Source of the DNA: an uncultured Acidobacteriota bacterium
GTDB taxonomy: Bacteria; Acidobacteriota; Blastocatellia; Pyrinomonadales; Pyrinomonadaceae
Length of the DNA: 64,000 nt
Direction: 5' to 3'
NCBI GenBank assembly: GCA_937871585.1
Contig: CALMPJ010000203.1
Coordinates: forward strand, 3,963 to 67,962
Part shown: positions 1-64,000 of the stretch, piece after piece
Layout: every line of letters starts with the position of its first letter
How positions within the stretch are numbered: the first letter of the stretch is position 1
The notes under the pieces: model-generated
The model's input: only the letters and a program-made list of their open reading frames with translations
What the model was told of the DNA's origin: nothing
Database searches by the model: none
Translations under genes and position numbers: made by a program

Positions 1-1688
1 GCAGCATCTCCTTTGTCGGTTAAAAGATCGGTCAGGCGGGACTTCTTGAGGTTCAGCACAGTCAAGATCTCGCGTTCGCGCTTTACGATCTCCGGGCTCG
101 CATCGCGACGAAAGTCTGAACCGGCAAGAGCGAGAGTGTCGCGAAGCGTCCGGGCACGTGATCGCTCGACCACAGCCAAAGCATCGGATCGAGCACGCTG
201 TTGGTCGGTTCCTAGTTTCCCTGACATCAACAGCGAAACGTAAAGATCGAATCGATCGGTAACTTTGGCAAAATACGAAGTGCGTAGGTCTGAGCCATCG
301 ATGCTCGAATGTAGTTTGTCGGTGATCTTGATCGATTCGACGATGTGCGATTCGGCCTTTTTGGCATCTCCACGCCCCGCGGCGATCCGCGCGAGGTGAA
401 AATAGTTGCGAGCAAGTTCGACGGGATCACGTATCTTGTCGTTATTCACGCGAGCGGATTCGATGAGGGCTTGAGCTTTAGCCGTGTCGCCAATTCGCTC
501 AAGCACCAGTGCGATCGAATTCTCAATGCGTGCGAGACGAACGCCTTTGCTCTCATACGCAGACATTGCCGACCTGTATTTTTCCAACGCAACGTTGAGT
601 TCGCCATTTGAAAAGGCAACGTCGCCGATCCGCTCACTGATGACGCCTAGTTGAAATTTATCGTCTAGCGATGTCGCGATCTTCCTTACCTCCTCGTAAA
701 GTCGAAGAGCCTCTTGCTTATTGTCGAGACCGAATTCGATATCGGCGATCGAGAGCATTGCACTCATACGGCCGCGCGGATTCTTGAGCCGGTCGAAATA
801 CTCGATAGCTCGCTGATAGTTAGGCCGAGCAACGTCCAATCGTCCGAGTTCGAGGTAGATCGACGCCTTGGTATTCAAAATGATGGCGTGCTCGAGCATG
901 TCGGCATCCGGAAGCAGATCAGCTTCGGCAGCCTTTAACGTCTCTAACGCCAACTGATTATCACCAAGAACTACCCGCGTATACGCAAGAGCGAAATTGG
1001 CGTTCGATCGTCCTTTCGCATAGTCATATTGTTGAGCAATGGAAAGAGCGGTATTGGCCTTGTCGAGAGTCGTAAACGGATCGTCCTCCCGTATGGCCGA
1101 ATAGCCGGAATAAATGTAAACCTGGCAAATAATCCGAGGGTCTTCGGTCGACTGCACGATCGGTTCGGCCTGCTCGAAGTAAGATCTCGCCTTTCCAACT
1201 TTGCCAAAACTGTATTCGAACAGACCCAATGAATAAAACACTGCAGCTCTATTCTCAGTTACCATAGGCAAAACTCTGAGAAGCTCGACTTGATAGGCAC
1301 GGACTTTATCAACCTTGCCCCTTTGGTAGGCCGCTAAGAAAAGAGTGTTGAGCGTTGACGCAATGTGTTCGTGTACTCCATATTGAAGAGCTATCTTGTT
1401 TGCCTTGTCTAAAGCACGCTCTGCGGACTCGAACTCAGAAACACCGATCCGAAGCTTTGCAGCTTCGTTTAAGCAGCGAATCGCGCCGGCCCTGTCTCCA
1501 TTTTCGTAAAGCTCGTTACCGACGGTTTCAAATTCACCAGATATCGCGGCAATGAGTTCAGAGCCACGAATTCGCGCCAGTTCGTAGGTTGGAGTATCCC
1601 GACACGAATATTGCGACACAGTTTGACCGGCGGCTGGTCGAAAGGCGAACATAACCATCACCGCCGTCAGTAAGCAGCAGAATAACAA
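1..1688 (-). CDS. TPR-repeat protein, N-terminal part of a probable CHAT-domain (caspase-fold) protease; the 3' end lies beyond the window
   Basis: Absent from the ORF track because it has no stop inside the window. Hand translation of the minus strand is open from ~1718 to base 1. It has a hydrophobic N-terminus (LLFCCLLTAVMVMFAFRPAAGQ) and then TPR-like units. The last visible residues (YFAKVTDRFDLYVSLLM...ALAVVERSRARTLRDTLA) match the segment that usually precedes a CHAT domain. The start is uncertain: TTG 1688, GTG 1661 or ATG 1658. Confidence 0.6.
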   Translation of the reverse strand, partial: MLFCCLLTAVMVMFAFRPAAGQTVSQYSCRDTPTYELARIRGSELIAAISGEFETVGNELYENGDRAGAIRCLNEAAKLRIGVSEFESAERALDKANKIALQYGVHEHIASTLNTLFLAAYQRGKVDKVRAYQVELLRVLPMVTENRAAVFYSLGLFEYSFGKVGKARSYFEQAEPIVQSTEDPRIICQVYIYSGYSAIREDDPFTTLDKANTALSIAQQYDYAKGRSNANFALAYTRVVLGDNQLALETLKAAEADLLPDADMLEHAIILNTKASIYLELGRLDVARPNYQRAIEYFDRLKNPRGRMSAMLSIADIEFGLDNKQEALRLYEEVRKIATSLDDKFQLGVISERIGDVAFSNGELNVALEKYRSAMSAYESKGVRLARIENSIALVLERIGDTAKAQALIESARVNNDKIRDPVELARNYFHLARIAAGRGDAKKAESHIVESIKITDKLHSSIDGSDLRTSYFAKVTDRFDLYVSLLMSGKLGTDQQRARSDALAVVERSRARTLRDTLALAGSDFRRDASPEIVKREREILTVLNLKKSRLTDLLTDKGDA

Positions 1689-1738
1689 AGCGTAACGTTT
1701 AATAGATTTGCTGTGAATACTGTCTCTACAAAACTCCT

Positions 1739-4036
1739 TTACTTTAGCTTCAATTCGGACAGGCCTTTGATCTGACCCAAGAATACCTCGTCCTTGATGC
1801 TTTTTAAGGCACTTTCGAATGAGTCTTGCACGGAGACTTCAGGCTTCTTCAATGATTTCTTCATATTCACTAGGATCTCATTGAGAGCCGCTTCGTCCCC
1901 TAGTTCTGCTATGGCATATAGTTGCTTTGCGATTTTTATCTCGTCATCGCCGCTGAGATTCCGCAATAGATCTTCTATATTGCGTTTTATCCTGGTTCCG
2001 GGTGGAACGACAACCTGCGGTAAGTTTCTGGCTACTAACGGCTTTATTATTACCGGTCGCCCTTCTTCGTTTCTAGACCGTAGTTCTGTGTTTGTAGTTG
2101 AGAAGCCGGCGATATTCCACGGCGTTTCGACATTCTTTACTCGACCGTACTGGTCGAAGAACTGGCCCATTGCTCCGGTCATGCCTCTGACAATATCCCC
2201 AAGCCCCTTGTCGCCCGGCTTGCCGTATGGAGGATATTTATTGTCGACGTCATAGGGCGGCACTTTATTGTCGACGTCATAGGGCGGAACTTTATTGTCA
2301 ACGTCATAGGGCGGCACTTTATTGTCAACGTCATAGGGCGGCACTTTATTGTCAACGTCATAGGGCGGCACCTTATTGTCAACATCATATGGCGGCACAC
2401 GATCGCCTGGTCTGCCATACGGCGGATAGCGATCGCCGGGTCTGCCATACGGTGGATATCGATCTCCAGGGCGTCCATATGGCGGATACCTCTCCGCGTG
2501 ACTCTCGTTTCCTCTAGTTATGCAGTCTTTGTCCTCAACATTCTTGTCTTTATCCTCAGTAAACGACTCGAAAATGAACGAAGAATCATTCTTACCAAGG
2601 GCAGGCGAACGACGAAACGTGATTTCGGAAAGATAAAACTCAAGAAAGGACTTCCATTTGCTGTAGACCTTTTCCTTGTCTTCTTTCGTGGTTCTATCAA
2701 CAAACCGCAGGCGAAGGTAATCGTTCAACGAAGAACAGTAGCTGTCTTTGGTCCACGGAAAATAGATCGAAATCCCATTTGAGAACTGGTTCTTACCACC
2801 CGAGAACCCGCTTAAGAGGACGCAATTTCTGACCGCTTCGATCACTGCGTCCGCTTTGCCGACAATATCAGTCAATGGAGCGAATTGTTCGACGGTTACG
2901 TTAGGGATGCTTCTGATCTCTTTCGCAAGCAATTTGCAAAGATCGACCAGATCTACATTCTGTTCCATCGTGTAGCTCTGACAGTTGAACCTAGCACTCA
3001 ACAGTGCGAGTTTGAGATGGCTGTGGCAAACGTCACTTGCCTTAAAACCCTTTATTAGTGCGTCAGCAAATGCTTCGAAAGCGCTGTCAAGTTGTTCTAC
3101 CTTTGTTGGGTCGAGATCCCAAGCTGCGATATCGACGGAGACGCTTCCAATAGCGTGACGATTTTGTTGTTTGATGTATTTATCTACAAATTGAATTGCG
3201 ATCGCTGCTGACGTACTGGAACTGTACCCATTGGCAACGTCGGCAAGCATCTGTGCATAGCTCCACCCGGTGTTCGGAATACTTCCCTCTGAAGCGACCA
3301 TTGTCTCGGCTCGTCCCTTAAACTGAGATCCAACCTCGAGCATCCCCATCATGCAACTGTCAAAGCCCAACAGTGAAACTTGCTGGCCGAGTATCTCGGT
3401 CTGCCGGCTTATGCGATAATCGTCGGACCAACCGAGTTCATCGTCGGGAATCGTCTCATTGCATTTCTTCGCCATCTCGAGTTGTCGGGCTTTGTATTTT
3501 TCCTCATCATCAGCGGCCCATTTAATTAGATCCGCCTCCTTTGATTGCATACGGTCAAGAGCCCAACGCAACTTAGACATCGTCATGTTGTAATTCGCTT
3601 TTGAGTCTTGAAACAGACCGATACTTTGAAAACCCATCGAATGACCGGAAAAGATCATTGCGTAGTTCGTACCCTTTCGCCCTTTTCTGGCTACTCCTCT
3701 TTCCATGTACTCTACCTGATTGACGCCCCAATGGACGAAGTTCAATAGGTTATACATACTTGCGGAGTTCTCATTGATGTCCCTCGGAACCTTGAACAGC
3801 TTCTCTTTGAACTTGTAGGAACGTTGGAAAGTATGGTCGTCGTACGATCCGGAAAAGTCAGCGTACAAGGTCGGAATTTCAGCCGAATAGCCATCAAAAT
3901 AAACCAAAATGTTGATGTTCTGGTTAGTTGCGGTGATCCGACGCATTTGCTCGATCGAATAGGCCATGTCCAGACTCAGGTTGTTGTCACCTGAAAGATA
4001 AATCATAAACGTCCAATCTTTCATAGATTTATTCAA
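1739..4036 (-). CDS. Clostripain-like cysteine peptidase (MEROPS C11, clan CD) with a C-terminal Pro/Tyr-rich tandem-repeat region
   Basis: 765-aa ORF. MKDWTFMIYLSGDNNLS, FSGHSMG (His context) and LLGFDSCMMG (Cys context) follow the C11 pattern. There is no signal peptide and AAGAGGAG lies upstream. The ATG at 4024 is a likelier start than the TTG at 4036. Confidence 0.75.
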   Translation of the reverse strand: MNKSMKDWTFMIYLSGDNNLSLDMAYSIEQMRRITATNQNINILVYFDGYSAEIPTLYADFSGSYDDHTFQRSYKFKEKLFKVPRDINENSASMYNLLNFVHWGVNQVEYMERGVARKGRKGTNYAMIFSGHSMGFQSIGLFQDSKANYNMTMSKLRWALDRMQSKEADLIKWAADDEEKYKARQLEMAKKCNETIPDDELGWSDDYRISRQTEILGQQVSLLGFDSCMMGMLEVGSQFKGRAETMVASEGSIPNTGWSYAQMLADVANGYSSSTSAAIAIQFVDKYIKQQNRHAIGSVSVDIAAWDLDPTKVEQLDSAFEAFADALIKGFKASDVCHSHLKLALLSARFNCQSYTMEQNVDLVDLCKLLAKEIRSIPNVTVEQFAPLTDIVGKADAVIEAVRNCVLLSGFSGGKNQFSNGISIYFPWTKDSYCSSLNDYLRLRFVDRTTKEDKEKVYSKWKSFLEFYLSEITFRRSPALGKNDSSFIFESFTEDKDKNVEDKDCITRGNESHAERYPPYGRPGDRYPPYGRPGDRYPPYGRPGDRVPPYDVDNKVPPYDVDNKVPPYDVDNKVPPYDVDNKVPPYDVDNKVPPYDVDNKYPPYGKPGDKGLGDIVRGMTGAMGQFFDQYGRVKNVETPWNIAGFSTTNTELRSRNEEGRPVIIKPLVARNLPQVVVPPGTRIKRNIEDLLRNLSGDDEIKIAKQLYAIAELGDEAALNEILVNMKKSLKKPEVSVQDSFESALKSIKDEVFLGQIKGLSELKLK
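2210..2488 (-). repeat. In-frame tandem repeat array inside the C11 gene: 1 x 27 bp (YPPYGKPGD), 6 x 27 bp (VPPYDVDNK), 3 x 30 bp (YPPYGRPGDR)
   Basis: Read directly. The six 27-bp units tttattgtc(g/a)acgtcatagggcgg(c/a)ac at 2237-2398 are near-identical at the DNA level. The 30-bp units lie at 2399-2488. Confidence 0.95.
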
Positions 4037-4189
4037 GACTCCTCTTAATAGATTTGAGCTTTGGAGAAAGCAAGCAGTAGTTTGTCGGATTCAAGAGAAA
4101 CATAGCATAAAATTCAGCATTACTCTTACCTTCTTCAGTGGTTAATGACTTTTGGAGGACAATTCCTTACAGAAAATAAAAACCGAGAT

Positions 4190-5005
4190 CTATTGCACTA
4201 CGAACTGATAGTTGAGAGTGCTCCCTTTCTCATCTGTAAGGTTTATTATGTACTTGCCTTTTGTGAAAATTTCACGCGGCAGTATAAGGCGAATCTCTTG
4301 GACAGCAGATCGGGCGAATGGGGCGATCCGATTCTGCCGAAACGCGACGGTCAAACCGCGAAAGACCGTAACGTTATATATTGTCGTATTATCGGCAGTT
4401 TCACCCAATGCAAGTCGGATGCGCACCTCTTTTGTTAGTCCAACATGTGAAAGTTCTGCCGGCGAGGCCGTCGACCTCAGGTTATCTGAAAGTAAGGTCA
4501 ATTCGGATATATTTGTATAGCTGTCGAGGAAATTCTGATCTTGATTTATCTTTTCGTATCGAACTTGCAGAGCGACAAGGGCGTCATCATTTGAAGGACG
4601 AAACACCAGCCAAATTGACGTGAACATTAGGATAAAGACTACGCCAGCCGCAGCCAATCTTAATCCGAGACTCAGGGATCTTATCCAATATAAAACCCCA
4701 GTTTCCCCAAAACTAACTCCACTTTCAGCAGACATACCATCCTTTCGTTCGGATGCAATCCGATGAAGTTGTGCGATCATCTCAACACTCTTAATTCGCT
4801 CATCCGTAACAAGATAGTTCGTCTCGAACCGAACTTCGTCCTCCGGCGTAAGTTCTTCACCGAGATACGCTTCGATCAGATTCTCTTCGGATATGGAGAC
4901 TTCCTCAGCAAAATTTGCATCTTCGAATATTCGAAGTTCAAATTCAGCTACCTCAGCTTCGGATAGACCGCCAAGGAAATAATCTTTTGATGTTGAATCA
5001 GCCAT
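4190..5005 (-). CDS. Single-pass membrane protein, anti-sigma-factor-like
   Basis: 271 aa. The N-terminus YFLGGLSEAEVAEFELRIFEDANFAEEV...LIEAYLGEELTPEDEVRFE resembles the cytoplasmic domain of anti-sigma factors found next to ECF-like sigmas. It has one TM helix (LRLAAAGVVFILMFTSIWLVF) and a ~140-aa extracytoplasmic domain. It lies 37 nt downstream of the sigma gene. Confidence 0.5.
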   Translation of the reverse strand: MADSTSKDYFLGGLSEAEVAEFELRIFEDANFAEEVSISEENLIEAYLGEELTPEDEVRFETNYLVTDERIKSVEMIAQLHRIASERKDGMSAESGVSFGETGVLYWIRSLSLGLRLAAAGVVFILMFTSIWLVFRPSNDDALVALQVRYEKINQDQNFLDSYTNISELTLLSDNLRSTASPAELSHVGLTKEVRIRLALGETADNTTIYNVTVFRGLTVAFRQNRIAPFARSAVQEIRLILPREIFTKGKYIINLTDEKGSTLNYQFVVQ

Positions 5006-5042
5006 CTAGAATCTACTTCACATCTACTTATGACCTTTTCGG

Positions 5043-5630
5043 TCATTTCCTTACATTCGCTCCGCTATCAACGCACTTCTCAACGCACGGCCGAAGCAAT
5101 CCTTTTATTCGGTGAATTTTTGTTTGTAACGCACCGACCGTAAGTCCATTATGTTCAGCCAAATGGCGTCGAGCGGCAACTCTCGTTCTACCTATGTCAT
5201 GATAGTAATCAATGATCAGATCTCCATCCCAATACTTCAAAGAATCCAAACAATTCCGCAAACACTCGATCGCCGGATCATAAGTGACCTTATTCGACTC
5301 ATTAAGCCTTTGTTCGACCTCATCATTGAATTGGATCACACGATTTTGTGCCGAGCGGAAGTACTCTAGGTACACATTTCGTGCAAAACCATAAAAGATG
5401 GCAGATGGACTGGCACCCGTGTTCCAGTCTAGAGAGTCGAAACGATTGATCACTCGATTCATCGTTTCATCGGCAAGTGTCTCTATATCGTGACAACCCT
5501 TGAGACGAAAAAATCTGTGTAAGCCCGACCGAATGTTCTCGAACTTGGCTCCGGCTTCCGCATGGTCGGTCGAAAGCCAGGCTAGCAGTCGGTCAAAATT
5601 CTCTTTGTCTACGTCTTGGCTGATCTTCAC
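5043..5630 (-). CDS. Divergent ECF-like sigma-70 family RNA polymerase sigma factor
   Basis: 195 aa with a GTG start. It has region-2-like ADETMNRVINRF...FYGFARNVYLEYFR and region-4-like HTH LTVGALQTKIHRIKGLLRPCVEKC. It is the first gene of a co-directional cluster. Confidence 0.55.
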   Translation of the reverse strand: MKISQDVDKENFDRLLAWLSTDHAEAGAKFENIRSGLHRFFRLKGCHDIETLADETMNRVINRFDSLDWNTGASPSAIFYGFARNVYLEYFRSAQNRVIQFNDEVEQRLNESNKVTYDPAIECLRNCLDSLKYWDGDLIIDYYHDIGRTRVAARRHLAEHNGLTVGALQTKIHRIKGLLRPCVEKCVDSGANVRK

Positions 5631-6069
5631 GCTACTTACACTGGGCAGAAAAGTATCGAATTGTTCGGTCAGTTCCGGGTCTCCCTACGAGGCACGACTT
5701 CCGATTCAGTAATGCCTTCGCGAATTACATTGTCGAGGTAAATTAAACTAATCGTTATCGTAATCCAATGTTCCGAATACGTCTAGGCTTACCGTTTCGT
5801 TTCACCTTCCATTCATAGACTTTTAGGCGGACCGATCGGAACTCTCAGGATGGATCAATTACGTTGATCGGAGTGCTGACCGTCTTGTCGGCTTGATCTG
5901 TAGCTGAAGTGAGATCATCGTCTTGAAACGACGCTAATTACTGTCCGGAGTGTTCGCATTCGGCAGTAGTTGCAAAAATGAGCTTCCTTTTGGGGAAAGT
6001 GTCTTTGTTGAGGCAGTTTGTTTACTGTATCTTTAGAGATTGCACTGCTGATCGGAGACGGAACTTTTA

Positions 6070-7128
6070 TTGCGAAAATACATTAAGTTCATAATTCTGC
6101 TGCTGGTTGCTGTGTTCATACTCTGGTTCTTTGGAAGGAGTTTGGATTGGCAGATGGTGCGCGCGAGCTTGGCACGAGCTAATGCGTGGTATCTAACGAC
6201 GGCGGTTCTGATCATTTGTGCCGGATACTTGCTACGGGCGGTTCGTTGGCAAGTGTTGCTTTCGCCGATCACACCAAGCAGCCTGAAGGAACTATTTGCG
6301 ACAACGACGGTCGGATATGCGGGAGTCTTTCTCATCGGACGCGCCGCTGAGATCATTCGGCCGATGTGGCTGCCGATGCGTGATAAACGTGTGCGGCCAT
6401 CGGCGGCGGTCGTGACCTTGGCTATCGAGCGCGGCTTCGATTTTGCTTCGCTGATCTCGTTTTTCGCGTTCAATATATTGTTTTTTACGGCACCGCCGGG
6501 CCGCGAAAGCGAGTTTGAGTTTGTCGAGATCGTTGGGTTCCTGATGCTCGCCGGAGTGCTCGCCGGCTTCATCTTTCTGTTCTTCTACCAACGAATATCG
6601 GACCGGTTTATTGGTTGGACAGAACGCGTTTGCAGAAAATTGCGAATTCCCGCGAGGATCCGAAAGATCATTGTCAGCATTTTGAAACATCTCGCGGCGG
6701 CAGTCGGAGTTCTGCGGAATTGGCGCCAGTTTATGCTCGCGACTTTTTGGACGCTGACGCTGTGGTTTTCGATCGCGATCCCGACGTGGCTCGTGCTACT
6801 TGCGTTCGATATGCCGTTCACGTTCGCCGATTCGCTGTTCATTATGGGAATCGCGGCGTTCAGCTCGCTTATTCCGACGCCGGGCGGAGCCGCTGGAGCG
6901 TTTCATACGGGCACGGCCGCGAGTATTTTGTTCCTAAACAGCAGCATCAGCCGCGAAGACGCTGCGGCCGCATCGATCGTAATGCACCTCGTGTACTTTG
7001 CTCCTGCAATAGTTTTCGGTTTATATTACTTTGTCCACGGTGATATCAGCGTCGAACGTTTCCGCAGCTTGCTCTCGAGTGAGCACGCTGTCGAGGAGAT
7101 CGAATCTGACGCTCCGGACCCAAAATAG
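6070..7128 (+). CDS. UPF0104 / lysylphosphatidylglycerol-synthase TM-region family (flippase-like) membrane protein
   Basis: 352 aa and polytopic. The N-terminus KFIILLLVAVFILWFFGRSLDWQMVRASLARANAWYL...LLRAVRWQVLL is typical of this family. TTG start. Confidence 0.6.
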   Translation: MRKYIKFIILLLVAVFILWFFGRSLDWQMVRASLARANAWYLTTAVLIICAGYLLRAVRWQVLLSPITPSSLKELFATTTVGYAGVFLIGRAAEIIRPMWLPMRDKRVRPSAAVVTLAIERGFDFASLISFFAFNILFFTAPPGRESEFEFVEIVGFLMLAGVLAGFIFLFFYQRISDRFIGWTERVCRKLRIPARIRKIIVSILKHLAAAVGVLRNWRQFMLATFWTLTLWFSIAIPTWLVLLAFDMPFTFADSLFIMGIAAFSSLIPTPGGAAGAFHTGTAASILFLNSSISREDAAAASIVMHLVYFAPAIVFGLYYFVHGDISVERFRSLLSSEHAVEEIESDAPDPK

Positions 7129-7620
7129 ATGCGTTGTCCATTCTGCGATCATATAGAAGACAAGGTCGTCGATTCGCGTGAATCGAAAGACGGCGATTCG
7201 ATACGCCGCCGCCGCGAATGCCTAGGCTGTGGGCGAAGATTCACGTCATACGAACGTATCGACGAGATTCCGTTCATGGTCGTCAAGAAAGACGGCAAAC
7301 GCGAACATTTTGATCGACACAAAGTGCTGTCAGGCCTACTCCGTGCAGCCGAAAAACGCCCGATTTCTACGCTTCAGCTCGAAAAGATCGTCGATGAGGT
7401 CGAGAAAAATGTTCAGGATTCGTTAGATCGCGAACTTGCGACCACAGAGATCGGCAAAATAATAATGAGGCGACTCAAGTCTCTCGACAAGGTCGCCTAC
7501 GTTAGGTTCGCGTCTGTTTATCTAGAATTCGCCGATGTTTCCGAGTTCATGTCCGAGCTTAAGACACTCGTCACATCAAGAACGGCAATAGCCGCCGACA
7601 AGAAAAAGAAAAAGAAGTGA
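7129..7620 (+). CDS. nrdR: Transcriptional repressor NrdR
   Basis: MRCPFCDHIEDKVVDSRESKDGDSIRRRRECLGCGRRFTSYERI gives the zinc ribbon, followed by an ATP-cone. The gene starts directly after the preceding stop. Confidence 0.95.
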   Translation: MRCPFCDHIEDKVVDSRESKDGDSIRRRRECLGCGRRFTSYERIDEIPFMVVKKDGKREHFDRHKVLSGLLRAAEKRPISTLQLEKIVDEVEKNVQDSLDRELATTEIGKIIMRRLKSLDKVAYVRFASVYLEFADVSEFMSELKTLVTSRTAIAADKKKKKK

Positions 7621-7623
7621 TCC

Positions 7624-9846
7624 TTACTGCGCGAGCCGCAGGTGCGAGATATTCGGATTCTGCGAGATGACGCCTGCCGACGGCGGCAAGATGTTCTGCC
7701 AACGCGAGCGATCTAGAAGCAGTCTTTCGACGTCCGCAACCTTTAATGGTTTCGAGAACAAGTAACCCTGCCCGTATTCGCATCCGAGAATACGCAGTTG
7801 ATGGAATTGGTGAATACTCTCGATACCTTCGGCGACCACCTTCAGATTTAGTGCCTTAGCAAGAGCGATAACTGTTCGTACGATCTCACCGTTTTCGGTA
7901 TTGTCTTCCATTGCACTAACGAACGACCTATCAACCTTGAGCAGATCGATCGGGAATCGATGCAAGTAGCTGAGGCTTGAGTAGCCCGTACCGAAATCGT
8001 CGATGCTGATCTGAACGCCTGTTTCTTTGATCTGTTTCAACATCAAGATCGCGGTTTCCGCGTTTTCCATGACGGCGCTTTCAGTCAATTCAAGCTTTAG
8101 GCACTGTGGCGAGATGCCGCTTTCGGATATCACATCACGGATCTGCTCAACAAGATTCGGATGCGCAAAATGTTTGCCGGAAAGGTTGACGGCAACGCTG
8201 AGCGGTTGTCCGTTTTCGTTGAGTCCTTGCCATTTCACGATCTGCTCGCACGCCGAGTGCAAGATCTGGATCGTCATAGGAATGATCAGGCCTGTGCTTT
8301 CTGAGATCGGGATGAACTCGTTAGGCGGCACTAGGCCACGTTGCGGATGGTTCCATCTTACAAGAGCTTCGAATCCGATCAGTGTCGCGGATTCGAGACC
8401 GATGATCGGCTGATAGTAAAGCTCAAACTCCTTTCGCTCGATCGCAAAACGAAGATCTGTCTCCAGCTGCAGACGCGTGACGGCACGGACATGCATCTTC
8501 TGGTCAAAGATCACGTGGTTTTCATTGTGATCTTTGGCATGATACATCGCGATATCGGCGTCGCGCAAAACGTCTTCGGCCTCAGCATATTTCGAGTTTC
8601 CAAATGCTATGCCTATCTTTACGTCGGTGAATACCTGGCGTCCATCCAGCGTGTACGGCTCGGCAACACGCTTGGCGAGACGTTCCGAAAAAGCGGTTGC
8701 CTCGTCGCGCATCAATAGATCGGTGAGAATGATGCCGAACTTGTCACCGCTGAACCGACCGACCATGTCGTCTTCGCGGACCATGTTTGTAAGACGTTTC
8801 GCCACGTTCTTGATCAACCGATCGCCTATCGAGTGTCCGAGACTGTCGTTGATCGTCTTAAATCGATTTAGATCGAGAAGTAGAACCGCAAAATTTACCT
8901 CGCTGTTGTCTCGGCTCTGCTGAAGAAGAACCTTTAGTTTATCGAGGAAAAAGTTTCGATTCGGCAGGCCCGTCAGTGCGTCGTGATAGGCAGCATGGCG
9001 GAACTTTTCGTGGCTCTCCTGTAGAGCCTCGCTGCTGCGTTCGAGTTCTTCGACGTAGTGCTCAAGCTCTTGGATATGATTCTCAGCTTGTTCTGCACGT
9101 TCGCGTTCGCTCTTTTTCGCAAACTCATTCGAACGCCGAACGTCGTTAACAAAGTGCCGGAACGTCAGATACATGATCCCGAAGAATCCTACTATTGCTG
9201 TGATCAGGTAGATGTTTACCTGTTCGAGAGCCTTTAGCAAAACGCCGGCCATCAATGCACCGCTTAGGTACATTACGAGGGTGTCGAAACAATTCTCGAC
9301 CCATACCTTTGTGAATGGTTTGTCACTCTTTATCGTTGAAAAAACCGCGACAGCGATCGAATTGACCAAAAAGAGCGAGATCGCCATTACGGCCAGCAAC
9401 CAAACAAAGCTCGTGAAATCGTGGCGCTCGAGTATCACTTCGGTCGGTCCGAAAATGGTGGAGACTACATTTGCTGCGGCAAAAACGCTGATCGCGGCGA
9501 CCATCGAATTGAACAAGATCGTTCGTGGTTTGATCGTTACGCCTTGCCGATAGAGATTCAGAGAAGCGGCCGTCGTTTCGACGGTCGCAAGGAGCAATGC
9601 GAGTGGCCCGCCGTAAAGGATCATCACCAATATGACCAAAGCGTCGGAGATGGTCAGGTGAATGTTGATTCGGGGAAGCTGAATTCGCAAGAAGCAGCCG
9701 CAAAATATCGTAAGTGCCGCGATCGTGAAATAGCCCGAGTCCATACGCACCAGCGAATCGCTCACAAGCGCCCAGCCGAGCGCAAAGAGAGCGAGTGGCG
9801 CAAGTATCGCCATGTAAAGATTTATGAGCTTATCTTTATTGTCCAT
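7624..9846 (-). CDS. Membrane-anchored GGDEF-EAL protein, probably a c-di-GMP phosphodiesterase with a degenerate cyclase domain
   Basis: 740 aa with ~6 N-terminal TM helices and a coiled coil. The GGDEF position reads SGDKF, with RxxD (REDD) 5 residues upstream. The EAL domain is intact (EALVRW, DDFGTGYSSLSYL, KVDRSF). Confidence 0.9.
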   Translation of the reverse strand: MDNKDKLINLYMAILAPLALFALGWALVSDSLVRMDSGYFTIAALTIFCGCFLRIQLPRINIHLTISDALVILVMILYGGPLALLLATVETTAASLNLYRQGVTIKPRTILFNSMVAAISVFAAANVVSTIFGPTEVILERHDFTSFVWLLAVMAISLFLVNSIAVAVFSTIKSDKPFTKVWVENCFDTLVMYLSGALMAGVLLKALEQVNIYLITAIVGFFGIMYLTFRHFVNDVRRSNEFAKKSERERAEQAENHIQELEHYVEELERSSEALQESHEKFRHAAYHDALTGLPNRNFFLDKLKVLLQQSRDNSEVNFAVLLLDLNRFKTINDSLGHSIGDRLIKNVAKRLTNMVREDDMVGRFSGDKFGIILTDLLMRDEATAFSERLAKRVAEPYTLDGRQVFTDVKIGIAFGNSKYAEAEDVLRDADIAMYHAKDHNENHVIFDQKMHVRAVTRLQLETDLRFAIERKEFELYYQPIIGLESATLIGFEALVRWNHPQRGLVPPNEFIPISESTGLIIPMTIQILHSACEQIVKWQGLNENGQPLSVAVNLSGKHFAHPNLVEQIRDVISESGISPQCLKLELTESAVMENAETAILMLKQIKETGVQISIDDFGTGYSSLSYLHRFPIDLLKVDRSFVSAMEDNTENGEIVRTVIALAKALNLKVVAEGIESIHQFHQLRILGCEYGQGYLFSKPLKVADVERLLLDRSRWQNILPPSAGVISQNPNISHLRLAQ

Positions 9847-9993
9847 TCTGACCAGTGAGTAGGCCGGAAACCGCGAGCGAAGCGAAGATATTCTGGGAGT
9901 TTAAGTGAGATGAAAACTCTGCCGACAAGTATCGGCATTTGTAATCATACGTTAAACTTTGTTGTTTGCCAAGCAAAATCTTTCATTTATTCG

Positions 9994-10028
9994 TAAAAAA
10001 GAACGGCAGAATTTTGTACTGCCGTTCT
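9994..10028 (-). terminator. Rho-independent terminator downstream of the S8 peptidase gene
   Basis: On the minus strand: agaacggcag-tacaaaatt-ctgccgttct followed by TTTTTT. Confidence 0.6.
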
Positions 10029-10072
10029 CTCTTGTTCCGAGCGTTCGCCCAGTCGTCGTTGGGATCTCGAGG

Positions 10073-12601
10073 TTACTGTCCGTTCAAAACACCATCGCTG
10101 ACGATGAGTCCGTCACTGACGAGTAAACCGTCGCTTACTAACAGCCCGTCACTAACAAGCAATCCATCGGCTATTGTATTCAGATCGATCATTCCTTGGT
10201 CGGAACCAAATAGTTTGATCGAGCCGAACATTCGGCTGCCGCGATTGATCGTTTGATACCCGGATGGAGAGGCTCCGCTCGCGAGAACTGTACCATCACT
10301 CACGATCAGGCCGTCGCTCACCAGCAAACCGTCGCTGACCAAAAGCCCGTCGCTGACGAGCAATCCGTCGCTAACCAACAAACCGTCGCTGACGAGCAGG
10401 CCAAGACCGTAGATGTCCTGATACTTCATTATCAGATCGGTTCCGGTCATCGTTCCGTAGTTCGGCAGAATGCCGCCCGACCATTGGAACTTGGTCGTTG
10501 CGATCGTCGACGCGTGATCGGGAATGTTCGTAGTCGTCAACATCGGGTCGCCTGACTGAGTGTCCGAATTCATATCCTTGCGAACAAGTTTCGCGATCCG
10601 GATCGCACCTTCGACGTTCAACTGCCCGGCTCCTTGTTCAAGCACGTTGAAATTCGCAAGCGGCTGAGCGGTGTATTCGAGCAGCACCTTGACCATGTTT
10701 GGCGTCAGTTTCGGATTGACCTGCAGCATCAGAGCTGCTGTTCCGCTAACCATCGGCGTTGCCATCGAACTGCCCGATAGCCGCATCATCCTAGTAGCAC
10801 TGCTGCCGCTGCTGGTGACGTTTACCTGAAGGACAGGATTGTTTGCCAATATCGAGCTTTCATTGCTCGCGGCAGAAACGATACGATTTCCGGGAGCGAC
10901 GAGGTCAGGTTTGATCAGATGATCGTATACTTTCTCGCCCGATTCCGTATCCGTGTAAAAGGAACGTGTTGGCCCGCGAGAGCTGAACGTCGTGACGCCG
11001 TCATCTGCGCGCTGATCGGTCTGGAACGTATTCGACGCACCAACCGTCAAAACCGAAGGATCATTTCCCGGACTGTGAATAGCACCGTACAGCTTGTTAC
11101 CGGCCAGATCGCGGCCGGTGTTGCCTGCGGCTGCAACAACAACGATACCTGCATCAACGAGACGTCGAACAGCTCGGCAGAGCGGATCGTTCCTCCATGA
11201 TTCGATCGCAGGCGTTCCTAAGCTCAGATTTACGACCTTGATGCCGTTGCTGGAACGTCCGTTGTAGATCAATTCCAAGGCACGGATAAGGTTCTCAGTT
11301 GTGCCCGAACCGTTACGGTTGAGCACACGAATGTTGAAGATCTTAGCGTTCGTAGCTAGTCCATTGTAGTTCGCGAACTCATTTCGCTCACCGGTGCTTC
11401 CGGCTGCTATCGCGGCGACATGAGTACCATGTCCAAAAGGATCGCGTGCGACCGCATTCGTGTCAGAATCTCCGGTCAGATCCGCACGTCGAGCAACGCG
11501 ACTGGTGTTGGTCGATGAATAGAACGAATGGTGCTCCTCGTATATACCTGAATCTAGGATCGCAATTCCAATGCCGGTGCCGTCGATCTTCGACGTGGAC
11601 GTTGTGGATATGTTTATCGGAAGTCCAAGGGCGTTGACACCAAGTACGGTCGTCGTTTGCGTCCAGTTTCGGATAAGAGAAGCTCCGGTCGTTGCTTCTA
11701 CGTGACCGAGCTTTACGATCGGACGGTCAAGCGAAAGGTGTTTTGCCGAATCCAATGCCGCAATTGCCTCAGCGGCCCGCAGCGGCATCTCGATCGCCAT
11801 CATTTCGAACGATTCGGCCCGGGTTGAGATAATTACGCCGTTCTTGTTGAGAACACTGACGAGCCGTGGATCGTTCAGATCGTCCGATTGCAAAATAACC
11901 TTTACGGTCCTATTTTGATCGGCGCCGGCCATCAATTCTCTGAGATCAGGTGAGATCTTGTCTCCTACAAACGAATCGTCGTTGCCCTTTGCCAACGCGA
12001 TCTGCTCGAACGTGTTTCGCAGCTTAGCGTCCTCTGTAACGGTAGCTTCGAATTCGGTCGACTTGGCTGCTGTAAAGATCGAGATCTTGCCGTCAATGGC
12101 GGCTTGTCTTAGCACTTCCGATGCTATAGGGCCAAACATTGCGTTTTGCTGCGATATCGCTGCAAGGTCATCCAGATAGATCGCCGTTTTCTCGGCTTTG
12201 GCCGTAGCAACCACTTTCTCAAGCTCAGACCTGAGCTCTTCATCGCTCCTCACGTTGGAGAAAAGGTTACGCCATTCGATCCTGACCATTCGGCGACCGC
12301 TACTTTCGAGTCGTGCTGCTAGTGAGCTGAGAACGCCGTCTCGGGCGTAACCATACTCGTCGATCAGCACGACGCTCTTTCCTTTGCCGCTGATGACACG
12401 AGCCGCCGAATCCGATTCGCGATCGAATTGCGGCTTTGCGTGACCTGCGACCAAGCTTACGTAGTTGTTTGCATCTGTCGTTTGGCTAGTTGTGCGGTCA
12501 CCGACGCGGACACCTTTGGCATCCTGGCCAAAGGCTCCAACCGGCAACAGCATCGCACTGACCAGAACGGCAGCAAGCAACTTTGCGGTTTGCTTATTCA
12601 T
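10073..12601 (-). CDS. Exported subtilisin-family (S8) serine peptidase with an N-terminal Clp-like module, an I9-like propeptide and C-terminal GLLVSD repeats
   Basis: 842 aa with a Sec signal (MNKQTAKLLAAVLVSAMLLPVGAFGQ). The catalytic triad contexts are DSGIYEEHHSF, HGTHVAAIAAG and SGSSMATPMVSGTAALM. GAGGA lies upstream. Confidence 0.85.
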   Translation of the reverse strand: MNKQTAKLLAAVLVSAMLLPVGAFGQDAKGVRVGDRTTSQTTDANNYVSLVAGHAKPQFDRESDSAARVISGKGKSVVLIDEYGYARDGVLSSLAARLESSGRRMVRIEWRNLFSNVRSDEELRSELEKVVATAKAEKTAIYLDDLAAISQQNAMFGPIASEVLRQAAIDGKISIFTAAKSTEFEATVTEDAKLRNTFEQIALAKGNDDSFVGDKISPDLRELMAGADQNRTVKVILQSDDLNDPRLVSVLNKNGVIISTRAESFEMMAIEMPLRAAEAIAALDSAKHLSLDRPIVKLGHVEATTGASLIRNWTQTTTVLGVNALGLPINISTTSTSKIDGTGIGIAILDSGIYEEHHSFYSSTNTSRVARRADLTGDSDTNAVARDPFGHGTHVAAIAAGSTGERNEFANYNGLATNAKIFNIRVLNRNGSGTTENLIRALELIYNGRSSNGIKVVNLSLGTPAIESWRNDPLCRAVRRLVDAGIVVVAAAGNTGRDLAGNKLYGAIHSPGNDPSVLTVGASNTFQTDQRADDGVTTFSSRGPTRSFYTDTESGEKVYDHLIKPDLVAPGNRIVSAASNESSILANNPVLQVNVTSSGSSATRMMRLSGSSMATPMVSGTAALMLQVNPKLTPNMVKVLLEYTAQPLANFNVLEQGAGQLNVEGAIRIAKLVRKDMNSDTQSGDPMLTTTNIPDHASTIATTKFQWSGGILPNYGTMTGTDLIMKYQDIYGLGLLVSDGLLVSDGLLVSDGLLVSDGLLVSDGLIVSDGTVLASGASPSGYQTINRGSRMFGSIKLFGSDQGMIDLNTIADGLLVSDGLLVSDGLLVSDGLIVSDGVLNGQ
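10091..10168 (-). repeat. Hexapeptide array DGL(L/I)VS x4 at the C-terminus of the S8 peptidase
   Basis: 18-bp periodicity. The peptide is conserved while the codons differ between units. Confidence 0.9.
10292..10402 (-). repeat. Hexapeptide array GL(L/I)VSD x6 in the S8 peptidase
   Basis: 18-bp periodicity with synonymous differences between units. It is separated from the distal array by a 41-aa spacer. Confidence 0.9.
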
Positions 12602-12787
12602 AATTCCTCAAAAAAGGCACAAAACTTACAACAGAGCGGGGCAATGCTCGCGATGAATACTGCAACGGATGTGCCATCGGCATTGAAGCACGTAAGTTAC
12701 TGTAAATAAGAATGTTACGGTGTTCTGGCTGTTGTCCGGGACGGGAAGTATCGTTCAAAATGACCGAAAGTATCGGTCAGATCGAAC

Positions 12788-12820
12788 AAAAAAAAGGCCG
12801 CCCGTTTTGCGGACAGCCTT
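12788..12820 (-). terminator. Probable rho-independent terminator after the DUF1501 gene
   Basis: On the minus strand: aaggctgtccgc-aaaa-cgggcggcctt (imperfect stem) followed by T8. Confidence 0.5.
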
Positions 12821-12843
12821 AATAGATGAATGAGCCATTGAAA

Positions 12844-14370
12844 TTACGGCATCATAAAGTCGAGCGCGGAATTTGATCCCGGGAAGAACTGCAGGTTCGG
12901 GAACACTGCATTTAGCGTGGTCGCGTCCTGCGGCAGTCCGTACCATTTCGCAAGCGTAGCCGCGTATTGATCTACCGAAGTTGTCGGGAGCCAACGTCCG
13001 CGGGCACCTGAGCCGCTATCGACGTCGTCCGGACCGGCGAAAGTGAAAGTAGGGAAGTAATCTCCGCTGCCATCAGGACGCCTGCTTCCGTAGAAATCGC
13101 CGCCGATAACTGAGCCGCCCATGACGAGCATATGGTTGCCCCAAGCGTGATCCGAACCAACGGTCGCACCGGAACCTGCCGGATTGAACGTACGGTTGAA
13201 ATCAGACAGCGTGAATATAGTCACGGCTTCCTGCATATTGTCACCGCCGCCGGTCGTTTGAGCTGCCATTTCATCCCAAAACGAACGAAGAGCCTGGCTG
13301 ACCTGTCCGAACAAAGTATTCTGGCCACCGAGTTGATTCGAGTGAGTGTCGAAACCACCGATCTGAACGTAAAATATCTGACGTGTCGTGCTCAACGCAG
13401 TTCGATTCTTGACCAGTCTGGCTACCTGACGAAGCTGACGGCCGATGCCCGTATTCGGGAATGCCACTGTCGTGTCCTGCGACGTCTGAAACGCAGTGTC
13501 CGCAGCGATCGCTTGATCAGTGACCAAGCTTGCGGCACGCAAGTGATTCGACGTAAGTAGATCCTGCTGACGAAGCTGATTGAACGCCGTAAATCGCGTC
13601 AGGTTCGTGCCTGTTACTGGATTACCGTAGCCGGCCGGATGCAGTACATTCGCCAATGTCGTATTCGAATCGGCAATTGCAAGCGGCAGCGTGGTTTGAC
13701 CGGCCGTAAACAATTGAGCACCTGAGATCGATGTGATCATCGGGATAAGCGGCCCAGCCTGAGTCATACGGTCGGAAATACGGCCGCCCATACCGGTGAA
13801 CGCCTGCGTTCCGGCAAATCCGGCCTGCGACTGAGCAACCTGATCCGAATGCGAAAACATCTGGTACGGCTTTGGCACCGAACCATTCTGGTACTGAGCC
13901 TTTGTCATCGGACGCACGAGGTTCCCGACGTTGACGACAGCGGCAAGCTTTCCTTGTGCCCAAAGCTCGTGGATACCGTTATTGATACCGCCGGTGATGG
14001 GACCAAAATTCGGATGCAATCCATATTGCAGGCCGCCCATTCGCGGAACGGTGATCGGCAAAGCCGCAGGATTTGTTCCCTGGCCGTGTGCCAAGCCTTG
14101 CGTGCCGCGAGCGGCTACATATTGATCGTAATTGCTCACCGACGCATCGGAGTGCATCGGAATGATCATATTGTTGCCGTCATTGCCGCCGGCAAAATAC
14201 AGCAGCACTAGGGCTTTGTAGGTAGTGCCAAGGTTCGATTCGCCGGTGTCGTGGGCCTGCTGGGCCAACGCACTGATGGTGCCGAGGTGCTGCATCTGGG
14301 TAGCCAGAGACACCATTCCGAGGGCACAGCCGCCCGATTTTTTCAGAAATTCGCGTCTTGATTCTTTCAT
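12844..14370 (-). CDS. DUF1501 family protein (sulfatase-fold) with a Tat signal
   Basis: MKESRREFLKKSGGCALG gives the twin-arginine signal. GGFDTHSNQ, SDFNRT and GSDHAWGN are DUF1501 hallmarks. Confidence 0.85.
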   Translation of the reverse strand: MKESRREFLKKSGGCALGMVSLATQMQHLGTISALAQQAHDTGESNLGTTYKALVLLYFAGGNDGNNMIIPMHSDASVSNYDQYVAARGTQGLAHGQGTNPAALPITVPRMGGLQYGLHPNFGPITGGINNGIHELWAQGKLAAVVNVGNLVRPMTKAQYQNGSVPKPYQMFSHSDQVAQSQAGFAGTQAFTGMGGRISDRMTQAGPLIPMITSISGAQLFTAGQTTLPLAIADSNTTLANVLHPAGYGNPVTGTNLTRFTAFNQLRQQDLLTSNHLRAASLVTDQAIAADTAFQTSQDTTVAFPNTGIGRQLRQVARLVKNRTALSTTRQIFYVQIGGFDTHSNQLGGQNTLFGQVSQALRSFWDEMAAQTTGGGDNMQEAVTIFTLSDFNRTFNPAGSGATVGSDHAWGNHMLVMGGSVIGGDFYGSRRPDGSGDYFPTFTFAGPDDVDSGSGARGRWLPTTSVDQYAATLAKWYGLPQDATTLNAVFPNLQFFPGSNSALDFMMP

Positions 14371-14375
14371 GTTAG

Positions 14376-16658
14376 TTACCTCTGCACCTGATACTGCGAC
14401 GAAGTCGCAACCAAATAAATAGCCGTACGAGCCCTCAGCGTCGGGTTATTCGACGCGATCGAGGTTATCGCCGGCAAGATCGTGTTCTTCATCGCCGTTG
14501 ACATCTGTCCGTGCATCATTCGGCGATTAAGCTCGTCGAGCAATGCGTTGCCGGAAACGTCATTTGTCGCAAGTGTGATCATGTCGTCGATGGTTATTCC
14601 TGTTCCGGTTGGATAGTCAGGAACTGCGGCCGCGATCGGAGTTGCGTTCATGATCATTCGATTCATAAAGTTCGAACGCTGGATCGCCGTGCCTGTGTTC
14701 ATCAACGCGAATTCAGGCCCGAGGAACGCCGTTCCCGGAACGATGTAATCCGGCGGATAGAAGTTGAAAACCGTCGGTGACAAGAATGGAATTTGTGACA
14801 TTCCTACAAATTCATTGACGAGACCATTTGTCTGTCGACCGGCGATCGCACCAAACGATCCATCGCTAAGGGTGCCAACAACAGCTCCGCGAACACCGAA
14901 TTCACGCAATACAGACGTTGTGAACAAGACAGGCTCACGCAGTTTGCCAAATAACGGATCGGTCTTCACGTCACCACGAGCCTCTGGATCAAGCAGGATC
15001 GCTTTAACCACTTCTTTCAATTGCGTCGGGCTTGATCGATTTGCATTGAATACGGTAGCCACACGGCCAACATATGCCGGAGTCGGGTCGCTTGTGACAA
15101 GATGTTGGATCAGGATCTTGCTGACGAACGGGCCAACATTCGGATGATCGTAAATATTCGTAAGAGCGGTGTTCAGCGAATTGTCAGCGTAGGTCTGAAT
15201 ATTCGGCAGTGTTGTACAATTTCCGCACGCTGCGATGGTCGTCGTAGTCGATCCGGGATATGTCAACAATGACTTTGCCGTGAGATCGTGGCGATTATTA
15301 TTGACGTTTGTGATGCCCGGATTCAAGATCATCGGATCGACATAATTTACCGCGCCTGATGCAAGATTGCTACAGGCCGGATTTGTCGCCACGTTGCAGA
15401 ATGACCAACCTGTCAATACCTTAGTCAGGTCGTTAACAACTGCCTGATCGTACGTCGGGATCGGATTGTTTTGAGCGTCGAGCTGCAAGGTTCCGTCGTT
15501 GTTCATTCTAAACAAGCCAACCGCAAAAAGCTGCATGATCTCGCGAGCGTAATTCTCATTAGGATTCGTTCGTGTCGAGATCGCCATGTCCAGATAGTTG
15601 CCCATCGCCGGATTTAGCGTTACTTTGCGCAAAATATCTTTGTAATTTCCAAAAGCATTGTCGCCAAGGATCTGATAAAACTCCATCATATGGCGACCCT
15701 GTTGGACATCTACACCTGACGTAACCACGATCTGTGACAATGCCCAGGCAGTACGATGACGGAGCTGAGCTTCGCCATAATAGGCCTCTTGCATGAACCA
15801 TGTGCGTGGCCGATACATCGAGTATGTGTCTCGGAAACAGGTTACCGGGACGTCATCAGCTCCACCGTCACAAAGCGGATCACCGGCGGTGTTCTGCGGC
15901 TTCATCGGATCCTTTGGATAAGGGTTAGCCGAAGGATACGGAGCCTCAAACTGCTCAGCTAACCAAGTTCTCAACCCAATACGACGTACACGGTCATCAA
16001 GCGTGACAGTCGGGCCGAATGTTGCCTGTTCGAGCAGTCTTCGACGATCACTTGACCAACGATAGCCGACAAGGCTTGCGTCATTCTGACGTTCCTTCGC
16101 GATAGTAGTGCCGATCGGGGCCGGGACGCCATTTGGGATCTCGCCAACGCCGCCGCCCATTTGGCCGAGGCCAAGTTTCAGCGTGTTACTTGCGAGTCCA
16201 CGCCATGTAATGAAAATGGCAAGATCGCCGTCGGCTGCCGGTGCATCCCAATATCGGAGTTCATCGGTCAGAACGGTGCCAAGAGCCCAAATATTGCGGG
16301 CATCTGCGACGGGCTGTAGATCGGTTGTAGGGAAGCGATAGTATTTGCCGCGTTTGTCGATCGCATAAACGCGAAACGCATTTGCACCTTCGCCCTTTAG
16401 CAGCTTGACGTTGGTCAAATACAAAGCAATTCGAGTGTTTGGCTCAAAAGCCTGCGACTCGATCCGTTTGATGTAGTATTTGCCATTGCCGCTTTCCGGC
16501 GAAGCTAATGCCCGCGTGGTCGAACTTTCGCTGAGCAAAATAGGCGTCGGCGAGTTCGGGTCCGTATCTTCCTGAGCAAATGCGGCCGTTGCAGCAAGTG
16601 CCAGCGACAAAAATGCAGTCGGTATCCGCATCAATATGCGCGATTGTCTGCTATTCAT
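14376..16658 (-). CDS. DUF1800 family protein with a ~180-aa N-terminal extension
   Basis: 760 aa with a signal peptide. LLEQATFGPT and the following region are typical of DUF1800. It forms the canonical pair with the downstream DUF1501 gene (5-nt gap). Confidence 0.85.
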   Translation of the reverse strand: MNSRQSRILMRIPTAFLSLALAATAAFAQEDTDPNSPTPILLSESSTTRALASPESGNGKYYIKRIESQAFEPNTRIALYLTNVKLLKGEGANAFRVYAIDKRGKYYRFPTTDLQPVADARNIWALGTVLTDELRYWDAPAADGDLAIFITWRGLASNTLKLGLGQMGGGVGEIPNGVPAPIGTTIAKERQNDASLVGYRWSSDRRRLLEQATFGPTVTLDDRVRRIGLRTWLAEQFEAPYPSANPYPKDPMKPQNTAGDPLCDGGADDVPVTCFRDTYSMYRPRTWFMQEAYYGEAQLRHRTAWALSQIVVTSGVDVQQGRHMMEFYQILGDNAFGNYKDILRKVTLNPAMGNYLDMAISTRTNPNENYAREIMQLFAVGLFRMNNDGTLQLDAQNNPIPTYDQAVVNDLTKVLTGWSFCNVATNPACSNLASGAVNYVDPMILNPGITNVNNNRHDLTAKSLLTYPGSTTTTIAACGNCTTLPNIQTYADNSLNTALTNIYDHPNVGPFVSKILIQHLVTSDPTPAYVGRVATVFNANRSSPTQLKEVVKAILLDPEARGDVKTDPLFGKLREPVLFTTSVLREFGVRGAVVGTLSDGSFGAIAGRQTNGLVNEFVGMSQIPFLSPTVFNFYPPDYIVPGTAFLGPEFALMNTGTAIQRSNFMNRMIMNATPIAAAVPDYPTGTGITIDDMITLATNDVSGNALLDELNRRMMHGQMSTAMKNTILPAITSIASNNPTLRARTAIYLVATSSQYQVQR

Positions 16659-16862
16659 AGCTTTCCCTCCAAAAGAACTATCAATTGTGTGCTAAACGAG
16701 AACCAATGATCTGCGGAACGTTTGACCGTACAAAAATGTTTTACAACAACTAAAGATACACGAAATCGGCGATCTTAACAAGCAAAAAATCTGCGGTGAC
16801 TTTTTGTGGATTTCGTTCAGCATAAATAAGACGATCTTAGACCGAATTTAGCCGAAAAAAGA

Positions 16863-17912
16863 TCAAAAAGAATTCGGCTGCGGGATCGGGATATCGGTGC
16901 CTAGGCCCCATTGATACGACTCCCAATTCCAGTCCGAACTCCGAAAAATATACCAAGTGCTATCGCTCGGCCGAAATACCGCCGGATCGGTCTTGCCGTC
17001 GCCGTCGTAATCTCCGGGCACGATCTTGTCGCCGGGAATTCCCCACGGCAACTGCCACAGTTCGCCGGTAGCACTGAATAATATCTTCCAGCGATAACGC
17101 CCGTCCTTAACATTCGCTCCGGCAAGGTCCGTTTTACCGTCATTATCGTAATCGCCCGGAGCGATCATCTCGACATCGAACGGCCGACGGATCGGCGGCT
17201 GAGTGTAACCGGCAACGAACGGCGACGGCCAGATCTCGTAGTATCCCGAACCGCGAACGCTAAGGTCGCGAACAAACATCGCAGCATCCGAATAGCCATC
17301 GTTGTTATAATCGCCGAGTGCCGGTATACGAGATGTCCATCCACCCAGACACTCTTCGGACACATCCTTTTGAAAAAGATTTTCACCCGACGCAAGCAGA
17401 AAACCTTCCATATAACAAACATCGGTCGGGTCGCCTGCCACGCGATAGGTAAAGACCCCAAGCTCGGGGCGTGGACCTTCGACAAAATTGCGATTGACTA
17501 CAATACCGTAACCGTAATGATAAATGACCTCGGTCTGTCCGGTCGTGCTGTATCTGATCCAATAGTCGCTTGCTTCCCACGGGACTTTGATCGTGTCCTC
17601 CCAAGATCTGAAAATGGCCAGATCGGCTTTTCCGTCGAGGTCGTAGTCGGCCACCGCAGGCCGGTCGCCGCCGGCACCGAACGGTATCACCATCGTCTCG
17701 CCGGTCGAACTCAGTCGAATAAAGAATTGCGACGTGCCGCGGACCGTCGGCGTCCAAATTCCTGGGCGGTAGAGCGATATGTCCGTCTTCCCGTCGCCGT
17801 CAAAGTCGAACAGCACGGTTCGGTCGCGTGCCGTTGCCGTCGAGATCGCGAACACGCACACGACTAGTATGTTTACGATCAAAGCTGCAAAAAAACTACA
17901 CCTTTCCTTCAT
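16863..17912 (-). CDS. Secreted FG-GAP/VCBS-repeat (beta-propeller) protein
   Basis: 349 aa with repeated DFDGDGKTD(I/L)..(Y/F)RP...W motifs. Confidence 0.75.
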   Translation of the reverse strand: MKERCSFFAALIVNILVVCVFAISTATARDRTVLFDFDGDGKTDISLYRPGIWTPTVRGTSQFFIRLSSTGETMVIPFGAGGDRPAVADYDLDGKADLAIFRSWEDTIKVPWEASDYWIRYSTTGQTEVIYHYGYGIVVNRNFVEGPRPELGVFTYRVAGDPTDVCYMEGFLLASGENLFQKDVSEECLGGWTSRIPALGDYNNDGYSDAAMFVRDLSVRGSGYYEIWPSPFVAGYTQPPIRRPFDVEMIAPGDYDNDGKTDLAGANVKDGRYRWKILFSATGELWQLPWGIPGDKIVPGDYDGDGKTDPAVFRPSDSTWYIFRSSDWNWESYQWGLGTDIPIPQPNSF

Positions 17913-17995
17913 CGACGGGAGACACCTCTCTTACAAATTTTCTTACAAAGGTTAGAAGGATTATAATTCGATTTTCAGCCAAAACCTAGTCGCGT

Positions 17996-18874
17996 ATGCC
18001 AAACTTAACGATTCCGAAACCCGCGAATTTTTCATTTCGCCACACGATAAACAGTCACGGCTGGTATGATCTGCGGCCGTTCGAGCTTGACGCAGAGAGA
18101 AATTCGCTTGGGTATGTTTTTCGACTAGCGAACGACGAAACGCCTGTGTTTGCTGACATTCGAGAGCGTGGCGGCATTATTGAGATCAAGACTGACGCTC
18201 GCGTTCCGGACGCTGCGGCACTCAAATCGTCAGTTCGGCACCTGTTGAGGCTCGATGATGAGATCGGTGAATTTTATGACGCTGCGGCGAAGCTCGGCAA
18301 AGTTACTTGGGCGTCGGAATGTTTCGCAGGGCGATTGCTCAGGTCGGCGACGGTTTTTGAGGACCTTATAAAGACCGTCTGCACGACCAATTGCACATGG
18401 TCCGTGACTCGCGGAATGACGACCAAGCTCGCCGAAAATCTTGGTCAAGAAACCGCGTGCGGACGCCGTGCGTTTCCGACTGCCGAAGCAATGGCCGCGA
18501 TGCCTGCGGACTTTTATCGCGATGTTATCCGTGCCGGTTATCGTGCTGAGTATCTCGCCGAGATCGCCGTCGCCGCTGCCGATGGAAAGCTCGATCCCGA
18601 AAGCTGGCTTACGTCCGGACTGCCTACGCCTGAGCTCAAAAAAGAAATGAAACGCGTCAAAGGCGTCGGCGATTACGCTGCCGACAATCTGCTAAAACTC
18701 ATCGGCCGCTACGACGGCCTGGCACTTGATTCGTGGCTACGTGCCGGTTTCTACAAAAAACACAACAGAGGCAAAAAATGCCCCGACAAAAAGATCGAAC
18801 GCCACTACGCCAAGTTCGACAAATGGCGCGGCCTAGCCATCTGGTGCGACATGACCGAAGACTGGTTCAGTTGA
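17996..18874 (+). CDS. HhH-GPD superfamily DNA glycosylase (AlkA / 3-methyladenine glycosylase II-like)
   Basis: 292 aa. MKRVKGVGDYAADNLLKLIGRYDGLALDSW gives the helix-hairpin-helix, Gly-rich loop and Asp. Confidence 0.7.
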   Translation: MPNLTIPKPANFSFRHTINSHGWYDLRPFELDAERNSLGYVFRLANDETPVFADIRERGGIIEIKTDARVPDAAALKSSVRHLLRLDDEIGEFYDAAAKLGKVTWASECFAGRLLRSATVFEDLIKTVCTTNCTWSVTRGMTTKLAENLGQETACGRRAFPTAEAMAAMPADFYRDVIRAGYRAEYLAEIAVAAADGKLDPESWLTSGLPTPELKKEMKRVKGVGDYAADNLLKLIGRYDGLALDSWLRAGFYKKHNRGKKCPDKKIERHYAKFDKWRGLAIWCDMTEDWFS

Positions 18875-18990
18875 TATTTTTTTTGCACGCAATTGTCTCA
18901 AATATACGGCAGACCAAAAAATGTGCTGCGGCATCAAAGTGTAGTATCATCTTTGGAAACAGTTTTTCCAACCGCGTCGTATTTTGCTTT

Positions 18991-20643
18991 ATGATCGAAG
19001 CCGGAACATTACTGCAGCAGCGATATCGGATCGATAAACAGATCGGTCAGGGCGGTATGGGTGCGGTCTATGTTTCGACCGACGAGCGGTTTGGGAGTAC
19101 GGTTGCGATCAAGGAAACTCTATGTAACGACGACAATTTCCGTAAGGCTCTGGAAAGGGAAGCTCGGCTGCTGAACAGTCTGAAGCACGCCGCTCTGCCG
19201 CGTGTTACCGACCATTTCGAAGAGAACGAAGGCCTGTTCATCGTGATGGAATTCATACCGGGCGATGACCTTTCGGTGTTATTGGACCGCGACCAAAAGC
19301 CGTTTCCGGTCGAGACGGTGCAGACTTGGGCTACGCAACTGCTTGATGCACTTGAGTTTTTGCACACGCAAGAAATTCCGGTCGTTCACCGCGACATTAA
19401 GCCGCAGAATCTAAAGGTCACGAATCGCGGCCAGATAATCCTGCTCGATTTTGGTTTGGCAAAAGGCAATCCAACGGACGCCGCGCACAACACGGCGGCG
19501 AAGAGTATCTTCGGATATTCGCGAAATTACGCTTCGCTCGAACAGATACAGGGCACCGGAACCGACCCTCGGAGCGACATTTATTCGCTTGCAGCGACGC
19601 TGTACCACTTGGTCACTGGCGTTGCGCCTGAGGACGCGTTGACGCGTGCGATGGCGGTTTTGAGCAAGAGGGCAGATCCGCTCGTTCCGGCGAATTCGAT
19701 CATAGCTGAGATACCAAAAGGCTTTGCAGGCGTGTTGCAACGAGCGCTCGACCTCGACGCTGCCGAACGGCCTGCGTCCGCTTCGGAGATGCGGCAGATG
19801 CTTGAGAATAGCGAAAGCTTCGCTCATTTTGCCGATGCTGTGACAGTGGCGATACCTGCGGCTGATGCAAAAGTTTTTGGTCAGCAGACCAAAATAATGC
19901 CCGAGGCGACGTTAGCCGAGGCTCATCGTTTGACCGATCTCAAGACCGAAGTTCTATCTGAGCCTGTGTCGCAAGTGACGAACATTCGATCGCTTGCCGA
20001 CACAGACTCTCCTAAACCAAAGCGTAAGGGCTTTGCGGTCGCGGCAGGAGGCCTTGGGCTCTTGCTCGTTGGCTGCGTTGTCGCCGGTGGGCTTTATGTT
20101 GCCAGGCCCGATATGTTTCATGCCGCGCCGGCGGTGACCACAACAGACGCCGCACCGAAAAACGATCCTAAGCCCGAAACCTCAGAAGCTGTACCGTCGC
20201 TGGTCGATAGCCAATCCTCAACGGTCGCAAATACGAACACCGTCGCCGTGCCCGATGTTTCTTCCGATAAGTCGAAGCCTACCGATGCTCAGCCAAAGAC
20301 TGGAGAAACAGCCAAGACCGGCCAGCAAACGCCTAAGAATGACGATCCGACCGACGGAGAAATGGTCATTTCTTCGGAGGATGAAGACGGTCACCCTGTT
20401 ACGGTAAAGCAGTCTGCTGACGGCCGTACGACGACTGTCATTACAAAGGACGGCACTTACACAACGCGAGACGGTACGGTTGTGCAGCGGCCTCGGGCTC
20501 CAATTCCCGGACGTCCGCCAAATTTCCCGCAGGGTATCGATCCAAAGAAACTGACACCCGAACAACGGCGAAAACTGCGTATTCTGATGAATGATCCGAA
20601 TTTCAGGCCGCCGCCCGATTATCCTCAGAAGCCTACGAATTAG
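18991..20643 (+). CDS. Ser/Thr protein kinase with a TM helix and a Pro/Thr-rich extracytoplasmic tail
   Basis: Motifs IGQGGMGAVY, VAIKE, VVHRDIKPQNLKV and LLDFGLAK. The TM helix is FAVAAGGLGLLLVGCVVAGGLYV. The track ORF starts at 18733, but the kinase domain begins at the in-frame ATG at 18991. Confidence 0.85.
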   Translation: MIEAGTLLQQRYRIDKQIGQGGMGAVYVSTDERFGSTVAIKETLCNDDNFRKALEREARLLNSLKHAALPRVTDHFEENEGLFIVMEFIPGDDLSVLLDRDQKPFPVETVQTWATQLLDALEFLHTQEIPVVHRDIKPQNLKVTNRGQIILLDFGLAKGNPTDAAHNTAAKSIFGYSRNYASLEQIQGTGTDPRSDIYSLAATLYHLVTGVAPEDALTRAMAVLSKRADPLVPANSIIAEIPKGFAGVLQRALDLDAAERPASASEMRQMLENSESFAHFADAVTVAIPAADAKVFGQQTKIMPEATLAEAHRLTDLKTEVLSEPVSQVTNIRSLADTDSPKPKRKGFAVAAGGLGLLLVGCVVAGGLYVARPDMFHAAPAVTTTDAAPKNDPKPETSEAVPSLVDSQSSTVANTNTVAVPDVSSDKSKPTDAQPKTGETAKTGQQTPKNDDPTDGEMVISSEDEDGHPVTVKQSADGRTTTVITKDGTYTTRDGTVVQRPRAPIPGRPPNFPQGIDPKKLTPEQRRKLRILMNDPNFRPPPDYPQKPTN

Positions 20644-21268
20644 GCAGTCCGGAAGCGATCGTCTGACGCAGCCGTTCGGTTGCTTCGTCTACATCTTCGC
20701 CTTTTTCTATGGCGATCGGCGGATGAAATCGTATCGTCACGCGCCGAAACAGGCCCGGATATTTTTGTAACTGCGGCCAGATGCGGTTGCCTCCGATGAT
20801 CGTTACCGGAAGTATCGGAACGCCCGAACGTTCGGCGATATGAACGATCCCATTCTTGAATTCAAACATCTTGCCGTCCGCAAATTCTCTTGCTCCCTCA
20901 GGAAAAATGATCAGTCCGGCCCCGTCACGCAGCGAGCGAAGCGCCTTTTTCATGAACGATGTTGAGGTGTCGATCGGATGCTTGACGGGAAATGCACCGA
21001 TAAAGCGCATAAATGAACCGATAAAACGCCACTCGAATGCCTTGTCGTAAGAGAGGTACTGCATCTTGCGTCGCAGCGGAATACTGATCCAAACGGGATC
21101 GACGTACGTTTGGTGATTTGCCGCAATGAGCAGACCGCCGGTTTCGGCTCTTGGAATGTTTTCGACGCCTTCGAATCGAACCAACCAGAGCACTTTACTT
21201 ATCGTCCACGCGACGCCAGTCAGGAGCCGATAGACGAAATATGGCGGATATTTGGTTTCGCTGGTCAC
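20633..21268 (-). CDS. plsC: 1-acyl-sn-glycerol-3-phosphate acyltransferase family (lysophospholipid acyltransferase)
   Basis: Motifs AANHQTYVDP (HX4D) and IIFPEGAR. Confidence 0.8.
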   Translation of the reverse strand: MTSETKYPPYFVYRLLTGVAWTISKVLWLVRFEGVENIPRAETGGLLIAANHQTYVDPVWISIPLRRKMQYLSYDKAFEWRFIGSFMRFIGAFPVKHPIDTSTSFMKKALRSLRDGAGLIIFPEGAREFADGKMFEFKNGIVHIAERSGVPILPVTIIGGNRIWPQLQKYPGLFRRVTIRFHPPIAIEKGEDVDEATERLRQTIASGLPNS

Positions 21269-21337
21269 AAAAAAACCGTGGCGTGTGCCTCGGTCATAAG
21301 TTAGTTTATTGTGAACTATCTTTCCAACTCAGGAGTG

Positions 21338-22126
21338 TTAAACCGAAATACGAGCATTAGTTTCCGTAGAACCAACGCCGTTCTCGAACAATAGTTTGTG
21401 CATTGGAAATTCTTCGTCAACGAATTGTAGGTGCAGCGTGGTGTCCTTACCGTCCTTCGAAACTTTCCGATTTCGCACTTCGGCGATGCTGTAGAAATCG
21501 TATTCTACGCAAGCGATCTTTACCTTTTCGCCTAGCTCGACCTCGAGGTCGCAGCCGACCGAGAGTCCGCTTGCGCTAATATCCTTTGACCTCGCCCGTA
21601 CTTTAGCGGCATCTTCGCGAGTTCGCTTCATTTGCGAGACCGTAAGCTCAATTGAGCGCCAAAAACGTGGATTCTTACGAGGCTTGAACTGCGAATTGGC
21701 TTCGGTGATCGTCCACAAACCGTTTGCTGCTACACCTGAGAATCGATAGTTCTGCTTCGGATCAGCCTTGAAACTCTCAGGCATTTCTTTGCCGACGAAA
21801 CCAACGCCGACCTGAAATACCTTATTACCGTTTTGATTGGTCTCTGTGACGTGCTGAACGAGGCCGAGAACAGGATACAATTCGGCGTCTTCGTCATACG
21901 CGCGAAATTCGACCGGCATTGGCAGAACTAACGATACGAGCCGTCCGACCTCGACCTTTTTGGTCAATGTAAATCCGGCACCGTTTTTCGAAACCGTCGA
22001 AACTGCGGTGACCTCTTTCCAAGCCTCACTGACTGATTCTTTGACTTGAACGATGGTCTTTAAGTCGGTTGATAATCGATGCGACCGGCGGTCGTCTTGG
22101 GTTTTTGTTACGTTGGTACTGCTCAT
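21338..22126 (-). CDS. Tandem (double) PilZ-domain protein
   Basis: RRSHR...VSKNGAG and RKNPR...DISASG are two RxxxR + (D/N)xSxxG-type motif pairs. It is a paralogue of the next gene. Confidence 0.65.
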   Translation of the reverse strand: MSSTNVTKTQDDRRSHRLSTDLKTIVQVKESVSEAWKEVTAVSTVSKNGAGFTLTKKVEVGRLVSLVLPMPVEFRAYDEDAELYPVLGLVQHVTETNQNGNKVFQVGVGFVGKEMPESFKADPKQNYRFSGVAANGLWTITEANSQFKPRKNPRFWRSIELTVSQMKRTREDAAKVRARSKDISASGLSVGCDLEVELGEKVKIACVEYDFYSIAEVRNRKVSKDGKDTTLHLQFVDEEFPMHKLLFENGVGSTETNARISV

Positions 22127-22153
22127 AACGTCGGGAGATGCTGATCTGGCTGC

Positions 22154-22960
22154 TTATTCGATGCCTTCGAGAGGGAAAAGGCGATCGATAAATTCGAGAT
22201 GGAGTCTGGTGATACCGTCCTGACCGGTTCTCTTGCCACGCACCACCGAAATTATTGTAACATCAAACCGCTCGCTTTTGACACGTAAAAATGCGCCGGG
22301 ATCGAGGTCGTATTGTGTAAACACTGCCGCTCCGCCGAAACTAATGTTCTCCGTAACGGTTGATTCGGTTTGAATGACATTTCCATCCTGATCCAAAAGC
22401 TCAAGGCTAATGCACTCCGGAATGAAAAATCGTGTCTGTTTCCTAAGGTCTTTTGGCAGGTCGCTGTCGTCGGCTCGTAGATCGGCCTCGACAACGTGCC
22501 AGAATCCTTCGCTCTCTGATTCTCGATGGCTAATGTCATATAGCCGCGCCGGATGTTCGAGATAGTCCGACGGCGGTTTTTGTCCTGTAAATGCAACGCC
22601 GACCGCAAAGCTTGGATCCGATGCCGATTTAGATGTCGAAATACATCGACGAACAAGTCCCCAGATCTTGTATTGCGGCTCGCTATAGTCGAAACAACGC
22701 AATTGTCGAGGCATCGGTATCGTCAATTGAACAAGGCGACCGCGTTTTACGGGGCGTTTTAGCGTAAATCCCGCACCAAATGCTGATACGTCGCTAAGCC
22801 GAGTTACCTCATTCCACGATGATTTCGTGTCGATCCTGACCTCGATACGTGCCGGCAGAGGCAGCGAAATTCGTTGAATTCGCCGGTTTTCTTTCTCGAC
22901 GGTTGACGCTGCGGTGGTGCCTATCCCCGAAGGGCTGTTTTGTGGTTGCTGATTGTACAT
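22154..22960 (-). CDS. Tandem (double) PilZ-domain protein
   Basis: RRIQR...DVSAFGAG and RKQTR...NISFGG are two c-di-GMP-binding motif pairs. Confidence 0.65.
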   Translation of the reverse strand: MYNQQPQNSPSGIGTTAASTVEKENRRIQRISLPLPARIEVRIDTKSSWNEVTRLSDVSAFGAGFTLKRPVKRGRLVQLTIPMPRQLRCFDYSEPQYKIWGLVRRCISTSKSASDPSFAVGVAFTGQKPPSDYLEHPARLYDISHRESESEGFWHVVEADLRADDSDLPKDLRKQTRFFIPECISLELLDQDGNVIQTESTVTENISFGGAAVFTQYDLDPGAFLRVKSERFDVTIISVVRGKRTGQDGITRLHLEFIDRLFPLEGIE

Positions 22961-23023
22961 TTTGGACGCCTCAGAATCGGCGTTTACCCAAGAAAATCGG
23001 GCTGTTCTGGAATTTTCGCTGAG

Positions 23024-23052
23024 TTGCGAAACAGGCTTTTGGCCTGTATAAT
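23024..23052 (+). promoter_or_regulatory. Candidate sigma-70 promoter of gyrA
   Basis: TTGCGA, 17 nt, TATAAT, about 70 nt upstream of the ATG. Confidence 0.45.
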
Positions 23053-23120
23053 TTAGAAATATTTAAGACGCAGATTTTTCCAGAAATCGGCCGTGCAAGC
23101 TACCGTCTTTCAAACCAAAA

Positions 23121-25664
23121 ATGGACTCATTAATTGAACGCAATCAGATAAATATCGAAGACGAGATGCGCCGTTCGTATCTCGATTACGCAATGTCGGT
23201 CATCATCGGCCGTGCATTGCCCGACGTGCGCGACGGATTCAAACCTGTACATCGACGCGTGCTTTACGGCATGTACGAGGCCGGGAATACGTCGAGCAAG
23301 GGCTTCCGCAAATCTGCCGGTCCGGTCGGTGACGTTATGGGACGTTACCATCCACACGGCGACTCGGCGATCTACGACACGATCGTCCGCATGGCTCAGG
23401 ATTTTTCGCTTCGATATCCGCTGATCACGGGCCAAGGCAACTTCGGTTCGATCGACGGAGACAATCCTGCGGCAATGCGTTACACCGAGGTCAAGCTTGC
23501 TAAGATCTCGGACGAGATCCTCGCCGACATTGAAAAGGAGACGGTCGATTTTCAACCGAACTATGATGGCCGTCTGTCCGAGCCAACAGTTCTGCCGACG
23601 CGAATTCCAAACCTGCTTGTAAACGGCTCCGAAGGCATTGCCGTCGGAATGGCGACGAAAATTCCGCCGCACAATCTTACGGAAGTTGTCGATGCGTCGA
23701 TCGCAGTGCTGAAAGACCCGCATATTCCGGTCGATGATCTGATCAAACTCGTTCCGGGCCCTGATTTTCCGACGGCAGGATTCATCTATGGCCGCGAGGA
23801 AATTCACCGTGCCTATCGAACAGGACGCGGCATCATTCAAATTCGCGCACGTGCCGTTGTCGACGAGATCGGCCGAGGCGACCGTACGCGAAATGCGATC
23901 GTCGTCACGGAACTGCCGTATCAAGTTAACAAGGCGAAGCTTCACGCTCACATTGCGGAACTTGCTCAGGAGAAGAAACTCGACGGCGTTTCAGAGGTTC
24001 GCGACGAATCGAGCCGCGAAGGTATGCGGCTTGTCGTTGAACTCAAACGCGACGCAATTCCGCAGGTCGTTCTAAACAAGCTTTACAAGCTGACGGCGAT
24101 GCAGACGTCGTTCGGCATCATCAACATCGCGATCGTTGACGGCCAGCCAAAGGTGCTGAACCTCAAGCAGATGATCGAGGCGTTCGTCGATTTCCGCCGC
24201 GAGGTCGTTCGCCGACGAACGGAATTCGACTTACGCAAGGCTCAGGCTCGTGCACACATCTTGGAAGGCTTGAACAAAGCGATCGACGCTTTGGACTACA
24301 TCATTCCGCTGATCCGAAATTCTCGCAGCGTTGACGAAGCACGCCATTGGCTCACGTCGCGATTTGATGCGATCGAAGAGATCAAGAAATGGCGCGGCGT
24401 TTCGGGCGAAAAATCTGATGAGCAGTTCGTAAAAGAACTCAAGAAGGTCATCGGCGGCATCGAGTTTACTGAAATTCAGGCACAAGCGATCCTTGATCTG
24501 CAACTTCGCAGACTGTCGGCCCTCGAACGCCAAAAGATCCTCGACGAATACGCCGAGATTATCAAGTACATCGCTGAACTCGAGAATATTCTTGAGAACG
24601 ACAGCGTTCTGCGACAGGTCGTTATTGACGAACTGACCGAAGTAAAACGTGTTTATGGCGATGCTCGCCGAACGGTCATCGTTGACGCAGGTGTCGATCT
24701 CAAGATCGAGGACCTGATCGCCGACGAAGAGGTTGCGATCACTGTCACTAAAGCCGGCTACATCAAACGTACGCCTGTTTCGACATATTCGCGACAAGGC
24801 CGCGGCGGCAAAGGTCGTCTTGGTGCGACGGCGAAGAACGAAGATTTCGTCGAGCATTTGTTCACGGCCTCTACGCACGATGCTTTGATGATCTTTACCG
24901 ACGACGGTCAGGTTTATAAGATCAAGGTCCACGAAATTCCCGAGGCCGCACCGGCGGCTCGCGGCAAGGCCGTCGTCAATCTTGTTCAGCTTTCGCAAGA
25001 GCGTCGCATGGTCGCGACGATGGCCGTGCGTGATTTTACCGAGGAAGTTTACCTCACGATGGTCACAAAGAACGGCGTTATCAAGAAAACGGCACTGAGC
25101 GACTATCAGAACATCCGTGCCAACGGCATCAACGCTATCAACATCGACGAAGGCGACGAATTGCTCGACATCATCCGAACCGACGGCAAGCGTCAGATCC
25201 TGATCGCTACGCACGACGGTATGGCAGTTCGGTTCCAAGAAACGGACGTTCGCCCGATGGGACGTGCGGCTCGCGGTGTACGCGGCGTGAATCTTCGCGG
25301 CGGCGATTATGTCGTGTCGGTTTGCAGCGTCTCGCAAGAGGGAACTGAGAAGGTTCTTTCGGTTTCCGAGAAAGGTTTTGGCAAGCAGACTATCGTCGGC
25401 AGCTATCGCCTCGCCAAACGCGGAGGCATCGGCGTCATTAATATGAAGACGACCGAAAAGACCGGAAAGGTCGTTGCCACGTTCCCGGTCGAGGAAGACA
25501 GCGAGATCATGATCATAACGCAGCAGGCGAAGCTAATTCGCCTCGGCGTCGACAAGATCCGTGAAACCGGCCGCAGTGCCCAAGGCGTCACGCTCATCAA
25601 ATGCGGCGACGACGATCTGGTAACGTCGGCAAGTCTGCTGGCGGCTGAGACGGACGAGGAGTAG
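23121..25664 (+). CDS. gyrA: DNA gyrase subunit A
   Basis: 847 aa. [39 protein letters not shown], plus C-terminal beta-pinwheel repeats. Confidence 0.97.
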
Positions 25665-25733
25665 GGACTCTTCGGCTATGCCGGTTCGCCGAGCGGAAAA
25701 GCTGTGCTTTTCCGAAAGCGTCTCATAAAAATC

Positions 25734-25770
25734 GCCCATTCTGAGGCTTCGCCTCAGAATGGGCTTTTCA
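25734..25770. terminator. Bidirectional rho-independent terminator between convergent gyrA and the beta-helix gene
   Basis: Perfect 14-bp stem gcccattctgaggc/gcctcagaatgggc with a 3-nt loop. It is followed by TTTTC on the plus strand and by a T-rich tract on the minus strand. Confidence 0.75.
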
Positions 25771-25860
25771 TGTAGTAGCCCTTGCCCGGCGAAACACAGT
25801 TTCGCCGCTCGGCGAGAGGGCATAGCCTAGTTACGGACAAGGATGTCCGCGGACCAACCA

Positions 25861-27549
25861 TTACAAACACGACCACTTATCGCCCGCAAACATCGCTGGA
25901 GCTCCGGTTCCGCCACTTTGACACGGCGTAGTATTGCGGCGACAGTCGGTACAATAGGTGAACGAGCCGTTTTGTGCACGCTGGGGCAAGGTATTGATCG
26001 GCATCTGTGGCAGTTGGATAGGCGTGTTGAATTTTACGTCGGTGCCGAACAATGTTGGATGGCCTTCGACCGAGCCATCTTTTGGTTGGCCGGTCATCAT
26101 TACAACGGTTGCTCGGTCGAATTGGTTATTCGGCGTTTTTGAACCTACGCCTAAAACTCCACAGCCTAAGATATTTCCGTCATAGCAAAATCTGTCGCCG
26201 GTCGAATAGATACGCACTCGCTCATCTGCTTTCCACGTGTTGCCGCCGTACGAACTGCCTGTTGAGACGATTGTCCGGCGAGCTTTGAACACGATCGGAT
26301 CGGCGAAGATCGAATTGATGATCGCGATCGGATACGAATAGTCGCCGGCGTACGGATTTTCGACTTCGTTATAGACGATGGAATTCGTCATGTACTCTGT
26401 CTGAGAACCGATGATCGTGAGCGTTCCGCTGTCGAGAATATTCAAGAATGTTCCGCCCAACGCACCGCCGAAACCTCCGCCGAATGTGTCTTGAACCAAG
26501 AACATTCCCGCGCGTTCAATATGCATCGAATTCGCATTCTGTCCCGGACCTTTTTTCGGATTAATGAACAGCGACGACGAAATTCGCCAGTCCGTGTTTC
26601 GCGTATCGATATATAGTCCGGCGTCGCGGTTGAAAACAAAGCGGCAGGCGTTGATCTTTACGTAGTCGAACTGCCATTGCAAGGCCGTTTGCGGCAAACC
26701 GTAGGCGTTGATGCCGCGATTAAATCCCTGAAAACTAACGCGATCGAAATTAAATCCTTGAGCGCTGTGATAGGCACCGTAGGCTTCGACGCCGCTAGTG
26801 CCGACGTTGCTATCGGCGATCAATTCGATGTCGCGAATGGTGACGTTCTCGACGCATTCGCCGACTCGAAACAACGCCGTATTTGTACCGCGAAGACGAA
26901 GACGCGAAGGATTCGGACGCGTAAGATCGCTGGTCGACGCCAGCGAATGCAGGCCATTGGTTCCCTGAATTATCGCTCCCGAAGGCAACGCCACCGGGCC
27001 GGTAATTATGTAATCACCATTCGGAATGGTGAGCGTGCCGCCGTTGTTGATCGCTATCGCCGCCATTGCGCTGCGGAACGCGATAGTATCGTCTGTTTGT
27101 CCGTCGCCAGCCGCACCGAAATCGCGAATGTTGTAGAATCCGCGCGTTCTAGCGTCGTTGTTCGGAACTATGTTGTAAGTGATCGGCCCAGAAGTGCGAT
27201 CGCCTTGGTAAGAAATGCGATAGGCCTTGTCTTCGCCCTGAAAGCACCATCGAGCGGCCGTGCCATCAGCCTGCATTCGCGCCGAGGTTGCATTAGTTTT
27301 CGAAACGGTAGTTCGCGGAGCCAAATTCTCGCCGCCGCCGCAAGAGCTGACATTCAGCGGCGTCTTTGTATCAAGATCCGTGATCGTGATCGCCGTCGTC
27401 GGCGGAACGTACCTCACTGCGCAAACCGCCTGCTTCTGGTCCTTAGGAGCCTCGACAACTACGTTATAGCCTTCGAATCGATTTTGCGAAAAAGCGGGAA
27501 TTACGGCAGACGCAAGAACAACAGCGAACAAGACAAGTTTCAATTTCAT
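25861..27549 (-). CDS. Secreted right-handed parallel beta-helix protein (pectate-lyase superfamily / tailspike-like)
   Basis: FYNIRDFGAAGDGQTDDTIAFRSAMAA...GGTLTIPNGDYII is the pectate-lyase-3-like N-terminal motif. The signal peptide is MKLKLVLFAVVLASAVIPAFSQ. The ATG at 27549 with a GAGGG SD is preferred over the TTG at 27570 in the track. Confidence 0.7.
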   Translation of the reverse strand: MKLKLVLFAVVLASAVIPAFSQNRFEGYNVVVEAPKDQKQAVCAVRYVPPTTAITITDLDTKTPLNVSSCGGGENLAPRTTVSKTNATSARMQADGTAARWCFQGEDKAYRISYQGDRTSGPITYNIVPNNDARTRGFYNIRDFGAAGDGQTDDTIAFRSAMAAIAINNGGTLTIPNGDYIITGPVALPSGAIIQGTNGLHSLASTSDLTRPNPSRLRLRGTNTALFRVGECVENVTIRDIELIADSNVGTSGVEAYGAYHSAQGFNFDRVSFQGFNRGINAYGLPQTALQWQFDYVKINACRFVFNRDAGLYIDTRNTDWRISSSLFINPKKGPGQNANSMHIERAGMFLVQDTFGGGFGGALGGTFLNILDSGTLTIIGSQTEYMTNSIVYNEVENPYAGDYSYPIAIINSIFADPIVFKARRTIVSTGSSYGGNTWKADERVRIYSTGDRFCYDGNILGCGVLGVGSKTPNNQFDRATVVMMTGQPKDGSVEGHPTLFGTDVKFNTPIQLPQMPINTLPQRAQNGSFTYCTDCRRNTTPCQSGGTGAPAMFAGDKWSCL

Positions 27550-27553
27550 AATG

Positions 27554-27584
27554 CCCTCATTATCTCGCAAAGAGATAATGAGGG
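27554..27584 (-). promoter_or_regulatory. Perfect 13-bp hairpin whose 3' arm contains the Shine-Dalgarno sequence of the beta-helix gene
   Basis: On the minus strand: ccctcattatctc-tttgc-gagataatgaggg, then cattATG. The GAGGG of the SD lies inside the stem. Confidence 0.6.
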
Positions 27585-27603
27585 CAAAAGAAGAGTCGCC
27601 GAG

Positions 27604-29634
27604 TTAGTTTGCGATGATCTCTAGATCGTCGATCGAGTCGGTTAAAGAAACAACTCGTGTGTTGAAACTGGATCGTTTCGCATTTACCGAGATCGTATAG
27701 GTCTGGCCGACTTCGAGTCCGCCGATGCTGAAGTAACCAAACGATGACGTGCGAGCGGTACGCGTCTCACCGTTTGAATTGGTAACGGTTACGAGTGCAC
27801 CAGCAATACCGTTTCCGTTCTGCGACTTGACCAGTCCGCCTATCACGGCGTAGCTGGCTGTTGGTCCGAGACAGGTTGGAAACTTGAATGTGCCGATCCT
27901 AGTCTGCCAGTTCGTTCCGAGAGCGGCATAGTACTCTTGCGTGTACCAAAATGTGCAGTCGTCGATCGGGTCGACCGTCATTGAGCTGTAATCTCCCCAA
28001 CGACCTCCTCCTCCTGACGTCTGCGAATTGCGGGTAACACCAGTCAGCATTGATGTTTCCGTCTGCGGCAGCGTTCCAAGCGTATCTCCGGCGAGTCGGC
28101 CGGAGTATCGAATATCAGGATGCGTCGTAGAATTGGCGGCCGTATATCCGAGTGCCATATTCCCTTGCTTGTCAACCGCCAATGAACCCATGAATCGGTG
28201 CAGTCCGTCAGCACCATTGTTGAAGATCTGCTGCTGGACCGGCGTCGTATTAACCGTAGTGCCGGTGACGTTTATCTGAGCCCACTGAATTCCGACAGGC
28301 GTTGTCGCGGTGGTCGTGCCGGTCGTGTGATTGACCCATAACGATTCAGCTCCCGAGAGATTTCGATACTGAACCTGTTTCATTACACGGTCGGCAAGTG
28401 TATCGATATTAGCTCCCGCACCGGCAGGAGTGGCGATCGCACCAGATGCAACGTTGTATGCTGTTTGAGAAACATTTGTTGGGCCCGTAAAAGTGCTGCT
28501 TGCAGGAGTTACAAAATTAACGCTGAACTTGAATACTTCCCAAGCGAAAACGGTTCCCGATTCCCCGACGAAGTATTGAGGCGTTCCAACAGGCGGGATC
28601 GTGCCCCGATAGTTCGCCGGAAAAACCGAAAACCGCGAAGAGCCAAGGTCTGAAACCTGAACATCGTTGGCGGTGAGAGCGGTGCCATTGATCATCTTCG
28701 AAAAGTTGAACGCATAGGCCCGTGCTCCCATGTAGGTCGCACTCGAACAGGTAGCATTTAGACAGTCAAACATGTTCGTTCCCATGTATAGCCCGTCCCG
28801 CCAAATCCCCATTTTTGGATAGTCCGGCAGCCATGGATGCGCTGCATCATCAGCTCTAATTGCATAAAGCCACCATCCGCCGGTCACCGGATTCGAAGTT
28901 TTCGAAACAGCGATACACTCGTAATATGGACCATTTTGTAGATTACTCCACGAAAAGTCCGCGATCACAAAACGTCCGGTTCCCGGATCGAAATTTACAG
29001 TAGGATCACCATTGTGAGCAGTATCACAAGGCGTGCCGGTCCCGGCTCCTGTCCAAAGTGACGCAAATGTTGAGGTTGCCAAGGTCGTACCGCTCTTGTC
29101 GGTAATTCGAAAGGACGTGTTTACGGCTTGAATATAGTGGCTGTAGCCAACATCCCCATCGGTGTCCGGCGGCCAGCCCGAGCCGTTAGTCAGACGCTCC
29201 ATTCCATTGAAACTCGATAGCGGAGTCGGCATCGGTGCTGCCGGAGCAACAGGAGCTTCCGGTTCCACCGGTTTGTCTGTGGGCGGGACTTTCACAAAAA
29301 CCGGCCTCTTCTTACCCTGAGGCCGAGCGAGCCGAAATCGCTCACGTTCCGCTTCGGTTACCACATCCGAAAGATCACGTGCGTCGCCGTTGTAAGCTGA
29401 TGGTGTTACCGGTTGCCCCGTCCTTACCACGAACTTTGAACCATCATCGGATCTCGGAATGACTTTCTTGTTAGTCTGCTTGCTGCTTCGTGACTTGATC
29501 AAGATCCTAGGTGCAGGCGTCACTTTTTTGCGTTGAATTTGTTTTTGACCAAATGCGTCGTAAGACCCTGCAAAAAGCAAAGAAAATACCGAAAAGATCA
29601 GTACGGAAATGAAAGGATGGCGATTAAATTTCAT
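27604..29634 (-). CDS. Secreted protein with a C-terminal carboxypeptidase-regulatory-like (Ig-like) domain; N-terminal domain unassigned
   Basis: 676 aa with a signal peptide. RWGDYSSMTVDP is a propeller-like motif. The C-terminus GALVTVTNSNGETRTARTSSFGYFSIGGLEVGQTYTISV is CarboxypepD_reg-like. Confidence 0.55.
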   Translation of the reverse strand: MKFNRHPFISVLIFSVFSLLFAGSYDAFGQKQIQRKKVTPAPRILIKSRSSKQTNKKVIPRSDDGSKFVVRTGQPVTPSAYNGDARDLSDVVTEAERERFRLARPQGKKRPVFVKVPPTDKPVEPEAPVAPAAPMPTPLSSFNGMERLTNGSGWPPDTDGDVGYSHYIQAVNTSFRITDKSGTTLATSTFASLWTGAGTGTPCDTAHNGDPTVNFDPGTGRFVIADFSWSNLQNGPYYECIAVSKTSNPVTGGWWLYAIRADDAAHPWLPDYPKMGIWRDGLYMGTNMFDCLNATCSSATYMGARAYAFNFSKMINGTALTANDVQVSDLGSSRFSVFPANYRGTIPPVGTPQYFVGESGTVFAWEVFKFSVNFVTPASSTFTGPTNVSQTAYNVASGAIATPAGAGANIDTLADRVMKQVQYRNLSGAESLWVNHTTGTTTATTPVGIQWAQINVTGTTVNTTPVQQQIFNNGADGLHRFMGSLAVDKQGNMALGYTAANSTTHPDIRYSGRLAGDTLGTLPQTETSMLTGVTRNSQTSGGGGRWGDYSSMTVDPIDDCTFWYTQEYYAALGTNWQTRIGTFKFPTCLGPTASYAVIGGLVKSQNGNGIAGALVTVTNSNGETRTARTSSFGYFSIGGLEVGQTYTISVNAKRSSFNTRVVSLTDSIDDLEIIAN

Positions 29635-29745
29635 AGGCCCCTCTTACTTAAATAAAGATCGAAAAGGAAGAAAACAGAAATTGCTTGTCAAAGGATAGCA
29701 TGCGGGCTACGTAATCGTCTCATAAATTTACAGGGCCAATGAAGA

Positions 29746-30795
29746 TCAATCGATAGCATTAAGCAGCGGAAGGGAATCGGGATCCTTTCGCATTGGCTCT
29801 AAACCAAAATGTTCAAAAGCGCGTCGAGTGGCCACACGGCCGCGTGGCGTTCGGTCTAGAAAGCCTATTTGGAGGAGATATGGTTCGATGATCTCTTCGA
29901 TCGAATCTTTCTCTTCGTGGATGGCGGCGGAAAGTGTGCCGAGGCCGACGGGGCCGCCGTCGAATTTTTCGATGATGGTGCGGAGCAGTTTTGCGTCGCG
30001 TTCGTCGAGGCCGTAGCTGTCGACTTCCATTTTGTCGAGCGAATCGGCAGCGACAGTGCCGTCAATACGGCCCTCGTGATCGACCTCTGCGAAGTCTCTA
30101 ACTCTTCTGAGCAAACGATTTACGATTCGCGGCGTGCCGCGGCCACGGCGTGCGATCTCATGCGACCCTTCATTATCGACCTCGACGTCAAGTATTCTTG
30201 CCGATCGGTCACAGATGGTCCGCAGTTCTTCAACGCCGTAAAAATCGAGGTGAAATATGATCCCGAATCGTCCGCGTAGCGGTGCCGTGATCATGCCCGG
30301 ACGCGTCGTTGCGCCGATCAGCGTGAACTTCGGTAGATCGAGTTTGATCGATCGCGCAGCAGCACCCTGACCGATCATAATGTCGAGATTGTAGTCCTCC
30401 ATCGCGGGATATAGGATCTCCTCGATCGCGGGGCTGAGGCGATGAATTTCGTCGATGAAAAGCACGTCGCCTTCGTCGAGGTTGGTCAGAATAGCAGCAA
30501 GATCTCCGGCTTTTTCGATGATCGGCCCGGCCGTCGATTTGAGCGAAGCTCCCATTTCATTCGCAACGATGTTCGAAAGCGTGGTCTTCCCAACTCCCGG
30601 CGGGCCCGTCAGCAAAATGTGATCGAGAGCCTCGCGGCGCCGAAGAGCAGCCTGCATGAACACGCGAAGATTATCTTTTACCTTTTGTTGGCCGATGTAT
30701 TCCGATATCTTAGTCGGACGCAAGCTGGCCTCGAACCGCGACTCTTCGACCGAGACTTCGTCACTTCGTATGCTAATTGTGCCGTAATCGGACAT
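29746..30795 (-). CDS. ruvB: Holliday junction branch migration ATPase RuvB
   Basis: [49 protein letters not shown]. Confidence 0.97.
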
Positions 30796-30810
30796 TGGTT
30801 AAGAATTTTC

Positions 30811-30881
30811 GTCCACAGATGGACACAGATAAACACAGATTGGATCAATTTATCTGAGTCTATCTGTGTTCATCTGTGGAC
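30811..30881. repeat. 30-bp imperfect inverted repeat whose arms are tandem decamers (CACAGATnnn)x3
   Basis: gtccacagatggacacagataaacacagat / atctgagtctatctgtgttcatctgtggac match at 27 of 30 positions, with an 11-nt loop. It lies between the CPBP stop and the ruvB start. Confidence 0.85.
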
Positions 30882-30890
30882 CGACTCTTA

Positions 30891-31670
30891 CTAGAATAAC
30901 AGACCCTTGTGATAAAGAGCCAAAATATCCATTGAAAGTGCAACAGTACAATGCAGCACAAGTCCCAGCCAGATCGTGCCGTTTTTATAGCTGATCCAAC
31001 CAAGAAATAGGCCAGCGAAAATGGCCGCGAATGTTTCCGCCATCGGCTTTTGAAAATGGATCATCACGTAGGGAACCATCATTACCAACACCGAATAGAA
31101 ACCGAGCGAAGGCTTGAGACTGTGAACCAGAAATCCGCGAAAAAAGAACTCGAGGCCGAAAAACTGCGCGAAATAGATAAGTTCCCAGATCAGGAGAGTC
31201 GTTCCAATATTCGGATCGACATCGTAGAATTGCAAAAACGGATACTTCGACGAGAAACTCTCGGTCAGCGACATTAAATAAACCAACGGCAACATGATCG
31301 CGATGCAAATGCCGAGCAGTTTCAAAAATCCGGGCTCGACCTTCGCCGCGAGTCCAATTTCGCTCAGCTTCCGTTTCTGAACAAACAACACAAACAAAAC
31401 CGGCGGCACTACATAGAAAAATACCGAGATAAAGGCCCACCAAAGTAGGCCATAAAGGTTGCTCGTAGTCGGAAATTCGGCCTCAAGGCCGACATGAGCG
31501 AACTGCGTACTTGCCAATATCAAATTCAGAAACTTCGGGTCTTTGATATAAAAGATCAGCGTCAAACCAACGGCGGCGTAGATCAAAGCGAAGATCGCTC
31601 TGCGATCCAACTCGCCGAGGTCGTGTTTGAATTGTCGGGCGATCTCAAGCATCGAGCGGCTATTTTGCAA
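30891..31670 (-). CDS. CPBP family (CAAX / Abi-like) intramembrane metalloprotease
   Basis: Polytopic. WELIYFAQFFGLEFFFRGFL gives the EExxxR-type motif, followed by HFQKP and HCTVALSMD. An alternative ATG start lies at 31652. Confidence 0.8.
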   Translation of the reverse strand: MQNSRSMLEIARQFKHDLGELDRRAIFALIYAAVGLTLIFYIKDPKFLNLILASTQFAHVGLEAEFPTTSNLYGLLWWAFISVFFYVVPPVLFVLFVQKRKLSEIGLAAKVEPGFLKLLGICIAIMLPLVYLMSLTESFSSKYPFLQFYDVDPNIGTTLLIWELIYFAQFFGLEFFFRGFLVHSLKPSLGFYSVLVMMVPYVMIHFQKPMAETFAAIFAGLFLGWISYKNGTIWLGLVLHCTVALSMDILALYHKGLLF

Positions 31671-32259
31671 GTATCTGGAGCGATGATCTGAGCAGTTTCT
31701 GAACCGTCAGTTCCGAACCTTCTTTCATCGCCTGCTGCAGTGCTTTTTCGGCAGCAGCTTTTTGATAACCAAGATTTACGAGTGCCGACAATGCATCGTC
31801 AACGACCTCATTGTCACTGGTCGGCAGCGAAACGGACCCGGTCTTTCCGGTTTCGATCGAGGCGACCTTATCGCGAAGCTCGACGATCAGACGCTCAGCG
31901 GTTTTTTTGCCGACGCCGGGAATTGATGTGAGTTTTGTAATGTTTCCACTGCGAATGGCGAGAACTATGTCGTCTGAGCTCATTCCTGAAAGCAGCGTCA
32001 CGCCCGACTTTGCTCCGACACCTTGAACTGAGATCAGCAAGAGATATAGGTCGCGTTCGCGGGCCGTTTGAAAGCCGAATAGCTGTATCGCGTCTTCGCG
32101 TACGTGAGTGTGAATACGCAGACTAACGTCCGCGCCGATCTCGCCTAATTCGTAGTATGTCGAAAGCGGAATCCCGACCTCATAGCCGACGCCACCGACG
32201 TCGATGACGACTCGGTCGGTGTCTTTTTCTAAAATCTTGCCGGTAAGGTGAGCGATCAT
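31660..32259 (-). CDS. ruvA: Holliday junction DNA helicase subunit RuvA
   Basis: MIAHLTGKILEKDTDRVVIDVGGVGYEVGIPLSTY, with HhH motifs (IPGVGKKTAERLI). Confidence 0.93.
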   Translation of the reverse strand: MIAHLTGKILEKDTDRVVIDVGGVGYEVGIPLSTYYELGEIGADVSLRIHTHVREDAIQLFGFQTARERDLYLLLISVQGVGAKSGVTLLSGMSSDDIVLAIRSGNITKLTSIPGVGKKTAERLIVELRDKVASIETGKTGSVSLPTSDNEVVDDALSALVNLGYQKAAAEKALQQAMKEGSELTVQKLLRSSLQILAK

Positions 32260-32301
32260 CGTTTCACGGTTGCAACATGATTGTAAGGCAAAAGAAGAAA
32301 T

Positions 32302-32376
32302 GCCACAAAGGAACGAAGAAACAAAGTTACTAAAAATCGATAATTGTGGCTCTTTGTTCCTTCGTGTCTTTGTGGC
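32302..32376. repeat. 25-bp imperfect inverted repeat with A/C-rich word arms (CACAAAG / CGAAG)
   Basis: gccacaaaggaacgaagaaacaaag / ctttgttccttcgtgtctttgtggc match at 22 of 25 positions, with a 25-nt loop. It lies in the divergent ruvA-rex intergenic region. Confidence 0.8.
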
Positions 32377-32422
32377 GTCCCCTCTCTTGCGCTTGTTTTC
32401 ACAATCTGTTCAGATGTAGTTA

Positions 32423-33064
32423 ATGCCGCGTATTGAAAAAATATCGGAACTAACCACGATGCGGCTCAGCATCTACCTTCGCTGCCTTAAAGAAATGGCG
32501 GCGGAAGGTGCAGCCTCGGTGTCGTCTGACACTCTTGCGAAACGCTTTCATCTCAACTCAGCTCAGATCCGCAAAGACCTCGCGAACTTTGGCGAATTCG
32601 GCGTTCGCGGCGTCGGCTATAACATTGAGCAGCTTTCTGAACACCTTGTCCGCATTCTTGGCCTTGATCGAGAGCATCAGGTCGGCATCATCGGTGCGGG
32701 TCGTCTAGGAATGGCGTTGACGGATTATTATGGTTTTCGGCAAACGAATTTCACGGTAACCGCGCTTTTTGATACTGACAAAACAAAGGTCGGACGCACG
32801 TATGGCGAAGTTGCGATACTCGATATTTCCGAGATCAAGCGAGCCGTCAGCGACGGATTGATCGATGTCGCCGTGATCGCGGTTCCTGCGCCATTCGCTC
32901 AGGAGGCGTTGGATATTGTTGTCGAAGCAGGCGTTAAGGCTGTGATGAACTTCGCTCCGGTTCCGCTCAAGGCTCCGAGCGATGTAAAGGTGAAATCGAT
33001 CGATCTGACGATCGCGTTAGAGAGCCTTTCGTATTTTCTCGCAACAAAAAATGGCAGCGAATAA
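32423..33064 (+). CDS. rex: Redox-sensing transcriptional repressor Rex
   Basis: TTMRLSIYLRCLKEM...SSDTLAKRFHLNSAQIRKDLANFGEFGVRGVGYNI gives the winged helix, and GIIGAGRLGMAL gives the Rossmann fold. Confidence 0.9.
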   Translation: MPRIEKISELTTMRLSIYLRCLKEMAAEGAASVSSDTLAKRFHLNSAQIRKDLANFGEFGVRGVGYNIEQLSEHLVRILGLDREHQVGIIGAGRLGMALTDYYGFRQTNFTVTALFDTDKTKVGRTYGEVAILDISEIKRAVSDGLIDVAVIAVPAPFAQEALDIVVEAGVKAVMNFAPVPLKAPSDVKVKSIDLTIALESLSYFLATKNGSE

Positions 33065-33123
33065 ACGCGGAACCAAATTCTTGCGTCAAACGTAATATAA
33101 GTTGTAACTTTAGATAAGGAATT

Positions 33124-33462
33124 ATGTGTTGTATGGCATTCATAAAAAGGTTCGCACCATTCGCGATAGCTTTGTCGATCGGGCTGTTTATTACGAGTCT
33201 TTTCGTTGACATTTCGATGCCGCGATTTGGCGGTAAGCATCGCGCAAAACGACGTCAATACGTGGAGCAGTTGGAGCAAAGGAATGCGGAACTCGAACGC
33301 CAAAACGCAGAGCTTCGTTCGCAGGTAGAATCGCAAACGGGAACGAGAAACGTGATCGTAACATTGCCGAATGGCGATGCGACCGTAACTGAACTTCCGG
33401 TTCCGCCGATCGCTCCGGTAGCACCGATACCGCCGGTTCCTGCGGTTTCGCACAAACACTAA
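33124..33462 (+). CDS. Small membrane-anchored coiled-coil protein, function unknown
   Basis: 112 aa with a TM helix (FAPFAIALSIGLFITSLFV), a coiled coil (QLEQRNAELERQNAELRSQ) and a Pro-rich tail. Confidence 0.4.
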   Translation: MCCMAFIKRFAPFAIALSIGLFITSLFVDISMPRFGGKHRAKRRQYVEQLEQRNAELERQNAELRSQVESQTGTRNVIVTLPNGDATVTELPVPPIAPVAPIPPVPAVSHKH

Positions 33463-33481
33463 CTGACTTTCACGCAATTTT

Positions 33482-33540
33482 GAACCACAGATTCACTCGC
33501 AACGCGGCGATGTGTTAATCTGTGGTTCTTGTATTTGAGG
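33482..33540 (+). terminator. Long hairpin (CACAGAT-word arms) after the 112-aa ORF; possible terminator
   Basis: gaaccacagatt...aatctgtggttc (12 bp, extendable inward) followed by ttgtattt. Confidence 0.45.
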
Positions 33541-33547
33541 AATTAGA

Positions 33548-33994
33548 ATGCGAAGGCTTACAGGCGGTTTTTTATGCTTTGTCGTTTCGTTGGCATTAGG
33601 CATCGCCTCGGTCAAACTAATTGATTTCAAGGATGTTAATGAGGTGCATTTGCCGACGGTCGAACCCGTTCCCGTAGTTCCCGAAAGTAGAATAGAGAGT
33701 GGAGAAGCAAAACTTCCAGCGACCCGAAATCACTTAAATTGTTTTGAAGTAGAATCTTGGGATTCTTACCGCGAGCAAGCAGGACTGGACGAGAAAGAAT
33801 TGGATGCTCTGGTGGACGAGATGCTTCCGACACTTCCTAAAGAATTGAGAAAGGATCGCAAAAGGCTACGGGAATTTTTGGAACGCGAATTCTTAGGTGA
33901 AAACTTCAAACCGGCGACAACGAGAGATTTGCTATTCAGGACGATCTGTACAGATTTAGATGGACGAAACAAGCGCAAGAAAACTGATCGTTGA
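33548..33994 (+). CDS. Membrane-anchored hypothetical protein
   Basis: 148 aa with an N-terminal TM helix and a charged C-terminus. It overlaps the aldolase start by 35 nt. Confidence 0.4.
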   Translation: MRRLTGGFLCFVVSLALGIASVKLIDFKDVNEVHLPTVEPVPVVPESRIESGEAKLPATRNHLNCFEVESWDSYREQAGLDEKELDALVDEMLPTLPKELRKDRKRLREFLEREFLGENFKPATTRDLLFRTICTDLDGRNKRKKTDR

Positions 33995-34760
33995 GGTCGG
34001 AAAGCTACTGTACGATCGCGGGCATGTTGTCGCGTTTGACGGGAACGTGAGCATTCGGTTGGACGAGAATACCGTTGTGGCGACGCCGACTATGACCTCA
34101 AAAGGGCGAATGACCGAGGAATGTCTCGCTCTGACCGACATTGACGGCAAGGCCCTCAATGAAAATCGTGCTTCGTCCGAACTCGCGATGCATCTGCTGA
34201 TCTACAAGATGCGACCGGATATTATGGCGGTGTGCCATGCTCATTCGCCGCACGCGACGGCATTTTCGGCGGCAGGATTGGCGATCGACCAACCGATATT
34301 GTCCGAGGTGATACTGACGCTCGGCTGTGTGCCGCTGACAGATTACGGAACACCTTCGACCGACGAGCTGACCGAGGCCATGAAGCCATTCGTGCCGCAT
34401 CATAATGCATTGCTGATGGCGAATCACGGTGCCGTAGCTTACGGCGAGCATCTGTGGCAGGCATTTGACCGGCTTGAGACGCTGGAGCACACGGCAAAGA
34501 TCGCGATACTTGCCAAATCGCTTGGCGGTGCAAGAGATCTGCCAAGTGACGCCATTGAGAAGTTGATCGATATCCGCGAAAAGGCCGGTTTCCTTGGCCC
34601 AAATGCCCGTTGCCAGGCTTGCGGCTACCTGCACGAAGCAAACAGTTCGTGCGACCTCGATGTCAGTTATCCGCACAGCAACGGTTCAAACGAACCAAAG
34701 GTCTCGCTCACACGCGAACAATTGATCGAGCTTTTGAGCAAGGCGGCCAACTTAGGTTAG
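33960..34760 (+). CDS. Class II (FucA/RhaD-type, Zn-dependent) aldolase with a ~55-aa C-terminal extension
   Basis: ARKLIVEVGKLLYDRGHVVAFDGNVSIRL, SSELAMH (E74), CHAHSPH (H93, H95), MANHGAVAYG (H156). The tail carries CQACGYLHEANSSC and a terminal helix SLTREQLIELLSKAANLG. Confidence 0.85.
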   Translation: MDETSARKLIVEVGKLLYDRGHVVAFDGNVSIRLDENTVVATPTMTSKGRMTEECLALTDIDGKALNENRASSELAMHLLIYKMRPDIMAVCHAHSPHATAFSAAGLAIDQPILSEVILTLGCVPLTDYGTPSTDELTEAMKPFVPHHNALLMANHGAVAYGEHLWQAFDRLETLEHTAKIAILAKSLGGARDLPSDAIEKLIDIREKAGFLGPNARCQACGYLHEANSSCDLDVSYPHSNGSNEPKVSLTREQLIELLSKAANLG

Positions 34761-34763
34761 AAT
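34734..34763 (+). promoter_or_regulatory. Possible internal promoter for the shell genes
   Basis: TTGAGC, 18 nt, TAGAAT. The -10 element overlaps the aldolase stop codon. This is a weak call. Confidence 0.3.
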
Positions 34764-34797
34764 CTATTTTCACGTTATTTTTTAGGAGCAAAACTAA

Positions 34798-35076
34798 ATG
34801 CAAGAAGCATTAGGAATGGTTGAAACAAAGGGCCTCGTCGCGATGATCGAAGCTTCGGATGCGATGGTCAAGGCTGCGAATGTGCAGCTGGTCGGCTACG
34901 AAAAGATCGGTGCCGGATTTGTCACCGCGATCGTTCGCGGCGATGTTGCGGCTGTTAAGGCTGCGACCGATGCCGGAGCCGCCGCCGCTCGTCGCGTAGG
35001 CGAACTCGTCAGTGTCCACGTAATTCCGCGTCCGCACTCGAGCGTTGATGAGACGCTGCCGGTCGTCAAAAAGTAA
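34798..35076 (+). CDS. Bacterial microcompartment hexamer shell protein (BMC-H, PduA/EutM-like)
   Basis: [80 protein letters not shown] is nearly collinear with PduA. A strong AGGAG SD lies upstream. Confidence 0.95.
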
Positions 35077-35146
35077 GCAGTAAGCAGTTAGCAGTAAGCA
35101 GATAATTCTGCGGGCCTGCTGACTGCTGACCGCTCACTGCTAACTG
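35077..35146 (+). repeat. Imperfect palindrome with heptamer-repeat arms (GCAGTAA)n / (CTGCTGA)n between BMC-H and the first BMC-P
   Basis: gcagtaagcagttagcagtaagcag ... ctgctgactgctgaccgctcactgctaactg. It fills the whole 72-nt intercistronic gap. Confidence 0.75.
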
Positions 35147-35148
35147 AA

Positions 35149-35418
35149 ATGATAATCGCACGCATAATGGGCACGGTCGTGTCCACGCAAAAAGACGAAC
35201 GCTTGCAGGGCAAGAAGCTGCTCATCGTCAAGCCGATCAATCTCGACGGCACCGACCAAAGCGGCTACGTTGTCTCCGTGGACACTGTCGGTGCGGGCTT
35301 TCACGAGAAAGTGATCGTTGTCAGCGGTTCGTCGGCACGACTTGCAGAGGGCAACAAAGATTGCCCGGTCGATAGCGCGATCATCGGCGTGATCGACGAG
35401 ATCGATTTCAAATCATAA
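35149..35418 (+). CDS. BMC pentamer vertex protein (BMC-P, EutN/CcmL/PduN family), copy 1
   Basis: MIIARIMGTVVSTQKDERLQGKKLLIV...VDTVGAGFHEKVIVVSGSSARLA...DSAIIGVIDEI. Confidence 0.9.
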   Translation: MIIARIMGTVVSTQKDERLQGKKLLIVKPINLDGTDQSGYVVSVDTVGAGFHEKVIVVSGSSARLAEGNKDCPVDSAIIGVIDEIDFKS

Positions 35419-35693
35419 TGCAGATCGCACGCGTCATCGGTACAGTTGTTTCGACCGTGAAGAACGAGGCTCTTCACGGTCGAAAGTTTCTGATCGTCCA
35501 AACTCTCGATGCTGATCTGAAACCAAAAGGATCTCCAACTGTCGCACTCGACGCAGTCGGCGCGGGAGAAGGCGAATTAGTTTTTTGGTGTCGCGGCAAA
35601 GAGGCTTCGTTCCCGTTCAAACGCGACGAAACACCGACCGACTGCACGATCGTCGGTATTATCGATTCTGATAAGCACGTATTTCAAGGCTAA
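35418..35693 (+). CDS. BMC pentamer vertex protein (BMC-P), copy 2
   Basis: MQIARVIGTVVSTVKNEALHGRKFLIV...LDAVGAGEGELV...DCTIVGIID. It has a TAATG overlap with copy 1. Confidence 0.85.
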   Translation: MQIARVIGTVVSTVKNEALHGRKFLIVQTLDADLKPKGSPTVALDAVGAGEGELVFWCRGKEASFPFKRDETPTDCTIVGIIDSDKHVFQG

Positions 35694-35968
35694 TGTTACT
35701 TGCTCGTGTCATCGGCAACGTCGTTGCCACGCAAAAGAATCAGCGTTACGAGGGAACTCGTGCGATGCTTTGCCGTCAGATCACACCTGAGGGCAAAGAT
35801 ATGGATTACACGTGCATCGCTCTCGACTCCGTAAACGCCGGCGAAGGCGACACCGTGATAATCGTTCAAGAAGGCTGGGGAGCCTCGACAGCCTCGACCG
35901 GAACGCCCGGAGCGGCGATAGATTCGGCGATAGTTGGTGTTGTTGATTACGTAGATTTGCTTAAATGA
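35693..35968 (+). CDS. BMC pentamer vertex protein (BMC-P), copy 3
   Basis: MLLARVIGNVVATQKNQRYEGTRAML...LDSVNAGEGDTVIIV...DSAIVGVVDYV. It has a TAATG overlap with copy 2. Confidence 0.85.
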   Translation: MLLARVIGNVVATQKNQRYEGTRAMLCRQITPEGKDMDYTCIALDSVNAGEGDTVIIVQEGWGASTASTGTPGAAIDSAIVGVVDYVDLLK

Positions 35969-36261
35969 GTTCCAAGGTCAAAACCGACAGTCCTAACGAT
36001 CTCTCTGCACTATTTGCAGCGATAGAGAAGATCGGGCATCGGCTCGATAAGATCGAGCAAGGCGGCTCGTCGCCCCAAATTTCAAATCTCAAATCTGAAA
36101 TTTCAAATTCACAAACCAATCATCCAAGCCTCGACAAACTCAACGTCGTCGAGGCTATTGCCGACAGCATTTTCAGCCATTACACCAAAGAAAAGGCCTG
36201 CCAGTTTGAACCTGACAAGCCTTGTGACCACTGTTCGATGTGTAACTCGAGAGGATTCTAG
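35965..36261 (+). CDS. 98-aa BMC-associated protein: two amphipathic helices, a low-complexity linker and a C-terminal CX7CX2CX2C motif
   Basis: It has an ATGA overlap with BMC-P3. DLSALFAAIEKIGHRLDKIE - GGSSPQISNLKSEISNSQTNHPS - LDKLNVVEAIADSIFSHY - ACQFEPDKPCDHCSMC. Confidence 0.5.
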   Translation: MSSKVKTDSPNDLSALFAAIEKIGHRLDKIEQGGSSPQISNLKSEISNSQTNHPSLDKLNVVEAIADSIFSHYTKEKACQFEPDKPCDHCSMCNSRGF

Positions 36262-36915
36262 CTACTTCGTTGCCGGAGCCGCAGGTGCAGGAGCGGCCGG
36301 AGCCGGTTTCCTTATTGAGTTTGCGTCTCCGACGCTCGGTACAGTTTTTCCTTTATCATCTGCCTGGAAGTACGGCTCTTCCTTAAATCCGAGCAGACCC
36401 GCAGTCAAGACAGCCGGAAATGAGTTTCGCGTGGTGTTGTAGGTTTGAACCGCCGCGTTATAGTCAAGGCGAGCTACATTGATCCGATTTTCGGTTCCCG
36501 AAAGTTCATCCTGCACTTTCATAAATGCATCGCTCGAACGAAGCTGCGGATACGTTTCCTGAAGGCTCAAGAGACGGCCAATTGTACCGCCAAAACTGTT
36601 GTTAGCATCAATCACCGCCTGCTTCTGCTCAGGTGACTTGTCACCGTCGGCTCCTGCTGGCGCAGCCTGTTGGGCGTTTAACAAACGTGATCTTGCGTCC
36701 GCGATCTGGCCGAACACTTCTTGTTCGTTGACTGCGGCCATCTTTGCTGTTTCGACCAAATTCGGTATCAGATCGGCGCGTCGCTGCATTGAGCTTTCGA
36801 CGTTTGACCACTTGGCCTTAACGCCCTGTTGTTGAGCCGTTAGTTCGTTATAGCTGCAGCCGCTCGCTCCAAGAGCGGCGAATATTGCTATTGAAAGTAA
36901 AATTGCTCGTTTCAT
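36262..36915 (-). CDS. lemA: LemA family protein
   Basis: YNELTAQQQGVKAKWSNVESSMQRRADLIPNLVETAKMAA...LRSSDAFMKVQDELSGTENRINVARLDYN. AGGAG SD. Confidence 0.9.
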   Translation of the reverse strand: MKRAILLSIAIFAALGASGCSYNELTAQQQGVKAKWSNVESSMQRRADLIPNLVETAKMAAVNEQEVFGQIADARSRLLNAQQAAPAGADGDKSPEQKQAVIDANNSFGGTIGRLLSLQETYPQLRSSDAFMKVQDELSGTENRINVARLDYNAAVQTYNTTRNSFPAVLTAGLLGFKEEPYFQADDKGKTVPSVGDANSIRKPAPAAPAPAAPATK

Positions 36916-36931
36916 AATGTTCTCCTAAAAG

Positions 36932-37651
36932 TTACGTTTTATCGATCTTGTCCACTGCATCAATGACCTTCTCGATCTGCTGCAGATAATCTCCAAATAG
37001 CTCGTTTATCGAGCGTTCGTCATAGACCGTCTTTCCGACATTTTCTCGAATGTCAAATATCTTATCAAATGGTGCGGCGTCGAGGTTCAAATGTTTGATC
37101 GCGAGCGCCACGATCTCGTGTTTTGTCGTCGGCGGTTCGAGGCCGTGAAGTATAAGCACCGCACGAAACAGAGCCGAAAAACTCGACAGGCTGTCTGCCA
37201 TGAGAGCCTTCAGACCATCGACCGTCTGTGACGCCGGAATGTAAGCTCGACGAAGCTGCAACAGCTTGCTGCGGAGCTCGTACTCAGCTTGCAAACGTAA
37301 GAATTTGTCCGATATAGACAGGCCTTCGAGCACGTCTTCGCCAAATAATACCTTGTGAGCGAGCGTCATTTGGTGAAACTCGATCGGGAACACGTCCGCA
37401 GCATTCGCGATCTCCGAACGCGTAAAATACATCGGGACAGGATGTCCCAACCGTCGCCATTCGCGAACGCACGCATGAGCGTTTCGAAGGTCAGCAGGGC
37501 CGATCTTTTCCAAAGCGATCATTGTGTTATAGTCCGACTGCTTCGGCACGAAATCACCGGCAGCGGCCGAACCGTACAATATTACCGACACGAGATTCTT
37601 GCCGTGTGTCGAACGGAGATCGTCAATAAAGGCCTGAAATTCCTGCATCAT
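36932..37651 (-). CDS. Nucleotidyltransferase-fold protein with a helical C-terminal, possibly HEPN-like, domain
   Basis: LYGSAAAGDFVPKQSDYN is a GS...DxD-like motif reading D-Y-N. The C-terminal helices contain RAVLILH (Rx5H). Confidence 0.5.
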   Translation of the reverse strand: MMQEFQAFIDDLRSTHGKNLVSVILYGSAAAGDFVPKQSDYNTMIALEKIGPADLRNAHACVREWRRLGHPVPMYFTRSEIANAADVFPIEFHQMTLAHKVLFGEDVLEGLSISDKFLRLQAEYELRSKLLQLRRAYIPASQTVDGLKALMADSLSSFSALFRAVLILHGLEPPTTKHEIVALAIKHLNLDAAPFDKIFDIRENVGKTVYDERSINELFGDYLQQIEKVIDAVDKIDKT

Positions 37652-37654
37652 AAC

Positions 37655-38548
37655 TTACCAATCTCCTCCTGCGCCGCCGCCTCCGAAATCTCCTCCGCCT
37701 CCGAAACCGCCCCAATCCGAGCCGCCTGACGAGCCGCCCCAGTCGCTTGATGACGAAGATGAACCGCCGCCTGAGCCCAGAACTCCGCCAATTATCCACG
37801 GCAACGCACTTGAACCGGAGTCATTACTCGATCCAAATCCGCCGCCGCCCCAACGGCTGCGGTCTTTCGAACTTGGACCGCCTTTGCTGCCGCGTGAGAC
37901 GATGATCAAGATAATGATAAATATTATCAAAGCACAGCAGAAGATACTGAAAACGGTCGTGCCTGCTCCAGGGCCGGAAACGGTGGGCTTCGTCGCGGTA
38001 TTCGTGTTGCCGGAGACGTTGCCTTTGCCGCGAATTGTGGCGATGTAGGCTAGAACGGTGTCGCTGATGCCTTTTCCGTAGGTGCCCTTTTTGAATTCCG
38101 GGACGAGATACTGCCGGTGCAACGAGCCGACGATGCCGTCGGGTAGCTCGTCTTCGAGGTCTTTGCTGACGTGCGTAAAATATTTGCGGTCGTCGATCGC
38201 GACGAACAATAGGGCGCTTGGGTTGTCGTCTTGTTTTGAGCCAATGCCCCAGCCACGGGCTACGGCGAGCGAGTAATCAAATATCGGCCTTTCGCCGGTC
38301 GTTTTGACGACGACAACGGCGATCTCGACTTGCGGGTTTGTGGTCTCTTTTAATTCACGAAGCGTCTTCTCGAGATCCGCTTTTGTCGCGGTGTCCAGAA
38401 CTCCGGCGTAATCATTTACGTGCCCCGTCGGTGCGGGCAATGGCGAATCGTTTTGCGAAAAAGAAGCTGATGCCGCCAGTAGGAGCAGGGCGGCCGCGAA
38501 GAGAGTTCGGAATTGGAAAGATCTTGCTTTCATCAAGTATGCGAACAT
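37655..38548 (-). CDS. TPM-domain protein (YgcG-like) with a TM helix and a Gly-rich tail
   Basis: GHVNDYAGVLD...EIAVVVVKTTGERPIFDYSLAVARGWGIG...ALLFVAIDDRKYF. The C-terminus is GGGGFGSS...GGGGDFGGGGAGGDW. Confidence 0.85.
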   Translation of the reverse strand: MFAYLMKARSFQFRTLFAAALLLLAASASFSQNDSPLPAPTGHVNDYAGVLDTATKADLEKTLRELKETTNPQVEIAVVVVKTTGERPIFDYSLAVARGWGIGSKQDDNPSALLFVAIDDRKYFTHVSKDLEDELPDGIVGSLHRQYLVPEFKKGTYGKGISDTVLAYIATIRGKGNVSGNTNTATKPTVSGPGAGTTVFSIFCCALIIFIIILIIVSRGSKGGPSSKDRSRWGGGGFGSSNDSGSSALPWIIGGVLGSGGGSSSSSSDWGGSSGGSDWGGFGGGGDFGGGGAGGDW

Positions 38549-38587
38549 TATCGCATGCTCAAACTAAATGTACGATTCGGCGATAAA

Positions 38588-40435
38588 TTAGGTTCCGGAA
38601 TTCGGTTTGAAGGCCGAAACGACCTCGGCTCGGAATATGCGTTTTGCTGCTCGGACTGTCGGATGAGCATTAGCGAAAGCAACGAGTTCGTCTGCTGTTG
38701 GAGCGTCGGACAATATGGGCACTTCGACCGCTGCGTCGCCTGACTTAAGGTCGGGAATGAGGTGCGACATGTCGCGTTTTGGGGCCGTGGATACGGCTGC
38801 ATTGGCGGCGTAGGCGGCCATTCGGCGGCTGATCGATTCGCCTGAAAATAACGCAACAAAACTTGCGGCTTGGGCTATCGGAAGCAGGCTGTCGCCTGTC
38901 GCGGCGAGCTGATCTTCGTAACGCTGATCGAGTTTTTCGTCGTCGACGTGTTCGAGATCTTCGCTTGAGAGGGACGCTAGTTGAAGAGGAACTCCGGACG
39001 ATATCGGCGGCGGCGTGTATTCGAACGGCGGCTCAAGATTGCCTGTCGGCTCGTCGAAGTCTGACGGTTGGTCATCGAAATACGGCGGCTCTTCCGGTTC
39101 GTTAATTTCCGATTCTTCTATTTGAACTTCGGCAACAGGCTCGACCGGTTTTGTTTCCAGTTTTATCGCCTCAATCTTGGGTTCAGGTGCTGGAATCGGC
39201 GGCGATACAGGCTCAACGATAGCGGGTTTGGGCTCAATTAGAGTTTTTTTTTCCGTGACGGCAGCATTGCCGTTCGATGCAGAACCGAGCTTTTCGATAA
39301 GGTCTTCGAGGTCGGCAAGTCGCCGCATTTCGGCAAGTTTAACTAGGCCGATCTCGAGTGTGTGACGCGAATGTGTGGCGGCGCGAAGCTGAGTCTCGGT
39401 TGTCGCAAGGGAATTGAAGAAGCGCGTCAGGTCGCTCGGCGAAAAATGTGCGGCAAGTTCAGCCAATTCTTCAGGCCGCAGACGCGCCGATTCAGTTAGT
39501 TTCTCGTCGCCGCCAGAAACCTTGAAAACTAGCATGTCGCGAGTCAGGCCGAGCATGTCTTTGCAGAAGTTGCGAAGGTCGTGACCGCGAGCTATCAGGT
39601 CGTCAACTGTTGTGAATATTGCCTTTACGTCGTTCGTGGCAATTGCGTTGACCGTGCCTTTCAGGACTTCAACGCCTGCAAATCCAAGTGCTTTTGTAAC
39701 ATCTTCGACTTCGATCTTTTCGCCGGAAAAACTGATGACCTGATCGAAATTGCTCTGCGCATCACGCATCGAACCTTCGCCCGAACGTGCTATTTCGCGT
39801 AGAGCTTCGTCCGTAACATTGACGCCTTCGGCGTCTGCGATCAAATGCAGACGATCGAAGATCTTCTGCAAAGCGATGGTTCGAAACTCGAACTCTTGCG
39901 ACCGCGAAGTGATCGTCTCCGGCACCTTGTGCAGCTCGGTCGTGGCTAGAATAAACACGACATTCGGCGGCGGTTCCTCGAGCGTTTTGAGCATCGCGTT
40001 GAACGCGTTGCGCGACAGCATGTGAACTTCGTCAACGATAAAGACCTTGAAACGGTCGCGTGCCGGACTGAAATTGATGCTGTCGAGTATCGTATCCCGC
40101 ACGTCATCAACGCCCGTGTGCGACGCGGCGTCGATCTCAATTACGTCGATCGAACGGCCCTCCGAGATCTCTATGCACGAAGGGCAAGCGTCGCCATTAG
40201 CCGTAGAACAAGGCGTTAGATTCGGTTTGTCGGTCGTTTTGTGGCAGTTTAGTGCCTTTGCCAAAATGCGTGCGGTCGTGGTCTTTCCGACGCCTCGCGA
40301 GCCCGAAAAGATGAACGCGTGATGCAGACGGTCGTGCTCGAGAGCGTTACGCAGCGTTTGCGTAATGGTCTCCTGGCCGGTGACTTCCTCAAAAGTCTGC
40401 GGCCGCCATTTTCGAGCAATGACCGTATATGACAT
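38588..40435 (-). CDS. dnaX: DNA polymerase III subunits tau/gamma
   Basis: ARKWRPQTFEEVTGQETITQTLRNALEHDRLHHAFIFSGSRGVGKTTTARILAKALNC. The zinc module is CPSC. The C-terminal region is Pro/Glu-rich. Confidence 0.95.
   Translation of the reverse strand: MSYTVIARKWRPQTFEEVTGQETITQTLRNALEHDRLHHAFIFSGSRGVGKTTTARILAKALNCHKTTDKPNLTPCSTANGDACPSCIEISEGRSIDVIEIDAASHTGVDDVRDTILDSINFSPARDRFKVFIVDEVHMLSRNAFNAMLKTLEEPPPNVVFILATTELHKVPETITSRSQEFEFRTIALQKIFDRLHLIADAEGVNVTDEALREIARSGEGSMRDAQSNFDQVISFSGEKIEVEDVTKALGFAGVEVLKGTVNAIATNDVKAIFTTVDDLIARGHDLRNFCKDMLGLTRDMLVFKVSGGDEKLTESARLRPEELAELAAHFSPSDLTRFFNSLATTETQLRAATHSRHTLEIGLVKLAEMRRLADLEDLIEKLGSASNGNAAVTEKKTLIEPKPAIVEPVSPPIPAPEPKIEAIKLETKPVEPVAEVQIEESEINEPEEPPYFDDQPSDFDEPTGNLEPPFEYTPPPISSGVPLQLASLSSEDLEHVDDEKLDQRYEDQLAATGDSLLPIAQAASFVALFSGESISRRMAAYAANAAVSTAPKRDMSHLIPDLKSGDAAVEVPILSDAPTADELVAFANAHPTVRAAKRIFRAEVVSAFKPNSGT
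39233..39253 (-). other. A9 slippery run inside dnaX with stops in both alternative frames
   Basis: Coding strand: GAA AAA AAA ACT CTA ATT GAG. One alternative frame reads AAC TCT AAT TGA and the other reads CTC TAA. The site is at codons 395-401 of 615. Confidence 0.6.
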
Positions 40436-40596
40436 TGGTTAAAGGATAAAGGAAAAAGGAAAAAGGATAAAGTTCGGAACAGAATGAGAAGGTGTGTCAT
40501 TTTGATGCCGCGTTGCAATTCCGCCGCGTTTCCGCCAAACCGCCGTTTCACCTCGTTCCGCCACGGTTGAAAACGATAGCGTTCAAAAGTTTAATG

Positions 40597-40625
40597 TTGA
40601 CACTATGTTGCACAAACGATACAAT
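40597..40625 (+). promoter_or_regulatory. Consensus-like sigma-70 promoter, probably giving a leaderless mRNA
   Basis: TTGACA, 17 nt, TACAAT. The ATG at 40632 lies 6 nt after the -10 hexamer. Confidence 0.5.
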
Positions 40626-40631
40626 AGCAGC

Positions 40632-41057
40632 ATGAATGAATTTCGACGTTGGGAAGAATTCGCATTAGGGCCCGGAAAGGCGGGACGCGATATTCATGTG
40701 ACTTTGGACCCCAATTTCAATATTACGCTTGGTGCGCGTGCGGCACGCAGATTTGGTATGAGTGATTCGGTGGTTATGATGTTTGATAAGTGGAACAAGA
40801 TCATCGGCATCGTTCCGGCGAAGCATAACGCTCCAAATGCGTTTCCACTTGTCCGTAAGCCAAGAGGCGAGCATCGTGTGATACGTGCCCGTTCGTTTTG
40901 CCGCTATTACGGGATCAAGGTCATGCGAACGACCGCGATCAAAGCCGAGATCAATGCCCAAGGCGTTCTCGAATTAGACCTCAAATTCACCAGGTTGTGC
41001 GTCCGAAACCCGGAACCGAAGCCGATGCTGGTACCCGAGCCGGCAGCTCAGGATTGA
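40632..41057 (+). CDS. Hypothetical 141-aa protein
   Basis: The track ORF starts at 40605, inside the promoter spacer. The in-frame ATG at 40632 (MNEFRRWEEF...) fits the promoter. I recognise no family. Confidence 0.45.
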   Translation: MNEFRRWEEFALGPGKAGRDIHVTLDPNFNITLGARAARRFGMSDSVVMMFDKWNKIIGIVPAKHNAPNAFPLVRKPRGEHRVIRARSFCRYYGIKVMRTTAIKAEINAQGVLELDLKFTRLCVRNPEPKPMLVPEPAAQD

Positions 41058-41183
41058 TCTCAACTGCCACGGATTTGCTTTGCCTTAATGAGATCGGTTC
41101 AGCCGGGCTTGCGGAGCTTCCGTAGATCACTCCTGAAATGGCTTGTTTGGCTTTCGTGTTATGCCCACACGGCTGGCTTTCGC

Positions 41184-41269
41184 GGCTCCGCCTTATCCGC
41201 AGTGCGGTCGCGGCTTGCCCGACCGTTGAGGTTGCCACCATAATTCACGGAGGTGGCTGTGCCGCCGAC
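41184..41269. repeat. Left REP-like inverted repeat of the RAYT unit
   Basis: It contains the internal palindrome gcggtcgcgg..cccgaccg(t). See the mobile_element entry. Confidence 0.7.
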
Positions 41270-41271
41270 TT

Positions 41272-41814
41272 ATGTTTCAGATATCGAGAGACACGCCGGC
41301 CTACTATTTGACCGCTGTAACAAACGATCGATTGCCGATCTTTCGCACCGAAGCGTTGGCGCGGCTGATGTGTGAGGCCCTTGATGAGGCACGGCGTTCG
41401 GGCAAATTTCTCATTGTCGCTTACGTCATAATGCTCGGCCATCTGCATCTCGTTACCGACAGCAAAGTCGCCTCAAAAGACATTTTCCGGTTTGCAAAAG
41501 GCATTGGCAGTCGTCGGATCATCGATCATCTAAAAAACGAATGTAAAATAGAGTCACTTGAAAAACTGCGTATTCCGCCTCGAACAGATGGATCGGAGTT
41601 TATGGTCTGGCAGAAGCAACCGAATACTCGATTGTTGTGGAGTGAACAGATGCTGTGGCAGCGAATTCAGTATACGCATCTGAATCCTGTTCGTGCCGGA
41701 CTTTGCGACCACCCGAACGACTGGATGTGGTCGAGTGCTCGGATCTGGAATGGCAGGCCGCTCGAAAATGAACCTTTGCAAGTTGATCGCGATAAGATCC
41801 AATGGCACCGCTAA
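41272..41814 (+). CDS. REP-associated tyrosine transposase (IS200/IS605-like Y1 transposase family)
   Basis: YVIMLGHLHLV is the HUH-type motif. IQYTHLNPVRAGLCDHPNDWMWSS is the hallmark C-terminal motif with the catalytic Tyr. Confidence 0.85.
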   Translation: MFQISRDTPAYYLTAVTNDRLPIFRTEALARLMCEALDEARRSGKFLIVAYVIMLGHLHLVTDSKVASKDIFRFAKGIGSRRIIDHLKNECKIESLEKLRIPPRTDGSEFMVWQKQPNTRLLWSEQMLWQRIQYTHLNPVRAGLCDHPNDWMWSSARIWNGRPLENEPLQVDRDKIQWHR

Positions 41815-41817
41815 GAA

Positions 41818-41903
41818 GTCGGCGGCAAAGCCGCCTCCGTGGGGTGGGTTGGGCACCTACGCGGTCGGGCAAGCCGCGACCGCACTGCGATTGGGGCGGA
41901 GCC
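41818..41903. repeat. Right REP-like inverted repeat of the RAYT unit
   Basis: It is the reverse complement of the left repeat, roughly 80 percent identical by eye. Confidence 0.7.
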
Positions 41904-42019
41904 AAGAAGTGAAAAATTGAATCGATGCAGTACATGTTTTCCTTGATTTCGCCGTAATTCGGAGTAATATTTACCTTTAAAACCATTTCTTTTCAGGTCA
42001 ATTAGCAAGGAGTAGCGCT

Positions 42020-45000
42020 ATGAGATTTCCACGGACAGCGGCAGGGGTATTTGCGGTAGTATTGGCGTGTGTATCGTTTGGGTATGCGATCGCGACGGTG
42101 GACAGCGGTTATTTTCCGGTCGTTTCTAAGACGATGGGAAATGACAATCAGACGCAGCAGGTAGTTCAGCCGGACGGCAAGGTTGTGATCTGGGGAACCG
42201 ACCTCGTTATCGACGGCATCGGCAAAGGGCGCGTGGCGCGTTTGAATGTTGACGGCACGGTTGATACTTCGTTTACCTTTTGTTCGTGTTTGACGACTCT
42301 GAACAATATCGGTCTGTTGGCTGACGGGAAATTCATCGCGGCTGGTGCAAGTGCTGACGGGAATTCGCGTGTCGTTAGATTGAATTCGGACGGTTCACAA
42401 GATCCAAACTTCACGACATCGCTCGGCGGCTATCAAGGTTCGAGTGCGACCTATATGGGCAACGCACCGGACGGCAAGGTTTACATCACTCATGGCGGCA
42501 GTCTCGGCCAAGGTTTTCACTCAGGCTACTTGTACCGGCTGGATACGAACGGCTCGACCGATACGACGTTTGCGGCGATCCTGTATGACAGCGGGCGGTC
42601 GATCTGGGGATATGCGAGGGACATCGAAGTATTGCCGTCGGGCAAACTTTACTTCGCGATCGCGGGTTCTTCTGGCGGCTCCACGTCAGCGTATATTCGC
42701 CGTTACAACGTTGATGGAACTCAAGACACGACTTGGGAAGCTCCGGCGATCGGCTCTTTCGGAGTGGATATTTATTCGATCTCGCTGCTTCCGGATGAAA
42801 CTCTATTGATGGGTGGCACGTTTCCGACCGTAAACGGCGTAGCGCGGCCAAACCTTGCCAAACTGGCACCGGCGGGAAATGTTGACATAAAATTTTTTCC
42901 CCCAAACACAAAGGGGGGTGTTTCGCAGCTTGCCGGACTTTCGAACGGCAAAGTTCTTTATTCCGTTAATGGCCGCCTCGCACGGCTGAACGCTGATGGT
43001 TCGCCCGATAGTGGATTTAGTCATCCTTCGGAATTTACAACGACATGGAGCAAGTTCTCGCTTGGGCCGATGGAAAGGATAGTCGTTCGCGGAGTCGACT
43101 TGGTTCCGTCACACAAGCTTTTCAGGCTTGAATCTAACGGCAGTGTCGATAATTCGTTCAACGCAAACATAACTACATTCGGCCAAGTCTCTGTGGTAGC
43201 CAGCCAATCGAATGCAAAGGCTGTGATCGCCGGTACGTTCAACCGTATAGGTTTGGTGTCGCGAGCCGGAATTGCCCGTTTGAATGCGGACGGAACGCTC
43301 GACACTTCGTTCGATCCGGGAACCGGATTCAGCAGTTTGCCAAAAGCGGTCGTTGTTCAGGCCAATGGAAAGATTCTTGTCGGCGGTTCGTTCACATCTT
43401 ACAACGGTTCACCGGTGAGCGGCTTGGTCAGATTGAACAGCGACGGAACGCTCGACACCGCATTTACTCCGTCAATTACGGGCGTGTTGGGAATCACGAT
43501 CCAATCGGACGATAAGATATTTGCATATGGTTCTTTCACGACCGTTAACGGTGCGACTCGCGAACGTCTCGTTCGTCTCAACGCCGACGGAACAAACGAC
43601 ACAACGTTTACCGCTGTGATCTCTAACGGCAGCGTCTATTCGATCTCGATCGAACCAAACGGCAAGATCGTTGTCGGTGGCTCATTTACAGGCGTTGAGG
43701 GTTTCAGTCGCTCAAATCTGGTGCGGCTAAACATAAATGGTGGGATCGACCATTCGATGACTGCCGTCTCGATACCGACGATCCATTCGGTCAAGGTGCT
43801 TCCGACGGGCAAAATACTTTGTCTGACTGGTGCGGGCGGCGGCAGCGGCAGCATTATTCGACGAAATTTCGATGGCACGTCGGATTCGACATTTGTTAGT
43901 CCAGCGTTGCTGATGAGCAATGTTGATCCGCGTATCAATTCGATGGCATTGCAGGCCGATGGCACTATTATTGTCGGCGGCGCATTCTATTCCATTGGCG
44001 GAGCCGCTCGCGGCAATCTCGCGCGGCTAACACCAAACGGAGTTGTTGACGGTCTGTTTTTGACGAATGGTGCCAGCCATACGGTCAATTCGCTTGAGAA
44101 TCAACCCGACGGCAAGGTCATCGTCGCCGGGCAGTTTAGCCGAGTGGAAACATCGGTTCGAGCCGGTGTCGCGAGGATAGTTCCGGGAGCATTCGTTCGT
44201 GTCACGCCGTTCGATTTTGACGGTGACGGTCGTGCCGATGTTTCGGTGTTCCGAGCCTCAGAAGGGCGTTGGTACATTCTGCAAAGCGGCGATCTGACGA
44301 TGCGACAGGTGAATTTTGCGATCGCGGGCGACGTTCCGACGCCGGCCGATTTTGATGGTGATGGTAAGACGGACGTTGCGATCTATAGGCCTTCGAACGG
44401 CGATTGGTGGTCGCTAAGCAGCTCCACCGGACAGCAGATCAACGGCAGCTTTGGCCAGACAAACGGAACGCCGCTGCCGTCGGACTACAACGGTGATGGG
44501 CGAGCAGACTACATTATCTATCGACCGGCTACGGGCTATTGGTCGCGAATCTCGAGTGCGACCGGCGAGGGATTTGATCGTTCGTTTGGTGCTCCGGGCG
44601 ATAAGCCGGTGATCGGCGATTTCAATGGTGATGGAATGTCTGATGTGGCGATCTATCGACCGTCTGACGGCAACTGGTGGTGGTGGAGCAGTTCGGACAA
44701 CATACAACGTGCGACTCGTTGGGGAATCGCCGAGGATATTGCCGACGCTGCCGATTACACAGGCGACGGCCGCAGCGATTTCGCCGTGTTCCGGCCATCG
44801 ACCGGCGTTTGGTACATATACGATGCGGCGAATAATTCGTCGATCATCTATCCGTTCGGCACGGCAGGTGACCGGCCTGTAAGCGGCGACTACGACGGCG
44901 ACGGTCGTGCGGACACAAGCGTATTCAGACCAACAACAGGCGTCTGGTATGTCCTACGAACGACCGCCGGTTACACAGGCTATCAGTGGGGAATCGCGAC

Positions 45001-45037
45001 CGATTCGGCGATCCCGAACGTTTACGTGCCGCAATAG
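42020..45037 (+). CDS. Large secreted protein: ~13 delta-60-type repeats plus a C-terminal FG-GAP/VCBS propeller
   Basis: 1005 aa. The motif RLN(A/S)DG(T/S)xD(T/S)(S/T)F recurs every ~55-60 aa. The C-terminal repeats read DFDGDGRADVSVFR....W. AAGGAG SD. Confidence 0.8.
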   Translation: MRFPRTAAGVFAVVLACVSFGYAIATVDSGYFPVVSKTMGNDNQTQQVVQPDGKVVIWGTDLVIDGIGKGRVARLNVDGTVDTSFTFCSCLTTLNNIGLLADGKFIAAGASADGNSRVVRLNSDGSQDPNFTTSLGGYQGSSATYMGNAPDGKVYITHGGSLGQGFHSGYLYRLDTNGSTDTTFAAILYDSGRSIWGYARDIEVLPSGKLYFAIAGSSGGSTSAYIRRYNVDGTQDTTWEAPAIGSFGVDIYSISLLPDETLLMGGTFPTVNGVARPNLAKLAPAGNVDIKFFPPNTKGGVSQLAGLSNGKVLYSVNGRLARLNADGSPDSGFSHPSEFTTTWSKFSLGPMERIVVRGVDLVPSHKLFRLESNGSVDNSFNANITTFGQVSVVASQSNAKAVIAGTFNRIGLVSRAGIARLNADGTLDTSFDPGTGFSSLPKAVVVQANGKILVGGSFTSYNGSPVSGLVRLNSDGTLDTAFTPSITGVLGITIQSDDKIFAYGSFTTVNGATRERLVRLNADGTNDTTFTAVISNGSVYSISIEPNGKIVVGGSFTGVEGFSRSNLVRLNINGGIDHSMTAVSIPTIHSVKVLPTGKILCLTGAGGGSGSIIRRNFDGTSDSTFVSPALLMSNVDPRINSMALQADGTIIVGGAFYSIGGAARGNLARLTPNGVVDGLFLTNGASHTVNSLENQPDGKVIVAGQFSRVETSVRAGVARIVPGAFVRVTPFDFDGDGRADVSVFRASEGRWYILQSGDLTMRQVNFAIAGDVPTPADFDGDGKTDVAIYRPSNGDWWSLSSSTGQQINGSFGQTNGTPLPSDYNGDGRADYIIYRPATGYWSRISSATGEGFDRSFGAPGDKPVIGDFNGDGMSDVAIYRPSDGNWWWWSSSDNIQRATRWGIAEDIADAADYTGDGRSDFAVFRPSTGVWYIYDAANNSSIIYPFGTAGDRPVSGDYDGDGRADTSVFRPTTGVWYVLRTTAGYTGYQWGIATDSAIPNVYVPQ

Positions 45038-45044
45038 CACCTAA

Positions 45045-45102
45045 TGCAGAAGCCCGCACGGAGTAAGGGTCTTGACACCATTACTTCGTGCGGGCTTCTG
45101 CA
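45045..45102 (+). terminator. 15-bp stem hairpin after the delta-60 gene, with no clear U-tract
   Basis: tgcagaagcccgcac ... gtgcgggcttctgca with a 28-nt loop. Confidence 0.4.
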
Positions 45103-45243
45103 AATATGGCGGCCCCAGACTTAACCGCAACACATAATTGGTTTCGCTACCGTTGCTCGATTCCTCGCCTAGCGGAGTTCACGATCAACTATTGTGCGGA
45201 GCCTGGGACCAAATAAAAGGATAAAGGAAATCGGAACCTCACG

Positions 45244-45675
45244 CTAGCGTCCCGGACGGTTTTCCTGCTCGTACTCTTCGCAGTAGCAATTATCGTCGGT
45301 GCCGATGTTGCAATTCGGCGGGCTAGTGCGAATGCAGTTCTTGCCATATTTGACGAGAAGAACGACCAGAACCGTAATCCCGACAACAAATGCCGCCATC
45401 AAGATCTTGTCGGATTTGCTCCAGCCTTTTTTGGTTTGGCGGCGCTCGATACGCTCGTAGGCGACAGGATCGAAGGTCTCGCTCTTGCGCCTGAGTTCCT
45501 TTGACTGCTCATCGATCGCCTTTTTAATATCAGGAGCCGCTTTGGTGCTGTGGCGAAGCACATCGTCATTCGGCACGACATTGGCACTTGGCTGAGCAAG
45601 TGCCGGCATCGAGAACGTGGTCAAAAGAATCGAATAAATGAGGAAAAGTGTGGTGTTGAGCCGAAACATTTTCAT
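45244..45675 (-). CDS. Small secreted or membrane protein with a Cys-rich C-terminus
   Basis: The signal peptide is MKMFRLNTTLFLIYSILLTTFSMPALAQ, followed by a TM helix and then CIRTSPPNCNIGTDDNCYCEEYE. The track ORF extends into the tRNA, so it is trimmed to the ATG at 45675. Confidence 0.45.
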   Translation of the reverse strand: MKMFRLNTTLFLIYSILLTTFSMPALAQPSANVVPNDDVLRHSTKAAPDIKKAIDEQSKELRRKSETFDPVAYERIERRQTKKGWSKSDKILMAAFVVGITVLVVLLVKYGKNCIRTSPPNCNIGTDDNCYCEEYEQENRPGR

Positions 45676-45703
45676 ACTGCTATGTTCCTGAAAATAAAGG
45701 TGA

Positions 45704-45793
45704 TGGCGGAAAGGGTGGGATTCGAACCCACGGAACCCGTTAAGGCTCACAGCATTTCCAATGCTGCCAATTCAACCACTCTTGCACCTTTCC
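45704..45793 (-). tRNA. tRNA-Ser (anticodon GGA), type II with a long variable arm, CCA encoded
   Basis: Hand-folded cloverleaf: acceptor ggaaagg/cctttcc, D stem caa/ttg, anticodon stem cagca/tgctg with loop ttGGAaa, T arm gtggg-ttcgaat-cccac. Confidence 0.9.
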
Positions 45794-45813
45794 GCTAAGC
45801 TGAACTGTAATTG

Positions 45814-46611
45814 TTAGTCGCCGTCTTTGTCTTCGCCGTTTACGACTTCGACCGCACCGTCGACCGAATCTTTGATTGTATCAGCCGCAGCGGCAACTGG
45901 CGAATCTTCGTCGCCAACAAGCCAGCCATAAACGAATCCGGCGAGCAATGCACCGGCGATCGGAGCCAGCCAGAAAAGCCAAACTTGACCAATAGCCCAA
46001 TTCGTTCCATTGATCGCAAGCAAAACCGCAGGACCGGTCGAACGAGCGGGATTTACCGAAGTGTTAGTAACAGGGATCGAGATCAAGTGGATCAACGTCA
46101 GACAGAAACCGATCGCGATCGGAGCGAAACCTTTAGGAGCTTTCTTGTGTGTCGCACCCAAGATGACGATCAGGAAGAAGAACGTAAGCACTACCTCGGT
46201 CACAAACGCCGCCACGATCTCGTATTTGCCCGGCGAATAGTCTGCGAATCCATTCGATGCCAGTCCGCCCGCGAGCGAGAATCCGGGCTTGCCGCTTGCG
46301 ATCAAATAAATAATGCCTGCAGCTGCTATAGCTCCTAAAACCTGAGCGATCACATAAGGCAGAATATCGCGAGCCTCGAAACGCTTGCCTGCCCACAGAC
46401 CGATCGTGACTGCAGGATTGAAATGTCCGCCCGAAATATGGCCGAGAGCGTATGCTCCGGTCAGAACAGTCAAACCGAATGCAAGCGAAACGCCCGCGTA
46501 GCCGATGCCGACGGTCGGGACACCTGCGGCAAGCACTGCGGCGCCGCAGCCTCCGAGTACGAGCCAGAATGTTCCCAGAAATTCAGCAGTAAGACGATTC
46601 GTCAGTGGCAT
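45814..46611 (-). CDS. aqpZ: Aquaporin Z with an acidic C-terminal extension
   Basis: [17 protein letters not shown], with two NPA boxes ([16 protein letters not shown]). The start is set at the ATG at 46611 (MPLTNRL...). Confidence 0.9.
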
Positions 46612-46697
46612 TTGCGACCTCCGTATTGGCAAACGATACCTTTGCCCAATGTTGACGAAAAGCACCGTAAGTCTCTGATTGTTGATTTAAGAAGCGA

Positions 46698-46787
<90 letters not shown>

Positions 46788-46840
46788 GCGAATGTAAGAT
46801 TCTACCGATTTGTATAGCGAATGTGCAAGTAGCGAGCGAA

Positions 46841-47344
46841 CTAAGGCTTGCGGCGGGCACGAAAGAAGTCCTGCAGCAGCGAGCGGCATTCGTCGGCGAG
46901 AACGCCGCCGGTGACCTCGATCTTGTGATTTAGTACATCGCTCGTGCATATTCCAAAATGCGTGACGGCGGCTCCGAAGCGTTCGTCCGCCGTTCCGTAA
47001 ACGATGCGCGCGACACGGGCGTTGATCAATGCACCGGCACACATCGCACACGGTTCGAGCGTCGAATAGACCGTCGAGCCCGTGAGCCGATAATTGTTTA
47101 CGCGAATAGCAGCCGTCCGCAACGCAAGTATCTCAGCGTGAGCCGTCGGGTCGATATTCTTGATCGTACGGTTGGGTTCGGCGGCGAGAATATTGCCGGC
47201 CGGGCCGACAACTATGGCGCCGACGGGAACTTCACCGTTCTTCTCGGCTTCCCGGGCCATGCCGATCGCGCGCCACATCCATTTTTCGTCTTGCTCGAGC
47301 ACAGTTAATGTTAGCTGAAACGACGAGTTAGTTGCTACTTCCAA
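46841..47344 (-). CDS. tadA: tRNA adenosine(34) deaminase TadA
   Basis: EVPVGAIVV, PTAHAEILALR and TLEPCAMCAGAL give the CDA zinc motifs. The TTG start is uncertain. Confidence 0.9.
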   Translation of the reverse strand: MEVATNSSFQLTLTVLEQDEKWMWRAIGMAREAEKNGEVPVGAIVVGPAGNILAAEPNRTIKNIDPTAHAEILALRTAAIRVNNYRLTGSTVYSTLEPCAMCAGALINARVARIVYGTADERFGAAVTHFGICTSDVLNHKIEVTGGVLADECRSLLQDFFRARRKP

Positions 47345-47432
47345 TTTCTTGCAACTGACGCGCTAACGTGTTAAACATAATGATGACTTGGCTTTTGCCC
47401 CCTTCGAAAGCATAACCTGAGCGACAGCGAAT

Positions 47433-48368
47433 ATGAACGACGAGGCTCGCAGCTCGACGCAACTTGGCGAAGAGGACATTCACATCACGAGTGTCCCGGC
47501 GCCGTTTCGCGCCTTTGCTGATGAAGTTGAAAAACGAGCTAAAAAGCCGAAGCCGACTCCGCAATCTATCGCGACGAAACTCGCACCCGCTGAATTTAAC
47601 ACGGCGATGGTTCATTTCTATCGCGGCGAGATCCAACGGTCGAACATTTGGCGCAGTCGCTTGGATGCTACTACAAATTGGGCCGTGATCACTGCGGGTG
47701 CGACGTTGTCATTCGTATTCAGTTCGCCCGACAATCCTCATTTTGCGATACCGATCAATACGATACTCGTGTCGATCTTCCTGTTCATGGAGGCACGACG
47801 GTATCGGTACTACGAGGTTTGGGCAAATCGTGTGCGAGTGCTCGAAACAGGCTATTTCGCACCGATGCTCTCGCAGCGTACGGTCGCTCCGGACAAGGAA
47901 TGGGCCGAGCACATCTCAGCAGATCTCATCTCGCCGCATTTCACGATCAGCGAATGGGAAGCCGTAGGTCGGCGTTTGCGGTCGAATTATCTTTGGATCT
48001 TCATTTTGCTCGGGCTCGCTTGGACGTTAAAGATATACATTCATCCTTCGCCAATTCCGACTGCGACCGAAGCCGATCGCAAGCTGTTTTGGGACATCTT
48101 TTTCCAACGAGCGACTGTTGGTTTGGCTCCCGGATGGCTTGTCGTGCTGGTCGGTGCCTTGTTCAACGCGGTGACGTTATTTGTTGCATTCAGTACGCTT
48201 AAGCTGCGTGATGCATCAAGCGAAGTGTTGCCGCTTGAAAGTTTCGAGTGGCATCCGCTCAAGCAAATGTCCGATTGGGCTGAGAGCAATCTGAAACGTC
48301 GTAATACAGTTCGCCGTTCTAAAAAGGCTCGCCAGCGAGTTCGCTCAATTCATCGTTCTGAGACGTAA
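47433..48368 (+). CDS. DUF2270-like integral membrane protein
   Basis: FYRGEIQRSNIWRSRLDATTNWAVITAGATLSF...FLFMEARRYRYYEVWANRVRVLE. This is a family recollection and has not been searched. Confidence 0.55.
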   Translation: MNDEARSSTQLGEEDIHITSVPAPFRAFADEVEKRAKKPKPTPQSIATKLAPAEFNTAMVHFYRGEIQRSNIWRSRLDATTNWAVITAGATLSFVFSSPDNPHFAIPINTILVSIFLFMEARRYRYYEVWANRVRVLETGYFAPMLSQRTVAPDKEWAEHISADLISPHFTISEWEAVGRRLRSNYLWIFILLGLAWTLKIYIHPSPIPTATEADRKLFWDIFFQRATVGLAPGWLVVLVGALFNAVTLFVAFSTLKLRDASSEVLPLESFEWHPLKQMSDWAESNLKRRNTVRRSKKARQRVRSIHRSET

Positions 48369-48388
48369 GTTCGGGAGAAATCATATTT

Positions 48389-48661
48389 ATGCCAAATGAT
48401 CTTAAAGAGCGTGGCGACGCGCTTGAGAACGAATATTTCCGCCGCCAAGAGTCCGAACTGCTAGCAAAAATGAAGGCAAAGCTCGACGCCGAGGCTCACG
48501 TTGACCTCGAATTCGACGGCAAGCTTGTCGAAACCGATTTTGAAAGGATCAAGATCGACGTCTGCAACAAGTGCTCAGGCGTCTGGTTCGACGCCGGCGA
48601 ATTTGTGCACGTTGCTCAAGAAGAGCAGGAAACCGGCTGGTTTGGAAAGCTTTTTGGATAG
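48389..48661 (+). CDS. Small protein with a zinc-ribbon-like C-terminal motif
   Basis: 90 aa. The motif CNKCSGVWFDAGEF resembles the TFIIB-type zinc-finger family. Confidence 0.4.
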   Translation: MPNDLKERGDALENEYFRRQESELLAKMKAKLDAEAHVDLEFDGKLVETDFERIKIDVCNKCSGVWFDAGEFVHVAQEEQETGWFGKLFG

Positions 48662-48666
48662 GGATA

Positions 48667-49431
48667 ATGCTTAATTTTGCGATTGAAACTGCCCTCGATG
48701 CCGGCAGGCTATTACTCGAAAAGTTCGATCGAGGCATCGCTGTCTCAAAGAAAGGCGACATCAATCTTGTCACCGAGGCCGACCTTGCGAGCGAAGCTCT
48801 CATAATCGATCGAATAAAGTCTCACTTTCCAAAACACGCAATTCTCGCTGAAGAATCCGGCGAGGCAGTCGTTACGGGCGGAGATACTTCGTGGAAATGG
48901 ATCATCGATCCGCTCGACGGCACGACGAACTACGCTCACGGCTATCCGTGCTGGTGCGTGACGATCGCTCTGGAACAGAACGACGAGATCGTGCTTGGCG
49001 TCACTTACGATCCGACGAGAAATGAGTTGTTCGCTGCTGAAAGAGGCCGAGGTTCGACGCTAAACGGAAAAACTATACGTGTCTCGGACCGCGATAAGCT
49101 CGGCGATTCGCTCATCGTCACGGGATTTCCATACGACATCAAACACCGAGCTAACTTTGCAAGACATTTGACCGAGATGCTGCTCAATTCACGAGGCGTC
49201 CGCCGCGATGGCAGTGCCGCAATAGACCTCGCGTATGTTGCTTGCGGCAGATTTGACGGCTTTTGGGAAGAAGGCCTAAATCCTTGGGACGTAGCCGCCG
49301 GAGTTCTCCTCATCGAAGAAGCGGGCGGCCAAGTCTCTTACTACAACGGCTCAAAGTTCAGCCTCTACAACCCGCCGATCTGCGCTTCGAATGGACTGAT
49401 CCATTCGCAGATGCTTAGCATATTGTCCTAA
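48667..49431 (+). CDS. suhB: Inositol monophosphatase family protein (SuhB-like)
   Basis: Motifs AEESG, WIIDPLDGTTNYAHG and GSAAIDLAYVACGRFDGFWE. The start is set at the ATG at 48667. Confidence 0.85.
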   Translation: MLNFAIETALDAGRLLLEKFDRGIAVSKKGDINLVTEADLASEALIIDRIKSHFPKHAILAEESGEAVVTGGDTSWKWIIDPLDGTTNYAHGYPCWCVTIALEQNDEIVLGVTYDPTRNELFAAERGRGSTLNGKTIRVSDRDKLGDSLIVTGFPYDIKHRANFARHLTEMLLNSRGVRRDGSAAIDLAYVACGRFDGFWEEGLNPWDVAAGVLLIEEAGGQVSYYNGSKFSLYNPPICASNGLIHSQMLSILS

Positions 49432-51314
49432 GGCAAATACGCTGTAGGGATCGGTTTGTCTCCAGCTATGCCGAATATGGCTGAGGTGAAGCCGGCGGTC
49501 GATCTTAACAGGTACCAGTTGTTGGTGCTTGGGCGAAAAGCCGCAACGTCGGCTTTGCCGTCACCGTCGTAATCGCCGACGGTTGGGAGGTCGTTTTGGA
49601 CGCCCCATGACAGTCCGTAGTAGTTGAACGTTTCTGTTGTAAGAATGTAGAAATCCGGAAGATTGGGGTCGTTCGTTGCGCGGAAAACTGCAACGTCGGT
49701 TTGGCCGTCGCCGTCGTAATCTGCGGGAACAGGTTTGTCGCCGGCAGAACCGAACGGGAATGCAGTGTATGAGCTGTCAGAGCTCTTAAAGAAATGCCAT
49801 GTCCCGTCTGAAGGACGAAAAACGGTCAGGTCGCCTAAGCCGTCGCCATCATAGTCGAATATCTGCGGAATATCGGTGCCGAGTCCGAACTGCTGAATGA
49901 AAACTTGATTCGCGAGGCTCCGTAGCTGATACCAACCGCCGTCCGAAGGCCGGAATATCGCAATGTCGGCCCTTCCGTCGCCATCGAAATCATTTGGGAT
50001 CGGTTTGTCACCGCTCGCTCCAAATTGCGTGATCGTTGTGGTCGATGTTGCTGAATTGAAAAGATACCAAGTGCCGTTCGATGGCCTGAAAACGGCTACG
50101 TCCGTCTTATTGTCACCGTCAAAATCACCGGGAGCGAGCGTGTCGGTCGAGGCTCCCCAGACCGTCGGCGTTTGGTTCGAATTTATCGACGACTGATACC
50201 ACCAGGTCGATGTTGACGGACGATAAATCGAGATGTCGGTCTTGCCGTCGCCGTCGAAATCATAAGGTGATCGCGGCACGACTTGGATAGCAACATCATT
50301 ACCATCGCCGCCGTTATACGTGATCTTGAACGCCGAATTCAGCGGTCCTGAAAACACAGCGTTGTTAGGCAGATTTAGGAACGTGCCATTGATCGGATCG
50401 GCTCCGTCGTTTCGTAAAATGACATATGTGTCGCCGATCGCGGGACGAAATCCTTGCCAAGGAATCGGAGCGAGACGAGCGTTGTTAAGGTTCACTGCTC
50501 CGGTGACATTAAGCTGGTCGTGACCGTTTGCTCCCGGAGTTGTGCCGCCGATCTTGCAGGCGTAATTACCATTCGCTGTGAAGGTTAGGCCGTTCGAGAT
50601 GTTGAGAACTCCCGTCGGCGAAGTCAGTGTTCCGGCACTGACGCTGCCCTGTACGACATTGACCGAACCGACAGTTCCCGTGCCGCCGAATCCAGAGATC
50701 GCGAGTCCGCCGCCCGTAACGATCGGATTATTGACCGTTACATTGCTCGAAGGAATATTCGCATCGACGACGAAGATACCGTTGTTGAGAGTGATCGGTC
50801 CTGAAAATCCTGCGGACGAAATGATCGCACCCGCACCGGAGCCGTTCTTTGTGATCGCGCCCGATCCCGAAGCAAGACCAATACCGACAATACCGGAACC
50901 GTCAATGGTCAGAGCATTATTGCCGAGTGATAGTATGAGCAGCGTGACTGTCGAGGCTCCATCGGCAAGAAAGGTCTGCGGAGCGTTCAGAGTAATTGGG
51001 AAATTCAACGTCTGAGTTCCTGCGTTGACCGTCAAACCTGTTGTCAGCCTGAGCGGATTGCCGCCGATCGTGTATGTGCCGCCTTCGATCAGGATAGAGC
51101 GGTAAACCGCGATGACAGAAGTGTTGTTGCTATTCGTTTGCTGCGGAGCCGCAGCCGGAAATACGAGATCGTCGTTCGCCTGCGGAGCTCCCGATGGATT
51201 CCAATTGGCCGCTGTCGCCCAGTTTGCGTCGGCACCAGTTCCAGTCCAGGTTTTCGTGGCTCCAAATGACACCACAGGAAGCAATAACATCAATGAAATC
51301 AATAAAATTCTCAT
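49428..51314 (-). CDS. Secreted protein with autotransporter-associated beta-strand (PATR) repeats and a C-terminal FG-GAP/VCBS propeller
   Basis: MRILLISLMLLLPVVSFGATKTWTGTGADANWATAANW, then GGTYTIGGNPLRLTTG and ITKNGSGAGAI, then DFDGDGKTDISIYRP repeats. AAGGAG SD. The track ORF is over-extended to 51587. Confidence 0.75.
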   Translation of the reverse strand: MRILLISLMLLLPVVSFGATKTWTGTGADANWATAANWNPSGAPQANDDLVFPAAAPQQTNSNNTSVIAVYRSILIEGGTYTIGGNPLRLTTGLTVNAGTQTLNFPITLNAPQTFLADGASTVTLLILSLGNNALTIDGSGIVGIGLASGSGAITKNGSGAGAIISSAGFSGPITLNNGIFVVDANIPSSNVTVNNPIVTGGGLAISGFGGTGTVGSVNVVQGSVSAGTLTSPTGVLNISNGLTFTANGNYACKIGGTTPGANGHDQLNVTGAVNLNNARLAPIPWQGFRPAIGDTYVILRNDGADPINGTFLNLPNNAVFSGPLNSAFKITYNGGDGNDVAIQVVPRSPYDFDGDGKTDISIYRPSTSTWWYQSSINSNQTPTVWGASTDTLAPGDFDGDNKTDVAVFRPSNGTWYLFNSATSTTTITQFGASGDKPIPNDFDGDGRADIAIFRPSDGGWYQLRSLANQVFIQQFGLGTDIPQIFDYDGDGLGDLTVFRPSDGTWHFFKSSDSSYTAFPFGSAGDKPVPADYDGDGQTDVAVFRATNDPNLPDFYILTTETFNYYGLSWGVQNDLPTVGDYDGDGKADVAAFRPSTNNWYLLRSTAGFTSAIFGIAGDKPIPTAYLP

Positions 51315-51419
51315 CTCGGCGACTCCTTGTTCCAGATCTCGGAAGAGTATATCACCGAAAGCTCGCAGATCGGCTGTTTTGGCTCGCCCTTGCCGTGTGC
51401 TAACCTTTTGCTTTCGCTT

Positions 51420-52283
51420 ATGTCGTGGTTTCGAAGAGACAAACCGAAGATAGATGAATCGGAAATTGACGAGGAACAGACCGTCAAGACCGAAGGTATC
51501 TTCGTAAAATGCCCGGATTGTGACAGCGCGTTGTACAAGCGCGAACTCGCCGAATCGCACGATGTCTGTACTCACTGCGACTACCATTTTCGATATTCGG
51601 CGAAAGGCCGTTTCGATGATCTCTTCGATGACGGCCGTTACGAGGAACTCGACAAGGAAGTCACCTCAGGCGATCCGCTTGGTTTTTTTGATTCAAAACC
51701 ATACTACGAACGTATCGATTCTGCTCGCGATTCGTCAGGTTTGCCCGAGGCAGTTGTCTCAGCCAAGGGAATGGTCGGCGGGCATCTTGTTTATGCCGGA
51801 GCGATGGATATGGCGTTCATCGGCGGCTCGATGGGCTCGGCGGTCGGCGAAAAGCTAACTCGCATTATCGAATACGCACTTCGTGATCGTGGAGCCGTTA
51901 TCATCTTTTCGGCGTCGGGCGGTGCTCGTATGCAAGAGGGAACGCTGAGCCTGATGCAAATGGGCAAGATCTCAGCGGCGCTTGCACGTTTGCATGAGAA
52001 ACGTCTGCCGTTCATCTCGGTCTTGACCGATCCGACCACGGGCGGTGTTACTGCAAGTTTTGCAATGCTCGGCGATGTAAATCTTGCGGAACCGAGGGCC
52101 CTCATCGGCTTTGCGGGGCCGCGAGTTATCGAGCAGACCATCAGGCAAAAACTGCCAAAAGGCTTTCAGCGAAGCGAGTTTCTTCGCGATCACGGCATGA
52201 TCGACCAAGTCGTCGATCGCCGTGAAATGCGTGACACGATCATTCGTCATCTCGATTTTATGATGAACGGCGAGCTCGGCTAA
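51420..52283 (+). CDS. accD: Acetyl-CoA carboxylase carboxyltransferase subunit beta
   Basis: MSWFRRDKPK...CPDCDSALYKRELAESHDVCTHCDYHFR gives the zinc finger, followed by the CT domain. Confidence 0.93.
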   Translation: MSWFRRDKPKIDESEIDEEQTVKTEGIFVKCPDCDSALYKRELAESHDVCTHCDYHFRYSAKGRFDDLFDDGRYEELDKEVTSGDPLGFFDSKPYYERIDSARDSSGLPEAVVSAKGMVGGHLVYAGAMDMAFIGGSMGSAVGEKLTRIIEYALRDRGAVIIFSASGGARMQEGTLSLMQMGKISAALARLHEKRLPFISVLTDPTTGGVTASFAMLGDVNLAEPRALIGFAGPRVIEQTIRQKLPKGFQRSEFLRDHGMIDQVVDRREMRDTIIRHLDFMMNGELG

Positions 52284-52298
52284 CTGTCGTTCCAACGT

Positions 52299-53261
52299 AT
52301 GGACATTCAGGTCCTGATCTCAAATCTCACCAATCCGACGCTGCTGTTTTTCTTGCTCGGAATAATGGCGACGCTCGTCAAAAGCGACCTACAGATCCCG
52401 GAAAGCAGCAGTAAATTCATCTCGCTTTACCTACTATTCGCCATCGGTTTCAAAGGCGGACAAGAACTCTCGCATAGTACATTTACAGCTGAGATCGGTT
52501 ATTCGCTTTTGTTTGGTTTGGCGATGTCGGCTCTTATTCCGATCTATTCGTTTTTCATTCTTAAGCGAAAACTTAGCGTCAGTGATTCGTGCGCGGTCGC
52601 TGCTGCTTTTGGATCGGTAAGTGCGGTAACATTCGTCGCTGCTAGCTCATACCTTGAAGCGCAGAACATTACGTTCGGCGGACACATGGTCGCCGTAATG
52701 GCTTTGATGGAGGCTCCGGCGATCATCGTCGCAGTGATGCTGATGGATCGATACGACGACGACGCCGCGACGAACCGCAATATTTGGGAGATCGCACGAC
52801 ACAGCTTAACTAACGGAAGCGTGCTAATGGTGATCGGCAGCCTCATCATTGGCCTCGTCGCCGACAGTAAACAGGCCGAGGGTATCAAGCCGTTCACGAC
52901 CGACATTTTTAAAGGCTTTCTCGCGATATTCCTGCTCGATATGGGCATGATAACGGCCCGCAGATTCGGCGCGTTTCGACGTTACGGCTGGGTTGTCACG
53001 GCATCCCCAAATCTAATTCCTGCGATCAACGGAAGCCTTGCGGCGATCTTGAGCGGACTATTCACTCAAGACGTCGGCAATCAGACGATCTTCGGCGTGC
53101 TGGCGGCAAGCGCGTCATATATCGCAGTACCTGCGGCAATGCGGCTTGCGGCTCCGAAAGCCGATCCGGGACTTTATATACCGGTCGCTCTCGGTGTGAC
53201 ATTTCCGTTCAATATCACGATCGGGCTGCCGCTCTATTATTATCTAGCGAGGACATTCTAA
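52299..53261 (+). CDS. Sodium-dependent bicarbonate transporter (SbtA-like / DUF897) family permease
   Basis: LLFFLLGIMATLVKSDLQIPESSSKFISLYLLFAIGFKGGQEL matches the family N-terminus as I recall it. The protein is polytopic. Confidence 0.65.
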   Translation: MDIQVLISNLTNPTLLFFLLGIMATLVKSDLQIPESSSKFISLYLLFAIGFKGGQELSHSTFTAEIGYSLLFGLAMSALIPIYSFFILKRKLSVSDSCAVAAAFGSVSAVTFVAASSYLEAQNITFGGHMVAVMALMEAPAIIVAVMLMDRYDDDAATNRNIWEIARHSLTNGSVLMVIGSLIIGLVADSKQAEGIKPFTTDIFKGFLAIFLLDMGMITARRFGAFRRYGWVVTASPNLIPAINGSLAAILSGLFTQDVGNQTIFGVLAASASYIAVPAAMRLAAPKADPGLYIPVALGVTFPFNITIGLPLYYYLARTF

Positions 53262-53701
53262 TGCTGACAACGATCCTGACCGAACTTTTTGAACGCGACC
53301 TGAACAAACTGAAAGAGGAACTCGATCTTTACGAGAACGATGCCGATCTGTGGCTAAAGCCCGGACGCGTACCGAATTCAGCCGGGAATCTTGCCTTGCA
53401 TCTTTGCGGAAATCTGCAGCATTTCTTTGGCGCGGTGCTCGGAAACAGCGGCTATGTACGCGACCGCGACAGCGAGTTTACGCGCACGGGCGTGCCACGC
53501 GACGAGATCCTTGCCGAGATCGACACTACTCTTTCCATTGTGAAACAAACACTTGCCGATCTCAGTGATGAAGATCTCGCCGCATTATATCCGATCGAAG
53601 TCTTTGGCAAACCGATGACAACCGGATGGTTCGCGACTCATCTCGCAACACACCTGACGTGGCATCTCGGCCAGATCACGTATCATCGCCGGATGGTATG
53701 A
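53261..53701 (+). CDS. DinB-family (four-helix bundle, His-triad) protein
   Basis: 146 aa with HLCGNLQHFFG and ATHLATHLTWHLGQITYH. Confidence 0.6.
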   Translation: MLTTILTELFERDLNKLKEELDLYENDADLWLKPGRVPNSAGNLALHLCGNLQHFFGAVLGNSGYVRDRDSEFTRTGVPRDEILAEIDTTLSIVKQTLADLSDEDLAALYPIEVFGKPMTTGWFATHLATHLTWHLGQITYHRRMV

Positions 53702-54939
53702 ACTTCGCCGAATCGCAGCAATACCTGTTTTCGCTCGGCAACGAGGTCGCGGCGATGAAGCTTGGGCTGGAGAATATTCGCACGCTGCTGACCGCGCTTG
53801 GCGAACCGCAAACGAAATATCTCAAGGTCCATGTCGCCGGCACCAACGGCAAAGGCTCCGTTTGTGCGTTTCTCGATTCGATCTGCCGCCAAGCGAACAT
53901 CAAGACCGGACTTTACACCTCGCCGCATCTGATCTCGATAACCGAACGCGTTCGCATTGGCGGTGTTGATATTAGCGAGGAAGAGTTCGCACGGATCGCA
54001 ACGCACGTCCGCGAAACTGCAGAACGGTTGCTCGCCGATGGCAAACTCGAATATCGACCTACATTCTTCGAACAAATGACCGCGATCGCTCTCGTTGCAT
54101 TTTCGGAAGCCAAAGTCGAACTCGCCATCTTGGAAACCGGCCTCGGTGGCCGCCTCGACGCAACCACAGCCGCAAATGCCGAGATCGCCGCCATCACACG
54201 CATAGATCTCGATCATCAGGAATACCTTGGGAATACGATCGAAGAAATTGCAGCGGAGAAGGCAGCGATCATTCACAGCGGTTCGCGAGCGGCGATCCTT
54301 GAACAAACTCCCGCCGTAATGCGCATTCTTCGTAAGCGTTGCAAAGAGGTCAGCGTGAAGCCTCGAACAACTGCTGAATTTCTAGGTCAAGGCTTTGGCC
54401 TGCCGAAACTTGGACTGCTCGGCGATCATCAGGTTGAAAACGCCGAGGCGGCAATTCTTGTCACCGAAATTCTTCGTGAGAATTTTAATATCAGCGACGA
54501 ATCACTCGTTGCGGGTCTCGAGAATGCTCGCCATCCGGGACGACTTGAATATCAAGGCCGATATCTTTTTGACGGTGCCCACAACGTCGGCGGTGCAAAG
54601 GCACTCGTGAAGTTTGTAACCGCGAATGAAGAGCGGCCGATTACTATGATATTCGGTGCGATGAGCGATAAGAATGTGGCAGAAATTCTCGCCGAACTCT
54701 CTCCGCTCGCTGACAAGATCGTCCTGACCGAACCATCGAATTCGCGTTCGCTGACGTATGACGAATTGCTCGAGAACCTTCCTACCGGATTTTCGCGTGA
54801 ACGAACGTTTGTATCAGATAGCGTGGAACACGCGATCGAGATTGCGGAGACGATCACTCCGGACGACGGCATTATGCTGGTGACTGGTTCGCTTTATTTG
54901 GTTGGCGAGGTCAAGAGTATTCTCAAGTCTCAAATTTGA
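53698..54939 (+). CDS. folC: Bifunctional folylpolyglutamate synthase / dihydrofolate synthase
   Basis: YLKVHVAGTNGKGSV, plus a Mur-ligase middle domain. It has an ATGA overlap with the preceding gene. The start is set at 53698. Confidence 0.9.
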   Translation: MNFAESQQYLFSLGNEVAAMKLGLENIRTLLTALGEPQTKYLKVHVAGTNGKGSVCAFLDSICRQANIKTGLYTSPHLISITERVRIGGVDISEEEFARIATHVRETAERLLADGKLEYRPTFFEQMTAIALVAFSEAKVELAILETGLGGRLDATTAANAEIAAITRIDLDHQEYLGNTIEEIAAEKAAIIHSGSRAAILEQTPAVMRILRKRCKEVSVKPRTTAEFLGQGFGLPKLGLLGDHQVENAEAAILVTEILRENFNISDESLVAGLENARHPGRLEYQGRYLFDGAHNVGGAKALVKFVTANEERPITMIFGAMSDKNVAEILAELSPLADKIVLTEPSNSRSLTYDELLENLPTGFSRERTFVSDSVEHAIEIAETITPDDGIMLVTGSLYLVGEVKSILKSQI

Positions 54940-54969
54940 AATTTGAGATATCAAATTTAAGATACTTGT

Positions 54970-55710
54970 ATGCACAAATTAGTTCTAATTCGCCACGGCG
55001 AGAGTCAGTGGAATAAGGAAAATCGGTTCACGGGATGGTACGACGTCGATCTGTCGGAAAAGGGCAGGGAAGAGGCGAAGGCCGCGGGTCAGTTGTTGAA
55101 AACCGAAGGTTTCACATTCGATGAGGCGTATACGTCGGTGTTGAAACGTGCCATTCGAACGCTTTGGACGGTTCTTGATGAAATGGACTTGATGTGGGTG
55201 CCGCAGACTAAATCATGGCTGCTCAACGAGCGGCATTACGGCGGTTTGCAGGGGCTTGATAAGGCTGAAACCGCTGCGAAATACGGCGACGAACAGGTCA
55301 AGATCTGGCGCCGCAGTTACGACATTCCGCCACCTGAACTCGATGCAAGCGATGAGCGATATCTTGGCAACGATCCACGATACACTGACGTGCGTCCGTT
55401 TCCCGCGACCGAGTGTTTGAAAGACACGGTCGTCCGCGTTGTGCCGTATTTTGACAACGAGATCGCACCAAAGATCAAGGCAGGAAAACGCCTGATCGTC
55501 GCGGCGCACGGCAACAGCCTGCGTGCCCTGGTCAAGCATCTTGATGGCATCTCGGACGACGATATTATCAATCTAAACATACCAACCGGCGTGCCGCTGG
55601 TTTACGAACTAGACGCCGATCTGAAGCCGATCAAAAGCTATTATTTAGGCGACGCGGACGCGATCAAGGCGGCTCAGGAAGCGGTTGCAAATCAAGGCAA
55701 AGCGAAGTAA
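54970..55710 (+). CDS. gpmA: 2,3-bisphosphoglycerate-dependent phosphoglycerate mutase
   Basis: [29 protein letters not shown] and [14 protein letters not shown]. Confidence 0.95.
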
Positions 55711-55719
55711 GGCAAAAGT

Positions 55720-56409
55720 ATGAAAAGACTTGTGTTCCCGACCTTTATAGTACTGCTTGGGCTAAGTGTTGGTTCATTCGCTCAATCAACGCGTGTGTCT
55801 GATTCCGACATATCTGGCGGCCTAAAAGAGGCTCTCGGCAACGGCGTCAAATTTGCGATCAAAACGCTAGGCAAGCAGGACGGTTTTCTACTAAACGAAC
55901 GTGTCAAGATCCCGCTGCCAAAGAATCTGCAAAAGGTGGAGAAGGCACTTCGCATTGCCGGACAGGGAAAGTCCGTAGATGAATTCGTTGTGTCGATGAA
56001 CCGTGCTGCTGAAAAGGCAGTTCCTGTTGCGATCGATGTTTTCGTCGATTCGATCAAGCAGATGACATTCGAAGATGTGCGGCAGATCTTGTTCAGCAAA
56101 GATCAGGATTCGGCGACGCAGTTTTTCCGACGAACGAGCGAAGAAAAACTTCGTGAGAAGTTTCGGCCGATCGTTGAAAATGCCACTACTCAGGTCGGCG
56201 TTACGCAAAAATATAAGTCAATGATCGGCAAGTACGGCTTCGCCGCGAAGTTCCTCGGCCAAGACGTGACCGACATCGACGGCTACGTCACACAGAAAGC
56301 GCTCGACGGACTATTTATGTACATCGCCGACGAAGAGCGTAAGATCCGCAAAGACCCGATCAGGCGAACGACGAGTTTGTTAAAGAAGGTGTTTGGGATT
56401 TTGCGGTAG
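55720..56409 (+). CDS. DUF4197-family secreted protein
   Basis: Signal peptide, then ISGGLKEALGNGVKFAIKTLGKQDGFLLNERVKIPLP. Confidence 0.65.
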   Translation: MKRLVFPTFIVLLGLSVGSFAQSTRVSDSDISGGLKEALGNGVKFAIKTLGKQDGFLLNERVKIPLPKNLQKVEKALRIAGQGKSVDEFVVSMNRAAEKAVPVAIDVFVDSIKQMTFEDVRQILFSKDQDSATQFFRRTSEEKLREKFRPIVENATTQVGVTQKYKSMIGKYGFAAKFLGQDVTDIDGYVTQKALDGLFMYIADEERKIRKDPIRRTTSLLKKVFGILR

Positions 56410-56432
56410 GAACCATTTCAAGGATCTCATTG

Positions 56433-56476
56433 GGTGAAAAGGAAGCCACGAGTTTCCTTTTCACCTTTTTCCTTTT
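56433..56476 (+). terminator. Rho-independent terminator
   Basis: Perfect 12-bp stem ggtgaaaaggaa/ttccttttcacc with a 9-nt loop, followed by tttttcctttt. Confidence 0.7.
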
Positions 56477-56493
56477 ATACTTTTGCACTTCGT

Positions 56494-57426
56494 ATGACTT
56501 GGCAAAAGGCCCTTTTCGTCTTACTCATAATCTTCATTCTTTCGCCGTGGGGCTCGCCGTTTTTGGCCCTAGCTCTAGGGCTGGCGATGGCATTGACGAT
56601 CGGTAATCCGTTTCCGCAACTTGGTGGTAAACCAACTACTTATCTGCTGCAAGCTTCGGTCGTGATGCTCGGTTTCGGGATGAATCTCGGTGCGGTTCTT
56701 AAGGCCGGCCAAAGCGGAATTTTGTTCATTCTCGCGGTCGTTTTCGGCGCACTTGCACTCGGATTTCTGTTCGGCAAGCTGCTCGGAACCTCGAAAAGAA
56801 TTACAACCTTGATCACAATGGGAACCGCAATTTGCGGCGGTTCGGCTATCGCGGCGGTCGGCCCGGCGATCAAGGCCGAGAACGACGAGATGTCAGTTTC
56901 GCTCGGTACGATCTTCGTTCTCAATGCGGTCGCATTGTTCACGTTTCCGTTCATCGGACATTCGTTGGGCATGTCGCAGGAGCAGTTCGGATTGTGGTGT
57001 GCCGTTGCGATCCAAGATACGAGTTCAGTGGTTGGAGCTTCGTCAGCATATGGTGCCGCGGCTCTCGCGATCGCAGCAACCGTAAAACTCGCTCGTGCGT
57101 TATGGATCGCACCGCTCGCAATAGGGCTGGCATTTGCGTTCCGTGAGAAAGATGCAAAAGCAAAGATCGCCATTCCTTGGTTCATCTTCCTGTTCGTGGC
57201 CGCTGCCGCGATCCGTACGTTCGCTCCCGCTGTTATTCAACCGAGCATTTTCGATTCTCTGGTGAGTCTTGCAAAAGCCGGTTTCGCCGTCACATTGTTT
57301 CTGATCGGCCTTAGCCTCTCGGTCGATATGCTCAAAAAGGTCGGCATAAGGCCGTTTCTATTGGGCACGATCCTTTGGATCATCATCGCGTCACTTACAC
57401 TGTGGGCCGTGCTTCGCTTTGCGTAA
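56494..57426 (+). CDS. YeiH/UPF0324 family putative sulfate exporter-type membrane protein
   Basis: Polytopic. MTWQKALFVLLIIF...ALALGLAMALTIGNPF...LQASVVMLGFGMNL. The start is set at the ATG at 56494, downstream of the terminator. Confidence 0.7.
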   Translation: MTWQKALFVLLIIFILSPWGSPFLALALGLAMALTIGNPFPQLGGKPTTYLLQASVVMLGFGMNLGAVLKAGQSGILFILAVVFGALALGFLFGKLLGTSKRITTLITMGTAICGGSAIAAVGPAIKAENDEMSVSLGTIFVLNAVALFTFPFIGHSLGMSQEQFGLWCAVAIQDTSSVVGASSAYGAAALAIAATVKLARALWIAPLAIGLAFAFREKDAKAKIAIPWFIFLFVAAAAIRTFAPAVIQPSIFDSLVSLAKAGFAVTLFLIGLSLSVDMLKKVGIRPFLLGTILWIIIASLTLWAVLRFA

Positions 57427-57431
57427 CGAAT

Positions 57432-57440
57432 TGGTATAAT
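57432..57440 (+). promoter_or_regulatory. Extended -10 element (TGGTATAAT) upstream of uvrA
   Basis: TGnTATAAT lies 36 nt upstream of the uvrA ATG. No good -35 element is present. Confidence 0.4.
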
Positions 57441-57475
57441 AACCGTTTCGGCTATTGACGAAATTCGCAACCTAG

Positions 57476-60397
57476 ATGAGCATCACCGAGATCAGTGTTC
57501 GAGGAGCACGGCAGCACAATCTAAAGAACATCGACATCGACATTCCGCGCGACAAATTCGTGGTCATCACGGGTCTGTCCGGCAGCGGCAAATCGTCGCT
57601 CGCGTTCGACACGATCTATGCCGAAGGCCAACGCCGATATGTCGATTCGCTGTCAGCGTACGCTCGTCAATTCCTCGATCAGCTAGAGAAACCCGACGTC
57701 GACAGCGTCGAAGGCCTCTCGCCAGCAATTTCCATCGAACAGAAAACTGTGTCACGTTCGCCCAGATCGACGGTCGGCACGGTAACGGAGATCTACGATT
57801 TTCTGCGGCTGCTGTTCGCCTCGGTTGGTGTATCGCATTGTCCGCAATGCGACGCGCCGATCACGCGGCAATCGACCGACCGAATTATCTCGGACGTTGC
57901 CGCCCTGCCCGAGGGCGAACGCGTGATGATACTTGCGCCGATCGTTCGAGGCCGCAAGGGCGAGTTTAAGAAGGAACTTGCGAAGATCGCTAGTGACGGT
58001 TACGAACGTGTTCGCGTCGATGGCGAGATACGGCTGCTCGACGAAGCCATCATCCTCGATAAGCGAAAGAACCACACTATCGAGGTTGTTGTCGATCGCC
58101 TTCTGCTCAAGAACGGCGTCAGCGAACGTCTGTCTGAATCGGTCAAAACCGCGCTGAAACTCACCGGCGGAGCAGTGCTCGTATCGGTCATTGACGGCGA
58201 CGAGAAGCTCTATTCCGAACGCATGGCTTGCGTCAATTGCGGCATTAACATCGCTCCGCTCGAGCCGCGTTCGTTCTCGTTCAACTCGGCGTACGGTGCG
58301 TGTAAACGCTGCGTTGGCATTGGCACCGTGATGGAGATCGACCAGGCGAAGATCGTCACCGACGGCCGCCAAACCGTCGAAAAGATCGAGTTTCTCGGCG
58401 GCGTTGATAAGTCGGGTTCGACGTTCCTCAAGTCCGCACTTATTGCGATCATCGAGAGATATACCGGCGGCGACAAGCTCGAACCTTCGAAGAATGGATC
58501 GGTTTCCAAGACCACGGCCTGGGCCGCACCGAAGAAACGAAGCCGCAAGAAGGCTACTGACGAAGCCGGCGGCGAAGACTATGACGCCTTGCTCGCCACG
58601 CCGTTCAATTCGCTTCCGCAGGAGATCCAAGACGCCTTTTTCAACGGAACCAAGCGTCGCCTAACGTTTCGTCACGGAGACTACAAGTTCGAGCGCGACT
58701 GGCGCGGAGCGATGCGGGCGATGCGAGAGCGAATTGAGAATCCTCCGTCCGAGAAGATAAAAGCCGCTCTTGAAGAACTCGTTGCACCGATGCCTTGCCC
58801 GTCTTGCAATGGTGCCCGACTTCAGCCGGAGAGCCTCGCCGTAAAGGTAAACGGCCACGGCATCGCGGACTATACCGAACTCGCCATCTCCGATTCGGTC
58901 AAGAAATTCGACGCGATCAAATTGAACGCCCGCGATGAAAAGATCGCCGGTCTTGTGCTCGCTGAGATCCGCGGCAGGATGCGTTTTCTGGATAACGTCG
59001 GCCTCGGATATTTGACCTTGAGCCGTTCGTCGGCGTCCCTTTCGGGTGGCGAAGGCCAACGCATTCGGCTCGCTACGCAGATCGGTTCGCAGCTTCGCGG
59101 AGTGTTGTATGTGCTTGATGAGCCGTCGATCGGCCTGCATCCTCGTGACAACAAACGCCTGCTCGACACGCTGCACGAACTTCGCGATCTCGGCAATACG
59201 GTGCTAGTCGTCGAACATGACGAAGAGACGATCATGGCTGCCGATCACATTGTCGATCTCGGCCCGCTCGCCGGAACGCACGGCGGCGAAGTTGTCGCCA
59301 GCGGCACACCGAGCGAGATCGCGAAAGCTGATTCGCTCACAGCGAAATACCTCAGCGGCGAACTGAAGATCGAGGTTCCCGAGCTTCGTCGTCTGCCGAA
59401 CGGCCATCGCATCTCGGTCAAAGGTGCACGCGGCCACAATCTCAAGAACATCGACGCCGAATTTCCGCTCGGGCTGTTAACGGTCGTCACGGGCGTTTCG
59501 GGTTCGGGCAAATCGACGCTTGTCGAAGACATACTGTATCCCGCGTTGTACCGTCATGTTTACGGTTCCGCCGTAACGCCGCTTGAACATGACGAAGTTT
59601 CCGGGCTCGACCTCGTTGACAAGATCATCGAGATCGATCAGAAACCGATCGGGCGAACTCCGCGTTCGAATCCGGCGACGTTTACGGGTTTGTTCTCACC
59701 GATACGCGACCTTTACGCGATGCTGCCCGAGAGCCGCACGCGAGGTTACAAGGCCGGCAGATTTTCGTTTAACGTGAAAGGCGGACGCTGCGAGGCGTGC
59801 GAAGGCGACGGCCTCAAACGCATCGAGATGAACTTCCTGCCCGACGTCTACGTCACCTGCGACGTCTGCCGCGGTAAGCGTTACAATCGCGAAACTCTCG
59901 CCGTCAAATTCAAAGGCCTCTCGATCGCAGACCTTTTGGAAACCACGATCGAAGACGCTTTGCCGCTGCTTGAGAATATCCCTGCGATCGCCAAGATACT
60001 GCAAACTTTGCTCGATGTTGGATTGGGTTACATTCAGATCGGGCAGTCTTCAACTACGCTTTCGGGCGGCGAGGCTCAACGCATCAAACTTGCGAAAGAG
60101 CTTTCGAAACGTGCGACCGGCAAGACGATCTACATTCTCGACGAACCGACGACAGGCCTTCACTTCGCCGACGTTCACAAACTGCTCGACGTCCTGCAAA
60201 AACTCGTCGATACCGGCAACACCGTCATCGTCATCGAACACAATCTCGACGTCATCAAATCCGCCGACCACATCATCGATCTCGGCCCCGAAGGCGGCTC
60301 CGGCGGCGGCAAAATAGTCGCCACGGGCACTCCCGAACAAGTCGCCAAAGTAAAAAAGAGCTACACAGGGGTAGCCCTTAAGTCCGTCTTAGATTGA
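57476..60397 (+). CDS. uvrA: Excinuclease ABC subunit A
   Basis: 973 aa. [46 protein letters not shown], and a second ABC module [10 protein letters not shown]. Confidence 0.97.
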
Positions 60398-60405
60398 CCA
60401 GAGCC

Positions 60406-60624
60406 CTACTTGTGTCGGTACGTAATGCGGCCTTTGGTTAGGTCGTAGGGAGAGAGTTCGAGGTCGACGCGGTCGCCCATTAGGATACGGATGCGGTTGC
60501 GGCGCATGCGGCCCGAGACGGTGGCGAGGACGATATGCTCGGAATCGTTTAGCTGAACCTTGAAGAATGCGTTTGGTTGTTTGTCGATGACCACACCGGC
60601 CATTTCTATCAGATCTTCTTTCAT
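60406..60624 (-). CDS. infA: Translation initiation factor IF-1
   Basis: [71 protein letters not shown]. Confidence 0.95.
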
Positions 60625-60714
60625 TTTTGTTCTATTTAATCCATAAATGCCTGCTCACAGCACTGCATTTTAGCCGCAAGCAGGGTCTGATACCAATCGG
60701 GAAGCGTCGAAAAG

Positions 60715-61086
60715 CTAGAGCGTTTCTTGTGCGTGCAGCATTTTGCGTGTGCTGTCGCCGAACAAGACCTCGATCTTATGAGCGTCGAGCACGGCCGTGA
60801 CTTCGCCGTGGCCGAACTTGTCATGCATCATCGCTTGGCCTTTTTTGTACGTGCGACTGCGGTCATACGGAGCCGCAACCTTGCCTTTGCCCATGTTCAC
60901 AGAGGTTTTTACACCTCGAGAGAATGTGCTGGCAGTTTCGCACGTCATACACTCCGCTTGCGTGATAGCGCCAAGTTTGGTCACTGCACGAACGACGTGT
61001 TTGGTCGTCGTATCACAAGCCGAACACATGCTATCGATCTCTTGATCGACGGCGAAAGCTTCCTTTTTTCCTTTAGCAATAGCCAT
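60715..61086 (-). CDS. Zinc-ribbon protein with a C-terminal Tudor-like (PcrA/UvrD C-terminal-like) segment
   Basis: CSAC...x27...CMTC, then KKGQAMMHDKFGHGEVTAVLDAHKIEVLFGDSTRKML. Its start codon abuts the helicase stop codon. Confidence 0.45.
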   Translation of the reverse strand: MAIAKGKKEAFAVDQEIDSMCSACDTTTKHVVRAVTKLGAITQAECMTCETASTFSRGVKTSVNMGKGKVAAPYDRSRTYKKGQAMMHDKFGHGEVTAVLDAHKIEVLFGDSTRKMLHAQETL

Positions 61087-62292
61087 TTATCTACGTCTCC
61101 TAGGTCTGAATGACCGTGACCTTCGAGCCGCGGGCGGCGAAGGTTTCTTGTGTGCCGCAGGTGCGGCGTATCCGCCAAAATCTTCGAGAACGACCCGCTC
61201 AACGGCCTGTCCGGTCAGTCTTTCGATCGCACGCATCGAATGTTCCTCAGCGAGCGTGAACAATGTGATCGCTTTGCCGGTCTTGCCGGCACGTCCTGTT
61301 CGTCCGATGCGATGAACGTAATCCTCGGGCAGCTCCGGAATGTCGTAATTGATCACGTGCGAGACCGCATCGATGTCGATGCCGCGTGATGCAACGTCTG
61401 TAGCGACCAGAACATTGGTATGTCCGGCCTTGAACGCCTTGAGCGCCGATTGACGCTGCGATTGCGATCGGTCACCGTGAATGCGATTCGACTTATGATC
61501 GCGTTTCTCGAGAATATGAGCGACGCGGTCGGCACCACGCTTTGTGCGTGTGAACACAAGAACGCGTTCGAGGCCTTCTCGCTCGAGTAAGTCGAGAAGC
61601 AAAGGCATTTTCGACTGAGCATCGACGGGATACGCCATCTGACGAATGTTGGCAGATGCATTACCTCGTCGGCTGACGGCGACATACTCAGGGTCGCTGA
61701 GCATTGTGCTCGCGATCTTTTCGATGTCGTTCGACATCGTCGCCGAGAAGAGAAGTGTTTGACGCTTGGTCGAAACCATCTTGACGATACGCTTCATTGC
61801 CGGAAGAAAACCCATGTCGAGCATGCGATCAGCTTCGTCGAGGACGAGCGTGTCGATGGTCGAAAGGTCGACGTTGCCTTGTTCGATATGATCGATCAGG
61901 CGTCCGGGCGTCGCGATCAAGATGTGCGGCTGACGACGAAGATTCTCGATCTGTGGTCCGTAGCCGACGCCGCCGATAATGGAAACGCATTTGATCGCAT
62001 CCATAGCCATATCGCGGCAAGCGACGTGTATCTGCGACGCAAGTTCACGCGTCGGCGTCAAAATTAATACAGTTGTGCGGTTTTGGCCTTTCTTTGGTTT
62101 GCCAAGTTTGTTTACGATCGGCAGCACGAATGCAGCCGTTTTCCCAGTGCCTGTTTCAGCGGTTGCGATCAGATCTTTGCCGCTTAGCACGATCGGTATC
62201 GCTTGTTGTTGTATAGGTGTCGGTGTTTCAAAACCGAGCGTTTCGCACCGCGTAGCTAAAGAGCTATGCAGTCCTAGTTCATTGAAATTCAT
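61087..62292 (-). CDS. rhlE: DEAD-box ATP-dependent RNA helicase (RhlE-like)
   Basis: Q-motif FETPTPIQ, then AETGTGKT, VLDEADRMLDMGF, SAT, HRIGRTGRAG, and an Arg-rich tail. Confidence 0.9.
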   Translation of the reverse strand: MNFNELGLHSSLATRCETLGFETPTPIQQQAIPIVLSGKDLIATAETGTGKTAAFVLPIVNKLGKPKKGQNRTTVLILTPTRELASQIHVACRDMAMDAIKCVSIIGGVGYGPQIENLRRQPHILIATPGRLIDHIEQGNVDLSTIDTLVLDEADRMLDMGFLPAMKRIVKMVSTKRQTLLFSATMSNDIEKIASTMLSDPEYVAVSRRGNASANIRQMAYPVDAQSKMPLLLDLLEREGLERVLVFTRTKRGADRVAHILEKRDHKSNRIHGDRSQSQRQSALKAFKAGHTNVLVATDVASRGIDIDAVSHVINYDIPELPEDYVHRIGRTGRAGKTGKAITLFTLAEEHSMRAIERLTGQAVERVVLEDFGGYAAPAAHKKPSPPAARRSRSFRPRRRR

Positions 62293-62602
62293 TTAATTTA
62301 CTGAGTTCTCTCTGCCGGCGAGCTGACGCGAAAATAGACAAAGTCCAGATGCTTAGCGAAAGGTCGTCGGTGTGTAATAAGAAGTTACTAACGCGGCAGA
62401 GTCTTCAGTGTAACGGTAGCAAGGAAGGACCTACGTTCGAGAGGCAAGCCGTTAAATTGCCCGGCTGACCGCTTCTATCTGTCATAATGCCCGCTCCGAA
62501 ATTCATCCGATAACGCTTACTCACAGCGAGGGCGTATGCACCGTCGATGAACACGAACGGAAGTTCAATCAATTAGAATATAGTACTTACGGCTTTTTGG
62601 CA

Positions 62603-62639
62603 AACGAAAATGGCAGTCTTGGCCGTAGCCTCGACTGCC
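62603..62639 (-). terminator. Possible terminator after the 150-aa secreted protein gene
   Basis: On the minus strand: ggcagtc-gaggctacggccaa-gactgcc followed by attttcgttt. Confidence 0.4.
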
Positions 62640-62665
62640 TGATGAGATAGGGGGAAGTAGGCAAA

Positions 62666-63118
62666 CTAGGTCTCTTTGACGAAGAATGTCTTATCGGTAT
62701 CCTTCTTGAGTTTTTGCCAGACCGTGTGGGTGACGTTGTGGCGGCCGGCTTTGGTTTTGACGAGTTGAAAGAGCAGATCGCCCTTTTTGAACTCGGAAGT
62801 ACACGGTTCGCTGCTGCCGTATTCGACCGGCATGCAGTTTTCGAAATAGAGCGAGAGCGTGGTGGCGGTGGCTTTGGGCGTGAGAATGTATTTGTTGTAC
62901 GTGTCGGAGTTTTCGCCCTCGGTATAGACGACGTAGCGGCCGCCTTCGGTCTCGCCAAACTCGATCTTTGCCCACATAGACATCGAACGATTTCCCTCAG
63001 CGTTCATGCTGGAGACCATGCCCTCATAAGTGCCGACCCAGGAAACCGGAAAGGCCTGAGCGTTTGCGGCAACGGCGAGAAACGCCGTGATCAGTGAAAT
63101 GTAGATCAGTTTTTTCAT
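62666..63118 (-). CDS. Secreted hypothetical protein (150 aa)
   Basis: Signal peptide MKKLIYISLITAFLAVAANAQA. The track ORF is trimmed to the ATG at 63118. Confidence 0.5.
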   Translation of the reverse strand: MKKLIYISLITAFLAVAANAQAFPVSWVGTYEGMVSSMNAEGNRSMSMWAKIEFGETEGGRYVVYTEGENSDTYNKYILTPKATATTLSLYFENCMPVEYGSSEPCTSEFKKGDLLFQLVKTKAGRHNVTHTVWQKLKKDTDKTFFVKET

Positions 63119-63119
63119 G

Positions 63120-63656
63120 TTATTTGTCCTTGTCGTAACGTTTTCCGTTAAAGCTATAGCCGTAAACGCGGCCCGCGATGTCGCACGAACCTTGCTTGCG
63201 AGCAATGAGTTCGAGCTTTGTAGTATCAGCTGCGAACGTGTAAAAATACGCGATCTCGATCTTTTCGCTGAGCGAAGATATCTCGGCGGGCGATGCTTTG
63301 AGTATCTCGATCACGTCGCTTTTACCCAAAGGTTTGATCACGCGAGCCGTAACGTCGCTCCACTTGCTGGCTTTGAGCGAATAAAATTTGAGTTCGCTGG
63401 CGTCGCAACTGCTGACCGTCAGGCCAACTATCGTTTCGCCTTTGGCAGAAGACACGAGCTTGAGTTCACCTTTGCTGCCGCCGGCGAGCGAGAGTTCGAG
63501 TAGGCTGCCTTTGTCTTCAGTAATGGACGCGGTTCGCTGTTCCGACGTCATCTTGATCATTGGTTCGGGCAGCGACATATAGAGATCGCGTGCATTTTGG
63601 CCAAAGATCGAGCAGCTCGCAGCGAGTGCGAGAATTAGAATTGCTGTGAATTTCAT
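63120..63656 (-). CDS. Secreted hypothetical protein (178 aa)
   Basis: Signal peptide MKFTAILILALAASCSIFGQ. It shares motifs with the next, partial gene (KFYSLKASKWSDVT versus KFWSVANGKWSDFT). Confidence 0.5.
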   Translation of the reverse strand: MKFTAILILALAASCSIFGQNARDLYMSLPEPMIKMTSEQRTASITEDKGSLLELSLAGGSKGELKLVSSAKGETIVGLTVSSCDASELKFYSLKASKWSDVTARVIKPLGKSDVIEILKASPAEISSLSEKIEIAYFYTFAADTTKLELIARKQGSCDIAGRVYGYSFNGKRYDKDK

Positions 63657-63662
63657 GGTTGT

Positions 63663-64000
63663 TTACTTCCTGGTGAACTTAGTGCCGTTCCATGACCACT
63701 CAGCGAAAACGAAGTCGTCAGCGCCTTCGTCCGTGCATTCGTTGCAAGCGGCCTTTATCGTCGTGCCTTCGCGGGGCAGCAGATAATAGAACGAGAAGTT
63801 GTCAGTGGTCGCGGTCTCGTCGTCGGCAGATCTTATGGTGTTGAACAATTTCGCAGCCTCAGCGTCTTTTAGTTCGGCAAAGACGGACTTTGTAAAGTCG
63901 CTCCATTTGCCATTGGCGACGCTCCAGAATTTTATCGAACCGGTGCAAGCCGGGCCGCAGCCTGTTTCGGCTTGACCGACAATGTAGCTGCCGTTCGTTC
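63663..64000 (-). CDS. Paralogous secreted protein, partial (the 5' end lies beyond the window)
   Basis: The minus-strand frame stays open from 63663 to the window edge (…TNGSYIVGQAETGCGPACTGSIKFWSVANGKWSDFTKSVF…). The track lists only the last 61 aa. Confidence 0.45.
   Translation of the reverse strand, partial: TNGSYIVGQAETGCGPACTGSIKFWSVANGKWSDFTKSVFAELKDAEAAKLFNTIRSADDETATTDNFSFYYLLPREGTTIKAACNECTDEGADDFVFAEWSWNGTKFTRK

Follow-up and report, generated by a model that had tools for sequence, protein, structure and literature searches.

A conserved acidobacterial ECF sigma factor module with a TPR-CHAT protease and a C11 peptidase resembles a split DdvS/DdvA system

Why should two clan CD proteases be encoded next to an ECF-type sigma factor and a membrane protein, and could either of them act in the release of the sigma factor? 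We addressed this question for a 64-kb stretch of acidobacterial DNA (hereafter the window), for which we computed gene content, conservation, catalytic residues, predicted topology and a conserved promoter-like motif with its positions. The locus comprises four open reading frames on the minus strand, encoding the sigma factor, the membrane protein (a putative anti-sigma factor), a C11 peptidase and a TPR protein whose frame runs open from position 1688 off the window start. In this order, the genes are separated by gaps of 37, 153 and 50 nt; all four reading frames and the gaps reproduce those given in the original prediction, which had been made from the letters alone. The reverse complement of window positions 1-13232 corresponds to ENA contig NODE_1145 (L001), with one mismatch in 13,232 nt. 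This contig continues 5.4 kb past the window edge and, as the original prediction had hoped of an extension, supplies the 3' end of the truncated gene, which encodes a TPR-CHAT protein of 1043 aa. The host of the four-gene module is a soil acidobacterium. The features of the locus are as follows:

Sigma gene: 5043..5630, minus strand; divergent ECF-type sigma factor, 195 aa
Promoter-like motif at the sigma/anti-sigma junction: 5030..5055, minus strand; ECF-type, TGTAAGGAAATGACCGAAAAGGTCAT
Putative anti-sigma gene: 4190..5005, minus strand; single-pass membrane protein, 271 aa
Promoter-like motif in the C11 leader: 4145..4171, minus strand; ECF-type, second copy, TGTAAGGAATTGTCCTCCAAAAGTCAT
C11 peptidase gene: 1739..4036, minus strand; clostripain family, clan CD, predicted cytoplasmic, 765 aa
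Tandem DNA repeats inside the C11 gene: 2237..2488, minus strand; 27 nt x 6 (95% identity) and 30 nt x 3
TPR-CHAT gene, N-terminal 562 codons: 1..1688, minus strand; the rest lies beyond the window edge (L001:13233-14676)

The sigma factor was recognized by the ECF subfamily model TIGR02989 (E 1.5e-14; residues 43-183, profile positions 22-158 of 158), which also matched 11/11 orthologs; TIGR02937 (sigma70-ECF) matched seven of these 11. Pfam Sigma70_r2 reached E 1.2e-3 at best, and a PDB profile search returned SigW (5wuq) at E 0.005. As all model scores fall under the curated cut-offs, the protein appears to be a divergent member of the ECF (group 4) sigma-70 factors, with sigma2 and sigma4 only, both recognized by the family models. 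No hydrophobic segment was found in it, and it is predicted to be cytoplasmic. Four invariant cysteines stand on either side of region 4 (C123/C127 and C182/C186, alignment A4). ECF sigma genes usually adjoin the gene of a cognate regulator; here, a membrane protein is encoded directly downstream in all loci, and the motif GTAAG-N16-GTCAT found at the locus corresponds to their promoter type (-35 AAC and -10 (C)GT, about 16 nt apart).

The membrane protein is predicted to consist of a helical cytoplasmic N-terminal domain (residues ~1-91), a transmembrane helix (residues 117-135, window 4601-4657), a linker of ~55 aa and a periplasmic Ig-like beta-sandwich (residues 193-270), with a single transmembrane segment predicted in 11/11 orthologs. 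The AlphaFold2 model had a low overall pLDDT of 57.5 (65-85 for the end domains), and Foldseek returned generic Ig-like folds only, so that no recognizable ligand-binding family was detected in this small ectodomain. Pfam gave no match, while the NCBIfam “antisigma” model matched residues 7-52 weakly (E 0.021); NF052375 matched four of 11 orthologs, also weakly (best E 0.0034), and PRK13920 one. The HxxxCxxC zinc motif of the ZAS subclass is absent: the cytoplasmic domain of the window protein contains no Cys, and alignment A3 shows no conserved His/Cys column. An arginine in this domain, R70, is invariant. We assign the protein as a putative anti-sigma factor on the basis of its topology, these weak HMM matches (E 0.003-0.02) and its position, directly downstream of the sigma gene in 14/14 distinct module loci; it would bind the sigma factor. 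The family is large, with 640 clusters at 50% identity (E<=1e-10), and its top 150 relatives measure 209-333 aa, nearly all 250-300 aa, leaving no room for a fused TPR-CHAT region.

Within the window, the truncated TPR-CHAT gene matches TPR_12 and TPR_MalT. The CHAT domain with its catalytic residues, a C-terminal transmembrane helix and a basic tail are encoded past that edge. In the completed protein, PF12770 covers residues 689-1000 and aligns over profile positions 4-289 of 289 (E 4.4e-67; 227 bits, cut-off 24), and H857/H861 and C911 are invariant in 12 orthologs. The full profile and the catalytic His/Cys make this protein a CHAT domain protease of clan CD. The residues that had been quoted as the lead-in to a CHAT domain do lie upstream of one (E 4.4e-67 in the completed gene) but are not the last residues visible in the window. 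PDB searches with the protein returned generic TPRs only, plus the CHAT protein of craspase at E about 1. In alignment A2, a Sec-like signal sequence is visible in all 12 orthologs, as are a hydrophobic helix near the C-terminus and a tail rich in K/R; by a hydropathy threshold, the N-terminal segment was recognized in 11/12 and the C-terminal helix in 10/12. These features suggest an exported protein, as proposed originally, that is anchored in the membrane by its C-terminal helix, with a periplasmic body.

The fourth protein is a C11 (clostripain) peptidase of clan CD, with the profile (PF03415, E 2e-25; 90.6 bits, cut-off 25.8), the caspase-like fold and the His/Cys dyad all present. The catalytic residues H132 (window 3641-3643) and C228 (window 3353-3355) are invariant in 36 sequences; with the invariant residues of the CHAT domain, both proteases thus retain the Cys/His pair whose loss would have spoken against the original prediction, and the domain models and the completed CHAT gene bear out the gene identities given there. 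D226 is likewise invariant and stands two residues ahead of C228, which we take to be the spacing of the S1 aspartate of PmC11. C11 enzymes favor Arg/Lys at P1. The start codon is probably the ATG at 4024 (MKDWT..., as in the homologs) rather than the TTG at 4036. The AlphaFold2 model (pLDDT 75, pTM 0.75) comprises a protease domain (residues ~1-490), a disordered repeat linker (residues 516-637, pLDDT about 30) and a small folded C-terminal module (residues 640-765), with clostripain 9cip_A (E 6.8e-11) and 6mzo/6n9j (6mzo, TM 0.70) as best Foldseek matches. The tandem DNA repeats encode VPPYDVDNK and YPPYGRPGDR repeats of the linker, the length of which differs among family members; the C-terminal module that follows is conserved in all of them.

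The fold, the dyad and the aspartate two residues before the Cys are shared with the characterized C11 peptidases (clostripain, PmC11, thetapain/iotapain and fragipain). However, those enzymes are all secreted or periplasmic and derive from Firmicutes or Bacteroidota, whereas none of 36 members of the acidobacterial family has a signal peptide or hydrophobic segment, the proteins beginning at the first beta-strand. We predict that the enzyme is cytoplasmic, in agreement with the earlier description of a C11 peptidase lacking a signal peptide. The acidobacterial family further differs from the characterized enzymes by an insert of ~95 residues between His and Cys, by the disordered linker and conserved C-terminal module, and by being encoded nearly always beside a transmembrane signaling protein. 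Because the two proteases are predicted to reside on opposite sides of the membrane, the C11 peptidase is unlikely to be a substrate of the CHAT protease, which was one of two roles that the original prediction had envisaged for it.

Outside the window, all four genes are found together in at least 14 more genomes or metagenome contigs from Pyrinomonadaceae/Blastocatellia, and the conservation of the neighborhood, named as a check in the original prediction, was seen in 14 distinct loci. Two arrangements occur: either all genes are co-directional or the C11-CHAT pair is convergent with the sigma/anti-sigma pair, the latter in 11 of the 14 distinct loci holding all four genes. When C11 served as the anchor of the scan, TPR-CHAT was located directly downstream in 13/81 distinct loci, the two genes overlapping by 14 nt at one extreme and lying 125 nt apart at the other; sigma and anti-sigma genes were present in 11 of these 13 (3 co-directional, 8 convergent, the latter often with overlapping gene ends), while one locus (L019) held the C11-CHAT pair with neither within 6 kb. 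Conversely, three of three representatives sampled through the anti-sigma factor (E 1e-43 to 1e-21) belonged to the same four-gene module. Given this recurrence in two arrangements, the four genes are functionally linked, yet they are not one operon.

A promoter-like motif points in the same direction. TGTAAG-N16-GTCAT has exactly two matches in the 64-kb window, where 0.22 would be expected, and each of them immediately precedes a module gene. The first overlaps the last codons of the sigma gene and ends 24 nt before the ATG of the anti-sigma gene; the second precedes the start of C11 by about 120 nt, in a leader that also contains a second conserved, sigma-A-like element. The idea of one operon behind a single switch is therefore not upheld, since most loci are convergent and the anti-sigma gene and C11 are each preceded by a motif of their own. 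The junction motif is also found in L004, L005, L008 and L015, as well as in L084 and L086, which are outside the set used to build the motif. The copy upstream of C11 is kept in place in L006, L007, L008, L015 and L069; its variants in L004, L013 and L020 are weaker. A PWM scan yielded 21 matches in 218 kb of module loci, compared to 3 in the 927 kb that the remaining C11 loci span, and in module loci the motif points at the gene directly downstream. We infer that it is the promoter of the module's own sigma factor. Unusually for an ECF system, we found none ahead of the sigma gene itself.

In relatives, the motif also precedes other envelope genes. Among these are three genes of L008, for an OMP beta-barrel, a PD40/FG-GAP protein and a hexapeptide transferase, together with an astacin gene of L086 and, in L001, the gene of a secreted protein of 502 aa. 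As a regulon pattern, this would fit the two proteases being output only. The Ig-like ectodomain of the anti-sigma factor would then be the sensor, generic proteases (a DegS/Prc-like site-1 protease and RseP) would cut it, and C11 and TPR-CHAT would belong to a stress regulon, at work in the cytoplasm and the periplasm, respectively, without acting on the anti-sigma factor; C11 paralogs that adjoin ECF43-type sigma/kinase pairs lacking any CHAT gene are in line with this. We consider such a reading possible but rather unlikely. The accessory motif-linked genes differ between genomes, whereas C11 and TPR-CHAT stay with the sigma/anti-sigma pair in 14/15 informative loci, a linkage tighter than is usual for mere targets. 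Nor is the generic sandwich of the ectodomain an obvious sensor, and in the precedent of DdvA it is a TPR-CHAT region that occupies the place of the sensor.

Among known systems, the recently described DdvS/DdvA of Myxococcus comes closest, and the acidobacterial module resembles a split version of it with an added C11 protease. DdvA, a precedent that the original prediction did not cite, is an anti-sigma factor with a periplasmic TPR-CHAT region that was proposed to be its own site-1 protease (PMC11506125), cutting the anti-sigma linker before cleavage by RseP. Both systems have an ECF sigma factor, a single-pass anti-sigma factor and a periplasmic TPR-CHAT with a His-Cys dyad (predicted in our case). 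The promoter geometry, GTAA-n16-(C)GT(C), is also common to both: mapped DdvS promoters read GTAA-n16-CGT (PMC6061681), which the module motif GTAA-n16-GTC resembles. In contrast to DdvA, the TPR-CHAT protein (1043 aa) is separate from the anti-sigma factor (271 aa) in 14/14 distinct loci and has its own signal peptide and C-terminal membrane anchor, while the anti-sigma factor is small, with an Ig-like ectodomain and no zinc-binding CHCC motif. The module CHAT domain matches the full Pfam profile, whereas that of DdvA lacks three helices, and the module has the cytoplasmic C11 peptidase as a further, obligatory component. The regulons differ as well (envelope genes here, CBASS/CRISPR for DdvS/DdvA), and DdvA-like fusions have been reported in Myxococcota and one Comamonas only. 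With the module, the CHAT-plus-ECF design reaches Acidobacteriota, a soil phylum that is abundant but has been little studied. No specific sequence kinship of the TPR-CHAT protein or the sigma factor to DdvA or DdvS was detected, and as the genes are separate in all 14 distinct loci, we rejected an assignment to the fused ZASD-TM-TPR-CHAT type.

By analogy to DdvA, CHAT cleavage of the anti-sigma factor is plausible, and we see an even chance that the conserved module is a split DdvS/DdvA design with one additional protease, in which CHAT triggers release of the sigma factor. The cytoplasmic domain of the single-pass anti-sigma factor would hold the sigma factor at the membrane. TPR-CHAT, exported via its Sec signal peptide and tethered by its C-terminal helix at the outer side of the inner membrane, would sense a periplasmic cue, probably a protein, through its TPR array and make the site-1 cut in the linker or the Ig-like ectodomain. 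Intramembrane proteolysis would follow and set free the sigma factor, which would transcribe from GTAAG-N16-GTCAT promoters. It would thereby feed back negatively through the anti-sigma gene and positively through the C11-TPR-CHAT pair, which would also be an output, and it would switch on envelope genes that vary in number and kind. If the C11-CHAT pair is transcribed only after sigma release, CHAT could not be the initial trigger unless there is basal expression. In DdvA, protease and substrate form a single polypeptide and the signal has not been identified, which has kept the proposed site-1 cleavage from being tested. Here, protease and presumed substrate (the 271-aa anti-sigma factor with its linker of about 55 residues) are separate proteins, so that the CHAT model can be put to a direct test in vitro and with simple genetics. 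The anti-sigma family alone spans hundreds of 50%-identity clusters.

In the split DdvS/DdvA scheme, C11 would be a sigma-induced cytoplasmic protease, probably Arg/Lys-specific, targeting the released anti-sigma fragment or other cytoplasmic proteins. More specifically, C11 may destroy the sigma-bound anti-sigma fragment after the periplasmic and intramembrane cuts, the job of ClpXP in Escherichia coli, and kinase-linked paralogs may process an equivalent inhibitory partner. The predicted cytoplasmic location, the intact dyad, the coupling of the whole family to transmembrane sensors, often together with an ECF sigma factor, and the invariant R70 (given the P1 preference) would all suit this role, and the shared C-terminal module could act as a docking domain. 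We nevertheless think it improbable: the proposal is entirely inferential, C11 cannot be needed for the first release if it is expressed only after the sigma factor is set free, and the kinase-linked ECF43-type sigma factors are thought to have no anti-sigma factor (PMC8999054). The broadest version, which we find unlikely though worth stating, is a switch across the envelope with two proteases. The tethered CHAT would be a dedicated site-1 protease acting in trans and C11 a dedicated cytoplasmic arm that destroys the anti-sigma fragment or executes the response; the C11 family lacking signal peptides would then be an obligatory and hitherto unrecognized ECF partner in Blastocatellia, with either CHAT/anti-sigma or Ser/Thr kinase sensors.

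The original prediction had also considered a conflict cascade. An envelope cue, such as a phage or the effector of a competitor, would activate CHAT, and the sigma factor would induce C11 as a promiscuous “executioner” in abortive infection, similar to SAVED-CHAT activating PCaspase in Haliangium. Two clan CD proteases and a sigma factor do recall the type III-B SAVED-CHAT/PCaspase/PCc-sigma set and the Csx29/Csx30/RpoE set of craspase; two of 11 sigma orthologs weakly match the type III-E RpoE-like model NF041236 (E 1.5e-5), and genes for an integrase and a C14 caspase are found close to one related locus, L087. However, searches of the four module proteins and three downstream proteins against PADLOC-DB v2 gave no significant match (the sub-significant ones being generic TPR matches and marginal matches to PDC-M71B, BovA and AbiEi at E 0.002-0.009), and no CRISPR, CBASS, gasdermin or toxin genes adjoin the module in any locus. 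Five loci instead adjoin the housekeeping gene carB, to which an upstream cluster of ~1000 aa corresponds; gene maps of all loci show no other conserved neighbor. Moreover, the C11 family is highly paralogous, its usual partner being an ordinary transmembrane Ser/Thr kinase, and the different predicted compartments of CHAT and C11 do not allow direct zymogen activation. Nothing we found points to a function in conflict, and we hold it to be quite unlikely.

The module can also be set against these two defense systems directly. In type III-E craspase, the TPR-CHAT protein Csx29 cleaves Csx30, which is bound to the ECF-like RpoE/CASP-sigma (PMC10028731), so that both systems couple a TPR-CHAT protease genetically to an ECF-like sigma factor and its inhibitor (putative in the module); the catalytic Cys region of the module CHAT aligns weakly with Csx29 (E about 1). 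Yet the craspase protein is cytoplasmic and RNA-guided, while that of the module is predicted to be exported; Cas7-11 is absent among the gene-map neighbors, a membrane protein with no relation to Csx30 takes the place of the inhibitor, and the module has a C11 protease as well. Craspase membership was rejected, as the scanned neighbors gave no cas matches and TPR-CHAT has a signal peptide. The type III-B set of Haliangium ochraceum, in which SAVED-CHAT acts on PCaspase with PCc-sigma and PCi (bioRxiv 10.1101/2023.06.23.546230), shares two clan CD proteases, a sigma factor and the idea of a proteolytic relay. It differs in its SAVED domain and cyclic-oligonucleotide signaling, both lacking in the module, and in its second protease, C14 instead of C11; the separate compartments make direct activation unlikely in the module. 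With TPR and CHAT domains only, and with C11 as second protease, the type III-B/CBASS assignment was rejected as well.

Associations of ECF sigma factors with CHAT proteases have been noted before. ECF54 has CHAT, subtilase and carboxypeptidase genes in its conserved context, and ECF43 is regulated by Ser/Thr kinases (PMC7826278, PMC8999054). ECF54 was described without an anti-sigma factor, with an actinobacterial example cited, whereas the module has a putative one, and neither group description mentions a C11 peptidase. In the literature searched, we found no description of a cytoplasmic C11 family beside transmembrane sensors, which would be a new role for peptidases otherwise known as secreted enzymes. 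The partner of the C11 family is nearly always such a sensor, a wider pattern missing from the original prediction: TPR-CHAT in the module and, for the paralogous genes, usually a transmembrane Ser/Thr kinase with a PD40 propeller, often plus an ECF sigma factor. For this reason, C11 looks like a general partner of ECF signaling in this lineage, and the sigma/kinase pairs beside its paralogs (PF07638, Sigma70_ECF type) resemble ECF43.

Four consecutive minus-strand open reading frames occupy window 1-5630, with coordinates and intergenic gaps (37, 153 and 50 nt) exactly as described in the original prediction:

Window 5043-5630, minus strand: sigma factor, 195 aa
Window 4190-5005, minus strand: putative anti-sigma factor, 271 aa
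Window 1739-4036, minus strand: C11 peptidase, 765 aa
Window 1-1688, minus strand: TPR-CHAT protein, frame open to the window edge

The truncated protein at the window edge matched TPR families in a Pfam scan, and its TPR part, used as a homologue query, yielded only two distant matches. An exact look-up of the 765-aa C11 product gave no match, because the gene had been called from a later start; a 755-aa protein beginning at a later ATG (P0003) is 100% identical to the window C11 and is located on ENA contig NODE_1145 (locus L001). The reverse complement of window 1-13232 corresponds to L001 with a single mismatch, and L001 runs 5.4 kb beyond the window start. The TPR-CHAT gene completed on this contig encodes 1043 aa and contains the CHAT domain that had been foreseen from its visible part (Pfam E = 4.4e-67, residues 689-1000, whole profile covered). 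Its catalytic His/Cys residues are also in place, with H857, H861 and C911 invariant across 12 aligned orthologues. Sequence searches of the PDB with the full protein, its profile or the CHAT part alone returned generic TPR proteins and the craspase CHAT at an E-value of about 1. The genes downstream of TPR-CHAT in L001 (502, 88, 232 and 284+ aa) have no Pfam domains and are not conserved at any other locus; they do not belong to the core module.

All 12 TPR-CHAT orthologues in the alignment carry a Sec-type signal sequence and a C-terminal hydrophobic helix (a hydropathy threshold detects the N-terminal segment in 11/12 and the C-terminal helix in 10/12), and behind the helix a short tail (2-7 K/R, no more than one D/E). 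From the signal sequence, the helix and the basic tail, we predict that the bulk of the protein is periplasmic and tethered to the inner membrane. The reading frame is open upstream of the TTG at 1688, beyond the C11 stop codon (window 1688-1760, minus strand). The signal peptide read from this TTG is without the basic n-region that most orthologues have, and a non-canonical upstream start, for example ATT at 1718 (...KSIKRY...), would provide one.

The 765-aa protein is a Peptidase_C11 (Pfam 90.6 bits, cut-off 25.8), in which H132, D226 and C228 are invariant across 36 aligned relatives, including the catalytic His/Cys pair (H132 and C228). The best structure match of its AlphaFold2 model (pLDDT 75, pTM 0.75) is clostripain (9cip_A, E = 6.8e-11, Foldseek), followed by other C11 structures. 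The protease domain (residues 1-490) and a small C-terminal module (residues 640-765) are confidently modelled, and residues 516-637 form a disordered linker in the model, encoded by tandem DNA repeats:

Window 2237-2488, minus strand: tandem repeats, 27 nt x 6 (95% identity) and 30 nt x 3

At the protein level the repeats read VPPYDVDNK and YPPYGRPGDR, and both length and repeat type of the linker differ across the family. A match to the Spt5 C-terminal repeat (8qsz, E = 4e-7) was discarded as spurious and caused by these repeats. The C-terminal module (window 1739-2120, minus strand) is a small beta-sheet that leads into helical repeats, and it gave weak alphaRep/HEAT-like matches. It opens with the motif FKN(I/V)E..WN..GF, which is kept in all family members, and its helical part is found in the closest relatives only. 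The absence of a signal peptide, claimed earlier for the window C11, holds throughout the family: none of the 36 members has a hydrophobic segment, and the caspase-like fold sets in with its first strand right at the N-terminus.

The sigma factor matched the ECF subfamily model TIGR02989 (E = 1.5e-14) with a score below the curated cut-off, and is therefore a divergent ECF sigma factor. It has no hydrophobic segment by hydropathy. Four cysteines flanking region 4 are invariant in the orthologue alignment (CLxxC, C123/C127; CxxxC, C182/C186), C46 is near-invariant, and this conservation suggests a metal or redox site within the sigma factor itself. The identity of the 271-aa protein as an anti-sigma factor is weakly supported at the sequence level: a family scan gave a weak 'antisigma' match (E = 0.021) and no Pfam family was assigned. 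All 11 orthologues have a single transmembrane helix (residues 115-140 approximately). Before it lies a conserved, helical N-terminal domain (about 90 residues, with an invariant R70), and behind it a linker and a predicted beta-sandwich of about 80 residues. The AlphaFold2 model, based on a 5-sequence alignment, was poor (pLDDT 57.5); Foldseek retrieved only generic Ig-like folds for the beta-sandwich, and a profile search of the PDB gave only spurious transmembrane and cytochrome b562 fusion matches.

With one genome scanned per GTDB species, at least 468 C11 relatives were detected, and the 80 listed loci, nearly all from Pyrinomonadaceae/Blastocatellia MAGs, were fetched and their six-frame ORFs searched with phmmer and with iterated HMMs made from the window proteins. 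Among the C11 loci listed, 13 distinct loci encode a TPR-CHAT protein directly downstream of C11, with the two genes overlapping by up to 14 nt or separated by up to 125 nt. The anti-sigma profile was searched against 1.84 billion representatives and retrieved 640 clusters at E<=1e-10, the best 150 of which measure 209-333 aa (nearly all 250-300 aa). Co-conservation of the four genes, named originally as a check, was recovered from both sides: the sigma factor and the 271-aa protein accompany 11 of the 13 C11-TPR-CHAT pairs, and all three sampled anti-sigma representatives (E = 1e-43, 3e-26 and 1e-21) lie in the order sigma > anti-sigma > < TPR-CHAT < C11. Because of this linkage in both the C11-anchored and the anti-sigma-anchored survey, we conclude that the four genes belong together as a functional unit that is conserved. 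The original assumption that they form one operon does not hold: three loci (L001, L004, L008) show the co-directional order of the window, and in eight (L005, L006, L007, L011, L013, L015, L020, L069) the sigma/anti-sigma pair is convergent with C11-CHAT, the gene ends of the two pairs often overlapping. Chance adjacency is excluded by the two rearranged gene orders together with the anti-sigma-anchored survey, which led back to the module. Flanking genes vary among loci, with carB adjoining five of them. The sole informative exception to the four-gene linkage is a C11-TPR-CHAT pair (L019:9989-14914) that has no detectable sigma/anti-sigma within 6 kb on a contig that continues.

A single block, TGTAAGA-N15/16-(G)TCAT, stood out as conserved when the regions upstream of C11 were aligned. 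Two copies, and no more, are present in the 64-kb window, against 0.22 expected from shuffles:

Window 4145-4171, minus strand: promoter-like motif, about 120 nt upstream of C11
Window 5030-5055, minus strand: promoter-like motif that overlaps the final codons of the sigma gene and stops 24 nt short of the anti-sigma ATG

The motif is also present at the sigma/anti-sigma junction in L004, L005, L008 and L015 and upstream of C11 in L006, L007, L008, L015 and L069, and in module loci it is oriented towards the immediately downstream gene. Scanned with a PWM, the module loci (218 kb) contained 21 matches and the other C11 loci (927 kb) contained 3; the PWM derives from module loci, which makes the comparison partly circular. 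Confirmation came from loci not used for the PWM: L084 and L086 both have the motif at the sigma/anti-sigma junction, and L086 also has it ahead of a divergent astacin gene. The sigma gene itself was not found to be preceded by a copy. Further copies precede accessory genes:

L008:15332-15357, 20124-20149 and 21567-21592: motif before accessory genes (OMP beta-barrel, 1158-aa PD40/FG-GAP protein, membrane hexapeptide-repeat transferase)
L004:15461-15486: motif before a further downstream gene
L086:4902-4927: motif before the astacin metalloprotease gene
L001:14781-14806: degenerate copy before the secreted 502-aa protein, just outside the window

Secreted proteins of unknown function are also among the genes preceded by the motif. 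Its geometry (GTAA-n16-GTC) parallels the 5'-RACE-mapped promoters of the Myxococcus sigma factor DdvS (GTAA-n16-CGT; PMC6061681). We infer that the motif is the target promoter of the module sigma factor, whose regulon would thus comprise the anti-sigma gene, C11-TPR-CHAT and variable envelope genes. A rival reading, less likely than the sequence favoured below, makes C11 and TPR-CHAT mere members of this regulon, acting as output only.

The stretch from the ECF-type motif to the C11 start holds a second conserved element (window ~4040-4140, minus strand; TTTTGTnGTAnnGT then TTCTaCAC), which resembles an extended -10 box. RNAalifold detected no conserved structure in the C11 leader, so this element is not explained as RNA, and Rfam gave no match on window 1-6200. 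Scans for sigma-70 promoters and terminators produced matches no commoner than in shuffled sequence, with no terminators in the intergenic gaps.

The closest characterised system is DdvS/DdvA of M. xanthus, an ECF sigma factor and a single-pass anti-sigma factor bearing a periplasmic TPR-CHAT part of about 900 residues with a His-Cys dyad. The proposal for DdvA is that this part cleaves the linker of the anti-sigma factor itself, in trans, ahead of RseP (PMC11506125). The window module shares the parts and predicted compartments of DdvS/DdvA, but in it the protease and the anti-sigma factor are separate proteins. DdvA and DdvS were not recovered in PDB sequence searches, and therefore no specific kinship can be claimed; with neither the fusion nor the zinc motif present, the module falls outside the strict DdvA family.

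Since the parts and predicted compartments are those of DdvS/DdvA, we favour a sequence in which the exported TPR-CHAT protein would sense a periplasmic cue and clip the linker or ectodomain of the anti-sigma factor, setting the sigma factor free. The cut is predicted to fall in the poorly modelled linker (residues 136-192), close to L171 and R177, which are invariant. Transcription by free sigma would provide negative feedback through the anti-sigma gene, both output and positive feedback through C11-TPR-CHAT, and expression of accessory envelope genes. What C11 does is the least constrained part of this scheme: it could be a sigma-induced cytoplasmic effector, or it could clear away the anti-sigma fragment once that is released. 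CHAT is unlikely to cut C11 directly, an option raised originally, because the two proteases are predicted on opposite sides of the membrane. A defence cascade of the abortive-infection type, in line with the conflict cascade of the original prediction, appears improbable: PADLOC gave no significant matches, CRISPR, CBASS and gasdermin genes are missing from the neighbourhood, the module sits in a chromosomal, housekeeping context, and the C11 family is rich in paralogues.

Associations of ECF sigma factors with CHAT are already known from DdvA, the ECF54 genomic context (PMC8999054) and craspase Csx29/Csx30/RpoE, as is a CHAT-to-caspase relay with a sigma factor in Haliangium (bioRxiv 10.1101/2023.06.23.546230). 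Full-text searches retrieved no paper tying a C11 peptidase to ECF sigma signalling, nor any account of a periplasmic TPR-CHAT that stands alone and is paired with an anti-sigma factor encoded separately.

In about 60 C11 loci without TPR-CHAT (L010-L083; for example L045:2089-4857 and L018:9125-9700), C11 almost always adjoins the gene of a transmembrane Ser/Thr kinase (about 930 aa) that carries a PD40 beta-propeller in the periplasm, and 24 of these loci also hold a PF07638 Sigma70_ECF sigma factor. We found no published description of this kinase/sigma/C11 triad. In a neighbour-joining tree of C11, the CHAT-linked proteins branch deeply and the kinase-linked ones make up almost all of one large derived clade. 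Family-wide, C11 thus has the gene of a transmembrane sensor as its neighbour, often joined by an ECF sigma factor. At one related locus of the four-gene module (L087:4658-5845 and 15926-16846), C11 has a phage-type integrase 2 kb upstream of it and, 2 kb downstream, a gene of the caspase family (Peptidase_C14). Elsewhere in the window, an 842-aa secreted protein (10073-12601, minus strand), with no recorded Pfam entry in a contig look-up, has a subtilisin-like active-site region and many tandem GLLVSD repeats near its C-terminus.

Follow-up and report, generated by a model that had tools for sequence, protein, structure and literature searches.

A compact six-gene operon in a Pyrinomonadaceae acidobacterium as the probable main locus of an ACI-type bacterial microcompartment

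The window, by which we mean the whole 64-kb stretch of DNA analyzed (64,000 nucleotides), derives from a MAG of a soil acidobacterium in the Pyrinomonadaceae (Acidobacteriota, subdivision 4). Packed tightly into one operon are the genes for a class II aldolase-fold enzyme, a single canonical BMC-H protein, three paralogous BMC-P proteins, and a small protein with a Cys4-His motif; purifying selection on all six is strong (Table 1). An ORF listing placed the six ORFs where a preliminary description of this DNA had put them, and the profiles proposed there as a check (PF00936, PF03319, and PF00596) scored the shell and aldolase ORFs far above the family cutoffs. The presence of both BMC-H and BMC-P by Pfam bears out the call of a microcompartment locus, and the flanking genes, rex/ruvA and lemA/dnaX, were as described. 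Intergenic spacing within the operon is tight, and the reported stop-start overlaps could be read directly in the sequence: TAATG at 35416 to 35420 (BMC-P1/BMC-P2), TAATG at 35691 to 35695 (BMC-P2/BMC-P3), and ATGA at 35965 to 35968 (BMC-P3/Cys protein gene).

Table 1. Positions of the operon genes, their motifs, and neighboring features in the window
Feature	Position	Strand	Evidence
orf112: N-terminal membrane helix, leucine-zipper coiled coil, Pro-rich tail	33124..33462	+	Position conserved in relatives
Class II aldolase-fold signature enzyme, 266 aa	33960..34760	+	PF00596, 157 bits (cutoff, 22)
Cys/His motif of aldolase tail, C218-x2-C221-x3-H225-x5-C231 (ARCQACGYLHE...C)	34611..34652	+	Alignment
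Aldolase terminal helix, ~residues 249-264, SLTREQLIELLSKAAN; predicted C-terminal encapsulation peptide (EP)	34704..34751	+	Conservation, catalogue
BMC-H hexamer shell protein, 92 aa	34798..35076	+	PF00936, 104 bits
Intercistronic hairpin BMC-H/BMC-P1, stem ~35077-35140	35077..35148	+	MFE versus shuffles
BMC-P paralogue 1, 89 aa	35149..35418	+	PF03319, 103.9 bits (cutoff, 25)
BMC-P paralogue 2, 91 aa	35418..35693	+	PF03319, 108 bits (cutoff, 25)
BMC-P paralogue 3, 91 aa	35693..35968	+	PF03319, 74.5 bits (cutoff, 25)
Cys-rich putative cargo/adaptor protein, 98 aa	35965..36261	+	Conservation

The likeness of the BMC-H protein to PduA and EutM, remarked on earlier, was confirmed: it passed the NCBIfam EutM equivalog (143 bits versus a cutoff of 133 bits), and its closest natural solved homologues were PduA (3ngk, 134.7 bits), EutM (3mpw), and the Haliangium ochraceum (HO) BMC-H (5djb, 126.7 bits). 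Its landmarks, which include the interface residue K25, the pore loop G38-A39-G40, and P77-R78-P79-H80, were at least 95% conserved, as were 77 of its 92 positions in 56 sequences. The closest solved homologues of BMC-P1, in which 57 positions were at least 95% conserved, were CcmL (2qw7) and the HO BMC-P (5v74), both at approximately 67.6 bits. For BMC-P2, which has conserved cysteines at C58 and C76, and for BMC-P3, the closest was 4i7a (65 and 49 bits, respectively). The common "ARV" start ascribed to all three BMC-P proteins holds for BMC-P2 and BMC-P3 but not for BMC-P1, which begins MIIARIMG. The HO microcompartment, known also through its model shell (PDB 5v74 and 6mzx), likewise has a characteristic BMC-P triplet, and its hexamer and pentamer proteins are among the closest solved homologues of those in the window; HO loci, however, carry an aldehyde dehydrogenase (AldDh) and BMC-T proteins, and the window locus has neither.

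The spacer between the BMC-H and BMC-P1 genes is predicted to fold into a hairpin with an MFE of -32.9 kcal/mol (z = -4.04), a value equaled by 1 of 200 dinucleotide shuffles. Across the 58 related loci compared, MFE had a median of -29.4 kcal/mol and z a median of -5.0, with z below -2 in 79% of the loci, and the stem was kept while its sequence varied. The control spacer, between the aldolase and BMC-H genes, gave a median MFE of -3.1 and a z of 0.2. At the extremes, one locus (L177) reached -52.8 kcal/mol, and two (L178 and L180) were without the spacer. The hairpin is a candidate attenuator or 3'-end stabilizer that may hold BMC-H above BMC-P.

The signature enzyme, identical to GenBank HMT09706.1 (Pyrinomonadaceae bacterium), consists of a catalytic domain (approximately residues 1 to 205) followed by a 60-residue C-terminal extension. 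It belongs to the same fold family as Escherichia coli FucA and YgbL/OtnC, with the Zn ligands, the catalytic Glu, and the phosphate-binding residues conserved: G28, N29, T44, S72, S73, E74, H93, H95, and H156 each align with a FucA phosphate, Zn, or Glu residue. The intactness of the Zn and catalytic residues noted previously was upheld by this alignment, in which E74, H93, H95, and H156 match FucA E73, H92, H94, and H155; these four residues were invariant across a 24-sequence alignment and were also present in every long-form sequence displayed. The sequence nonetheless places the enzyme in the superfamily only, every equivalog score being far below its cutoff. OtnC, a 3-oxo-tetronate 4-phosphate decarboxylase, scored best among the NCBIfam equivalogs (135.8 bits over a full-length alignment, versus a cutoff of 250 bits), with the FucA models behind it (64 to 106 bits versus cutoffs of 250 to 400), and the FucA aldehyde-pocket residues Y113, F131, F206, and Y209 are not conserved; for these two reasons, aldol cleavage is only putative.

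The same observations, together with the closest solved structures (6voq and 6vop, at 100 and 91 bits, followed by Gram-positive FucA) and tblastn scores of 103 bits for E. coli YgbL/OtnC and 85 bits for FucA, would suit a different enzyme of the class II aldolase fold that also works through Zn-enediolate chemistry, for example, a decarboxylase resembling OtnC, an epimerase, or a dehydratase. In that case, what the shell sequesters would be something other than an aldehyde from C-C cleavage. We consider this improbable: an OtnC score so far short of its cutoff supports no specific function, identity to YgbL (30%) is about the same as that to FucA (28%), S72-S73 of the phosphate site match FucA S71-S72, unlike the S-K of YgbL, and the ACI catalogue discussed below puts such aldolases in one group with their HO and MIC3 counterparts.

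Compared with FucA and YgbL (28 to 30% identity), the window enzyme adds the 60-residue tail, which contains a CxxC-H-C motif and a terminal helix. The motif, which may bind metal, was invariant in the 24 aligned homologues and also occurs in long-form sequences; its CxxCGY part is found once per locus, in the aldolase only. Downstream of a variable linker, the terminal helix carries the conserved motif REELIELLSQA. Residues 252 to 263 formed a helix that was the best-scoring segment of an AF2 model whose remainder failed, and the hydrophobic moment of the terminal helix was unremarkable (0.22).

The small Cys-rich protein matched no Pfam family, even at E of ≤1. It is composed of an N-terminal amphipathic helix (residues 10 to 32; nucleotides 35992 to 36060), a variable linker, a second conserved helix, and the C-terminal motif C79-x7-C87-D-H89-C90-x2-C93-x-S-R-G-F-end (nucleotides 36199 to 36258), of which C79, C87, H89, C90, and C93 were at least 95% conserved across 105 sequences. 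AF2 modeled the N-terminal helix with a pLDDT of approximately 80, the model as a whole being poor, and the hydrophobic moment peaked at 0.62 over residues 16 to 29. There were 374 close homologues; a long-form profile retrieved 3,918 clusters, and an exhaustive profile search of 1.84 billion proteins yielded only 160 representatives. These were 44 to 212 aa long, except for two long coiled-coil proteins that matched the N-terminal helix only, and none of the 160 was fused to an enzyme. Throughout the DNA examined, both terminal-helix motifs and both Cys motifs were confined to the aldolase and the Cys protein.

Approximately 170 related Blastocatellia loci from three sub-lineages were examined with 10 kb on each side (1.7 Mb in total). 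The compact operon lies at the same site in these loci, with ruvB-ruvA-(rex) on one side and lemA-X239-TPM-dnaX on the other, and this site is fixed across hundreds of Blastocatellia genomes. The gene order was kept in the great majority of the best 80 genome loci and in 28 metagenome loci that were 6 kb or longer, although in one clade the gene for the Cys protein lies apart from the shell operon. The window proteins are entered in GenBank under a Pyrinomonadaceae bacterium, named homologues came from Pyrinomonadaceae, Blastocatellia, or "Chloracidobacterium" MAGs, and all but a few of the best 80 genome loci were labeled Pyrinomonadaceae, Pyrinomonadales, Blastocatellia, Chloracidobacterium, or Acidobacteriota.

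The preliminary description had found no core enzymes within approximately 10 kb of the operon, and this absence extends over the entire 64-kb window. Among approximately 45 large ORFs, Pfam detected no PF00171, PF06130, Fe-ADH, PF00389/PF02826, or additional shell genes; tblastn searches with E. coli EutE, AldA, EutG, FucO, EutD, LdhA, and SerA gave no match in the window, and no BMC-T was present anywhere in it. No AldDh was found in the window or, in a sister MAG, just past its right end. In the related loci of all three sub-lineages, dehydrogenase, PTAC, and BMC-T genes were absent within 10 kb, and LdhA and SerA had no tblastn match in the 1.7 Mb. The missing core enzymes, in the window and just beyond it in the sister MAG, would be expected if the operon were a satellite adding shell proteins to a complete metabolosome encoded at another place in the genome, an alternative that the preliminary description had entertained. 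This is very unlikely, because BMC-H and BMC-P are present together with a signature enzyme, which makes the operon a main locus as defined by Sutter et al. (2021), and because its vertical conservation at one site is unlike that of typical accessory satellites.

A fucose/rhamnose microcompartment of the type found in Planctomycetes and Verrucomicrobia (PVM), or a PVM-like relative, shares with the window the BMC-P triplet and the PF00596 aldolase, and Solibacter usitatus aldolase loci were placed in a PVM-like group by a 2014 taxonomy. The earlier supposition that this pairing is characteristic of PVM loci does not stand, since the same pairing occurs here in a Pyrinomonadaceae acidobacterium. 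The composition of the locus contradicts a PVM identity: the AldDh, PTAC, lactate/malate-dehydrogenase-type enzyme, acetate kinase, and DeoR regulator of PVM loci are all absent from the window. PVM loci belong to other phyla than the Acidobacteriota host, the small Cys protein is not among their components as described, and the 2021 catalogue keeps ACI apart from them, describing the ACI aldolase as "quite distinct" and as having its nearest likeness in the HO and MIC3 enzymes. Membership in this family can thus be given almost no weight.

The operon is instead probably a main locus of the ACI type of bacterial microcompartment. The type has been known since the catalogue of Sutter, Melnicki, Schulz, Woyke, and Kerfeld (Sutter et al. 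2021, Nat Commun 12:3809), which lists 125 ACI loci, in Acidobacteria only and mainly in subdivisions 4 and 6. The preliminary description had allowed that an identical type might already be catalogued with an assigned function; the type is indeed catalogued, and the catalogue gives it no tested function. New here are the fixed site of the compact operon, the Cys motifs in two proteins, and the hairpin 3' of BMC-H.

As described by Sutter et al. (2021), ACI is the sole BMC locus type of its genome and combines a PF00596 aldolase whose EP is C-terminal, a side-by-side BMC-P triplet, a BMC-H showing the typical motifs, and a very short protein that has its EP at the N terminus and three conserved cysteines toward the C terminus; the main locus further contains a hydroxyacid dehydrogenase (PF00389/PF02826) and two proteins that lack known homologues, one of which has three conserved His residues. 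The window agrees in host subdivision (subdivision 4), in the three adjacent BMC-P genes, in a single BMC-H with the standard K25 and PRPH motifs, in a small protein that combines C-terminal cysteines with an amphipathic helix in its N-terminal part, and in a main locus without AldDh. Its aldolase likewise combines PF00596 with an extension ending in a conserved helix, for which targeting is predicted. The small Cys protein, treated as an oddity in the preliminary description, is accordingly among the catalogued ACI features, although the window version has four invariant Cys residues and one His and is 98 aa long, with relatives of up to 212 aa. The hydroxyacid dehydrogenase and both of the ACI proteins without known homologues, the three-His protein included, are absent from the window and from the 1.7 Mb around the approximately 170 related loci. 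A 92-aa Blastocatellia BMC-P is entered in the catalogue tree as "ACI (main)" (Sutter et al. 2021); since only the compact form was seen in Blastocatellia and Blastocatellia loci are catalogued as ACI, we treat the hydroxyacid dehydrogenase as a common but nonuniversal ACI component.

A self-contained minimal compartment in the Blastocatellia, with the aldolase-fold enzyme and the Cys4-His protein as its only cargo and no aldehyde dehydrogenase, would fall outside the usual meaning of a metabolosome. It would account for the missing dehydrogenase, PTAC, and BMC-T genes around the related loci, for the restriction of the targeting-helix and Cys motifs to two proteins, for the fixation of the six-gene unit in the core genome, and for the lack of larger proteins with a similar N-terminal helix, coiled-coil proteins excepted, in the exhaustive profile search. 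We regard such an aldolase-only compartment as unlikely because most ACI genomes, by the catalogue's account, encode an AldDh with a near-C-terminal EP, consistently on a satellite locus (Sutter et al. 2021); the evidence in its favor spans 10 kb on each side of each locus, and EPs are too short for homology searches to rule out further cargo. We also give little credence to a self-sufficient organelle with two cargo proteins, in which a metal or disulfide shared by the CxxC-H-C tail of the aldolase-fold enzyme and the Cys4-His tail of the small EP-bearing protein would tether the enzyme within a shell of BMC-H and three BMC-P proteins only, again without AldDh; such a microcompartment, gated by redox state or metal and not a metabolosome, would be a fixture of the core genome beside ruvAB and rex.

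For an ACI-type compartment, the following model can be proposed. BMC-H would tile the facets and the three BMC-P paralogues would cap the vertices of a small shell that would not need BMC-T. The aldolase would enter via its C-terminal helix and the Cys protein via its N-terminal amphipathic helix. Once enclosed, the Zn-dependent aldolase would convert a ketose 1-phosphate-type substrate to dihydroxyacetone phosphate (DHAP) and an aldehyde, which would be oxidized by an EP-tagged aldehyde dehydrogenase that the catalogue places on a satellite locus elsewhere in the genome. Metal binding, or a redox-sensitive link that organizes the cargo, is the probable role of the Cys4-His motif in the small protein and of the CxxC-H-C motif in the aldolase tail, and the hairpin after BMC-H probably holds the output of the hexamer (and the aldolase) above that of the pentamers.

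Besides orf112 and X239, no further conserved ORF belonging to no known family was found near the operon in the related loci. X239 has one conserved His only. The membership of orf112 in the microcompartment system is uncertain: its Pfam matches were to coiled coils only (bZIP_2, 26.8 bits; weak DivIC and ZapG), it has no conserved His cluster, and its conservation is restricted to the short-form lineage, with no homologue detected among long-form loci, whose aldolase gene follows rex or an unrelated small ORF. In relatives, orf112 lies approximately 70 nt upstream of the aldolase gene, and it occupies the same position in 58 Pyrinomonadaceae-type loci.

The locus was found to be one more member of the ACI microcompartment type, in a compact Blastocatellia form, and not a new kind of system. 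The listing of open reading frames returned exactly the six co-directional genes proposed in the preliminary description, and its family assignments for the aldolase-fold enzyme, the hexamer shell protein BMC-H, and the three pentamer shell proteins BMC-P were borne out by Pfam with scores several-fold over the curated cutoffs. BMC-H carries the standard K25, G38-A39-G40, and PRPH(77-80) motifs; among solved structures it is closest to PduA, EutM, and the Haliangium BMC-H, and the BMC-P paralogues are closest to CcmL and the Haliangium BMC-P. The genes of the operon are closely spaced along its whole length, and the stop-start junctions TAATG, TAATG, and ATGA described earlier are present in the sequence.

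Features of the locus and its surroundings (window coordinates)
Feature	Coordinates	Strand	Assignment	Remarks
DUF1501/DUF1800 gene pair and three large FG-GAP/DUF5122 beta-propeller repeat proteins	12844-16658; 16863-17912; 42020-45037; 49428-51587			Unrelated to the microcompartment
rex	32423-33064	Same as operon	Rex redox-sensing repressor	Immediately upstream in numerous loci from each of the three sub-lineages
orf112	33124-33462	+	Small coiled-coil protein
Hairpin	33482-33528		12-bp inverted repeat	Before orf148
orf148	33548-33994		148 aa, signal- or TM-like N-terminus	35-nt overlap with the start of the aldolase gene
Aldolase	33960-34760	+	Aldolase_II, 157 bits
BMC-H	34798-35076	+	BMC, 104 bits; NCBIfam EutM equivalog, 143 vs cutoff 133 bits
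Three BMC-P genes	35149-35968	+	EutN_CcmL, 104, 108, and 74.5 bits	BMC-P2 at 35418-35693
Cys protein	35965-36261	+	98 aa, no Pfam family, even at E<=1
X239	36932-37651		239 aa, no Pfam family	Between lemA and a TPM-domain gene, conserved in every locus
180-aa ORF	41272-41814		Borderline IS200-like Y1 transposase, 22.8 bits vs cutoff 23

In the catalogue of Sutter et al. 2021, the ACI type comprises 125 loci, is exclusive to Acidobacteria, chiefly subdivisions 4 and 6, and nearly always has three adjacent BMC-P genes (PMC8217296). Compared feature by feature (aldolase tail helix, Cys protein, and shell genes), the window locus mostly fits this type, and its taxon is Acidobacteria subdivision 4. 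Membership in the planctomycete/verrucomicrobial (PVM) type is a very unlikely rival assignment; it draws on the 2014 taxonomy, in which Solibacter aldolase loci were filed under “PVM-like”. A difference from ACI concerns the main locus, which according to the catalogue also includes a hydroxyacid dehydrogenase and an unknown protein with three conserved His residues (PMC8217296), whereas the window locus has neither.

The earlier statement that no metabolosome core lies nearby held for the full 64 kb. A Pfam run on the approximately 45 largest non-overlapping ORFs across the whole window detected no aldehyde dehydrogenase (AldDh), PTAC, Fe-ADH, 2-hydroxyacid dehydrogenase, or further shell gene, and tblastn with E. 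coli EutE, AldA, EutG, FucO, EutD, LdhA, SerA, and YgbJ gave no window hit either. The next 10 kb or so past its right end, read in a sister MAG, contained no dehydrogenase or other core enzyme. Sequence searches of 1.7 Mb of related loci likewise found no AldDh, ADH, Pta, or 2-hydroxyacid dehydrogenase homologue, and EutM, EutN, and FucA/YgbL queries matched as expected in the same 1.7 Mb. No hydroxyacid dehydrogenase or three-His protein was present within 10 kb of any of approximately 170 Blastocatellia loci, whose clustered unlabelled ORFs were housekeeping or lineage-specific genes only. X239 was rejected as the three-His protein because it has one conserved His. A search for richer, “canonical” ACI loci by way of divergent Cys proteins was also unproductive: every recovered locus was the compact operon, one variant differing solely by an inserted membrane protein. 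The lack of a nearby metabolosome core is a general property of the lineage.

A satellite role for the locus, with the main locus elsewhere, is a very unlikely reading of such an absence. The BMC-P tree of the catalogue contains a Blastocatellia MAG protein entered as “ACI (main)” (PMC8217296). An aldolase-only compartment is another unlikely reading, against which stands the catalogue's statement of an AldDh on a satellite locus (PMC8217296). The six-gene unit constitutes the ACI main locus in Blastocatellia, and the catalogued dehydrogenase would therefore come from other ACI lineages or from elsewhere in the genome. Because the dehydrogenase and the three-His protein are missing near the Blastocatellia loci, the ACI type is more heterogeneous than the catalogue summary suggests.

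The compact form is widespread and its setting is strongly conserved. When one genome per species was scanned, the Cys protein turned up in at least 205 species-level genomes, and nearly all of the best 80 of these bore the label Pyrinomonadaceae, Pyrinomonadales, Blastocatellia, Chloracidobacterium, or Acidobacteriota. The order ruvB-Rce1-ruvA-(rex)-orf112-aldolase-H-P-P-P-Cys, followed by convergent lemA-X239-TPM-dnaX, was found in the great majority of the 80 genome loci. Long-form Cys proteins, those of a divergent lineage, served as seeds for 28 metagenome loci of at least 6 kb; their core operon is identical, with queA-brkB-ruvB-ruvA-rex on one side and lemA-X239-TPM-ZIP-mraZ-rsmH-ftsL-ftsI-murF-mraY on the other. 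A third group, likewise labelled Pyrinomonadaceae, showed the same arrangement on contigs of 670 and 297 kb. The window's own aldolase, Cys protein, and gyrA product are identical to GenBank proteins of a Pyrinomonadaceae bacterium MAG (aldolase HMT09706.1). Acidobacteria are a dominant, poorly cultured soil phylum, and the system of Cys protein and aldolase is very common in soil metagenomes: the aldolase family amounts to 3,321 clusters, and the Cys-protein family, counted with the long-form profile, to 3,918 clusters at 90% identity.

The arrangement is broken in an OLB17-like clade (L032, L041 [Acidobacteria bacterium OLB17], L050, L058, and L067), in which an intact Cys gene still adjoins lemA, with pdxJ, an S41 protease gene, pfk, greA, and accC upstream in place of the shell genes and no aldolase or shell genes within 10 kb. 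Since pdxJ and the S41 protease gene lie approximately 10 kb past the right end of the window in the sister MAG, the simplest explanation is that an inversion probably parted the Cys gene from the operon in this clade.

The catalytic residues earlier assigned to the aldolase, E74, H93, H95, and H156, aligned with E73, H92, H94, and H155 of E. coli FucA, and the same alignment confirmed the phosphate-site residues G28, N29, T44, S72, and S73. The half of the active site formed by the DHAP, Zn, and Glu positions is intact, and Y113, F131, F206, and Y209 of the FucA aldehyde pocket are replaced by E116, P132, A209, and L212. The enzyme is 30% identical to E. coli YgbL and 28% identical to FucA. 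Its nearest solved structures are 6voq and 6vop, which the depositors named only “Aldolase” and which we take to be of the YgbL/OtnC type, followed by Gram-positive FucA. It scored far under every NCBIfam equivalog cutoff, the best model being the decarboxylase OtnC (136 vs 250 bits) and the FucA models coming next. An activity other than that of an aldolase is an unlikely rival reading, with the OtnC match and the altered pocket in its favor and the scores far under every equivalog cutoff against it. What is supported is no more than a Zn-dependent enzyme that would stabilize a DHAP-type enediolate. An AF2 model of the enzyme failed (mean pLDDT, 38), because all homologues at hand were at least 78% identical.

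The aldolase carries a C-terminal extension of 60 residues, in which the motif ARCQACGYLH...C (C218, C221, H225, and C231) was invariant among approximately 60 Pyrinomonadaceae and 22 divergent-lineage sequences; beyond it come a linker of variable sequence and then the conserved terminal helix REELIELLSQA. The Cys protein begins with an N-terminal helix (residues 10 to 32), which a variable linker connects to another conserved helix and the invariant C-terminus KEKACxxEPxKPCDHCxMCxSRGF, with C79, C87, H89, C90, and C93 at least 95% conserved in 105 sequences. The N-terminal helix has the highest hydrophobic moment of the protein (0.62 vs a mean of 0.25) and was the sole part modelled confidently by AF2 (pLDDT, ~80); over the whole protein the mean pLDDT was 61.6 and the Cys motif was not resolved. 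Each of the four tag and Cys motifs of the two proteins occurs exactly once per locus.

The close homologues of the Cys protein numbered 374, and those with names belong to MAGs of Pyrinomonadaceae or “Chloracidobacterium sp.” When 1.84 billion representatives were searched exhaustively with a profile, only 160 family members emerged, all of 44 to 212 aa except two long coiled-coil proteins that match the N-terminal helix only; the divergent long-form proteins have 130 to 212 aa and two N-terminal helices. No fusion of the Cys domain to an enzyme was found among the 160. Matches to the N-terminal helix alone were rejected as frameshifted, chimeric, or truncated copies of the Cys gene or as unrelated coiled-coil proteins. 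The catalogue reports a domain of approximately 50 aa behind the encapsulation peptide (EP) of the ACI AldDh (PMC8217296); its identity with the Cys domain was rejected because no enzyme-sized protein carries the latter.

These features suggest a mechanism in which BMC-H would make up the facets, and BMC-P the three kinds of vertices, of a small shell without BMC-T, into which the terminal helices would load the aldolase and the Cys protein; the EP assignments are those of the catalogue (PMC8217296). The aldolase would yield DHAP and an aldehyde, to be oxidized by the EP-tagged AldDh, and the two Cys/His motifs might bind metal or serve as a redox switch, organizing the cargo. ACI is among the larger microcompartment types without an assigned, tested function, and a search of the accessible literature found no later paper on ACI function; this function, and the participation of AldDh in these genomes, is a worthwhile question that has already been recognized. 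The Blastocatellia form consists of six genes fixed as a unit amid housekeeping genes, and both of its cargo proteins bear invariant Cys/His motifs; experiments toward a functional assignment are thereby narrowed down to two small proteins and four shell genes. For engineering, the form offers a compact BMC-T-free shell system.

The sole sizeable spacer of the operon, between BMC-H and BMC-P1 (35077-35148), folds as a long hairpin (-32.9 kcal/mol; z-score, -4.0 against dinucleotide shuffles). A comparably unusual hairpin (z < -2) was present in 79% of 58 related loci (medians, -29 kcal/mol and z of -5), reaching -52.8 kcal/mol in one long-form locus; the spacer is missing in two loci. The structure is kept while the sequence differs, other repeats building the stem in other species, and the aldolase-to-BMC-H spacer of the same loci, taken as a control, formed no hairpin. 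No T-tract follows the stem. The hairpin may be an intra-operon attenuator or a 3'-end stabilizer that raises hexamer over pentamer output. The same spacer hairpin occurs in L005 to L018 and L177.

The surrounding DNA is of housekeeping character (nrdR, gyrA, ruvB, ruvA, rex, lemA, dnaX, accD, a folC-like ligase gene, uvrA, and a DEAD helicase gene) and includes SRP RNA and two tRNA-Ser genes. Control of the operon by Rex was considered and rejected: a scan for TGTGA-n6-TCACA with up to one mismatch gave a single window site, at 29013, which is far off and at chance level. Promoter and terminator scans were close to shuffle expectation. Between orf112 and the aldolase gene lies a gap of 497 nt, occupied by orf148 in this lineage only; in relatives the gap measures approximately 70 nt. 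X239 bears a GSxxxGD...SDYN signature, presumably reminiscent of nucleotidyltransferases.

Several minor observations were made. The Cys-protein and lemA genes are convergent with adjoining stop codons (36258-36265), the gap being 0 to 3 nt in approximately 60 of 82 loci, so that a terminator would not fit between these transcription units. In BMC-P2, C58 and C76 are at least 95% conserved in both lineages, a further Cys feature beside the motifs of both cargo proteins. Insertions are tolerated within the shell operon: in L180 (11434-11844) the gene for a DoxX membrane protein separates BMC-P1 from BMC-P2, and in L179 (945-1637) one for a 230-aa multi-pass membrane protein separates BMC-P3 from the gene for a truncated Cys protein. 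An aldolase 80% identical to that of the window (L180/P0527) is encoded on a 6.99-Mb NCBI contig with a cyanobacterial label, “Leptolyngbya sp. 7M”, and its neighborhood, on a 105-kb Logan contig, shows the complete gene order of Pyrinomonadaceae; the record probably stems from an acidobacterium that was mislabelled or co-cultured, and it may represent an accessible culture. Homologues of the 180-aa transposase-like ORF occupy differing positions in related loci.
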